A program made the translations under genes and the position numbers. A stretch of 32,000 nucleotides of DNA, taken from contig JALHOH010000002.1 in assembly GCA_022843095.1 (NCBI GenBank), positions 180,001 through 212,000 on the forward strand, given 5' to 3'. The stretch comes from Candidatus Saccharimonadota bacterium. Its GTDB lineage: Bacteria; Patescibacteriota; Patescibacteriia; 2-12-FULL-60-25. Under the pieces are notes generated by a model. The model was not told the origin of the DNA, did no database searches, and was given only the letters and a program-made list of their open reading frames with translations. Of this stretch, positions 1 through 32,000 are shown piece after piece. How positions within the stretch are numbered: position 1 is the stretch's first letter; every line of letters starts with the position of its first letter.

Positions 1-1
1 C

Positions 2-235
2 GCTTCCGGTGCCCTCATGACCCGCTATCCGCAAGGACTTGCTAGCGCGCTGGCCAAAATCCGCGACCACGGCGTCCCCTTGCAAACCGCATCACGTGCA
101 ACCGCACACCTTTGGATCGCGAACCCATTCGGGGCGCATGCGATTGGATCACGTGCCGCCGAACTGTTTTCCACCCATCCGCCGATTGAAAAGCGCATTG
201 CCGCGCTCGATAAAATGTCCCGCGCAGAATCCTAA
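2..235 (+). CDS. htpX: HtpX-like M48 zinc metalloprotease, C-terminal fragment (5' end lies outside the window)
   Basis: The frame is open from the window edge. The C-terminal tail ...AAELFSTHPPIEKRIAALDKM matches the conserved HtpX/M48 C-terminal motif. TAA stop at 233-235. Confidence 0.7.
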   Translation, partial: ASGALMTRYPQGLASALAKIRDHGVPLQTASRATAHLWIANPFGAHAIGSRAAELFSTHPPIEKRIAALDKMSRAES

Positions 236-244
236 CCAAAACGT

Positions 245-2758
245 ATGCTAGAACCACACCTGCTTGGTCGATTCACGACCCATCTGAAAGAGGCGCTGCA
301 CAAAGCGCTGCTGTTTGCGATCCAGCACGGACGCGACCTGGTGGAGCCGGGCGATTTAGTCGTGGGGCTGCTGCGCGAACAGGGGTCACTTGGTTCTGAA
401 ATTTTGCGGAAGGCGAATATCACGGTAGAGGCGGCTGAACGCGCGTTTCAAGGCACACCCGTGGCGCGTGAACCTGGAAGCGCAATCGCCCCGGACCTTT
501 CCTCTGGGGTCAAACGTGCTCTAGAAAAAAGCGTGCTCACCGCGCATCAGTTTGAACATAAATACATCGGTACCGAGCATCTCCTTTCTGCGCTCTTGGA
601 ACTTGCCTTACCGGACGTTCAGGCGTTTTTTGCCGAACAGGGCATGAACCTAGAACTTGCCCGCGAACAGGTCACGAACGTGCTCAAATCCACGGGAAAG
701 TTTCCGGATCTGCACCCGACGGAACCCATCGACAGCCACACGCATCCGCACGCCGCGGCAGGAGAAGAAGAATCCGCCACAGAGACGCCGAATCCCCTCC
801 CCGGAAAATCTCCAGACCGAGGTCGCAAGCCGCGGGCACTCGAAGTGTTCGCGCGCGAGCTGACCGCCCCGGAACTGCTGCAAAAATTAGATCCGGTGAT
901 TGGACGCGAACAAGAGCTGGATCGCGTCATCGAAATCCTGTGCCGACGCACAAAAAATAATCCCATCCTCCTGGGCGAGCCGGGCGTTGGAAAAACCGCA
1001 ATCGCGGAAGGATTGGCTCAACGCATTGCGCAAGGTGCCGTCCCGGATGCCCTGCAAAACAAACGATTATTCGCCATTGACCTGGCGCTTATTGTCGCGG
1101 GCACCATGTATCGCGGCGAATTTGAGGCGCGTCTCAAGCAATTGTTGGAAGAGGTCAAGCAAGACGCCAACGCCATTCTCTTTATCGATGAAATCCACAC
1201 CATCGTCGGTGCCGGTTCTACGTCCGGCAGTTTGGACGCGGCAAATATCCTCAAACCGGCGCTTGCCCGTGGAGAAATCCGATGTATCGGCGCGACCACG
1301 TGGGCGGAGTACAAAAAACACATCGAACCGGATGCGGCGCTTGAACGGCGCTACCAACCGGTGTCGGTCGAAGAACCGTCTGCCGAACTAACACGTCGCA
1401 TGTTGGACGGAATTTGTGGCGCCTACGAATCGCATCATGGCGTAAAATTCACCAAAGAAGCGTTGTCGTGTGCGGTCGCCTATGCCGAACGCTATCTCAC
1501 GGATCGGCATTTTCCGGACAAAGCGATTGACCTACTCGATGAAGCGGCGGCGCATGTGGCCTCCAAACGCTCTTCCCGCGAACTCACCGAACGCACGCGA
1601 AGTCTGGATGTTGCGCTTTCTGCTATCCGGGAAGAAAAAGAACGTCTTGTAGCGGAAGACAAGCTCATCGAAGCGGCCAAGCGCATGAAAGATGAACAGC
1701 GACTCTTGAAAGAAAAAGCGTCGCTTGAAAAGAAGGGGAAACGCGATCGCGAAGCGCAACGACTGACCGTGGAAGCAGACCATATCGCCGCCGTCGTGGC
1801 ACGTCATGCGCATATCCCGCTCACACAACTCCTGCAAAGCGATCGTGCCCAGCTGAACGGATTAGCAACTCGATTAGCCAAACAGGTGCACGGCCAACCG
1901 GAAGCGGTGCGGGTCGCCGCAGAAGCAGTGCGTCGTGCGCGCTTGGGACTCGGTGATCCGATGCGACCCAAAACCAGCCTTCTCTTTGTCGGCCCCTCTG
2001 GTGTTGGCAAAACGCATCTCGCCCGACTGTTGGCGCAAGAACTGTTTGGACGCGAAGACAAGCTTGTAAAGCTAGACATGTCAGAATTCTCCGAAGGGCA
2101 TTCCGTCTCAAAACTCCTGGGATCCCCTGCCGGCTATGTCGGATTCCGGGAAGGGAACCGTCTTGCGGACACGCTGCGCAAGCATCCTCATGCCGTGGTG
2201 TTGTTCGATGAATTCGAGAAAGCGCATCAAGACGTACAGCATCTACTCTTGCAGGCGCTGGAAGACGGTCATCTCACGGACGCAACGGGCAAACGCATTT
2301 CCCTGCGCCATGCCTACATCGTCCTTACCTCGAACATTGGCGCCGACCTGATCCATCAAGGATCCATTGGGTTCGGTGATGGCACGACGCATGGCGCGTA
2401 CACCGACCGTGTGCGAGAAGAAGTGGCCCGTCGCCTACGTCCAGAACTCCTAAACCGATTGGACGCGGTGGTCGTGTTCGAACCGCTTGCGAAGGACGCT
2501 CAACGCGCCATCTTGGCACGTGAAGTCGACACACTTCTTGAACGCGTACGGACCCAAACGACGGTTGGATTCCAGGTCGCCGAGGACGTGCATGACTGGA
2601 TGCTTGCCCGCCTGACGTCTTCCGAAGAAGGGGCGCGCGGGATCCGTCGCCTGGTCGATCTCCATCTCGCAAAACTTCTGACAGACGCACTCATCACCGC
2701 ACCGGAAAAGAAAAAATGGAAACTACAGATCAAGAAAAACGCCCTCGCCCTTTCGTGA
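245..2758 (+). CDS. clpC: Clp/Hsp100 AAA+ chaperone-unfoldase, ClpC-like (two nucleotide-binding domains, short middle domain)
   Basis: 837 aa. The N-terminus resembles a Clp_N repeat. Walker A of NBD1 is [18 protein letters not shown] with Walker B LFIDEIH. Walker A of NBD2 is [15 protein letters not shown] with Walker [12 protein letters not shown]. The coiled-coil insert between the NBDs is short, which favours ClpC over ClpB. A SIGFG loop after the TSNIG motif could be a ClpP-docking IGF tripeptide. Confidence 0.9.
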
Positions 2759-2769
2759 GGGCGTTTTTT
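2738..2769 (+). terminator. Rho-independent terminator overlapping the clpC stop codon
   Basis: Stem aacgccctc (2738-2746) pairs with gagggcgtt (2757-2765) around a 10-nt loop and is followed by a T-run at 2764-2769. The TGA stop (2756-2758) sits inside the hairpin. Confidence 0.7.
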
Positions 2770-2777
2770 ATCCGCTG

Positions 2778-2786
2778 TGGTAAAAT
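2778..2786 (+). promoter_or_regulatory. Extended -10 element TGgTAAAAT, 6 nt upstream of the ATG at 2793 (candidate leaderless promoter)
   Basis: TGgTAAAAT lies at 2778-2786, followed by the spacer cacgcc and then the ATG. No Shine-Dalgarno sequence lies between them. Confidence 0.4.
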
Positions 2787-2792
2787 CACGCC

Positions 2793-5700
2793 ATGGCCGA
2801 CCTCGCCTCCCCGTTTTCTCCCCCGGCAACCATTCCCGTGGGACTTCCATTGGAATTGCCCGGTCGATTCAAGGGGAATTGGACCGTGTCCGGAACGGAT
2901 GTTGCAGGAAACGCGCTTCTGACAAAGGCCACCTCCTACGGGATGGAAACGTTGACCGTGGCGCCGGAAACCATCTCCCTGCTTCGCGAATGGCGTCCGA
3001 ATCAAAAACGCAAACCGCTGAAGCAAAAAGTGGGAGCGCAACGCATCCCGACGCCAAACGGCTATGCGGATGTCAAAGGATTTGATGCTCACGCCAAAAC
3101 CTATTTTGTCGAGCTTACGGATGATCGTGGGAACGTGTCCAAGCAATGGATCAAAGAAAGTGACGCGCTGGCGTTAAAAACAGACCCCGCCAAAACGGCC
3201 GCGCGGCTGATGGCGAAACCGCAAGAAAAAAAGGAGGAGCCCGCAGAAGAACCGACCGCTTCCAAAGAACGTCCGAGCGCAGCGACGCGTGCATTCCGCG
3301 CCGTTGCAGGGGTTCGGACCGCAAAAGAAGCTACAGAGACTCCGGTCAATGCCACCGAAGCAGAGCGCGCGAAACAGGTAAAAAAACGCGTGGTTCAAGC
3401 CCGCGCCAAAAAAACCGGCATGGACCCGGAAGATGCGGAACGCGCATTGGAAGAGGAACCCATCACCGAGGAAGAACGCGAACGCGCGCAGACGGCGATC
3501 GAATCCGGCGAAGACGAAGACACAGACGTCGTGCCCGCGCCTGCGGAACCTGCACGAAGCGCTCCCCCTTCTCCGCCGGTCACGCTCCGAGACATGCGCG
3601 TGGAAACGCTCGCGGACGCGGTCGAACGCCCTTCCACCATGGACGCGGAGACGGCCAAAACCCTGGCGCAAGATCCAACGCTTCGGGAGGAGGTCAAGCA
3701 AACGCTGCGCGCAAAACGAGAGGCGCGTAAAAATGCGTCGACAGAACCAACGGATGGACGGATAAACGAAACGGATCGCGCGCTTGCGGCACTGGAAACA
3801 CCCAAGGCGTTGCTTACGCATGTCGTCGACGCCAAAACGCGTGCCATCCAAACGCCTGAGGCGACAGAGACGGCTGCAGATGCGCGCCAATCCGCAAAAG
3901 AACTCCAAGAAGTCGAGCGCGCCCTTGCAGAAGAAACAGAGGTCGAACAAATCGCCGAAACGCTCATCGAACAGCCGGCTTCTGTCTCACTGGATCAGGC
4001 GAAACGGCTGGTGGCGGACCAAGCGTTTCGTGCACGCGTGGAACTACGCATACAAGAACAGGCGACCCCTCAATCCCAAACGCCAAGCCGTGTCGAACAA
4101 GAGCGGGCGGCACGCGCCGCACGCATGGCCGGAGCGTTCCAAGACGATGATCCGGTCGCGGTGGTCAAAGCCATTGCAGAGGCACGAAAAGAACGCCGCA
4201 CCACCAAAGAAGGCGCGGAAACGCCGAGTACCCCCGAAGCGAAGGAAGTTGCCGCATGGAACGCGCTTCAAACGCAGTCTGCGGATCAGATCCGCGCCAC
4301 CTATACCCCACCTCCGCTTCCTTCGCTTGCGCCTACCATCCCGGCCGTGATCGCTGGGGGCATCGCCGGTGTTGGAGCAACCGTTGCGTCAGCCGTGACC
4401 GGAGGAGGCGCCATTCCCACCCCTTCCATCCCTTCTGGAACACCTCTAAAAACCCGTGCTTCCGCAGAGGTCGGTCTTGAGCTTACCCCGGGAGACGTCC
4501 AAGTCCCGGAGATTTCCGCACCACCTTCGGTGAGCCAAACCATCCGGGCGCATCTTTCGCTCATGCGAGACCAGCAGGTCGCACGTACCCAAGCCCAACC
4601 TCTCAAACCACCCCTCCCCACAGGAGGAAGCGCCGTATCCGCAACAGAAGCGGGATCAAAAACGCGTGGAGACGCGTCGTTTACGGTCCGTGTCGAAGGA
4701 CTTCGGGCACGTGCCGGGAACGCCCTCCCCATCCTTCAAGCACGCATTCAACAACTCGGGGCAACGCAAGCCTCGTTTCAAGAACAGATCAAACAAGCAC
4801 GCATGCCGGGGTCAGCAACCAGCGCCGAGCTCCCGGCTCTAGAAGCGGGTCTTGCAGAAGCGATCAACCAACAACGCGCGGCAGAACGCGACACCATCAC
4901 CATCCAGCAATTTATCGCAAATCCTGGAGCCACCTCCGAGGCACTCGTGTCGGCGCTTGAACAACGGTTCCTAGAGCCAGATCTCGCGCCTTCCCTAGAG
5001 GAACCCCTGACGCTTCAACCCCCTCCAACCCCGGCGCGGGTCGGAACCGGGCTCCCCATCCCCCCTCCGCGACCGTCGAAAACGACGACGGCTGCCACTG
5101 GAAAAGCCATTCCGGGCATGAAGCAGGCGATTTCTCGTACCCCTCTTTCGATGGGAAGCACCGGATCCTCGGATACCCAACGACTTGCCGCATTCTCACA
5201 AGCACAACAACAGGATCGCATCACAGACACGCGATCGCAGCAGCTCTCCACCGAGGGTGGAAGCGGTGCCGGGGCGATCGAAACAATTCCACAAACCTAC
5301 GGCGCCTCCTCTTCGGAACAAGAAAGCGAACGCGGCAGGCAGCGCAAAATGCAACAAACGCGTGCCCGGTTTTTAGGCACACGCACCGAAGAAGAACAAC
5401 TGGGAGAAAAAGCGGGCGTTGAAGGCGTTGTAACAGAAGAAGAGGGTGCAGAGCCGGAACGACCGCGATCGGACGCAGTGACACAGGATCTGCAACGGGC
5501 CAAACAATTTGCCGTGAAGCGTCAAATTGCCGTCCAGGTCAAACAGGAAGAGGACAAACGCATTGCGGCCGCCGCAGCCGCTGCAGCCGCCGCTTCTGGA
5601 GGAAATCCGGCGGAAGAAGAGGCCCGCAAACAACTTCGCAGAACGCGCTTGCTCATGCTTACGGAACCAACCATCGGATCGACGATCGCGTATCCTTGGA

Positions 5701-5876
5701 TCGGTATCGTGCTCTTCCTCTGGAAACAAATGGGAAATCCCCCGCGCCCTCTGCAAACAGAATGGTGGGAAGATGCGCTCGCCATCGCGATTTTGGTCGT
5801 GGAAGCATTCTTGCTGCTATCGCTCGTGTATTTCGCCTTCATGATCGTCCAGGTCATCGCGCGTGTCGGTGGATAA
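2793..5876 (+). CDS. Hypothetical 1027-aa low-complexity (E/A/K/T/P-rich) protein with a C-terminal membrane anchor
   Basis: The ORF is long and uninterrupted. No N-terminal signal peptide is visible. A roughly 130-aa N-terminal region looks globular, followed by hundreds of residues of acidic, Ala- and Pro-rich sequence including a 10-Ala run. The last ~70 aa contain two hydrophobic helices (TIAYPWIGIVLFLW and ALAIAILVVEAFLLLSLVYFAFMIVQVI). Confidence 0.75.
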   Translation: MADLASPFSPPATIPVGLPLELPGRFKGNWTVSGTDVAGNALLTKATSYGMETLTVAPETISLLREWRPNQKRKPLKQKVGAQRIPTPNGYADVKGFDAHAKTYFVELTDDRGNVSKQWIKESDALALKTDPAKTAARLMAKPQEKKEEPAEEPTASKERPSAATRAFRAVAGVRTAKEATETPVNATEAERAKQVKKRVVQARAKKTGMDPEDAERALEEEPITEEERERAQTAIESGEDEDTDVVPAPAEPARSAPPSPPVTLRDMRVETLADAVERPSTMDAETAKTLAQDPTLREEVKQTLRAKREARKNASTEPTDGRINETDRALAALETPKALLTHVVDAKTRAIQTPEATETAADARQSAKELQEVERALAEETEVEQIAETLIEQPASVSLDQAKRLVADQAFRARVELRIQEQATPQSQTPSRVEQERAARAARMAGAFQDDDPVAVVKAIAEARKERRTTKEGAETPSTPEAKEVAAWNALQTQSADQIRATYTPPPLPSLAPTIPAVIAGGIAGVGATVASAVTGGGAIPTPSIPSGTPLKTRASAEVGLELTPGDVQVPEISAPPSVSQTIRAHLSLMRDQQVARTQAQPLKPPLPTGGSAVSATEAGSKTRGDASFTVRVEGLRARAGNALPILQARIQQLGATQASFQEQIKQARMPGSATSAELPALEAGLAEAINQQRAAERDTITIQQFIANPGATSEALVSALEQRFLEPDLAPSLEEPLTLQPPPTPARVGTGLPIPPPRPSKTTTAATGKAIPGMKQAISRTPLSMGSTGSSDTQRLAAFSQAQQQDRITDTRSQQLSTEGGSGAGAIETIPQTYGASSSEQESERGRQRKMQQTRARFLGTRTEEEQLGEKAGVEGVVTEEEGAEPERPRSDAVTQDLQRAKQFAVKRQIAVQVKQEEDKRIAAAAAAAAAASGGNPAEEEARKQLRRTRLLMLTEPTIGSTIAYPWIGIVLFLWKQMGNPPRPLQTEWWEDALAIAILVVEAFLLLSLVYFAFMIVQVIARVGG

Positions 5877-5910
5877 CCTCGCCCTGCAGTCCCGTTTTCG
5901 TGTCCGATCG

Positions 5911-5918
5911 TGTATACT
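5911..5918 (+). promoter_or_regulatory. -10-like element TGTATACT, 8 nt upstream of the ATG at 5927 (candidate leaderless or very short leader promoter)
   Basis: TATACT lies at 5913-5918 and is preceded by TG. The spacer aaccgcgt is followed by the ATG. No SD motif is present. Confidence 0.35.
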
Positions 5919-5926
5919 AACCGCGT

Positions 5927-7165
5927 ATGAACCCTCGCCTTAAGCAGGCGCTGCTCGTGGTTGGCTTTCTTGCGATCGTCGCAGGCCTTGCATTCGCCTT
6001 GTATTACGTTTTTTTCCGCGAAGAACCGTCCCAAATTCTTCCTGAACCGACCCCGATCCCCGGCGCACCGCTTCCCTCAGCGGGCACTGGCCGTCCCACG
6101 ACGACTGTTTCCGTGCCTGGCGCACTTCCATCTGCCCCAACGCCGGCCGCTCCTCCATCTCCTCTCGCGTTCCCCTCTCCTGAAGCGGCAGAAGCGCCTC
6201 GGACCACCGTTCTCAACGAAAACGTGTCACAGGCGATATCGCTTTCACAGTCCGGCGGCGTACGTTTGTACGACAGTTTTTCCGGACGGTTTTTCCGCAT
6301 CACGGATGAAGGGCAGCGCATTCCCCTGGGCACGCAAACCTTCTTTAACGTCGCGGATGTCGCGTGGGCCAATAGTTCCGATAAGGCCGTGTTGACCTAT
6401 CCCGACGGATTCAAAACGCTCTACGATTTCACCACCGGACAACAGGTGACGCTTCCCAAACACTGGGAATCCTTTCAATTTTCTCCGCAGGACGACAAGA
6501 TCATCGCGAAAAGCATGGGAAACAACGAGGATAACCGGTTTCTTGTGATCGCGAACCCGGACGGAACCAACGCCGAAGCGGTGGAAGCGCTGGGAACCAA
6601 TGCCGATCGCGTTCAAGTAAGCTGGTCTCCCAACAACCAAGTTGTCGCCTTTGCGCAGACCGCCGAAGGGATCGGGTTTGATCGTCAACAAATCCTACTG
6701 GTCGGCAAAAACCGGGAAAACTTTAAAGCGTTGGTTGTGGAAGGACGTGGATTTTTGCCCAGCTGGTCGCCCTCTGGAGAAAACGTGCTCTACAGCGTGT
6801 ACGACGGATCCAGCGGATTCCGCCCATCCCTTTGGATCAGCGGCGCATCTGGCGATAACGTGAATGCAAACCGACGCAACATCCAACTGCAAACGTGGGC
6901 GGATAAATGTACCTGGAAAGACGAACAGACCGTATTCTGTGCCGTCCCAACCCAACTTCCGGAAGGCGCAGGCCTTCAGCGCTCTGTCGCAGATGGCATT
7001 CCTGATCAGATCTATCGCGTCGATCTTGCGACCGGACAAACGGTGAATCTTGGCCAGCCGGACGGAAATCCAACGATCAATCGCCTGCTCATTGCACCGG
7101 ACGGTCGCGCCGTTTACTACAACGACCGCATCACGGGTCGCCTTGTGCGCTATGCTCTCCCCTGA
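5927..7165 (+). CDS. Membrane-anchored TolB-like (PD40/WD40-like) beta-propeller protein
   Basis: 412 aa. An N-terminal TM helix (LLVVGFLAIVAGLAFALYYVFF) is followed by a Pro-rich linker and then repeated propeller-type motifs: LVIANPDGTN, SWSPNNQVVAF, PSWSPSGENVLYS and LLIAPDGRAVYY. Confidence 0.8.
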   Translation: MNPRLKQALLVVGFLAIVAGLAFALYYVFFREEPSQILPEPTPIPGAPLPSAGTGRPTTTVSVPGALPSAPTPAAPPSPLAFPSPEAAEAPRTTVLNENVSQAISLSQSGGVRLYDSFSGRFFRITDEGQRIPLGTQTFFNVADVAWANSSDKAVLTYPDGFKTLYDFTTGQQVTLPKHWESFQFSPQDDKIIAKSMGNNEDNRFLVIANPDGTNAEAVEALGTNADRVQVSWSPNNQVVAFAQTAEGIGFDRQQILLVGKNRENFKALVVEGRGFLPSWSPSGENVLYSVYDGSSGFRPSLWISGASGDNVNANRRNIQLQTWADKCTWKDEQTVFCAVPTQLPEGAGLQRSVADGIPDQIYRVDLATGQTVNLGQPDGNPTINRLLIAPDGRAVYYNDRITGRLVRYALP

Positions 7166-7838
7166 TCGTCCACGCGAACATCACGTCCTCCTTTTTAGCG
7201 TCTTGGGGCTCATGCTTCTTGTGCTTGGCGTGCTTGGATGGAACCTGTTTCATCAATCAAGTACGCGTTTCCGCATTGGGAATGCCCCTCCGTCACTCCA
7301 AGAGGATGCGCAGACAAAAAAACCAACGCTTCCTCCTGAATCTCCAAAAGCGCCCGTACGGGGGCCCGAAGACCCGCGGTATCCAACCGTGACCCTGTTC
7401 GCGGATTACACCTGTCTCTATTGCCGTGGCGTCGCGATGGAATTAGAACGCGTGGCCGCCGGTGGGATTGCATTTCGCTATGTGTGGCGTGATCTTCCGC
7501 ACACCGAAGAGCGGCCGGACGGCATTATTGCGAGTGCCGCTGCACGGTGCGCGCAAGATCAGGGAAAGTTCTGGCAACTCCACCCATTGCTACTGACAGC
7601 CAAGTCCTTTGACCTCAAATCCCTGCAAAGTCTGGCCACGCAAGCCGGTCTGGATCTGCCACGCTTCAACGCCTGCATGGACTCGGGAGAGATGGTTCCT
7701 TCCATCCAGCAAGAAGCGGAAGTCGCTCGACAATCCAACATCACGGGGACGCCAACGCTGTTTATCGGATCAACGGTGATTGAGGGATACGTCACCGCCG
7801 AAGAACTTCGTGGCCTTATTCAACGCTCGACTCGCTGA
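7152..7838 (+). CDS. DsbA-family thiol:disulfide oxidoreductase, membrane-anchored
   Basis: I take the start as the ATG at 7152 (MLSPDRPREHHVLLFSVLGLMLLVLGVLGW is a TM anchor) rather than the ORF-track start at 7050, which lies deep inside the upstream gene. The CXXC active site is YTCLYCRG. The cis-Pro loop GTPTLFIG is typical of DsbA/thioredoxin-fold proteins. Confidence 0.8.
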   Translation: MLSPDRPREHHVLLFSVLGLMLLVLGVLGWNLFHQSSTRFRIGNAPPSLQEDAQTKKPTLPPESPKAPVRGPEDPRYPTVTLFADYTCLYCRGVAMELERVAAGGIAFRYVWRDLPHTEERPDGIIASAAARCAQDQGKFWQLHPLLLTAKSFDLKSLQSLATQAGLDLPRFNACMDSGEMVPSIQQEAEVARQSNITGTPTLFIGSTVIEGYVTAEELRGLIQRSTR

Positions 7839-7839
7839 C

Positions 7840-10389
7840 ATGTTTGCTCGACGCCTGTGTTCCGTCGTACTGGTGACGGGAGGACTCCTCGCGCCGTATT
7901 TTGGAATCGCTGCCACCAACCGCGAGGTGATTTGCGATGTCGCCCGAACGTGCGCTCGGAGCGGTCCTGGCTGCGCTCCTGGTTCCACCTGCAACACAAG
8001 TCAGGGTGTCGTAGAAGAATGTCGCATCACTGTCGCCGAACAGGGTCGGTGTGTTACCGATCAAGAACAACGGGACATGGTGGCAGATGCGCAGTATTTT
8101 ACCCGCGAACGTGTCGTACCTGGACGCGTGGAACGAACCATTTGTTGTCGCTGCCGTCGCGCCGGGTCTGGTGATAAATGCGTGACCTTCACGAACGTTT
8201 CGGATTGCGGGATGAACACCATTGATCGGCATCCCTCGATGATCAGTTTGCAATCGCAAGGGGCGAATGCGCCGGTCACTTGTGATGAAGAAAAAATCCC
8301 CGATTCCCAATGCCTTACGGTTGCAAACGGCGGATCCTGCCAAAACACCCCGACGGATGCCGTCACCGCATTCACCACCCAAGCCAGCACACCATCGCTC
8401 ACGGATCAGGTCAGCGATACTCTGACCCAAGCCGTACGCCCGTCCATTACCCCGAATCTCTCCGTCCCGATTCCCGGCCTCACATTCTCAAGCGCAGAGA
8501 AGGCCGGCGGAACGGTGCGCGTCAGCTTCCTTGGGCAATATATCGCCGCGGTCTATCGCTATGCCGTGTCCATCGTGGTGGTTGTCGCAACGATCATGGT
8601 GGTATATGGCGGCTTCTTATATCTCATTAGCCCCATTGCCGGAGATGCCTCCCGAGGAATGGAGATCATCAAAGACGCGCTCATGGGGACGGTCGTTTTG
8701 CTTGCCGCGTACCTGATTTTACAAACCATCAATCCACGGCTAACAGACTTGGAGTCCCTCAATTTGAATTACATCGCACGTACCGAATACGGCGAAGGTG
8801 AGGGGCAAAACGAAGCGGTCCGCGATATTTCTAGCGGCGCGTGTGCCGAGCTCCCACGTCTCGCCAGCATCCGCTCTGATCAAATGATCGCCGTCCCCCG
8901 CTATTATCAATTCGCATCTCCCTGGGGGGGCCAAGCATTTGGACGGAACCTGATCGGGCAATCGGAGCTCCCCGCCTGCACGTCCGCATCCACCCAAAGC
9001 CAGAATTGTACCGGGACCTTCGGCCAAGGGGCATGTGGGGTCACGTCGCTCGCCTCTGTGCTTGCGTATTACAACGTCCAAGGGGCAAACGGCCGAATTA
9101 CACCGCTAGATACCGGAGCGTATGCCGTACGGAATGGCTTTCGTCCACACAATGCGGGTACGACGCCTGGCGCGTTTTGTTCGGATGCGTTTCGACGGGA
9201 ATATCCTGGCTTTGAATGTGAGTCGCTGGGGAGCAACGTGACGCGCGCCATTCAAGCCTTGCGAAACCACCAACCCGTGATTTTTCATTGCGCACGATGC
9301 GCCGTCACGCTGAAAAACGGCCAACCGGGATTTGGCAGTCGTGGAAGCGGACACTACATGGTGCTGACGGGTGTGTCGGATGATGGGCAAACCTTTGCCA
9401 TTCATGACGTCGGCCATGCGGATGGAACGGCAGCCGCCGCCATCTCCGCCGCAGTTCTGCGTACGCAATCGATGTGGCTCATCTATCCACGCGGATCCGC
9501 GCCGGGGACCTCCACAACCGGAACACGTCCTGCAACCCCTGGAACGGGAACGGTAGCCGCGGCGGGAGCCTGCGCGCCGACGGGTGGCCAGAGTGCCATT
9601 ACCGCGACCTCCGGCGATCTGACCATCGCAAAATTCGCCTATCGGCCAAACGGAAACACGGGGTGGCAGCATGAGGGCTCCCCGCTTGTCTTCCCGACCC
9701 GTCTCGCGAACCAAACGGCGGATGTCCAATTGTTCATCTATTTGCATGGGCTGAATACGCATGCAAATACGTTTGAAACATCCGGCTACTGGCGAGAAAT
9801 CCGCCCCGAACTCCAACGCGTCGCCGGGAGTCATAACGTCGTGTTCGTCGCGCCACATTTCCAAGCGGGCTCAAACTATTATTCTGGATTCACCTTTTCC
9901 TCGTTTTATAGCGCGGTGACCGCTGCACTGGCCGCGAATCCTGCCACACGACAACTTCGCGTCGATCGCATTGTGATTGGAGGTCACAGCGCCGCCACCT
10001 GCCAAGGAAGCCCCGTCCCACTCCGTGATGCCATGCGGAATAAACCCGCAAACACGCGAGGCGTTGTGGCGTTTGATGGATGCCTTGGAACCGAACTGAA
10101 GCAGAATAATTTTTCCGATCCTGGAGGATTCGTCTTCTTTAACCCAGACCTTTCGGGAATGGGGATTGATCGAGATACCACTCCGCCAACCAATCGCTAT
10201 CTTCTGACGCGCGAAAGTTATGGACTCGTCTCACACGCCTGCCCACCGTACGTCGGTCGCGGAGTCGCCTGTTTCAAGCATCCGACAGAACAATGGTGGT
10301 CGTTTGAAACACGACTTGGACACGCCGAAAGTGTGCAAGAAATGACCAAATACCTCATCCAAGGATTCTTCCCACCGGTTTCTCCGTAA
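7840..10389 (+). CDS. Secreted Cys-rich protein with a pilin-like two-helix hairpin, a C39-like cysteine peptidase domain and an alpha/beta-hydrolase domain
   Basis: I take the start as the ATG at 7840, 1 nt after the DsbA stop, which gives the signal peptide MFARRLCSVVLVTGGLLAPYFGIAA. The N-terminal module is Cys-rich and contains an ICCRC motif. The TM hairpin is YAVSIVVVVATIMVVYGGFLYLISP...ALMGTVVLLAAYLILQTINPRL. The C39-like motifs are VPRYYQFASPW, GACGVTSLASVLAYYN (Cys codon at 9034-9036) and GHYMVLTG (His codon at 9352-9354). The hydrolase motifs are LFIYLHG and IVIGGHSAA (Ser codon at 9988-9990). Confidence 0.8.
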   Translation: MFARRLCSVVLVTGGLLAPYFGIAATNREVICDVARTCARSGPGCAPGSTCNTSQGVVEECRITVAEQGRCVTDQEQRDMVADAQYFTRERVVPGRVERTICCRCRRAGSGDKCVTFTNVSDCGMNTIDRHPSMISLQSQGANAPVTCDEEKIPDSQCLTVANGGSCQNTPTDAVTAFTTQASTPSLTDQVSDTLTQAVRPSITPNLSVPIPGLTFSSAEKAGGTVRVSFLGQYIAAVYRYAVSIVVVVATIMVVYGGFLYLISPIAGDASRGMEIIKDALMGTVVLLAAYLILQTINPRLTDLESLNLNYIARTEYGEGEGQNEAVRDISSGACAELPRLASIRSDQMIAVPRYYQFASPWGGQAFGRNLIGQSELPACTSASTQSQNCTGTFGQGACGVTSLASVLAYYNVQGANGRITPLDTGAYAVRNGFRPHNAGTTPGAFCSDAFRREYPGFECESLGSNVTRAIQALRNHQPVIFHCARCAVTLKNGQPGFGSRGSGHYMVLTGVSDDGQTFAIHDVGHADGTAAAAISAAVLRTQSMWLIYPRGSAPGTSTTGTRPATPGTGTVAAAGACAPTGGQSAITATSGDLTIAKFAYRPNGNTGWQHEGSPLVFPTRLANQTADVQLFIYLHGLNTHANTFETSGYWREIRPELQRVAGSHNVVFVAPHFQAGSNYYSGFTFSSFYSAVTAALAANPATRQLRVDRIVIGGHSAATCQGSPVPLRDAMRNKPANTRGVVAFDGCLGTELKQNNFSDPGGFVFFNPDLSGMGIDRDTTPPTNRYLLTRESYGLVSHACPPYVGRGVACFKHPTEQWWSFETRLGHAESVQEMTKYLIQGFFPPVSP
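8431..8752 (+). repeat. Copy 1 of the highly conserved nucleotide block (pilin-like hairpin region) shared by the two tandem paralogs
   Basis: Long identical runs are visible between the copies. For example, ctatcgctatgccgtgtccatcgtggtggttgtcgcaacgatcatggtggtatatggcggcttctt here matches ctatcgctacgccgtgtccattgtcgtcgttgttgcgaccatcatggtggtatatggtggcttctt at 11000-11320. Confidence 0.8.
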
Positions 10390-10390
10390 T

Positions 10391-12457
10391 ATGCGACGCG
10401 TCCTGCTTGCACTCAGTCTCATCTCTTCCGTCCTGCTTTCCGCAGGAGATGCGTGGGCACGCACCAACCGTGAAGCATTCTGCGATCCGGCGCGTCGCTG
10501 TTTTGCGAGTGAAGCCTCCACCTGCGGATCAGGTCGCACCTGCGCCATCAACACGGTCGTAGACACCGTGTGCGGGTTGACCACCGTCGGCCAAGGACGC
10601 TGTCTTGCGGCAGAAGATTTGACCTGCATGAACACGGAGTCCTGTCTTTCACGGGAAGCCGTGGAGCCCGTCCGTGTTGAGCAATCCATCTGCTGCCGAT
10701 GTGGTTTGAGTACCGCACGCGATCGATGCGTCTCTTTTACAAACGTCACCACCTGCGCCGCGGACATGATCGATCGACATCCCTCGATGATCGCGTACCA
10801 CAACCGATCTGGCGCAACCGCGGATAGCCCCCAGGTCCAATGCGATCCGGTACAACTCTCTGAACAGGAGTGCTTGCCCGTGGCGCAAAATGGCACCTGC
10901 CAAAATCGTGCCGCCGATGTGGTCACCGTATTCACCGCACAAGCTGACCCAAGCGCTGGCCCTGGCCTCATCGAGCGAGCAAGCGATGCGCTGACCGGTG
11001 CCGTCCGACCTCCGATCACTCCCAACCTGTCCGTTCCCATTCCCGGCCTCACCTTTGCAACACCGGAAGCCGCTGGTGGCACCGTTCGCGTGAATTTCCT
11101 GGGACAGTATATCGCCGCTGTCTATCGCTACGCCGTGTCCATTGTCGTCGTTGTTGCGACCATCATGGTGGTATATGGTGGCTTCTTGTATCTGGTAAGC
11201 CCCATCGCCGGGAAAGCCACGAAAGGAAAGGAAATCATCAAAGACGCGCTCATGGGAACGGTGGTATTACTTTCCGCATACTTGATTTTAAACACCGTGA
11301 ATCCGCAGCTCACCAATTTGCGATCTCTGTCATTAGAAGAGATTCTTCCCGTCACTGACGCGATTCACGACTCCTCGGCTCGAGATGAAGAAAACAACAC
11401 GGGTCCAAATGGAACCGCCCAATCAGTCCCGGCAAATACTTCCGAACTCTGCACGACCGCTCCAGCACGCGACGCCTCCCCGGCGATTCGAAGACCGTTT
11501 GCACAAGCCGCTGCCACCTGTACGGACTACCCGCCAACGACCATCCCCACGCAAATTACGGCAAGTTATTGCAGCAATTTAAACGCGACGGTCAGCGATG
11601 GAAGCATTCGAAAGCGCATGCGCGCAAAGGTCACCCTCGTCCCTCAGCTCACCGGCTCCGCCCGAGATCACCTGGCGTGGTGCGCGAATTGCGCCGATCA
11701 TTTTTCTTGCAGCGCCCCGGAACGCACGGATGAACAATGCGTTCGACTTGCTGGAAGAAATGGAGAAGGGGTGCCATGCGCAGGAGGATTTGGCCTATTC
11801 TTGAGAGGCATGACGGCGAATTGTCACGGAAAACGCTTTGATCGAATGGATGGGTTGGATGGATTAACGTTTGGGATTCAAGACACAAACGCCTGGGATC
11901 TCCCAGGAATGCTCCGCGACTTTGAACAGACGGACCGAGATGCCTTCTTGCGCGTATTTGCGAACGCCGATCTCGCGGCGTGGTATCAAAATGGCTCGAT
12001 TCGTGCCGATTGGTTTTGTGAACAGCAAGTGCGTCAAAATGGGCTTGCTTGTAACGCCAACTTTCGACGTGGATTGGAAGCTGCTATGCGCGAACGTGGG
12101 ATGATCATTGCGCAACTTCGACGTGCGTATGCAGACTACACCCGATTTACGCGTATCGCTTCTGCGCATTTTCGAAGCGTCAAAGGACAGGCGATGTTTG
12201 CAGCGTGGTTAAATAACCCCGGACGATGCGGTGGCAGTCTCGCCCCCCTTGTACAGGCCTGCGGGAGACTTCCTGAGGAGGAAAAGTATGAATGTTTCCT
12301 GCGTGAAGCGGTGAACGTGCCTTGCCGCAATAATGCCACGGGAGCTGCAAGTCGCGCGCAATCCATTCGCACCGCATTGGCCAATATCCCCTTTTCCGTA
12401 ACTGCAGGCGAAATTGAACCGCTCGACGCGCTGATCAACCGCTGCCTCCCCCGATAA
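10391..12457 (+). CDS. Paralog of the previous gene: same signal peptide, Cys-rich module and pilin-like hairpin, but an unrelated Cys-rich C-terminal domain of unknown function
   Basis: 688 aa. The signal peptide is MRRVLLALSLISSVLLSAGDAWA. The segment VRPPITPNLSVPIPGLTF...FLGQYIAAVYRYAVSIVVVVATIMVVYGGFLYLVSP...LILNTVNPQL is nearly identical to the upstream gene. After about aa 320 the two sequences diverge completely. Confidence 0.8.
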   Translation: MRRVLLALSLISSVLLSAGDAWARTNREAFCDPARRCFASEASTCGSGRTCAINTVVDTVCGLTTVGQGRCLAAEDLTCMNTESCLSREAVEPVRVEQSICCRCGLSTARDRCVSFTNVTTCAADMIDRHPSMIAYHNRSGATADSPQVQCDPVQLSEQECLPVAQNGTCQNRAADVVTVFTAQADPSAGPGLIERASDALTGAVRPPITPNLSVPIPGLTFATPEAAGGTVRVNFLGQYIAAVYRYAVSIVVVVATIMVVYGGFLYLVSPIAGKATKGKEIIKDALMGTVVLLSAYLILNTVNPQLTNLRSLSLEEILPVTDAIHDSSARDEENNTGPNGTAQSVPANTSELCTTAPARDASPAIRRPFAQAAATCTDYPPTTIPTQITASYCSNLNATVSDGSIRKRMRAKVTLVPQLTGSARDHLAWCANCADHFSCSAPERTDEQCVRLAGRNGEGVPCAGGFGLFLRGMTANCHGKRFDRMDGLDGLTFGIQDTNAWDLPGMLRDFEQTDRDAFLRVFANADLAAWYQNGSIRADWFCEQQVRQNGLACNANFRRGLEAAMRERGMIIAQLRRAYADYTRFTRIASAHFRSVKGQAMFAAWLNNPGRCGGSLAPLVQACGRLPEEEKYECFLREAVNVPCRNNATGAASRAQSIRTALANIPFSVTAGEIEPLDALINRCLPR
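11000..11320 (+). repeat. Copy 2 of the conserved block shared by the tandem paralogs
   Basis: See copy 1. Weaker protein-level similarity extends over the whole N-terminal ~300 aa (7840-8752 against 10391-11320). Confidence 0.8.
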
Positions 12458-12482
12458 AGATGACGACGAGCAACGCATCCCG

Positions 12483-12488
12483 TACAGT
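12483..12488 (+). promoter_or_regulatory. -10-like hexamer TACAGT, 6 nt upstream of the radA ATG (candidate leaderless promoter)
   Basis: TACAGT at 12483-12488 is followed by the spacer tcctcc and then the ATG at 12495. No SD motif is present. Confidence 0.3.
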
Positions 12489-12494
12489 TCCTCC

Positions 12495-13835
12495 ATGCCA
12501 AAAACGCCGGAAAAATTGTATCGCTGTCGTGATTGCGATGCCCAGTTTTTAAAGTGGGCCGGACAATGTGATACCTGTGGTCATTGGGGAACCCTAGAGC
12601 AAACCACGCTCGCCGCGTCTGCCACCCACGCAGAAAAAACAACGGCGCGCGCCGGAAAAGCAGCGCTGATTCCCTTTGCAGAAACCCCGACCAAAGAAGG
12701 CGCCGTTCCCCTTCCCACAGGACTGTCGCTTTGGGATACCCTCCTTTCTGGTGGCCTGGTGCAGGGATCGGTGACGCTCGTGGGAGGTGAACCGGGGATT
12801 GGCAAATCCACCTTGCTTGCCCAGCTCTGCCTTTCGGTTGCAGCCCTTCCCGGAAACCGTGTGTGCTATGTCACCGGTGAAGAATCCCCTGCCCAGGTCG
12901 GAGGACGTCTACGCCGACTTGCAGGCGGCACCATTTCGGACCGGCTTTTTGCCGTAAACCACACGGATGCCCCAACCATTGCTGCCACGCTTTTGGCGGA
13001 ATGTCCCACGCTCACCATTATTGATTCCATTCAAACGTTACGCACCGAAGGGGTTGCTGGAGAGCCGGGAAACCCGACTCAGGTCAAAGCGTCAGCCGCG
13101 ATTATTACCGAGGCGGCAAAACGTGCCGGGGTGGCGGTTGTGTTCGTCGGGCAGGTCAATAAAGATGGCGACCTGGCCGGACCCCGATTGGTCGAGCACT
13201 TGGTTGACACGGTCCTCATGATGGAGGGTGATCGGTTGCAGGCGTTTCGATGGCTCCAGGTCCTCAAACATCGTTTTGGGACGACGGATCAAGCGGCGGC
13301 GCTCCACATGACCGAACATGGATTGGAAGAAATCAAAGATCCCTCCGCCCTCCTGCTTGCCGATCGACCAACGGGCGTTGCCGGTTCGGTCGTCACCTGT
13401 CTTGCAGATGGCCATCGCCCGGTGCTCTGCGAAATACAGGCGCTTGTGACCCCTGCCGGCTATGCAAATCCAACACGACGCGCAACCGGGGTCGACCAAA
13501 ATCGCGTGGGGATGATTCTTGCGGTGCTTGCGCGGCGCAGTGGTATTCCATTTGGCGATCAAGACGTGTTCGTGAATGCCGTTGGTGGCATTGACGCCAA
13601 AGATCCCTCCGCAGATCTTGCGATCGCGCTTGCCCTTGTCTCCGCCAAACACGACGTCGCCCTTCCCGCCGATGTGGTCGCCTGGGGAGAGCTGGGTCTT
13701 GCAGGAGAGATTCGCGCCGCCAAAAGCCAGGATCAACGTAAAAAAGAGGCGGAACGCCTGGGATTTCGCCCCGTCGCCGGAACCGGCAAAACCATCCGCG
13801 ACCTGGTGTACGCGTACAAACTCGGGAAAGGCTGA
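12495..13835 (+). CDS. radA: DNA repair protein RadA/Sms
   Basis: 446 aa. The N-terminal zinc ribbon is CRDCDAQFLKWAGQCDTCGHWGT. Walker A is GGEPGIGKSTLL. LKHRFG is a variant of the RadA KNRFG motif. A Lon-like C-terminal domain is present. Confidence 0.92.
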   Translation: MPKTPEKLYRCRDCDAQFLKWAGQCDTCGHWGTLEQTTLAASATHAEKTTARAGKAALIPFAETPTKEGAVPLPTGLSLWDTLLSGGLVQGSVTLVGGEPGIGKSTLLAQLCLSVAALPGNRVCYVTGEESPAQVGGRLRRLAGGTISDRLFAVNHTDAPTIAATLLAECPTLTIIDSIQTLRTEGVAGEPGNPTQVKASAAIITEAAKRAGVAVVFVGQVNKDGDLAGPRLVEHLVDTVLMMEGDRLQAFRWLQVLKHRFGTTDQAAALHMTEHGLEEIKDPSALLLADRPTGVAGSVVTCLADGHRPVLCEIQALVTPAGYANPTRRATGVDQNRVGMILAVLARRSGIPFGDQDVFVNAVGGIDAKDPSADLAIALALVSAKHDVALPADVVAWGELGLAGEIRAAKSQDQRKKEAERLGFRPVAGTGKTIRDLVYAYKLGKG

Positions 13836-13837
13836 GA

Positions 13838-15952
13838 TTATTCCAAATGCGCCGTGCGACGAAGCGCTTCCACACGCGCCTGCCAAAGGGGAAACCGGGA
13901 AAGCGTCGGGTCTTCTTTGAGACAGGTTTCCGCGAACCCCTTTGCGCGCGTCAGCAGATCGATATCTGTGAGTCGCGCCGCCTTAAACTCCGTAGCGCCG
14001 GATTGTGCCGTTCCCATCAAATTCCCACTTCCACGCAACTGAAGATCATACTCGGCGAGCGCAAAACCGTCTTCCGTTTTTTCCAGAATCTGTAATCGTT
14101 CCAACGATGTCCCTCCCGCATCTGTCAGCAAAAAGCAGGCGCTTTTTAACGACGAACGACCAACACGCCCACGAAATTGGTGCAGTTGCGCGAGCCCAAA
14201 CCGTTCGGCCCCTTCGATCAGCATCACGGTCGCATTCGGCACGTCCACACCGACCTCGATCACAGCGGTCGAGACAAGAACATCCAGCTGCTTTCCGCTA
14301 AATTGCTCCATCACTGCGTCTTTTTCTGCCGATTTTTGTCGCCCATGTAAAAGTCCCACCCGCAATCCGGCAAACGGTCCGGTCTTTAAACGCATCCATT
14401 CATCCGTTGCCGCGCGCACACCAAGATCATCCGACGCATCAATAAGCGGACACACGACAAACGCCTGCTCTCCACGCTGAACGGCGGCGCATACCGCTTG
14501 GTACGCCCGTTCCCGCGCCTCGCCGATGCATACCTGTGTGGTGATGGGAGTCCGGCCTGGGGGCTTTGAACGCAGCACCGTGACCTCCAAATCGCCGTAC
14601 AACGAAAGGGCAAGCGAACGCGGAATGGGTGTGGCGGTCATGGATAAAAAATGCGGAACACGACCATCCCGACGCGACGGGATGGAAAGCGCTTCGCGCT
14701 GCTCCACGCCAAACCGATGCTGTTCATCCACAACCGCGAAGGCTAAATCCGCAGGCAATCGTCCTGGCTGCAGCAGAGCATGCGTCCCAACCACCAACAA
14801 TTGCCCTCGTTCCAAGAGCGCTGGAATCTCGCTAGGCGCAAGCGGGCGGGATTCCCCCGCTTCCGTCCACAGGCGTTCTGTCCGCGTGAGCAACAGCACC
14901 GGGATGTGGTGCGGCGCGCACAATCGCCGCAAAGAAGCCGCGTGCTGCCGCGCCAAGATATCCGTCGGTGCCAGCATCGCTGCACTCCACCCATGACGTT
15001 GCACGTGCGCCATCAAAAACGCTGCGACCAGTGTTTTGCCCGCCCCCACATCGCCCTGCAAGAGACGACGCATCGGTCGCACCGTCCCTTTCCCATCCAT
15101 CGCCTGCATACAGGCCCACACCGCCTTTTTTTGGTCATCCGTCAGATCGAATGGCAGGGCGCTCACAAACCGCTTGGCAAACGTGGTATCGACGGGAATT
15201 CCGGGCGCTCCATGTGCATCGGCATCGTTCCTGGCATATCCAAGCGCCAACCGGTAGGTGACACATTCATCAAACGCCAAACGCCGACGCCCGTCTTCCG
15301 CTTCACGCATGGACAACGGGGCATGAATGGCGCGATACGCCTCAGCAAGTCCCAGGATCCCCTCTTCTTGCCGCGTCGATGCGGACAATGGGTCTTCCGG
15401 GAACACCACCTGACCAAGGACTTCATGCACCAACCGTCGATATGTTTTTTGCGTGAGCGATCCCGTCAACGGATACACCGGTGCCACCTGCCCTGCCGCA
15501 ACCGCGTCACGATCTCCCGGCTCCCACAACGGCTTAGCCATGGATTTTCCATAGTCAGGATGGTGCGTCACTTTGCCTGACAAAAAAATTTCCCGCCCGA
15601 TGGTCAATTCCTCCAACAACCACGGCTGATTAAAAAACGTGACGGAAAGCGACCCTGTTTCATCCTTGAGCACACAACGAATCAACTGCATGCGCTTCCG
15701 AAACGTTGGAAGCTTCCGACATTGCGCAACCATCCCTTTCACCGTGACCACCATCCCCACTTCCGCCGCGTGAATGGGAACGATGGTCGAATAGTCGTCA
15801 TATCGACGAGGATACGTTTGCAACAACTCGCCAATGGTTTGGATATCAAGCGCAGACCAGGCCTTGCGGACGGCCGGCGTCACCCCCTTCAAAAAACCGA
15901 CAGGATCCTCCCAATGAAGCATGCACGCATTTGACCATGCGCTCCGTTCCAC
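13838..15952 (-). CDS. recG: ATP-dependent DNA helicase RecG
   Basis: The helicase motifs are GDVGAGKT, VVDEQHRFG, SMTATPIPR and QLHQFRGRVGR, with an N-terminal wedge/OB region. The ORF-track start at 15952 is a GTG. An ATG at 15922 (MLHWEDP...) preceded by an extended -10 element is a plausible alternative start. Confidence 0.9.
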   Translation of the reverse strand: MERSAWSNACMLHWEDPVGFLKGVTPAVRKAWSALDIQTIGELLQTYPRRYDDYSTIVPIHAAEVGMVVTVKGMVAQCRKLPTFRKRMQLIRCVLKDETGSLSVTFFNQPWLLEELTIGREIFLSGKVTHHPDYGKSMAKPLWEPGDRDAVAAGQVAPVYPLTGSLTQKTYRRLVHEVLGQVVFPEDPLSASTRQEEGILGLAEAYRAIHAPLSMREAEDGRRRLAFDECVTYRLALGYARNDADAHGAPGIPVDTTFAKRFVSALPFDLTDDQKKAVWACMQAMDGKGTVRPMRRLLQGDVGAGKTLVAAFLMAHVQRHGWSAAMLAPTDILARQHAASLRRLCAPHHIPVLLLTRTERLWTEAGESRPLAPSEIPALLERGQLLVVGTHALLQPGRLPADLAFAVVDEQHRFGVEQREALSIPSRRDGRVPHFLSMTATPIPRSLALSLYGDLEVTVLRSKPPGRTPITTQVCIGEARERAYQAVCAAVQRGEQAFVVCPLIDASDDLGVRAATDEWMRLKTGPFAGLRVGLLHGRQKSAEKDAVMEQFSGKQLDVLVSTAVIEVGVDVPNATVMLIEGAERFGLAQLHQFRGRVGRSSLKSACFLLTDAGGTSLERLQILEKTEDGFALAEYDLQLRGSGNLMGTAQSGATEFKAARLTDIDLLTRAKGFAETCLKEDPTLSRFPLWQARVEALRRTAHLE
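15929..15937 (-). promoter_or_regulatory. Extended -10 element TGgTCAAAT (minus strand), 6 nt upstream of the recG ATG at 15922
   Basis: The minus strand reads gcaTGgTCAAATgcgtgcATG, the same geometry seen at 2778-2795 and 15977-15994. Confidence 0.35.
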
Positions 15953-15976
15953 GGGAAGGGCAACGGGTGACGGATA

Positions 15977-15985
15977 TGCTACACT
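15977..15985 (+). promoter_or_regulatory. Extended -10 element TGcTACACT, 6 nt upstream of the ATG at 15992 (candidate leaderless promoter of the kinase operon)
   Basis: TGcTACACT is followed by the spacer ctaccc and then the ATG. No SD motif is present. Confidence 0.4.
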
Positions 15986-15991
15986 CTACCC

Positions 15992-17578
15992 ATGTTTTCC
16001 ATTCGCCGATTCCGTCCCTACCTTGGGACGTTTGTCGTGGTTATCCTTGGCGTCTCGTTGACCATTGGATTCAGCTATAAAAATTACCAAAACAACGTCA
16101 CGTTGCTCCGCCAATACACGCAACGCACCCTCGAGCGTATTTCCAAACACCTCCTTTCGGAAACCGAACTACGCACCGTCGCACTCCATGCTGTGGAAGG
16201 GTATGTCTTATCCAATGAAGGCGTCGTCTCGAGCACATCGTTTACCACATTCGCAGGATCCCTCTCTCCGCTCGTCCCGGGAAACCAAGCCATCCAATGG
16301 GTGGATGACGCACACGTCGTACGGTACGTCTATCCCCTGAACGAACAAAATATCAAAGTGGTTAACTTTGATAATAAACCGTACCCCAATCGCCTGGAAC
16401 CCATCATGCGCGCGCTTGAGGAACGACGCACCATCGCCACAGAACCCCTCCAACTCATTCAGGGATTTCCGGGGATTATCTATTTTCATCCCATTTTTCA
16501 GAACAATCGACACATTGGCACCTCGGTCGTCGTTCAACGACTTTCCACCCTATTTCGCGATATCGGCGCACAAGTGAATCGGACAAACTTCAACGTCATC
16601 ATTCGTACGGCGTCAAAGCGAATTAGTGATGATGGACGCATCCTTTATACACAAGACGGTCTTCGCATCATTAATCCACAGGGAGAGACGGTCGATGAAT
16701 CCGTTCAAGCTCCCCCCAAAAACCAATTCAGCCTTTCGGAAACAATTGAGATTGGTGGCATGGCTTGGCACATTGATGTCATCCCAACGGATGTCCTGAT
16801 CGCTCGGCAATTCAGTGAAACGGCACTCCTTGCAACCATAGGCGTCCTGGTCTTCTTCCTTATCATCATCTATCAAATCCAATTGAAACGCATTACGCTG
16901 CGGGAACGTGATTTCGTGTCACTTGTCGCCCACCAATTACGTGCCCCAGCCACGCAAATGTCCTGGCTGTTGGAAACCTTTGAAGAAAAAGTGAAGCGTC
17001 CTTCCAAGGCGCAAGCAGACCTCCTCACAGATCTAAAAGCGATCAGTGTAAGCAATAGACATTTGATCGATGACATTCTCAATGTCAGCCGTCTTGAGCG
17101 AGGCGTCTTACGTGCAGATGCGACAGAAATCCCTCTCGCTGAATTAGTCATTGAAGCCGAACGTCCACTCGCTTCCGAAATGATGCTCCAGAAAATAAAA
17201 TATCGACGTGATCCTAAAATCCGCGCTTTTATCATGGCAGATCGCCAAAAAGGGGTTGAGGTGATTCGCAATGTCCTGCACAACGCCATCGTGCACACAC
17301 GACCTGGCACCACCATCACCGTGACCGAAATGACCGCGTATCGTCGTAACCAAGTAACGCTCGCCATCAAAGATAACGGCCCCGGGATCCCCACGGAGAT
17401 TCGACCTCAGCTCTTCACCCGGATCCATAAGCGCTCCTCCACCGGAAGCCGTGAAGACGGCACCGGACTTGGGTTGTATCTCGCCAAAGAATTCATGACC
17501 CTCATGCATGGCGATATTTCGGTTGAGACCGGAAAAAATGGAACGACCTTCTATATCTCGTTCCCAAAGCGATCGTAA
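15992..17578 (+). CDS. Sensor histidine kinase with an extracytoplasmic (CHASE-like) sensor domain between two TM helices
   Basis: 528 aa. TM1 is LGTFVVVILGVSLTIGF. An external domain of about 240 aa follows. TM2 is LLATIGVLVFFLIIIYQI. The HisKA H-box is FVSLVAHQLRAPATQ. The HATPase motifs are NVLHNAIVHT, IKDNGPGIP and GTGLGLYLAKEFM. Confidence 0.88.
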   Translation: MFSIRRFRPYLGTFVVVILGVSLTIGFSYKNYQNNVTLLRQYTQRTLERISKHLLSETELRTVALHAVEGYVLSNEGVVSSTSFTTFAGSLSPLVPGNQAIQWVDDAHVVRYVYPLNEQNIKVVNFDNKPYPNRLEPIMRALEERRTIATEPLQLIQGFPGIIYFHPIFQNNRHIGTSVVVQRLSTLFRDIGAQVNRTNFNVIIRTASKRISDDGRILYTQDGLRIINPQGETVDESVQAPPKNQFSLSETIEIGGMAWHIDVIPTDVLIARQFSETALLATIGVLVFFLIIIYQIQLKRITLRERDFVSLVAHQLRAPATQMSWLLETFEEKVKRPSKAQADLLTDLKAISVSNRHLIDDILNVSRLERGVLRADATEIPLAELVIEAERPLASEMMLQKIKYRRDPKIRAFIMADRQKGVEVIRNVLHNAIVHTRPGTTITVTEMTAYRRNQVTLAIKDNGPGIPTEIRPQLFTRIHKRSSTGSREDGTGLGLYLAKEFMTLMHGDISVETGKNGTTFYISFPKRS

Positions 17579-17581
17579 TGT

Positions 17582-18037
17582 ATGGAACCTTCCTTCATCG
17601 GACTTCTCTTGCTTCTTGCAGGCTTTATCATCGGACTTGGTGCCGTCACCGTCATTGATATTCATGGCGCACTCGGACAACGCTCCGCCTATTGGACAGA
17701 AGCCACGATTCGCACGCATAAAGTCACAAAACCGCTTATTTGGATCGGGATCGCGCTCGCGTCCCTGGGCGGGGCCATCTTCTACCAAGGGCGTTTTAGC
17801 ACATCCATTCCACGTCTCCTCGGCGTGATCGCAGTCCTCCTGGTTGTAAATGGGTTCTTTTTGTCGGGACGTGTGAGCCCGTTCTTGCTGCAACGCGAAC
17901 GAGAAGGTCGCGCCACAGAACCTCTCCCTCCTGCATGGCAACGCTCCATTCTTGCGAGTCTACTGGTCTCCGACGTAGGGTGGTGGAGCGCATTGGTGTT
18001 GGTCGTGTGGGATCTTTCCGCGCACCTCCGATTCTAA
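17582..18037 (+). CDS. Hypothetical polytopic membrane protein (about 4 TM helices)
   Basis: The ATG lies 3 nt after the kinase stop. There are four hydrophobic segments, for example FIGLLLLLAGFIIGLGAVTVI and LLGVIAVLLVVNGFFL. I recognise no motif. Confidence 0.65.
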   Translation: MEPSFIGLLLLLAGFIIGLGAVTVIDIHGALGQRSAYWTEATIRTHKVTKPLIWIGIALASLGGAIFYQGRFSTSIPRLLGVIAVLLVVNGFFLSGRVSPFLLQREREGRATEPLPPAWQRSILASLLVSDVGWWSALVLVVWDLSAHLRF

Positions 18038-18049
18038 CCCCGCCATTTC

Positions 18050-18451
18050 ATGCACACACCCATTCCCCCAGAACAAGGACCTACCACTGGGCAGGCTTTT
18101 TTTCTGTATTTCTTTCAGTTCTTTTCGGTCTTCGTTTTTCTCATCTTTCTTCCCACCGCGTTAACGGTGGATGGAACGATCGTGATGCCTGCGGATTACC
18201 TTCGTGGCTTTTCCGCAATCCTCCTTATGGGAGGTGGGGCGCTCGGGGCCGGAAGTGCGCTTTCTCGCCTCATTTCCCCATCCATTCCTGTCACTTGGTA
18301 CGGTGGCGCGGAAGTCGCTCCGTATAGCACGGGGCGAGATATCCACTGGTCCGAACGCATCCATCGTCGCTATTCCCGGACACGCTGGGCATTCATCTTC
18401 GCAGGCTGTGCGCTTCTGTATCTCGCGGGACTTTCTTTGCTTATTCCATAG
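18050..18451 (+). CDS. Hypothetical membrane protein (about 3 TM helices)
   Basis: 133 aa. Hydrophobic segments include FFLYFFQFFSVFVFLIFLP, FSAILLMGGGALGAGSAL and WAFIFAGCALLYLAGLSLLI. It follows the previous gene by 12 nt. Confidence 0.6.
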   Translation: MHTPIPPEQGPTTGQAFFLYFFQFFSVFVFLIFLPTALTVDGTIVMPADYLRGFSAILLMGGGALGAGSALSRLISPSIPVTWYGGAEVAPYSTGRDIHWSERIHRRYSRTRWAFIFAGCALLYLAGLSLLIP

Positions 18452-18512
18452 GAGGAAAAACCAAAGTAACTTCGGATTTCTTCAACGGTCCTCTTTTTTT
18501 CACACGCACGAT

Positions 18513-18534
18513 AAAACCGGCTTGCGCCGGTTTT
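18513..18534. terminator. Bidirectional intrinsic terminator (serves the + operon ending at 18451 and the - strand tRNA-Arg transcript)
   Basis: aaaaccggc-ttgc-gccggtttt forms a 5-bp GC stem extended by A/U pairs, with an A-run on one side and a T-run on the other. Confidence 0.6.
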
Positions 18535-18539
18535 ATGCA

Positions 18540-18616
18540 TGGTGCACCCGAGACGATTCGAACGTCTGGCCTCTTCCTCCGCAGGGAAGCGCTCTATCCA
18601 GCTGAGCTACGGGTGC
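18540..18616 (-). tRNA. tRNA-Arg, anticodon GCG, with encoded CCA
   Basis: The reverse complement is GCACCCG TA GCTC AGCTGGATA GAGC G CTTCC CTGCGGA GGAAG AGGCC AGACG TTCGAAT CGTCT CGGGTGC A CCA. This gives a perfect cloverleaf, an anticodon loop C-T-GCG-G-A, and acceptor and D arms close to E. coli tRNA-Arg, including A20. Confidence 0.9.
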
Positions 18617-18625
18617 ATGCGTCCT

Positions 18626-19135
18626 TTATATCCTCAACAGCCGCGCAAATATATCAGAGACATGCTCCCCCTGCAAGTCCAGGTTTTCCGGGAGATATTG
18701 GCGTAGATGTGTACGAATCGCGACTGGATCCTCGTCCTCTAATGGAATCCGCAACCGCGGCCGAACCGTGCTTCCGTGCTCTACATACAACACCTTGGAA
18801 TACGGCGGCTGATACACAATGGCAAACTCGCGTAATTCCTGGAAGGGATAAAAGACGCCGCCCACCACGATCCCCTGATCCCCGATCTGCACCAGGTGCA
18901 ACGTGGGTTGCTGGATCCCGGCCAAGATCAACAACACCGCAGAAAGCAAGATAAAAAACGCAAACAAAAAGTTTGAGGTGTACACCGCGTATGCCACCAA
19001 AAAGACGGCGACGAGCACCATCACCACATACCATCGTGAACTACGCTGGTACTTTGGAAACGAGGCGATCTCCCACGCAAACGCGTCCTGTGCCACCACG
19101 ATGGCCTCCAAGACTTCGGGAGGATACGAAATCAT
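18626..19135 (-). CDS. Hypothetical protein with two TM helices and a C-terminal soluble domain
   Basis: 169 aa. The TM hairpin is WYVVMVLVAVFLVAYAVY and FLFAFFILLSAVLLILAGI, followed by a ~90-aa domain that looks beta-rich. The stop lies 9 nt upstream of the tRNA-Arg 5' end. Confidence 0.7.
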   Translation of the reverse strand: MISYPPEVLEAIVVAQDAFAWEIASFPKYQRSSRWYVVMVLVAVFLVAYAVYTSNFLFAFFILLSAVLLILAGIQQPTLHLVQIGDQGIVVGGVFYPFQELREFAIVYQPPYSKVLYVEHGSTVRPRLRIPLEDEDPVAIRTHLRQYLPENLDLQGEHVSDIFARLLRI

Positions 19136-19144
19136 ATATCCGGA

Positions 19145-19411
19145 TTATACCACATCCGCAATCGGCGCCCCTTCCGCTTTCAAACGCGTGCGTTTTTCTG
19201 CCACTCCCCGATTGTACTCCCCGATGCCCCCCGTTGCCGGAATCACCCGATGACAAGGGATCGCCGGATCAAAATTCGTCTTTAACGCCGATCCTACCGC
19301 CCGCGCCGCCCCTGGATATCCCGCCTTCGCCGCAACTTCGCCATACGTCATCGTCGACCCGGACGGGATCTGTTTCACCACTGCAAAAACCGCCTGACGA
19401 AACGGTGTCAT
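19145..19411 (-). CDS. MGMT-family protein (methylated-DNA-[protein]-cysteine methyltransferase DNA-binding/active-site domain only)
   Basis: 88 aa. It has the PCHRV active-site motif (AIPCHRVIPATGGIGEY) and a helix-turn-helix stretch (TYGEVAAKAGYPGAARAVG). Confidence 0.85.
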   Translation of the reverse strand: MTPFRQAVFAVVKQIPSGSTMTYGEVAAKAGYPGAARAVGSALKTNFDPAIPCHRVIPATGGIGEYNRGVAEKRTRLKAEGAPIADVV

Positions 19412-19415
19412 AGTA

Positions 19416-19640
19416 TTACGTCAACAACGCATCAAGAGAGACATCAAACGCCTTCGCAAGCGCAATCATCGTCTCGAGGGTTGGATTCGTATTTTTTCCC
19501 AACTCAAGCTTCGTGAGCGTGTGATAGGTAATTCCGGACCGCTCCGCAAGCGTCTCCCGCGTCCATTTTTTTTGAAGTCTCAACGCACCGATCCGATCCG
19601 CAAGGACTTCGGGGTGGTAGTCGACATGGACAGTGGACAT
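19416..19640 (-). CDS. XRE-family helix-turn-helix transcriptional regulator
   Basis: 74 aa. The HTH_3 pattern is LRLQKKWTRETLAERSGITYHTLTKLELGKNTNPTLETMIALAKAFDVSLDALL. Confidence 0.85.
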   Translation of the reverse strand: MSTVHVDYHPEVLADRIGALRLQKKWTRETLAERSGITYHTLTKLELGKNTNPTLETMIALAKAFDVSLDALLT

Positions 19641-19727
19641 AGCGGTAAAACAGGCACTTTGATAGGCTCGAAGGACAGTGATGAGCGTACGTCATCCACA
19701 AACACCTCGCAACGCGACAACTTTTCT

Positions 19728-20051
19728 ATGAGCCAGCTTTTTCTGCAACCCAATCCAACGCTACGCGATTATCAAACATATATCGCGACCATGGTCAAAG
19801 AACGCGGGTTTGACCATGAATCCGTCGCGGAACTTTTTGTTCTCTTCCTGGAAGAATGCGGGGAATTTGCCAAGGCTGTCCGAAAAACCCAGCAAATCAA
19901 AACTGATCCGCTTTCCGACCAGTACCATATTGGACATGAAGCAGCGGATATCTTTATGTATCTCCTGGATATCTGCAACCACTTTGAAATCGATCTGGAA
20001 CGGGCATTTCGAGAAAAGGAAGAGATTAACAAAAAGCGGCAGTGGAAATAA
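19728..20051 (+). CDS. MazG-like nucleotide pyrophosphohydrolase (single-domain)
   Basis: I take the start as the ATG at 19728 (MSQLF...). The ORF-track start at 19521 overlaps the XRE gene on the antisense strand. The motifs FLEECGEFAKAVRK and GHEAADIFMYLLDICNHFEIDLERAFREKEEINKKRQW match the MazG EExE/ExxD helices. Confidence 0.8.
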   Translation: MSQLFLQPNPTLRDYQTYIATMVKERGFDHESVAELFVLFLEECGEFAKAVRKTQQIKTDPLSDQYHIGHEAADIFMYLLDICNHFEIDLERAFREKEEINKKRQWK

Positions 20052-20052
20052 T

Positions 20053-20077
20053 AAAGAACCGGTTGAGCCGGTTCTTT
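20053..20077. terminator. Bidirectional intrinsic terminator between the MazG-like gene and tRNA-Ser(GCT)
   Basis: A perfect 10-bp stem forms between aaagaaccgg (20053-20062) and ccggttcttt (20068-20077) around the loop ttgag, with A/T-rich flanks on both sides. Confidence 0.65.
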
Positions 20078-20081
20078 ATTA

Positions 20082-20173
20082 TGGCGGAGAGGGAGGGATT
20101 CGAACCCTCGCGGGACTCATCATCCCCTAAGAGTTTAGCAAACTCTCCCCTTCAGCCTCTTGGGTACCTCTCC
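20082..20173 (-). tRNA. tRNA-Ser, anticodon GCT (type II, long variable arm), with encoded CCA
   Basis: The reverse complement is GGAGAGG TA CCC AAGAGGCTGAA GGG G AGAGT TTGCTAA ACTCT (long variable arm) GAGGG TTCGAAT CCCTC CCTCTCC G CCA. Confidence 0.9.
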
Positions 20174-20276
20174 ACGCCGGACAAATCCTAGCAATTCAGA
20201 CTCATTCAGACAAGGCACGCCATGCACATGGTTTCCATCGACAACAATCTTGCGATACGATACCCTCGCCCTGCAT

Positions 20277-20366
20277 GGAGAGGTGGCTGAGTGGTCTAAA
20301 GCAACGGACTTGAAATCCGTCGTACGGGAAACCGTACCGTGAGTTCGAATCTCACCCTCTCCGCCA
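20277..20366 (+). tRNA. tRNA-Ser, anticodon TGA (type II), with encoded CCA
   Basis: The sequence is GGAGAGG TG GCTGAGTGGTCTAAAGC A ACGGA CTTGAAA TCCGT (variable arm CGTACGGGAAACCGTACC) GTGAG TTCGAAT CTCAC CCTCTCC G CCA. Confidence 0.9.
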
Positions 20367-20373
20367 TGACAGA

Positions 20374-20395
20374 ACGCCGGCCTATTGGCCGGTGT
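20374..20395 (+). terminator. Hairpin just downstream of tRNA-Ser(TGA), a weak terminator candidate
   Basis: acgccggcc-tatt-ggccggtgt forms a stem with one G-U pair. The downstream T tract is poor (tgttgtcgtc), so this could instead belong to the adjacent structured region. Confidence 0.35.
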
Positions 20396-20643
20396 TGTCG
20401 TCTAAGAGGCGGGAGATTCGAAGGGTGCGCAGAGAAGCCGAGTATACGAAGGTTTCGAGATCTGTGCGATGTCCATCGTGACCAATAATTAGAATAAATC
20501 GAACGATCTGATCCCGTTTCAGCCGAGCCCGAGACCGGTCCAAATCTGGCAACCATTTCCTTGATCGAAAGCCGCACCGTCCCTGCGAACCGCCTAAACG
20601 GGTGATAAAAAGGCCACGGAAAAAAATGGAAAACGGCCCATGG

Positions 20644-20672
20644 ATACGCACCTAAACCATGCGTATTTCTTT
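20644..20672 (+). terminator. Candidate plus-strand intrinsic terminator closing the non-coding region after tRNA-Ser(TGA)
   Basis: Stem atacgca (20644-20650) pairs with tgcgtat (20660-20666) around a 9-nt loop and is followed by ttctttag. Confidence 0.4.
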
Positions 20673-20714
20673 AGTATATGAACAACGAACTTAATCGGTC
20701 GATGCCTTCCAGCA

Positions 20715-20744
20715 CAAAAATGGTCCATGGAGTTCCATGGACCA
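20715..20744 (-). terminator. Rho-independent terminator ending the long minus-strand operon
   Basis: A perfect 10-bp stem forms between tggtccatgg (20721-20730) and ccatggacca (20735-20744) around a 4-nt loop. On the minus strand it is followed by tttttg. It lies 17 nt after the stop of the 20761-21141 gene. Confidence 0.7.
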
Positions 20745-20760
20745 GCGTAGACGACGTTTT

Positions 20761-21141
20761 CTACTCCTCCTCATTTATTAGAAGAGCTTGTTCCCCTTGC
20801 GCTGTCGGTAGATACAATCCTTCAAATCGAAAGTAATATGCCTGTTCGTCATCCGGTAGCTTGGAGACCTTGCGACAGGCTCCATCCTGAAGTACCGCCT
20901 CTTTGTCGGTAAGCCCTGCCGCGAACGTCTCTGCAAGCCCCTGTGCAAACCACTCCTCCAAAATACCCTGCTGGTCTCGCGGCACATTCAAAAATACCAT
21001 GGAAACATCGATATCTGGCACCTGTTGTCCTTCCCGCAGAACGGAACACCCTTCCCCTTTCTTCGCGATGCGAAATACATCGTTGACCCTCAACCCGGAT
21101 TCATGGCATTGCGTTACCAATTGATCCATTTGCGCTTCCAT
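20761..21141 (-). CDS. Hypothetical small acidic cytoplasmic protein
   Basis: 126 aa with no TM helix or signal peptide. A possible SD (aagga) lies about 12 nt upstream of the ATG. It is the last gene before the terminator hairpin. I recognise no motif. Confidence 0.6.
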   Translation of the reverse strand: MEAQMDQLVTQCHESGLRVNDVFRIAKKGEGCSVLREGQQVPDIDVSMVFLNVPRDQQGILEEWFAQGLAETFAAGLTDKEAVLQDGACRKVSKLPDDEQAYYFRFEGLYLPTAQGEQALLINEEE

Positions 21142-21217
21142 CGGAATTCACGATCCTTCTTTTTTGCACCCCCTACAAAAAACTATCTCTCGGTTCATCC
21201 ACAGTCAAAGATGCGTA

Positions 21218-21844
21218 TCACTTCTTGCGTCGCAAAATAATGTAGGCGATCAACCCTGCGATCCCCAATGCGACCACGGCCTTCCCGATCACCTCCAAAA
21301 AATCCATCCCCTCCTGCCACTCTCGTGCACTTTCCGTTCCAACATAGCCGATATACAGATACAACAAACTCCGCACATAACTGCCCACGACCGACGTCCA
21401 AAGATACGTGATCCGTTCAACCTTCACGATCCCCGCCACGATCGACACGACACCTCCCGGAAAAAAAGGCAACGCCCGCGCCACCACCAAAAACGCCTTT
21501 CCGCGCCAATCCTTCTGCATCCGTGATCCCACGCGCTCGATATCCTCATGGACGACGCCCACATATTTCCCATAGCGCGGGACGATCACATCCTCCAACC
21601 GATCGGCGATCCAATACAGCACCCAGGCACCCAACGTCTTCCCAACGGCGCCAACGGCGGCAAGCCAAAACAACACCTCCATCTCCGACCCCGCCGCATG
21701 CGCAATACCCCCTGCGACCGTCAGGACAAATGGCGACGGGATGGGGGCGATCACCTCTTCTAAAATCGAACCAACAAAGATAAACACATCCACCGGCACA
21801 TGCATAGAAAGCGCAGCAAGCGCTCCGAGAATCACATCGATCAT
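21218..21844 (-). CDS. DedA/SNARE-associated family membrane protein
   Basis: I take the start as the ATG at 21844 (MIDVILGALAALS...), 11 nt after the upstream stop. The ORF-track start at 22006 overlaps the cls gene. The polytopic protein has the DedA-type stretch EEVIAPIPSPFVLTVAGG...RALPFFPGGVVSIVAG. Confidence 0.8.
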   Translation of the reverse strand: MIDVILGALAALSMHVPVDVFIFVGSILEEVIAPIPSPFVLTVAGGIAHAAGSEMEVLFWLAAVGAVGKTLGAWVLYWIADRLEDVIVPRYGKYVGVVHEDIERVGSRMQKDWRGKAFLVVARALPFFPGGVVSIVAGIVKVERITYLWTSVVGSYVRSLLYLYIGYVGTESAREWQEGMDFLEVIGKAVVALGIAGLIAYIILRRKK

Positions 21845-21855
21845 AGATCCTTGTT

Positions 21856-23130
21856 CTAGAGTTGCGCTTGAAAAAATGCGCCTACGTAACCGGCAAGTTT
21901 TCTCCCCCAAGGCCTCTGCTTCCACCATTTGTACGTCAATGGTTTTGCTCGTTTCAGGTCCTCGTTGAAGTCCGCGATTTGTCGTGCTGCAAACGCCGGA
22001 TCCCACACGTTCACATTCATTTCATCGTTGATGGCAAACGACCGCTCATTGCAGTTTGCGGATCCCACACTGACCCATGCGTCATCCACGATCAATACCT
22101 TGGCGTGATGCATGGCCGGCTGATATTCAAAGATCGCAATCCCCGCTTGCAACAAACGCTTGTACGAGCGCCGCGCCACTTCACGCAGCACCCACAAATC
22201 CGTCCGATCTCCCGGCACCAAAATCTCCACATGCACGCCACGCTGCTTAGCCTGAATCAGCGCCTTCGTGATGGCAGCATCCGGGATAAAATACGCGTTC
22301 AGCAACCGAATCGAACGAGTCGCGCATCCGATAGAGAGCAAAAACAGCAATCGCATGGACTCGATCCCGTCTCCGGTGCTTGTAACCACCTGTGCCGGAC
22401 TTTCTCCAGCGGGAACGAGTGGCGGAAAATACCGATCCCCTTCCAATACCGCCGCCTGACTTTTTAACCAGTTTTCACAAAACGCCGCCTGAATCCGGGC
22501 AACCACAGGCCCCACGAATCGATACTGACGCTCTGCCCATGGACAAGCTTCATTCACCGGCTCCCGCCATTCATCCGCAATCCCAATGCCACCGGTGTAC
22601 GCGACCTTCCCGTCCACCACCAAAATCTTCCGGTGCGACCGGTTGTTGATACGCGGAAGGGTGTACCAATGTGGCTTCCGGTATTTCGCCACCTTCACTC
22701 CGGCAGCGCGTAACTCTCGTTCATCTTGCAAGGTCAACCCAAAACTTCCGATCCAATCTAACAGCACATGGACGGCGACCCCTTTCTTCGCTCGATCGAT
22801 CATCGCATCCATGAACGCCCGACAAACCTTCCCGGAATGAAAGATGTAACTTTCCAAGCACACGGAATGTTCCGCTGTGCGAATATCTTCAAGCATCGCC
22901 TCAAAAATTTCTGCACCCCCATTGAACGTCTGGATTGCATTGCCTGGAACAAATGGCGCAAGCAACACCCCTTCCATCGTACGAAAAAACGCCGGATCGC
23001 CCACATGAAACGCCGGTCGCATGCGATACCGTCGGATGACGGCGCGTGTTCGGATATTCAAAATCACGAGCAGGATGACCCAGCTCACCAACACGATCAA
23101 TCCAAGCGAAAGGAGGGAAAAAATCCACAT
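21856..23130 (-). CDS. cls: Cardiolipin synthase / phospholipase D-family phosphatidyltransferase
   Basis: 424 aa. An N-terminal TM helix (IFSLLSLGLIVLVSWVILLVIL) is followed by two HKD motifs: HRKILVVDGKVAYTGGIGI and HHAKVLIVDDAWVSVGSANCNERS. Confidence 0.9.
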   Translation of the reverse strand: MWIFSLLSLGLIVLVSWVILLVILNIRTRAVIRRYRMRPAFHVGDPAFFRTMEGVLLAPFVPGNAIQTFNGGAEIFEAMLEDIRTAEHSVCLESYIFHSGKVCRAFMDAMIDRAKKGVAVHVLLDWIGSFGLTLQDERELRAAGVKVAKYRKPHWYTLPRINNRSHRKILVVDGKVAYTGGIGIADEWREPVNEACPWAERQYRFVGPVVARIQAAFCENWLKSQAAVLEGDRYFPPLVPAGESPAQVVTSTGDGIESMRLLFLLSIGCATRSIRLLNAYFIPDAAITKALIQAKQRGVHVEILVPGDRTDLWVLREVARRSYKRLLQAGIAIFEYQPAMHHAKVLIVDDAWVSVGSANCNERSFAINDEMNVNVWDPAFAARQIADFNEDLKRAKPLTYKWWKQRPWGRKLAGYVGAFFQAQL

Positions 23131-23133
23131 AGA

Positions 23134-23814
23134 TTACACGGTTCTGCCTGAGGCGATCACAAACCCATACACAGGCCGCGCGCCACTTGCACGCATAATC
23201 CGCGCCGCCTCTTGCAGGGTTGATCCTGTCGTCATGACGTCATCCACCAAAACGACCGGTCCATCCAAGGGACGCACAAGTCCAAACACCCCGTCGACGT
23301 TGGCATGGCGCAGCACATCAGACCCAAGGCGTGCTTGCGGAGGGACCTCTCGAACTCGTTCAAGCGCCGGCACAATAGGCGCCCAAGGCAACAATGTTCG
23401 CTGCACCCATTCCGCGATCCACATCGTATGATCTAACCCGCGCGCCTGTTTACGCGTTGCGTCCGATGGCAGCGGTACGATGGTAAGCGAGGACGCCCCC
23501 GCCCATGGCCAAGGCTCTGTGCGATGATCGCGCGTGATGCGCATCCATTCGGCAAGGGTGGGTCCAAGACAGGTCGCGCGATCGTATTTTATCGCTTTTA
23601 TGACGCGTTGTACCAATGGATGACCGTACGGAACACACGCCGCCACGCGATCTATTCCCGGGACAGGTGGAACGTCCTGTTGCAACGAAAAGACACTACC
23701 ATGGCAAGAAGGGCAGACCCATGCTCCCGACGCGTCGCACCCAACGCAAAACGGCGGGAAAAGGATATCCGCGATCCCCGTCCCGACGGCCTGCATCACA
23801 CGCGTGACCTGCAT
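23134..23814 (-). CDS. comF: ComF-family protein (ComFC-like phosphoribosyltransferase-fold competence protein)
   Basis: 226 aa. The N-terminal zinc ribbon is FCVGCDASGAWVCPSCHG. The C-terminal PRTase motif is VVLVDDVMTTGSTLQEA. Confidence 0.85.
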   Translation of the reverse strand: MQVTRVMQAVGTGIADILFPPFCVGCDASGAWVCPSCHGSVFSLQQDVPPVPGIDRVAACVPYGHPLVQRVIKAIKYDRATCLGPTLAEWMRITRDHRTEPWPWAGASSLTIVPLPSDATRKQARGLDHTMWIAEWVQRTLLPWAPIVPALERVREVPPQARLGSDVLRHANVDGVFGLVRPLDGPVVLVDDVMTTGSTLQEAARIMRASGARPVYGFVIASGRTV

Positions 23815-23823
23815 GGAAAAAGC

Positions 23824-24426
23824 TTACTCCATGCGTTCCAAGCGTGTCACTTGCCACCCCGCACCCACCGGCGCGAGCGTCACTTCATACCGCGCAATAT
23901 CCACGGGCGTGGCCAAGTTGTTTTCTTCGGTTGTGACGTGCGCCTCCACCGTCAGCAACACCTGCGCATTCCCCTTCACCGGCGCATTCGTAATGCGAGC
24001 GGCCAGGCCACGGACCGTACGAGCCCATGTTCCCGCTGTACGCGGATGAGCTTGCTGCAACGCAGTGCGCTCTGTCTCAAGAAAGGCCCGTACCGCCGTG
24101 GACGCATCCGCACTCCCCTGACGCATCGCTTCAAAATTATCGTAGTTACTGCCCGTTTGTGCCCGGGTCACAAAATCCAACGCAAACCGCTTCGCCGATT
24201 CGGCAAGCGCAAGCTCGCCCTGATCCACGGGAGCAGGTGGCGCAACCTTTGCAATCGCGGGAGCCGGCGTTTCGGGCACCTCCGGCTGAAGGGCCTGCGA
24301 GTTGATCGGCGGTGGCTGCGCGGGCGGATTCGCCGTGCGCCATAACGGTAACAGCACGAACACAATCGCAAAGATCACGGCACCGATCGCAAGCAAGATC
24401 AAAAAGATGGCAAGATAGCGTTTCAT
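23824..24426 (-). CDS. Bitopic membrane protein with a Pro-rich linker and a ~120-aa external domain (VirB8-like candidate)
   Basis: 200 aa. The N-terminal TM helix is YLAIFLILLAIGAVIFAIVFVLL, followed by the PPAQPPPINSQALQPEVPETPAP linker. The C-terminal alpha+beta domain ends YEVTLAPVGAGWQVTRLE. It lies 9 nt downstream of VirB4. Confidence 0.7.
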   Translation of the reverse strand: MKRYLAIFLILLAIGAVIFAIVFVLLPLWRTANPPAQPPPINSQALQPEVPETPAPAIAKVAPPAPVDQGELALAESAKRFALDFVTRAQTGSNYDNFEAMRQGSADASTAVRAFLETERTALQQAHPRTAGTWARTVRGLAARITNAPVKGNAQVLLTVEAHVTTEENNLATPVDIARYEVTLAPVGAGWQVTRLERME

Positions 24427-24435
24427 ACTGGAAGA

Positions 24436-26331
24436 TTACCCGGACTGCTGAGCTTGTTGAAATTTCTTGCGCTCTTCTTCGAGTTTCAGCAACTGTTGCG
24501 GGTTGGTCGTGACGATCTGATCCTCGGTGTAAGACGCAACGACCTGAATAGCCGCATGTTTTGCACCGGCAAAAAAGATCCCTTCACCCACCCCGGATTC
24601 CAGCAGCAAATATTTCTCCGATTGCGTCAGCAAAAACGTCCGCGCCACCAAATCAATCGCCGCCGGAGACTGCTTGAGCAACATCTGCATCGAGCTGTTC
24701 GTCACGATGGCCTGGCCATACGGCGAGGTCAAAAAGTCGTTCACGTCTTGAGTGATCGTCGTCACACCCAAGAAATACTTACGGCATCGCTTGACCAAGG
24801 CGAAGATAAACTTAGCAGAATCCTCGGATTGCATGAGCCACCACGCTTCGTCGATCACGAGAATGCGCTTTTTTCGTTCGCTGCGTACCACGTTCCAAAT
24901 GTAGTTGACGATGGTATAGATCGCCATTGGACGCAATTCGTCTTCCAAATCACGAACCGAGAAAATAACCAGTTGGTTGGTCATCTGCACCGTTGTCGGT
25001 GAATTGAGCAACCCCGAAAACGTCCCTTCCGTGTACTTTTTCAATTTCACGATCAGTTCAGCCGTCCCCTCCATCCCCTCCAAGATATCCTGAAAATCTT
25101 GCAAAATCGGCGGCTCCACGCGAGTTAAATCCGAACCGGGGACGATATCCTTCTTTGCGTACGTTTCAAGCAACGCACGATCCAAAATGGAATCCTCCGT
25201 CGTCGTGATTTTTCCCAGCATGAGACGCAACAATCCCTTAATCGTGATGACGGCGCTTCGAATGATGTCTTCGACGGCATACGCCTCACCTGTCGGACGC
25301 GGCAAGTCAAACGGGTTGATCTTGGATTTCGACGACAATGAGATATTAATATACGTCCCCCCAACCGCATCGGAAAGGTGCTTATACTCCATTTCCGGAT
25401 CGATAACGATCACATCCACGCCGACCATCATGGAACGAATGATCTCCAATTTCACGGTGTAGGACTTCCCTGCACCGGACGTGGCAAAAATCACCGCATT
25501 CGCATTTTGCAACGAAAACCGATCAAACAAGATGAGCGAGTTGTTGTGACGATTCACGCCGTACAAGATGCCGTTGTCGCTGGTCAGATCGGCGCTCGTG
25601 AACGGGAACGACGACGCAATCGGCGACGTGCTCATGTTAAAGGTGATCTGCAGTTCATCATTGCATACTGGCAAACACGAACTAAACCCCTGTTCCGCCT
25701 GAAAATAGGCACGGCGGGTGTAGATCAACATGGATCCGAACGTCCCTTCGACATTCGAGGAAAGCCGTTCAAGCTCTTCTTTATCCTTCGAATAAAACGT
25801 GCAATAAAAGGCGAATTGAAAAAAGTGTTCGATTCCTTGGGTCAGGTCATCTCGCAGCTGTTCGACGTCGCGAAGCGCCGTTTCCGTGATCGGATCGCGC
25901 GGCTTCCCGGATTCCGCATCCGTCGCAATCTGTGCTTCCAACACCCCCACTTTTTTCTTGAGCTGCTGCAAAATCACGTCCGCTTTGATGGGATAAAAGA
26001 ACATCGCAATATCCAGCTGCGCCGAAAGGTTGATAATCGGAGACGCCCATCCGACGGTGACATAGCGCGGATACGTAATGACAAACAGCGTTCGGCAAAA
26101 CACATCTCCAAGCCGCACATACGATGGCTCGATCTTCATCGACGCCGGCGCAATCAAATCCTTGATGCTTGCGACGCCGCGACGATAAATACGCTCTTCT
26201 TCAAGGGCGGTGCGCTCTTCTGCCTGCTTCTGTTTTTGCTGCAGCTTGGACGGACCACGCTGGAGCTTGACGCCGTCTTCCAAAATCTCGGAAACGCCGA
26301 CAGTTTTTTGGGGCTGTGTTTCAAAGGCCAT
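24436..26331 (-). CDS. virB4: VirB4/TraC-type type IV secretion ATPase, ATPase portion
   Basis: 631 aa. Walker A is FATSGAGKSYTVK. Walker B is RILVIDEAWWLM. The downstream LGVTTITQDVNDF motif is typical of VirB4/TrbE ATPases. Confidence 0.9.
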   Translation of the reverse strand: MAFETQPQKTVGVSEILEDGVKLQRGPSKLQQKQKQAEERTALEEERIYRRGVASIKDLIAPASMKIEPSYVRLGDVFCRTLFVITYPRYVTVGWASPIINLSAQLDIAMFFYPIKADVILQQLKKKVGVLEAQIATDAESGKPRDPITETALRDVEQLRDDLTQGIEHFFQFAFYCTFYSKDKEELERLSSNVEGTFGSMLIYTRRAYFQAEQGFSSCLPVCNDELQITFNMSTSPIASSFPFTSADLTSDNGILYGVNRHNNSLILFDRFSLQNANAVIFATSGAGKSYTVKLEIIRSMMVGVDVIVIDPEMEYKHLSDAVGGTYINISLSSKSKINPFDLPRPTGEAYAVEDIIRSAVITIKGLLRLMLGKITTTEDSILDRALLETYAKKDIVPGSDLTRVEPPILQDFQDILEGMEGTAELIVKLKKYTEGTFSGLLNSPTTVQMTNQLVIFSVRDLEDELRPMAIYTIVNYIWNVVRSERKKRILVIDEAWWLMQSEDSAKFIFALVKRCRKYFLGVTTITQDVNDFLTSPYGQAIVTNSSMQMLLKQSPAAIDLVARTFLLTQSEKYLLLESGVGEGIFFAGAKHAAIQVVASYTEDQIVTTNPQQLLKLEEERKKFQQAQQSG

Positions 26332-26343
26332 ACGTCTTCGAGA

Positions 26344-27045
26344 TTATTCTTCAAGTTGAAGTTGATTCGCATCGACCAGCCGCTGCGTATCGTACAGTTC
26401 CGGATTGTACACCGTGTAAAACAGTTCAATTAACGACTGCGTATCCAATTGAACCGCAGAAAGCGACATGCTGGAGAGCCCTTGCTGGATTTGACTCACG
26501 CGCAACCCAAGATCGAACTTCTCTTTCTTGAACCGTTCTTCTGAGACGCGAATGGCCCCGCCCGGGGTCAAAATTTCGCTCATTCGTTGAAAGAACCCTT
26601 TGCGTTCAGAGGTCGCCGGATTCAGGGGAACGACCACGAAAAACCGCTTCTGCATGATATCGCCCAGCTGCACCAGCTGTTTGATGAACGCGATGTAATC
26701 CTTGATCTGACGCTTCAACAGTTCATTTTGCGTTTCTTGATCGTGCGTCCGAACCTGCTGAAGATAGTTATCGATATTCATCTTCCGCGATTGGATGACG
26801 ATTTGAATAGGAAAATCGATCCCATTCAAAAACTGCATGTACGCTTGCACGATCGCATTTTGTTCATCGATGGATTTCAAAGAAAAGTTGATCGATGACA
26901 CCAGAAGGACGGCGCGAAGCGTTCCGTCCTTCATGATCACCGTGTCCTCTTTGATTTCCGCGATATCTAAATAGCGTTGGGTCGGTACCCCAGGCTTTGG
27001 TCCGGCGAGCTTCGCGCTTTGCATAGAATCACTCTTCTTCGGCAT
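26344..27045 (-). CDS. VirB4 N-terminal domain encoded as a separate ORF, in the same frame as the ATPase ORF and separated from it by one TAA
   Basis: 233 aa. LDIAEIKEDTVIMKDGTLRAVLLVSSINFSLKSIDEQNAIVQAYMQFLNGIDFPIQIVIQSRK resembles the N-terminal CagE/TrbE/VirB-type domain of VirB4 proteins. The coordinates 27045 and 26331 are congruent modulo 3. Confidence 0.75.
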   Translation of the reverse strand: MPKKSDSMQSAKLAGPKPGVPTQRYLDIAEIKEDTVIMKDGTLRAVLLVSSINFSLKSIDEQNAIVQAYMQFLNGIDFPIQIVIQSRKMNIDNYLQQVRTHDQETQNELLKRQIKDYIAFIKQLVQLGDIMQKRFFVVVPLNPATSERKGFFQRMSEILTPGGAIRVSEERFKKEKFDLGLRVSQIQQGLSSMSLSAVQLDTQSLIELFYTVYNPELYDTQRLVDANQLQLEE

Positions 27046-27463
27046 TATACACCCCTCCCGTATTTACCGTGAGCGCCAGGTCACGTAGGCGTGTGGATGA
27101 GGGGGCAATTTTCGCCGGTGGAGGTGGCGGCGGTACTTCAGCGGCACGTTGCGCCAATGCTTTTAACTCATAATCATTCAACCGCTTGTCCCAGACGCGC
27201 AACATCGGTCGGCTATATGTTTGCAAAAAATTCACGAAGAACAGATGGAATGGCTGACCGTTGATTTTGAGAAATGCGAACACCGCTGCAATCCCGACCG
27301 TCGGAAGCGCCGTCAAAATAAACGGCGCCAGGGTAAAAATGCTGTATTCGATGAACACGATGAAGGTCGCCGCAATGCAGATCAAAAACTGGCGCACGGT
27401 GATGGGCCCCAAAATCTTGTCTTCGCTGTCAATAAATTGCGGAACGATAAACTTTTCTGGCAT
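27029..27463 (-). CDS. PrgI-family (VirB3-like) small membrane protein
   Basis: 144 aa. The N-terminal signature is VPQFIDSEDKILGPITVRQFL, followed by two TM helices (ICIAATFIVFIEYSIF and FILTALPTVGIAAVFAFL). It overlaps the next gene by 17 nt. Confidence 0.75.
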   Translation of the reverse strand: MPEKFIVPQFIDSEDKILGPITVRQFLICIAATFIVFIEYSIFTLAPFILTALPTVGIAAVFAFLKINGQPFHLFFVNFLQTYSRPMLRVWDKRLNDYELKALAQRAAEVPPPPPPAKIAPSSTRLRDLALTVNTGGVYNAEEE

Positions 27464-27466
27464 AGG

Positions 27467-29038
27467 CTAGAGCTGGATACGGCTATTCAACTGAATCATC
27501 GCATTCACCTCTTCTGGCGATAAAGTCGCCGGATTACTCGCATGACGCTCTTCTACGAGTTGCGCAACGGGTTTGCCTGCTCCAAAGCTTTCAGCGACAA
27601 GACGCAGATATTCGGCTTGCATTGGGGAATTTCTCCAGGCCTGAATCCCCTCCGTCCATCGATCGAACGATTCTGATTCTAACGTCTTCAATTTTTGCCA
27701 AATGCGCTCTGCGGCATCGGCTGGGTTTTTGGCGAGCCGACGGAATTCAGCCACCGAGATTCCCGCCAATTCATCGGTGAGTCCCATTAACCGTTGAGGT
27801 GCTCGGACTGCATCCATCGCAAGCGATGACGTAGGCGCAGCTCCTGGGGTCGCGCCCTTTTGCATCCCCTGCTTCATGGCGGCAAAAATTGCCGCCGCCT
27901 GCGCTTCTGCAGATTGCGTCCCTTTCACCTTTTCCTGATACCACTTGGCATGCTCTTCACTGTCCCGCTTTCGACGATCTTCAATGATCTGTTTTTGCTG
28001 CTCGGTCACGGATTGAATGCGCTGCGTCTCTTCCGCAGTAATAAAATGCCGGTGCTCTTCGTAGGCCTTTTCTATCACATTCACGATCGTCTCCGCCTGT
28101 GCCTCGTCCAGTCCAAGACCACCCACCTTCACCTCGCGGGTTAGCATCTGCCGCACCTGAGAAGCATTACGCACATCGCGCAGCCGCGTACTTACCAACG
28201 TCTCCAAACGGCGTTGCAAAAACGGATCTGTCAGGGTTGAGGCAAGCGCTGTCATCGTTGCGTCAATCGCGGATTGCAGCGTTGCAAGTCCATGTTTTGG
28301 ACCGGTCGGACGCAACACCTCTTCCTCTGATGCATTTGCCGAAACAGATTCCATGGCCGCCTCGGCCTGCGCACGCACCTGGTCTTGGTAGGTTGCATAC
28401 CACTGGGCGTATTCTTGCTCGGAAAGCACGCGCACAGTTTGCAGCAATTGCTGCATGGCCCGCAAAAACGCCTCGGCCTGGTCTTGCGATAACCCAATCC
28501 CGCCATCTGATTGCCCCTTCACCAACACCTCACGAAATTGCTGCTCTGTGCGAATCCCTTTCACAAAAGACAAAAATCCGTCCCGCAAGCGCTGCGCGAT
28601 CACATCCGAAAGCAAACCGATCTTCGCCTGCCCCGCAATACGACGGATCGCTGCGCCATACGACAGAGGACGCAATGAAACGCGCGGGACGGTCGCGTAT
28701 TCTGCTGCCGAAACTCCCAGCTGCTGCAGACGCGCTTCCACATCCCAAAGGACTGCATCGGCAAGCGGCAAAATCAACCCCATCAACACCTTTTTTTCGA
28801 CATCTTTTGGGGAACGATCTCCTGCCACGGTCGCAAACCGCGCAGAGGCATCCTCCGGAGAAATATGCGCAAACAACACCTCCCACACCACATCCATCAC
28901 ACGATCCCACGCATCATGTTCGTAACCCAATGATTCCTGTACGACGCGCTCGCGTTCCGCCGTTGCCGGGTCAAGCAAATACGCCTGCACCGCCTCCGGT
29001 GCCTGCTCAAATGCTCGAACCCATGCATCGCGCGTCAT
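27467..29038 (-). CDS. Hypothetical 523-aa helical protein with an internal repeat (secretion-operon component of unknown function)
   Basis: No TM helix or signal peptide is visible. A GGAG motif lies about 11 nt upstream of the ATG. There are two copies of a ~40-aa motif ending GG[IL]GL[SD]xxQAE. Confidence 0.75.
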   Translation of the reverse strand: MTRDAWVRAFEQAPEAVQAYLLDPATAERERVVQESLGYEHDAWDRVMDVVWEVLFAHISPEDASARFATVAGDRSPKDVEKKVLMGLILPLADAVLWDVEARLQQLGVSAAEYATVPRVSLRPLSYGAAIRRIAGQAKIGLLSDVIAQRLRDGFLSFVKGIRTEQQFREVLVKGQSDGGIGLSQDQAEAFLRAMQQLLQTVRVLSEQEYAQWYATYQDQVRAQAEAAMESVSANASEEEVLRPTGPKHGLATLQSAIDATMTALASTLTDPFLQRRLETLVSTRLRDVRNASQVRQMLTREVKVGGLGLDEAQAETIVNVIEKAYEEHRHFITAEETQRIQSVTEQQKQIIEDRRKRDSEEHAKWYQEKVKGTQSAEAQAAAIFAAMKQGMQKGATPGAAPTSSLAMDAVRAPQRLMGLTDELAGISVAEFRRLAKNPADAAERIWQKLKTLESESFDRWTEGIQAWRNSPMQAEYLRLVAESFGAGKPVAQLVEERHASNPATLSPEEVNAMIQLNSRIQL

Positions 29039-29041
29039 ATG

Positions 29042-29746
29042 CTATTTTTCTCCGGCTCCCGTCGCCAACATTTTTAAAGCCGCAGGGATCCCTTTCCCAT
29101 CACGAATGGATTTCAGAAACGCCAGCACATCCACTTCAAACGGAGATCGATCATCTTCAACTGTTTTCAGAATTCCTTTTTCCAGCAGCTTCGCCTGCTT
29201 CACCGCTTCCGGCAAAAGCATGGTTTTTTGCGAATCCGTCAACAATCGTTCATGTTCATCGGCCTTCAATTGAAGTTGGATCAATTCAATCAAATGCGAT
29301 GTATGCAACACGGAAATCAATTCCGCACGATCCGTTGAAGAAAGACTTCCAAGTTGCCGAACGATCCGTTCAATAATGAGGAGATGCTCTTTAAACACTT
29401 CGCTCTTTTCGGAAGGATGTGGCCGCTCTGCGATCAGTAACGCATCCGTTAACGCTTCACGAAAAATACTTCCAAGCGCATCCGTGAACTCAATCTGCTG
29501 CACAGGATCAGGAAACAAAGATACAAGCTCATCCAATGATTTAACGAACAAAAGATTCCGCAGTGCCGGTTTGATTTGATCGTGTTTTCCATCCACCGTC
29601 AGCCCCTCACGCAACGACTTTTCCCAACCAAGAGGAGCGCTCCCCAGTGAACGCTCACCCGTCCGCAAGTCGCGCACTTCTCGTATCCCCGCTGCGTTTG
29701 GTTCTCCGAGCACCCCTTTTGATTTAAAGATACCCATAAAATGCAT
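29042..29746 (-). CDS. Hypothetical 234-aa soluble protein (secretion-operon component of unknown function)
   Basis: Its start shares one base with the upstream stop (TAATG). No TM helix is visible and I recognise no motif. Confidence 0.7.
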   Translation of the reverse strand: MHFMGIFKSKGVLGEPNAAGIREVRDLRTGERSLGSAPLGWEKSLREGLTVDGKHDQIKPALRNLLFVKSLDELVSLFPDPVQQIEFTDALGSIFREALTDALLIAERPHPSEKSEVFKEHLLIIERIVRQLGSLSSTDRAELISVLHTSHLIELIQLQLKADEHERLLTDSQKTMLLPEAVKQAKLLEKGILKTVEDDRSPFEVDVLAFLKSIRDGKGIPAALKMLATGAGEK

Positions 29747-32000
29747 TACACGTTTTTGAGTTCACCGGTCTCCTTAAGTTGCTGAACACGCGCCTTCACC
29801 TGCGCCTGGAGTTTGGAATCTAAACTGGACAACGATTGTTCAAATGCCCCTGTATCCAATTCATTTACCCCCAACCGCGTGGTGATATGCGGCTCAATGA
29901 AGTAGTCGAGAACCACGGTCTGCTTCAGCGCTTCTGGGTCAAGCTTTGCCTGCGCAGCTACATCTTTCTTGATTTCACTCATCACGCGTCCGAACTCCGC
30001 GTCTGGCGCAAGATGAGGCTTCACCTTCATCGTCATTTCTACTTCTTTCACCTTTCCAGCATTTCCTTCCGTCTTCGCCTCATCGTAGGAAGCGGCGAGG
30101 TTCTTCTTCTGATCCTCAATCATGACACCCGTCTGCGCGACAGACTTTCGTGACGCATTCTCTTTTTCAACAGAACGAGATTCTGCATCTGCCACATTCT
30201 TCATCGTCACAGAAACGTCCGCTTGAGCCCTCTCGGGTGAACCCGCGTTCTTCCCCAAAGCCGCCTTAAACGCCACCTTATATTCCCGATCTGCGTTCGC
30301 ATACAACGCCTTGGCATCGTCTTGCGTGATCTGGCCCGACTTCACACGAGAATCAATGTCTTTCTTTGCCTGCTCGTAGGTCGCCTTTGCGGCTTCCGCT
30401 GTTTTCGCGCCACTACCAGCCTTGTTTGCAACCGGATTATTTGACACCTCTTGCACACTACCCGGTGCTGCTGGGGCAAGAGAGGCTTCCACCTGTTTGC
30501 GAATATCTGCCGCATTTGTGACAGCCGCCGCTTTCGTCGCCTCTCGTTCCTTGGAGGCACCATCTAACTTCTGCAACCGCTCCACTTCCAGCTGCTTTTT
30601 CTCTGATTCAAGCGCGGTACCCGCTACCTTCCCATCATATTCCTTATTGATCGCGCGGACGTCCTGGGCATACTTCGCATCCGCCTGCTCTTCCACGTAT
30701 TTGCGATCAGCGCGGTTCTGCGTCATCGCCCCGACCTTCTCTGCGGCATATGCACCCGGCTTCTTGGCAATTTCCAACGCCTTCGCACCAACCGCCTGCT
30801 TCGTTTCTGTCCATTTCGCCTCCTCTTCCGCCATTCGCTGCTTAAAATCAATCCCCTTTTCTTTTAGCATTGCATCAATCTTTTCCTTTGCACGTAATTC
30901 TTCAGGCTTATCACCCAATGATTTGCGATAACGGTACAAGGCCTCCGGATCATTCTTTAATCCGCGAGCATTTGCCAAATAATCCTTGGTGCGATCTGCG
31001 ATGCGCGCCTGTTCCGCCCCCGCCATCTTCGCAAGCGTGCCGCCGGCGATGGAACGGACACCCGGCACAGCAAGCCCCGCCTTCCCAACCGCCGCTGTCG
31101 CCTTGGTTGTCAACCCGTACCGCTGATTCACCAAACCGGCGCCACGCTGGACGCCACGTCCTGCCAAAGCCGCTGCGCCAAGAGCAACGCCACCCGCAAC
31201 CGCACCTACCTGCAACCCACGCTTTGGAAGGCTCTGCAACAACCCATTCACACGGTCAAAACCCGGCAACGCCCCCGCCGTCTTGCCGGCCGCCTGAAGC
31301 CCCATCCACATCATCGCGATCGAGACGATAAACGTGGTGATCGTATCCACATTGCCAAGCTGAGAGGCAAACGCATCAAATCCTGAGGTAGAAGGGCTGG
31401 TCATGAGACCCGTCGCTTCTCCCAATCGACCACCGTTTGCCGCAGATGCACGCTGAATCGTGGCGAGCGTAATATACAAGAAGAATGCCATCACCGGACC
31501 GCTTACCAAATACCCGCTATAGTTTCGCCAAAAATCGCTCGTAAACGCACTGACCGCATCCTGCAACTTCCCAGGAAGTGCGGTTGCAAAAAAAGCGACT
31601 GGAGAAAAAATCATGAGCATCCACAACCCCAAAATGCGCACAAGCACAAATGCGATCATGGCGAGCACCGTCATGATCATGATCCCAATACACACGATCG
31701 CCAGCAAAATCGTAATGAAAAGTTTCATTTGATCCACACTCGCCTGCGCTGCCGCTTCTGACCCCGGTCGAAACTGCATGGCACCGTTTAATCCGAACCC
31801 ATTCACGAAGTTTCCCGCCGCCGCATCCTTGAATGCGTTCACAAAGGTGAGCATCACCACCTGCGAAAAATCGATGCCTAACGCCAAAATAGTACGACTG
31901 AAGTTAATAAGAACCGCCATGAGCAATAGTTTTGGCAGGACGCGGGTGTAATGGAACTCGTCACGATACCCAATGATGGTGGCAAATGCCGAAACAAGCA
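29746..32000 (-). CDS. TrbL/VirB6-like polytopic membrane protein with a long K/A/E-rich C-terminal tail (5' end lies outside the window)
   Basis: The frame stays open to the window edge; no stop occurs upstream of the ORF-track TTG start at 31926. At least 5 hydrophobic helices are present, for example LFITILLAIVCIGIMIMTVLAMIAFVLV, LWMLMIFSPVAFFATAL, GPVMAFFLYITLATI and ITTFIVSIAMMWMGL. A low-complexity tail of about 425 aa follows. Confidence 0.75.
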   Translation of the reverse strand, partial: LVSAFATIIGYRDEFHYTRVLPKLLLMAVLINFSRTILALGIDFSQVVMLTFVNAFKDAAAGNFVNGFGLNGAMQFRPGSEAAAQASVDQMKLFITILLAIVCIGIMIMTVLAMIAFVLVRILGLWMLMIFSPVAFFATALPGKLQDAVSAFTSDFWRNYSGYLVSGPVMAFFLYITLATIQRASAANGGRLGEATGLMTSPSTSGFDAFASQLGNVDTITTFIVSIAMMWMGLQAAGKTAGALPGFDRVNGLLQSLPKRGLQVGAVAGGVALGAAALAGRGVQRGAGLVNQRYGLTTKATAAVGKAGLAVPGVRSIAGGTLAKMAGAEQARIADRTKDYLANARGLKNDPEALYRYRKSLGDKPEELRAKEKIDAMLKEKGIDFKQRMAEEEAKWTETKQAVGAKALEIAKKPGAYAAEKVGAMTQNRADRKYVEEQADAKYAQDVRAINKEYDGKVAGTALESEKKQLEVERLQKLDGASKEREATKAAAVTNAADIRKQVEASLAPAAPGSVQEVSNNPVANKAGSGAKTAEAAKATYEQAKKDIDSRVKSGQITQDDAKALYANADREYKVAFKAALGKNAGSPERAQADVSVTMKNVADAESRSVEKENASRKSVAQTGVMIEDQKKNLAASYDEAKTEGNAGKVKEVEMTMKVKPHLAPDAEFGRVMSEIKKDVAAQAKLDPEALKQTVVLDYFIEPHITTRLGVNELDTGAFEQSLSSLDSKLQAQVKARVQQLKETGELKNV

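What the first reader, a model, noticed from the sequence alone, without database searches (positions are those of the whole stretch)
7840..12457. Tandem paralogs with a conserved signal peptide, Cys-rich module and pilin-like hairpin, but swapped C-terminal domains
The two adjacent genes, separated by 1 nt, share about 300 N-terminal residues. The shared part includes a signal peptide and a Cys-rich module with conserved ICCRC, FTNV..C, IDRHPSMI and C..V..G.CQN landmarks. It ends in an almost identical two-helix hairpin (FLGQYIAAVYRYAVSIVVVVATIMVVYGGFLYL[IV]SPIAG...IIKDALMGTVVLL[AS]AYLIL[QN]T[IV]NP[RQ]L). After the hairpin the two proteins are unrelated. The hairpin resembles TrbC/VirB2-type and CPR-type T4SS pilin domains, which have two hydrophobic helices and a short basic loop. 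With a signal peptide plus two TM passes, both the N-terminal module and the C-terminal domain should face outward. A constant delivery or anchoring module with exchangeable catalytic heads recalls polymorphic toxin or effector logic. I do not know of a described example fused to a pilin-like hairpin. These genes could supply the otherwise missing VirB2-like component of the minus-strand secretion operon.
Basis: partly seen in the sequence, partly recalled or inferred. Interest (0 to 1): 0.8.

Follow-up and report, generated by a model that had tools for sequence, protein, structure and literature searches.

The report
Secretion-pilin core fused to wall-cutting enzymes
Two neighbouring genes of an ultrasmall (Patescibacteria) bacterium each embed the small membrane hairpin of a type IV secretion pilin in a large exported protein, and they carry different enzyme "heads"; related genomes hold whole sets of such genes, which suggests a so far undescribed way of presenting cell-wall-cutting enzymes at the cell surface.

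Summary
Gene A (7840-10389, 849 aa) and gene B (10391-12457, 688 aa) lie 1 nt apart. They share 58% identity over their first ~300 residues (E 2e-94) and nothing after that.

The shared hairpin matches Pfam T4SS_pilin PF18895: B scores above the curated cut-off and A just below. A profile of the 113-residue core retrieves ordinary short Patescibacteria pilins at E 1e-17 to 1e-35. TrbC/VirB2 itself is not matched.

Head A is a C39-like cysteine peptidase followed by a new, canonical alpha/beta-hydrolase. Head B is an orphan all-helical 16-Cys domain with four known copies.

In 74 related genome loci (Uhrbacteria-like) I found 145 hairpin ORFs. Of these, 136 are at least 400 aa, and they occur in arrays of 1-5 genes. 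Heads of the 128 proteins analysed fall into at least 21 unrelated families. The annotated ones are mostly peptidoglycan enzymes: M15/VanY, glucosaminidase, SLT, Amidase_2, 3D and C39.

The arrays sit at one conserved site: ClpB, TolB-like protein, DsbA-like oxidoreductase, array, RadA, RecG. No immunity genes lie between array members.

Best reading: these are disulfide-rich "modular T4SS pilins" that anchor or display wall hydrolases, in effect a VirB2-VirB1 fusion. Coupling to a pilus or to the T4SS is inferred, not shown. It is a new variant of a known kind.

The parts
5927..7165 (+). 412-aa membrane-anchored protein with weak PD40/beta-propeller (TolB-like) signals. It is a conserved upstream neighbour of the array.
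   Evidence: Weak Pfam PD40 and beta-propeller hits. N-terminal TM segment. tblastn homologue in the same position in 50 of 74 related loci and in L076/L077.
7152..7838 (+). DsbA-like thiol-disulfide oxidoreductase, membrane anchored, with a CLYC active-site motif at 7413-7424. It ends 1 nt before gene A. The ORF is open from 7050; ATG 7152 is the likely start.
   Evidence: Pfam Thioredoxin_4 at 3.5e-18 and DSBA at 2e-11. CxxC motif and TM segment. Homologue directly upstream of the array in 60 of 74 loci and in L076/L077.
7840..10389 (+). Gene A, 849 aa: signal peptide, Cys-rich N-module, pilin core, C39-like peptidase, alpha/beta-hydrolase.
7840..7914 (+). A: predicted Sec signal peptide (aa 1-25, ...YFGIAA|TN).
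   Evidence: Hydropathy peak at aa 6-25. Inferred from the sequence; no dedicated predictor was run.
7915..8349 (+). A: N-terminal Cys-rich module (aa 26-170, 14 Cys, includes ICCRC).
   Evidence: Cys positions. Aligned with B, P0002 and P0010. No Pfam, NCBIfam or PDB hit.
8437..8775 (+). A: conserved 113-aa pilin core (ITPNLSVPIPGL, TM1, VVYGGFLYL, loop, TM2, NPRLTDLESL). Pfam T4SS_pilin covers aa 234-296, that is 8539-8727.
   Evidence: Pfam 23.6 bits. Core HMM 152 bits. The core profile hits short PF18895 pilins.
9004..9408 (+). A: Peptidase_C39_2-like papain-fold cysteine peptidase (aa 389-523). The candidate catalytic residues are Cys399 (9034-9036) and His505 (9352-9354).
   Evidence: Pfam 42.3 bits against a cut-off of 24. 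The Cys and His align with PDB 3ERV, a putative C39-like peptidase. Motif positions.
9619..10386 (+). A: divergent alpha/beta-hydrolase (esterase-like), with HG at aa 636-637, Ser717 in GGHSAA, Asp746 and His828.
   Evidence: AlphaFold2 with a 28-sequence alignment gave pLDDT 86.4 and pTM 0.82. Foldseek against PDB found feruloyl esterases, cutinases/PETases and CE1 esterases at E 1e-6 to 1e-4, TM 0.45-0.5. The motifs follow strands b3, b5, b7 and b8. No Pfam or PDB sequence hit. 32 relatives among 1.84 billion representatives.
10391..12457 (+). Gene B, 688 aa: signal peptide, Cys-rich N-module, pilin core, orphan Cys-rich helical head.
10460..10909 (+). B: N-terminal Cys-rich module (aa 24-173, 16 Cys, includes ICCRC).
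11006..11344 (+). B: conserved pilin core (aa 206-318). Pfam T4SS_pilin covers aa 240-302, that is 11108-11296.
   Evidence: Pfam 28.0 bits, above the cut-off of 26.6. Core HMM 156 bits.
11630..12454 (+). B: orphan head domain (aa 414-688), predicted all-alpha. The whole head (aa 319-688) holds 16 Cys, and 12 Cys are invariant in the 4-sequence alignment of this domain. Conserved motif [DE].L[DG]G.T[FY]GI.
   Evidence: Relatives only in L001, L002 and L020 (34-41% identity). No Pfam, PHROG or PDB hit, even with a profile. hhalign probability below 2% against every other head family. The metagenome scan found only the L001 contig again. Single-sequence AlphaFold2 failed at pLDDT 38.6.
12495..13835 (+). 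radA, the conserved downstream boundary of the array.
   Evidence: Pfam. Present in 45 of 74 loci.
13838..15952 (-). recG, a conserved neighbour.
   Evidence: tblastn hit in 37 of 74 loci. RecG Pfam domains in L076.
23824..31926 (-). Monoderm-type T4SS gene cluster, 11-19 kb downstream: VirB4 P-loop part 24436-26331, TrsD-like 26344-27045, PrgI/VirB3 27029-27463, and a polytopic 726-aa protein 29746-31926. comF-like (23134-23814) and PLD (21856-23130) genes lie next to it. The cluster holds no pilin-core gene.
   Evidence: Pfam and NCBIfam. TM counts. The core HMM finds no other hit in the window.

Best explanation
A and B belong to a family of modular, exported, disulfide-rich envelope proteins of Uhrbacteria-like (ABY1-type) Patescibacteria. 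Each is built around the VirB2-like hairpin of the CPR T4SS pilin family.

Proposed mechanism:
1. A Sec signal peptide is cleaved (inferred).
2. The two helices insert with the short loop in the cytoplasm, so both the N-terminal Cys-rich module and the C-terminal head face outward (inferred from topology, Cys content and the nature of the heads).
3. The co-transcribed membrane-bound DsbA-like enzyme forms their many disulfides (inferred from conserved adjacency).
4. The heads are hydrolases that act on the cell wall. Head A combines a papain-fold cysteine peptidase with a serine esterase. Head B is an unknown helical domain. In relatives the heads are M15/VanY, amidase, glucosaminidase, SLT, 3D and C39 domains.
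5. The pilin core is conserved far beyond what a plain anchor needs. It places these enzymes at, or feeds them into, the T4SS/pilus assembly site. The array would then do the VirB1-type job of opening peptidoglycan, in the cell's own wall and probably in the host's wall at the contact site, with a set of non-redundant tools.

The architecture, the homology and the synteny are shown. Topology, disulfide dependence, the wall substrate and the T4SS coupling are inferred.
For: Homology of the core to short CPR pilins:
- Pfam PF18895 matches both proteins.
- The core profile finds 514 proteins at E<=1e-5. The best 120 are all 113-226 aa, and most carry PF18895.
- Short pilins share all three motifs: P.IPGL, YGGF and NP.LV.L.

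Selection on the core:
- 87% amino-acid identity between A and B despite largely diverged synonymous sites.
- The Y-G-G-F motif is invariant in the alignments.

Family and heads:
- 145 hairpin ORFs in 74 loci, of which 136 are >=400 aa.
- At least 21 unrelated head clusters among the 128 proteins analysed.
- Pfam-annotated heads are peptidoglycan enzymes or esterases.
- 34 of 37 multi-gene loci carry only different heads.

Extracytoplasmic location:
- An 8-Cys CCxC N-module in about half of the members, and a median of 12 Cys per head.
- 0-6 Cys in the 11 other window proteins checked.
- A DsbA-like gene adjacent in 60 of 74 loci.

Head identities.

Link to the T4SS:
- A T4SS cluster lies in the same window, and it has no pilin gene of its own.
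- Published work states that ABY1 T4SS loci commonly include comF, recG and radA, that most Patescibacteria with VirB2 homologues lack VirB1, and that the pilin array is essential in Southlakia (PMC12102498; PMC10633639).
Against: - There is no experimental evidence that any PF18895 protein forms a pilus, and none for these long forms.
- The most conserved neighbours are housekeeping or envelope genes (ClpB, TolB-like, DsbA, RadA, RecG), not T4SS genes. In L076 no T4SS gene lies within 10 kb, and none lies within the 6-kb flanks of the 74 loci.
- About half of the head clusters, including B's, have no recognisable function.
- The C39-like domain and the alpha/beta-hydrolase are not established peptidoglycan hydrolase families.
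- The enzymes could act only on the cell's own wall.
- Signal peptide and topology were not predicted with dedicated tools.
Confidence: 0.6

Rival explanations
1. Housekeeping autolysins. The proteins are the cell's own wall-remodelling enzymes (carboxypeptidase, amidase, glucosaminidase, lytic transglycosylase, endopeptidase). They are held at the membrane by a two-helix anchor that happens to descend from, or gave rise to, the small 'pilin' family, and they have no functional link to the T4SS.
For: The annotated heads are the classic autolysin set. The conserved neighbours are housekeeping genes, and T4SS genes are absent within 6-10 kb in relatives. Arrays carry non-redundant heads, as a housekeeping enzyme set would. 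There are no immunity genes.
Against: A plain anchor would not keep 87% identity and invariant YGGF and NP motifs across old paralogues. Head content differs greatly between related genomes, with 1-5 genes drawn from at least 21 families. That is unlike a core housekeeping set. Many heads are lineage-restricted orphans: B's head has 4 known copies and A's tail has 32 relatives among 1.84e9 proteins. The short homologues are encoded within T4SS clusters and are essential in Southlakia (PMC12102498; PMC10633639).
Confidence: 0.25
2. Polymorphic effectors or toxins. The constant N-half is a trafficking module recognised by the T4SS. The heads are released and delivered to the host or to competitor cells as toxins.
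For: The design is a constant N-part with a hypervariable C-terminal domain. N-half and head have different histories: the A and B cores are 86% identical to each other but at most 63% identical to any other member, including members with the same head at 56%. Long low-complexity linkers follow the core. Wall-degrading effectors delivered by a T4SS are known in Xanthomonas (PMC8740702, title and abstract seen).
Against: No immunity gene follows any head; neighbours abut within <=99 nt in 29 of 36 same-strand pairs, and within 1 nt in the window. No releasing-peptidase or pre-toxin domain and no VirD4-binding domain was detected. The two TM helices would retain the protein in the producer's membrane unless it is cleaved.
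Confidence: 0.08
3. Major structural pilins. A and B themselves polymerise as the bulk subunits of the T4SS pilus of this organism.
For: They are the only pilin-core genes in the 32-kb window that holds the T4SS cluster. No short pilin occurs in the 74 related loci.
Against: Each subunit would carry 60-90 kDa of extra domains. By my own estimate from the published geometry of VirB2-type pili, that is hard to fit on a homopolymer. The rest of the genome, where short pilins may lie, was not seen.
Confidence: 0.05

Closest known systems
VirB2-like pilin arrays of Patescibacteria T4SS (Pfam T4SS_pilin PF18895; Southlakia epibionticum SEML1 pilin array; Quinonero-Coronel et al. 2025, PMC12102498; Wang et al. 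2023, PMC10633639)
   Same: Same hairpin core with the P.IPGL, YGGF and NP.L motifs. Same signal peptide. Tandem arrays of divergent paralogues. A Patescibacteria host. A neighbourhood with radA, recG and comF, as reported for ABY1 T4SS loci.
   Different: Described pilins are small (about 110-220 aa), with nothing beyond the core. Here the core sits inside 400-950-aa proteins with an N-terminal Cys-rich module and enzymatic C-terminal heads. The array lies next to a DsbA-like gene and is not inside the virB4 cluster. A and B are 58% identical (86% in the core), above the 54% maximum reported for arrays.
VirB1-type, T4SS-associated peptidoglycan hydrolases of monoderm conjugation systems (PrgK, TcpG, TrsG/CD419: SLT plus CHAP)
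   Same: Membrane-anchored, often multi-domain wall hydrolases associated with a T4SS. Papain-fold peptidase and SLT-type heads occur in the family.
   Different: The anchor is a pilin-type hairpin rather than a single N-terminal helix. The heads are far more diverse. A has C39-like and alpha/beta-hydrolase domains rather than CHAP and SLT. The genes are not inside the T4SS operon.
Modular type IV pilins (e.g. PilB and PilC of Streptococcus sanguinis; PMC8179133)
   Same: The same design principle: a small pilin module acts as carrier and a bulky functional module is grafted onto it through a linker. Many architectures exist (264 reported), including in CPR lineages.
   Different: The pilin superfamily is unrelated: type IV pilin with a class III signal peptide and one N-terminal helix, against a VirB2-like two-helix hairpin. 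The assembly machine differs. Here modules sit on both ends, and the heads are mostly hydrolases rather than adhesins.
Polymorphic toxin systems (CDI, Rhs, LXG, and Xanthomonas T4SS effectors with XVIPCD)
   Same: A constant N-terminal part with unrelated, swappable C-terminal domains. Some of those toxins are peptidoglycan hydrolases.
   Different: No immunity genes, no known trafficking or releasing domains, and two TM helices that should retain the protein.

Membership tests
Pfam T4SS_pilin (PF18895), CPR VirB2-like pilins | Score at or above the Pfam gathering cut-off of 26.6 bits | tested here: met
   B scores 28.0 bits. A scores 23.6 bits, just below the cut-off. Both score 152-156 bits against a profile of the family core, and that profile retrieves PF18895 proteins at E 1e-17 to 1e-35.
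Pfam T4SS_pilin (PF18895), CPR VirB2-like pilins | Small protein (about 110-220 aa) made of a signal peptide plus the hairpin only | tested here: not met
   A is 849 aa and B is 688 aa, with about 200 aa before the core and 370-540 aa after it. The short members are 113-226 aa.
Pfam T4SS_pilin (PF18895), CPR VirB2-like pilins | Encoded within or next to the virB4 cluster | tested here: inconclusive
   The virB4 P-loop gene lies 12 kb downstream in the same window, separated by radA, recG, a histidine kinase and tRNA genes. Relatives show no T4SS gene within 6-10 kb.
Pfam T4SS_pilin (PF18895), CPR VirB2-like pilins | Polymerises into an extracellular filament | not testable with these tools
   No multimer prediction or experiment was available.
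TrbC/VirB2 pilins (Pfam PF04956) | Sequence match to the TrbC/VirB2 profile or to solved VirB2/TraA pilins | tested here: not met
   No PF04956 hit at E<=1. The core profile against PDB gives only chance hits to the HtrII TM hairpin, E 0.4-1.4.
TrbC/VirB2 pilins (Pfam PF04956) | Signal peptide plus two hydrophobic helices joined by a short cytoplasmic loop, with both termini outside | tested here: met
   Hydropathy profile and the signal-peptide-like N-terminus. Both flanks are Cys-rich and a DsbA partner is present. The orientation is inferred, not measured.
Peptidase_C39_2 (PF13529), papain-fold cysteine peptidase (head of A) | Pfam score above the cut-off, with the catalytic Cys and His present | tested here: met
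   42.3 bits against a cut-off of 24. Cys399 and His505 align with the Cys and His of PDB 3ERV.
Alpha/beta-hydrolase fold, serine esterase type (tail of A) | The alpha/beta-hydrolase fold | tested here: met
   Model pLDDT 86.4. 166 PDB matches at E<=0.001, and those listed are alpha/beta-hydrolase-fold enzymes (feruloyl esterases, cutinases/PETases, CE1, esterase D), with TM 0.45-0.5.
Alpha/beta-hydrolase fold, serine esterase type (tail of A) | Ser-Asp-His triad in canonical order, with a nucleophile elbow and an HG oxyanion motif | tested here: met
   HG 636-637 follows b3, Ser717 (G-H-S-A-A) follows b5, Asp746 follows b7 and His828 follows b8. Asp and His are invariant in the 28-sequence alignment; the Ser is replaced in several. 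The spatial triad could not be measured because no coordinates were available.
VirB1-type T4SS peptidoglycan hydrolase | A recognised peptidoglycan-cleaving domain (SLT, CHAP, lysozyme or M23) | tested here: inconclusive
   A has a C39-like clan-CA peptidase and an esterase, and B is unknown. Family members with the same core carry SLT, glucosaminidase, Amidase_2, M15/VanY and 3D domains.
Polymorphic toxin system | A conserved N-terminal part with unrelated C-terminal domains | tested here: met
Polymorphic toxin system | A cognate immunity gene immediately downstream of each toxin domain | tested here: not met
   The gaps DsbA-A and A-B are 1 nt each, and B-radA is 37 nt. In relatives, 29 of 36 same-strand neighbour gaps are <=99 nt.

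The most novel reading that the evidence does not exclude
The VirB2-like core really is assembled by the T4SS, so these are 'modular T4SS pilins'. The filament or stub would carry wall-cutting enzymes, and a Cys-rich binding module, on its outer surface or at its tip. Each genome's array would then be an interchangeable tool set that lets the epibiont drill through the wall of its particular host. This would be the first enzyme-bearing conjugative-type pilus. It would also give the essential but functionally unexplained Patescibacteria T4SS a concrete job.
Probability: 0.2. Interest if true: 0.85.

Novelty: new variant of a known kind. Interest (0 to 1): 0.62.

Why it matters
The T4SS and its pilin array are essential in the one genetically tractable Patescibacterium, yet reviews call their role "completely unknown" (PMC11665869). 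[quoted passage not shown]

This locus shows a lineage in which the pilin core and wall hydrolases are one polypeptide. The heads are diverse, non-redundant and genome-specific, and a dedicated DsbA-like partner sits alongside.

That gives a concrete, testable hypothesis for how ultrasmall epibionts open cell walls. It also tests whether the PF18895 "pilin" is a filament subunit or a display and anchoring module. Finally, it exposes several uncharacterised extracellular enzyme domains: A's alpha/beta-hydrolase tail, B's helical head, and the large head clusters with no Pfam match.

Tried and rejected
1. B head identity. No method gave a hit:
- phmmer against PDB;
- Pfam at E<=10 and PHROGs;
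- a 4-sequence profile against PDB;
- hhalign against all other head clusters, probability below 2%;
- a word-index search of 5.8e9 proteins, which found only the protein itself;
- a metagenome scan, which found only the L001 contig again;
- single-sequence AlphaFold2, pLDDT 38.6, unusable, so no fold search was run on it.
I considered a by-eye resemblance of D..G..T.GI to the T4-lysozyme D20-T26 region. I dropped it because no catalytic Glu sits at the expected distance.

2. Recent gene conversion as the cause of the near-identical hairpins. Rejected: nucleotide identity is 81% and only 60% of identical residues share a codon.

3. Other pilin-core genes in the window. The small membrane ORFs at 17582-18451 were candidates, but the core HMM finds none. 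ORF 18535-18954 is a spurious reading across tRNA-Arg.

4. Source record. P0001 and P0146 are genes B and A from an unnamed NCBI contig of 525,788 bp. The exact look-ups returned no record name. No GTDB representative is close; the best has RecG at 60% identity.

5. NCBIfam gave nothing for A, B or the unannotated T4SS-cluster ORFs.


Full report
OBSERVATION

Gene A (7840-10389, 849 aa) and gene B (10391-12457, 688 aa) lie on the + strand, 1 nt apart. BLASTP aligns A 24-312 with B 23-318 at 58% identity, E 2e-94, and finds nothing significant beyond that.

Both proteins start with a hydrophobic signal-peptide-like segment that ends in an AxA-type site. Both have two strongly hydrophobic helices, at A 234-298 and B 240-304.

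Identity between A and B is uneven:
- signal peptide, 27%;
- N-terminal Cys-rich module, 39-50%;
- VPIPGL segment, 80%;
- hairpin, 87%.

In the hairpin the DNA is 81% identical, and only 60% of identical residues share a codon (25% in the VPIPGL segment). The paralogues are therefore old, and the core is held by purifying selection rather than by recent copying.

WHAT THE SHARED PART IS

It matches A at 23.6 bits, just below. TrbC/VirB2 PF04956 gives no hit at E<=1.

A homologue search with B 1-320 found 25 proteins, the named ones from Patescibacteria. Aligning them shows that the truly constant unit is a 113-residue core:
- a juxtamembrane motif I-T-P-x-L-x-V-P-I-P-G-L;
- helix 1;
- an invariant V-Y-G-G-F;
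- a short loop (G-D-x-K-x-G-K);
- helix 2;
- N-P-x-L-x-x-L.

A profile of this core finds 514 proteins at E<=1e-5. The best 120 are all ordinary short pilins of 113-226 aa, and most are already tagged PF18895. These short proteins consist of a signal peptide and the same three motifs and little else.

The core profile matches no solved pilin. Only chance hits to the HtrII transmembrane hairpin appear. The link to VirB2 therefore rests on the Pfam family and on published structure-based annotation (PMC10633639; PMC12102498).

THE HEADS

Head A has two parts.

The first is a Peptidase_C39_2 domain (aa 389-523, 42 bits). Its Cys399 and His505 align with the putative C39-like peptidase 3ERV.

The second is a 260-residue tail with no Pfam or PDB sequence match. 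An exhaustive search of 1.84 billion representatives found only 32 relatives. Most of them have the same pilin-core, C39, tail architecture.

AlphaFold2 with that alignment gave a confident model, pLDDT 86.4 and pTM 0.82. Foldseek placed it among alpha/beta-hydrolases: feruloyl esterases, cutinases/PETases and CE1 esterases, at E about 1e-6 and TM 0.45-0.5. The HG motif, Ser717 (GGHSAA), Asp746 and His828 follow strands 3, 5, 7 and 8, as in canonical serine esterases.

Head B (aa 414-688 conserved) is predicted all-helical, and the whole head (aa 319-688) holds 16 Cys. It has only three relatives, in L001, L002 and L020, at 34-41% identity. It resisted every annotation attempt.

THE FAMILY AND ITS LOCUS

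A scan of one genome per GTDB species returned 74 loci. Most are Candidatus Uhrbacteria or unnamed Patescibacteria MAGs, and some carry an evidently wrong "Gammaproteobacteria" label.

These loci hold 145 ORFs that hit the core HMM, and 136 of them are at least 400 aa. The shorter ones are mostly cut by contig ends. Each locus has 1-5 such genes.

Heads of the 128 proteins found by motif search fall into 21 BLAST clusters, or 27 once the database hits are added. No profile-level similarity links B's cluster to any other.

Domains recognised by Pfam are Peptidase_M15/VanY, Peptidase_C39_2/C39, Glucosaminidase, SLT, Amidase_2, 3D, FGE-sulfatase-like and SGNH/DUF459 esterases. The SGNH/DUF459 esterases sit N-terminal of the hairpin. 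The representatives tested from several of the largest head clusters show no recognisable head domain.

About half of the members carry an 8-Cys CCxC N-module. Others have different Cys-rich modules, an SGNH domain, or none. Heads have a median of 12 Cys. The 11 other window proteins checked have 0-6 Cys.

The arrays occupy one conserved chromosomal site: ClpB, a variable large ORF, a TolB-like 412-aa protein, a DsbA-like oxidoreductase, the array, RadA, RecG. tblastn finds these neighbours in the following numbers of the 74 loci; the same order was confirmed with called genes in L076 and L077:

| Neighbour | Loci with a hit (of 74) |
|---|---|
| ClpB | 29 |
| TolB-like 412-aa protein | 50 |
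| DsbA-like oxidoreductase | 60 |
| RadA | 45 |
| RecG | 37 |

Neighbouring array genes abut one another; 29 of 36 same-strand gaps are <=99 nt. There is no room for immunity genes. In 34 of 37 multi-gene loci all heads differ.

The cores of A and B are 86% identical to each other. They are at most 63% identical to any other member, and only 56% identical to members that carry A's head type. N-half and head therefore have different evolutionary histories.

RELATION TO THE T4SS

The window carries a monoderm-type T4SS cluster on the minus strand:
- VirB4 P-loop part, 24436-26331;
- TrsD-like, 26344-27045;
- PrgI/VirB3, 27029-27463;
- a polytopic 726-aa protein;
- comF-like and PLD genes next to it.

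The core HMM finds no pilin-type gene in the window other than A and B.

Three published findings bear on this:
- T4SS loci of class ABY1 commonly include comF, recG and radA (PMC12102498).
- The pilin array is essential in Southlakia (PMC10633639).

On the other side, no T4SS gene lies within 6-10 kb of the array in relatives.

INTERPRETATION

The best-supported reading is as follows. These are exported, DsbA-dependent, modular proteins in which a VirB2-like pilin core carries an outward-facing N-module and an outward-facing hydrolase head. Each genome's array is a non-redundant set of envelope- or wall-cutting tools. Functionally this amounts to a VirB2-VirB1 fusion.

Architecture, homology, head identities (except B's) and synteny are shown. 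Topology, disulfide dependence, substrates and coupling to the T4SS or a pilus are inferred. I put 0.6 on this reading overall.

The main rival, at 0.25, is that these are housekeeping autolysins that use the hairpin only as an anchor. Polymorphic toxins (0.08) lack immunity genes. Homopolymeric major pilins (0.05) look sterically unlikely.

COMPARISON WITH WHAT IS KNOWN

The closest known family is the short CPR T4SS pilins and their arrays. A and B share the core but fail the "small hairpin-only protein" criterion.

The design principle matches the "modular pilins" of type IV pili, in which a functional module is grafted onto a pilin carrier (PMC8179133). That is a different pilin superfamily and a different assembly machine.

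Full-text searches found no description of PF18895/VirB2-like cores fused to hydrolases. Source annotations name such proteins only "pilin" or "peptidoglycan recognition family protein".

I therefore rate this a new variant of a known kind, with interest 0.62. The most novel reading not excluded is an enzyme-bearing T4SS pilus, at a probability of about 0.2.

Noticed in passing
window 2793-5876 (+): A 1027-aa ORF between clpB and the TolB-like gene has no Cys and no Pfam or NCBIfam hit. tblastn finds no relative in any of the 74 related loci. L076 has a different unannotated 777-aa ORF in the same slot, so this looks like a second variable position in an otherwise conserved gene order.
   Followed up: partly
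window 245-15952; loci L001-L074, L076, L077: The gene order ClpB, variable ORF, TolB-like 412-aa protein, DsbA-like, hairpin-head array, RadA, RecG is strongly conserved across Uhrbacteria-like genomes. The TolB-like protein may belong functionally with the DsbA-array unit.
   Followed up: partly
window 18540-18616 (-), 20082-20173 (-), 20277-20366 (+): tRNA-Arg(GCG), tRNA-Ser(GCT) and tRNA-Ser(TGA) genes. The mechanical ORF 18535-18954 (+) is a spurious reading across tRNA-Arg.
   Followed up: yes
window 24436-27045 (-): The VirB4 function is split into a TrsD-like N-terminal gene (26344-27045) and a P-loop gene (24436-26331). PrgI/VirB3 (27029-27463) overlaps the TrsD-like gene. Several cluster ORFs (27467-29038, 29042-29746, 23824-24426) have no family hit.
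   Followed up: partly
loci L049 (5299-7587), L060 (5167-7113): In two head clusters an SGNH/DUF459 esterase domain sits on the N-terminal side of the hairpin, in place of the Cys-rich module. Both ends of the core can therefore carry enzymes.
   Followed up: partly
loci L002, L003, L005, L006 and others (record titles): Many 'binchicken' MAG records that hold this Patescibacteria-type locus are titled 'uncultured Gammaproteobacteria bacterium'. This is probably a mislabel in the public records.
   Followed up: no
alignment A3 (tail of A and 27 relatives): In several relatives the predicted nucleophile Ser of the alpha/beta-hydrolase tail is replaced (GGHD, GGHG, GGHE, GGFG, GGNG). Asp746, His828 and two Cys stay invariant. 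Some copies may be inactive, or may use a different nucleophile.
   Followed up: no

Follow-up and report, generated by a model that had tools for sequence, protein, structure and literature searches.

Gene content of the locus

Seven consecutive ORFs run along the minus strand from position 23824 to base 32000, the end of the window, i.e. of the 32-kb stretch of a 525,788-bp contig that was analysed. According to the ORF table they are joined, from the VirB6-like to the VirB8-like gene, by a 1-nt overlap, two 3-nt gaps, a 17-nt overlap, a 12-nt gap and a 9-nt gap. An earlier note on this DNA had described seven consecutive minus-strand ORFs with junctions ranging from a 17-nt overlap to a 12-nt gap, and both extremes were correct. 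The bounds it gave for the run were not, as the first ORF exceeds the window and the packed co-directional genes continue beyond the VirB8-like gene with ComF (9-nt gap), a cardiolipin synthase and DedA. There was no marked compositional break at the locus. The genes relevant to the analysis are as follows.

29746..32000 (ORF listed 29746-31926+), minus: extended VirB6-like polytopic membrane protein, frame open at base 32000
29042..29746, minus: 234-aa soluble protein, narrow-lineage accessory gene
27467..29038, minus: 523-aa cytoplasmic protein, predicted to be all-alpha (AF2 model), kept in related loci
27029..27463, minus: VirB3-like protein of the PrgI family, two TM helices (Pfam PF12666)
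26344..27045, minus: TrsD-like protein (233 aa), detached N-terminal VirB4-like module (NCBIfam matches)
24436..26331, minus: VirB4 ATPase (631 aa), MPF_FATA / CD1110 type (NCBIfam NF045971, Pfam)
23824..24426, minus: VirB8-like bitopic membrane protein (200 aa), from the predicted fold
23134..23814, minus: ComF (ComFC-type) competence protein (NCBIfam comF and GntX)
13838..15952, minus: RecG (RecG_wedge and helicase domains)
12495..13835, plus: RadA (TIGR00416)
10391..12457, plus: secreted 688-aa protein, rich in Cys, that contains a VirB2-like T4SS_pilin hairpin (Pfam PF18895)
7780..10389, plus: 869-aa paralogue of the 688-aa protein, with Cys-rich domain, VirB2-like hairpin and C39-like peptidase domain (Pfam)
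7050..7838, plus: DsbA-like thioredoxin-fold membrane protein (Pfam Thioredoxin_4, DSBA)

Translocon components and accessory proteins

The 631-aa ATPase matched the NCBIfam model NF045971 (CD1110 family) with 348.8 bits (cut-off 325, E=6e-104, model positions 168-729) as well as Pfam P-loop_TraG and AAA_10, and the GAGKS (Walker A, residue 286) and DEAW (Walker B, residue 494) motifs on which the earlier note had based its VirB4 call are present and intact. In hhalign its residues 56-590 aligned with 224-773 of PrgJ (99.7%). The usual N-terminal ~170-220 residues of VirB4 are missing from the protein. The 233-aa ORF encoded 12 nt upstream of virB4, and kept in 78 of the 80 related loci, matched positions 109-233 of the NCBIfam VirB4_plasma model (E=2e-10), positions 2-119 of the CD1110 VirB4 model and, under that model's cut-off, the TrsD/TraD family (E=2.6e-5); its orthologue in locus L083 has a precomputed PF26593 TraC-like match. 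Since this ORF matches the N-terminal part of VirB4 models, VirB4 is, judged from sequence, split as in pGO1 into a TrsD-like N-terminal protein and the 631-aa motor. The earlier note had assigned this ORF no role.

The PrgI/VirB3-like protein matched PF12666 significantly (E=1.7e-8, 35.3 bits, gathering score 27) and contains VPQFIDSEDKILGPITVRQF at residue 7 followed by hydrophobic helices at residues 20-38 and 47-65, the same motif and two TM helices from which it had first been named. Its alignment with pCF10 PrgI in hhalign had a probability of 34%.

The VirB6-like gene is the first of the operon, near the genes of VirB3 and VirB4, and its product is polytopic, as had been noted. The accompanying TrbL assignment was not seen directly in the window copy, which lacks its N-terminus and had no Pfam or NCBIfam match, TrbL (PF04610) included, although 3 of 35 orthologues did match Pfam TrbL: L052 (E=9.7e-6) scored 25.9 bits, exactly the gathering score, L071 matched positions 3-203 of the 215-position model (E=2.2e-4), and L061 had E=0.0098. 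Orthologues are 833-1547 aa long (mostly 950-1100) and begin 108-392 residues earlier (mostly 110-210), the corresponding N-terminal part of the window copy being outside the window. Full-length orthologues have 7-9 hydrophobic segments within the first ~400 aa, compared to 4 in the window copy. Behind the TrbL-like membrane domain comes a hydrophilic tail, rich in A, K and E and ~450-500 aa long, for which weak TolA-like low-complexity matches and nothing else were obtained. The family profile gave no signal against the single sequences of TrwI and PrgH and no match among PDB sequences.

No match among Pfam or NCBIfam HMMs was found for the 200-aa protein. Its AF2 model (pLDDT 89.3) consists of a helix at residues 2-32 and then three helices and four strands, an architecture of TM helix, Pro-rich linker and NTF2-like domain. 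The top Foldseek matches in the PDB were CagV, TraM, TrwG/VirB8, PrgL, TraH, TcpC and DotI, with the best E value for CagV (1.7e-4) and TM-scores on the target of 0.6-0.73. The family also aligned with PrgL in hhalign (62.7%, E=7.2e-5), and in the PDB sequence search PrgL appeared only at E=0.3. The predicted fold agrees with the previous guess that this protein is VirB8-like, the top structural matches being VirB8 homologues, and on the basis of the model we are confident in describing it as a VirB8-fold bitopic protein. The operon encodes a cytoplasmic-membrane translocon comprising the VirB6-like protein, PrgI/VirB3, the split VirB4 and the VirB8-fold protein.

The genes of two cytoplasmic proteins of 523 and 234 aa are located between the VirB6-like and PrgI genes. 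They had been described as soluble and without a motif that could be placed, and indeed Pfam and NCBIfam gave no family match for the 234-aa protein and none above threshold for the 523-aa protein. The AF2 model of the latter (pLDDT 90) is all-alpha with an 83-residue helix, and had no fold match in the PDB or among viral structures. An internal repeat was detected (~142-212 against ~277-339) with a score of 72, shuffled sequences scoring 27±4.8. The family has 183 homologues, the source-named ones mostly from Uhrbacteria or Patescibacteria, and its gene is directly upstream of PrgI in 72/80 related loci. The 234-aa protein has no hydrophobic segment and only two true homologues among 1.84 billion representatives; the gene of each immediately precedes one of the 523-aa family. 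The L083 homologue also follows a VirB6-like gene, and the L082 sequence ends too early for the upstream neighbour to be named; none of the 80 related loci has this gene. Both proteins are lineage-specific.

Neighbouring genes, conservation and origin

ComF matched the NCBIfam comF and GntX models with E values of about 1e-15, and in 71 of 72 related loci it starts 596-1103 nt past VirB4. RadA (409.9 bits against TIGR00416, cut-off 403) and RecG (RecG_wedge and helicase domains, Pfam) are also encoded in the window, and these neighbours recur in L031, L048, L051, L052, L072 and L078. A comF/recG/radA context of the T4SS in class ABY1 has been noted before, and functional coordination was suggested by the authors (PMC12102498).

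Two VirB2-like pilin-domain proteins, at 7780-12457, had been overlooked in the earlier list of components. The 688-aa protein matched PF18895 (T4SS_pilin) with 28 bits (gathering score 26.6) and has a hydrophobic hairpin (251-269 and 282-300) and 32 Cys; its homologues adjoin RadA in L051, L052 and L072. The 869-aa protein has a corresponding hairpin (265-283 and 296-314) and 28 Cys, with a T4SS_pilin score of 23.6 bits, under the gathering score, and a Peptidase_C39_2 match (E=1.5e-10). The genes of these two secreted proteins are about 11-17 kb away from the operon, and some 15-17 genes separate them from virB4. Because the hairpins are inside proteins of 688-869 aa and not in small pilins, a canonical VirB2 filament is uncertain. 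The DsbA-like protein encoded next to them (Thioredoxin_4 E=3.5e-18, DSBA E=2e-11) is likely to act as the oxidase for these Cys-rich proteins. The gene set had been called minimal but is not, for it includes VirB3 and the split VirB4 along with a VirB8-fold protein, the extended VirB6-like protein and, in the same window, both pilin-domain proteins of VirB2-like type. Nor does the absence of VirB7/9/10/11 point to reduction, since monoderm MPF_FATA-type systems normally lack them.

The closest of the 556 VirB4 relatives found are from Candidatus Uhrbacteria (87% identity), which we take to be within GTDB class ABY1. Among the 80 best relatives the source-named top matches were from Ca. Uhrbacteria, Magasanikbacteria, Falkowbacteria and "Patescibacteria group", with 70-87% identity, a pattern that, as a proxy for a phylogeny, favours placing this VirB4 in the monophyletic Patescibacteria clade. 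Co-occurrence of the gene order in related genomes had been proposed as a check, and in the 80 loci compared the order VirB6-like, 523-aa family, PrgI, TrsD, VirB4, VirB8-like, ComF proved to be common to about 70 related genomes across Uhr-, Magasanik- and Falkowbacteria. In relatives a divergent LytR-CpsA-Psr gene and then EngA/Der are found upstream of the VirB6-like gene, and ComF and other housekeeping genes downstream.

Such flanks, the shared order at high VirB4 identity and the even composition argue against an ordinary integrative conjugative element, or a remnant of one, with its relaxase, coupling protein and integrase just outside the window. That reading could draw on the homology of VirB4, PrgI and TrsD to Gram-positive conjugation proteins and on the window ending inside the first gene, but we regard it as highly improbable. 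Domain searches of every sizeable ORF in the 32-kb window detected neither VirD4 nor a relaxase, an integrase, VirB1 or VirB9/10/11, as the earlier note had observed, and PcfC, TrwB, PcfG, TrwC and the Tn916 integrase had no match in the window or within ±10 kb of the 80 related loci. The note had judged that this was not an ordinary element of that kind, and had named silent HMMs or mobile-element flanks as what would speak against its reading; the PrgI and VirB4 HMMs were significant and the flanks in relatives are housekeeping genes, and its reading therefore survives in this respect. Still less probable is that the locus is a relic of an old conjugation system that has lost its function and is decaying. 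In favour of this are the absence of several canonical partners and a VirB6-like copy that has diverged beyond the reach of the Pfam model, but every ORF is intact, the genes are tightly coupled, both Walker motifs are preserved, VirB4 is conserved across the whole class at the identities given above, TrsD is 48-76% identical among relatives, and the homologous Saccharibacteria system is essential.

We consider it very probable that the locus is a chromosomal, vertically inherited Patescibacteria-type T4SS of a Candidatus Uhrbacteria genome, derived from monoderm MPF_FATA conjugation machinery. Though real and of biological interest, the locus is of a known kind: such gene clusters are typical of the ultrasmall Patescibacteria, and the system was described in 2023-2025 (Wang 2023; Quinonero-Coronel 2025). 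The composition, which had been thought unlike a classical T4SS and perhaps indicative of a different function, thus has precedent (PMC10633639, PMC12102498, PMC12857230).

Proposed function and relation to known systems

The T4SS described here is probably not a system for relaxase-driven conjugation. PrgI together with the VirB6-like and VirB8-like proteins would serve as the docking site of VirB4/TrsD, which would power the building of a surface structure and channel, through which the cell may contact a host bacterium and move macromolecules. A host-contact conduit is, by analogy, the most likely function, because the homologous Saccharibacteria system, that of Southlakia epibionticum (SEML1_0006-0019), is essential for epibiotic growth (PMC12857230).

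A DNA-import machine of ABY1, comparable to Helicobacter ComB or archaeal Ced and passing host or environmental DNA to ComFC, with RadA/RecG processing for recombination or nucleotide salvage, appears unlikely, although several features point towards it. ComB and Ced are T4SS-derived and need neither relaxase nor coupling protein, and neither was found in the window or around the related loci. Only 9 nt separate the VirB8-like gene from comF, whose position is conserved, RadA and RecG recur near the locus in relatives, and coordination has been proposed, as described above; however, adjacency within one class may reflect inherited synteny in compact genomes. H. pylori, which takes up DNA by a T4SS, also requires ComFC (PMC9005727), and ComFC acts there in the transport of ssDNA (PMC9005727, PMC13395361), whereas competence in Saccharibacteria needs type IV pili and ComEC, and comEC deletion leaves the T4SS essential (PMC12857230). 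ComEC, ComEA and DprA are not encoded in the window. VirB4 did match the CedB model (E=1.6e-16), but weakly, and scored far better with conjugative models, and ComB differs in having VirB7/9/10 for the outer membrane. More speculative still, the operon might be co-transcribed with comFC and linked to radA/recG because it imports host-cell nucleic acid, with the 523-aa and 234-aa families as new adaptors replacing the coupling protein. If this were true, the ABY1 T4SS would be the monoderm counterpart of ComB or Ced.

Compared to MPF_FATA conjugation systems, from which the Patescibacteria-type T4SS probably descends, the core VirB6, VirB3, (TrsD), VirB4, VirB8 is collinear with prgH-prgI-prgJ-(prgK)-prgL of pCF10, VirB4 passes the CD1110-family cut-off, and outer-membrane core components are absent. 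The separate TrsD-type protein ahead of VirB4 resembles TrsC-TrsD-TrsE of pGO1/pSK41, as in pGO1 (PMC12102498). Unlike Gram-positive MPF_FATA plasmids, the locus is chromosomal, not mobile, and has no nearby relaxase, T4CP (PcfC/TraK), PrgK/TrsG-type hydrolase or PrgB-type adhesin; its VirB6 is >900 aa compared to 266 aa for PrgH, and it is accompanied by VirB2-like domains, which are absent from Gram-positive systems.

The closest likeness is to the T4SS of the Patescibacteria clade, surveyed in 3,035 genomes by Quinonero-Coronel et al. 2025 (PMC12102498), who found TrsD to be the commonest partner and VirB8 to be detectable almost only in ABY1. Shared features are a VirB4 from within MPF_FATA and its TrsD-like partner, PrgI/VirB3, a VirB6 of divergent sequence, VirB2-like PF18895 domains, a chromosomal location without relaxase or nearby T4CP and, for the ABY1 form, a VirB8 (recognised here by its predicted fold) and comF/recG/radA neighbours. 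In Saccharibacteria there is a small-pilin array, whereas here the hairpins are inside the 688-869-aa Cys-rich proteins. In this very large, mostly uncultured group few machines are known to be indispensable for epibiotic life, and the Patescibacteria T4SS is one of them; the window provides a clean class ABY1 example. It adds a VirB8 fold confirmed by the model, two cytoplasmic proteins without a known relative (the 523-aa one predicted to be all-helical and without a structural relative), the operon-comFC linkage and, as a further detail, VirB2-like hairpins in large Cys-rich proteins beside a DsbA-like gene. They bring into sharper focus the question whether this lineage employs the T4SS in acquiring DNA or nucleotides.

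The gene row and its components

ORF calls and HMMs confirmed the row of tightly packed minus-strand T4SS-like ORFs described in the earlier note. In the direction of transcription, the ORFs overlap by 1 nt at the first junction and by 17 nt at the fourth; the second and third junctions are gaps of 3 nt, and the fifth and sixth are gaps of 12 and 9 nt. The extremes given before (17-nt overlap to 12-nt gap) agree with the ORF coordinates.

Genes of the row
29746-31926+, minus strand: VirB6-like polytopic ORF, frame open to the window end
29042-29746, minus strand: 234-aa ORF, soluble
27467-29038, minus strand: 523-aa ORF, conserved accessory family
27029-27463, minus strand: PrgI/VirB3, 144 aa (Pfam PrgI)
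26344-27045, minus strand: TrsD-like 233-aa ORF (NCBIfam VirB4 N-terminal models)
24436-26331, minus strand: VirB4, 631 aa (NCBIfam CD1110 family)
23824-24426, minus strand: VirB8-like, 200 aa (predicted fold)
23134-23814, minus strand: ComF, 9 nt past the VirB8-like ORF

The row has more than seven genes, ComF being followed on the same strand by cardiolipin synthase and a DedA/VTT protein. At its other end no stop lies 5' of the TTG listed for the VirB6-like ORF and the frame stays open to base 32000; the gene is thus cut by the window end, and the flanks past this base were deduced from the loci of relatives.

The PrgI-family VirB3-like protein scored above the Pfam PrgI gathering score (E=1.7e-8, 35.3 bits; gathering score 27), and it has two hydrophobic helices as well as the motif quoted for it, which is at residue 7. 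VirB4 matched the NCBIfam model 'VirB4-like conjugal transfer ATPase, CD1110 family' above its curated cut-off of 325 (E=6e-104, 348.8 bits) and also Pfam P-loop_TraG and AAA_10, and the two motifs reported for it, GAGKS and DEAW, are at residues 286 and 494. The 631-aa protein spans only positions 168-729 of the CD1110 model and aligns with residues 224-773 of pCF10 PrgJ. The 233-aa ORF, counted previously and given no interpretation, matched CD1110 positions 2-119, VirB4_plasma positions 109-233 (E=2e-10) and, under that model's cut-off, the TrsD/TraD family (E=2.6e-5). It supplies the N-terminal piece of VirB4 that the 631-aa protein lacks. As one ORF covers the N-terminus and the other the rest, VirB4 is divided between a TrsD-like and a motor protein, an arrangement shared with the pGO1 subclass of Gram-positive systems. 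The TrsD assignment is based on the NCBIfam models; no signal emerged when the TrsD family was compared by hhalign with the N-termini of PrgJ and TrwK.

The 200-aa protein matched no Pfam or NCBIfam family, its profile found nothing significant among PDB sequences, and a single-sequence search returned only itself, so that an alignment query was required to find homologues. With an alignment of 52 of these, AlphaFold2 gave a confident model (pLDDT 89.3), in which a membrane helix at the N-terminus is joined by a Pro-rich linker to a part made of three helices and four strands. VirB8 homologues ranked top in the Foldseek search of the PDB: CagV (E=1.7e-4), R64 TraM, R388 TrwG/VirB8, Brucella VirB8, pCF10 PrgL, pIP501 TraH, TcpC and DotI, with TM-scores on target of 0.6-0.73. 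PrgL was also the best-scoring of 23 T4SS proteins compared with the family profile by hhalign (62.7% probability, E=7.2e-5, 106 columns). The predicted structure thus supports the earlier VirB8-like candidate at the level of fold.

The polytopic protein had been called TrbL/VirB6-like. The window copy itself failed to match TrbL in Pfam or NCBIfam, but its architecture and position stood, and three of 35 orthologues reached Pfam TrbL: L052 with exactly the gathering score (25.9 bits, E=9.7e-6), L071 over model positions 3-203 of 215 (E=2.2e-4) and L061 (E=0.0098), L numbers denoting loci of related genomes. What TrbL matches in these orthologues corresponds to residues 1 to about 230 of the window copy. 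Complete orthologues range from 833 to 1547 aa (mostly 950-1100 aa), and in them 7-9 hydrophobic segments within the first ~400 residues precede a long A/K/E-rich tail. A membrane-domain profile gave no signal by hhalign against the single sequences of R388 TrwI and pCF10 PrgH, and the VirB6-like profile found nothing significant among PDB sequences. We therefore call the protein 'extended VirB6-like', a putative assignment by transitive homology, architecture and gene position rather than by a direct match.

The accessory proteins

The two soluble proteins of 523 and 234 aa had been listed as having no placeable motif, and neither matched a family. The 523-aa protein has no transmembrane segment. 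Its 183 homologues, where the source is named, come mostly from Uhrbacteria or Patescibacteria. The model is confident (pLDDT 90) and consists of helices throughout, one of which is 83 residues long (312-394). A helical module of ~60 aa (RLRD...GG.GL...QAE) is duplicated internally, ~142-212 against 277-339 (score 72, compared to 27+-4.8 in shuffles). No relative of the model turned up in fold searches of PDB and of viral structures, and the family profile found nothing significant among PDB sequences. Conservation as far as Magasanikbacteria-type loci is confined to the C-terminal ~110 residues. The interval between the VirB6-like gene and PrgI varies among relatives (L007 5753-8837; L077 6336-8615; L051 5287-8681): some have two or three ORFs there, of which in L007 just the first matches the 523-aa query, and others have shorter proteins keeping the C-terminal domain alone.

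The 234-aa protein is rarer, with only two real homologues among 1.84 billion representatives. Each of the two has a 523-aa-family gene immediately downstream; the one in L083 also follows a VirB6-like gene, whereas L082 does not extend far enough to show which gene is upstream. Based on position and the lack of export signals, both proteins are putative cytoplasmic accessory proteins of the operon.

Relatives and the rest of the window

We confirmed 556 VirB4 relatives, the best of which (87% identity) come from 'Patescibacteria group' MAGs and from Candidatus Uhrbacteria, which we take to be members of the GTDB class ABY1. Many TPA bins with the locus, L003, L005 and L008 among them, bear the title 'uncultured Gammaproteobacteria bacterium' and look mislabelled. 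Among 80 fetched loci, 78 have TrsD, 76 have PrgI, and 72 each have the 523-aa family and ComF; the VirB6-like gene was present in 52, a number limited by contig ends. In 71 of the 72 ComF-bearing loci ComF starts 596-1103 nt past VirB4, which leaves room for one ~200-aa gene. TrsD and VirB4 are generally adjacent (median 28 nt); in five relatives (L012, L013, L015, L017, L060) a stretch of 4.9-7.7 kb parts them, and the ORFs of this ~5-7.7-kb insert had no Pfam match.

Upstream of the VirB6-like gene the relatives have a divergent LytR-CpsA-Psr gene and EngA/Der. Homologues of PcfC, TrwB, PcfG, TrwC, the Tn916 integrase, PrgK and VirB11 were found neither in the window nor in any related locus, and domain searches found no conjugation domains of those kinds in any sizeable window ORF, in line with the earlier report of no VirD4, relaxase or integrase. 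This result argues against an ordinary integrative conjugative element (ICE), an explanation which we consider unlikely and rejected because of the flanks in relatives and the distribution of the locus.

The apparatus is less 'minimal' than was stated before, since pilin-domain, RadA and RecG genes lie near it.

Other features of the window
Plus strand: ClpB/C
Within 2793-7165, plus strand: 1027-aa low-complexity E/A/T-rich protein with a C-terminal membrane helix
Within 2793-7165, plus strand: 412-aa membrane-anchored TolB-like beta-propeller protein
7050-7838, plus strand: DsbA-like thioredoxin gene, immediately upstream of the Cys-rich pair
7780-12457, plus strand: paralogous Cys-rich proteins of 869 and 688 aa (28 and 32 Cys)
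Plus strand: RadA, with RecG convergent
18540-18616, minus strand: tRNA-Arg(GCG)
20082-20173, minus strand: tRNA-Ser(GCT)
20277-20366, plus strand: tRNA-Ser(TGA)

In each Cys-rich paralogue two helices form an internal hairpin that matches Pfam T4SS_pilin PF18895 (VirB2-like), with 28 bits in the 688-aa copy (above the gathering score) and 23.6 bits in the 869-aa copy, which additionally has a C39-like peptidase domain. In both the hairpin is mid-chain and not a small pilin. In several relatives the genes for the pilin-domain proteins, RadA and RecG follow ComF at a distance of a few kb. The TolB-like propeller and 1027-aa genes precede the DsbA-like and pilin-domain genes, and the propeller protein recurs beside pilin-domain genes in L072. 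Small ORFs at 17582-19135 were examined as pilins and rejected.

The three tRNAs lie between RecG and ComF, in a segment of ~7 kb that also encodes MazG, DedA, cardiolipin synthase and a CHASE histidine kinase. Near the T4SS of the fetched relatives these proteins gave no matches except weak ones to the histidine kinase, in two loci, so the segment looks specific to this lineage.

Function and comparison with known systems

By gene composition and order the row encodes a monoderm-type inner-membrane translocon, with conjugation-specific DNA-processing genes lacking nearby. The setting is chromosomal and vertically conserved, and it is unlikely that the row is a decaying remnant. VirB4/TrsD may dock on the PrgI, VirB8-like and VirB6-like proteins and energise assembly of a surface structure and channel, which the cell would employ at contact with a host bacterium.

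The main competing explanation is that the T4SS imports DNA, as ComB and Ced do. The near-invariant coupling of the T4SS to comFC and the RadA/RecG neighbourhood would suit it, as would the role of ComFC in ssDNA transport in H. pylori (PMC9005727). However, one-class synteny can be plain inheritance, no ComEC is present in the window, and competence of Saccharibacteria goes via type IV pili and ComEC, the T4SS being essential independently of ComEC. We regard DNA import as rather improbable and favour the contact-dependent structure.

Worth carrying forward are the 523-aa accessory family, which is a structural orphan, the rare 234-aa family, the pilin hairpins inside large Cys-rich proteins adjoining a DsbA-like gene, and the comFC link at operon level.

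The T4SS that Wang et al. 2023 (PMC10633639) described in the saccharibacterium Southlakia epibionticum is unusual in having predicted pilins but neither a coupling protein nor a relaxase that could be recognized, and it is essential when this organism grows as an epibiont. In the survey of 3,035 Patescibacteria genomes by Quinonero-Coronel et al. 2025 (PMC12102498), VirB4 formed a monophyletic clade nested in MPF_FATA, its most frequent partner was TrsD, PrgI/VirB3 was common, VirB6 was detectable in a fraction of genomes only and VirB8 almost only in class ABY1, PF18895 pilins were widespread and relaxases nearly absent. ABY1 loci commonly included comF, recG and radA, and the same signature here fits an ABY1 placement. 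A 2025 FEMS review (PMC12857230) regards such systems as an established, if recent, addition to the superfamily. The interpretation in the earlier note was right in direction and overstated in unusualness: the window agrees point by point with the published description of the Patescibacteria T4SS, which makes this a known kind of system.
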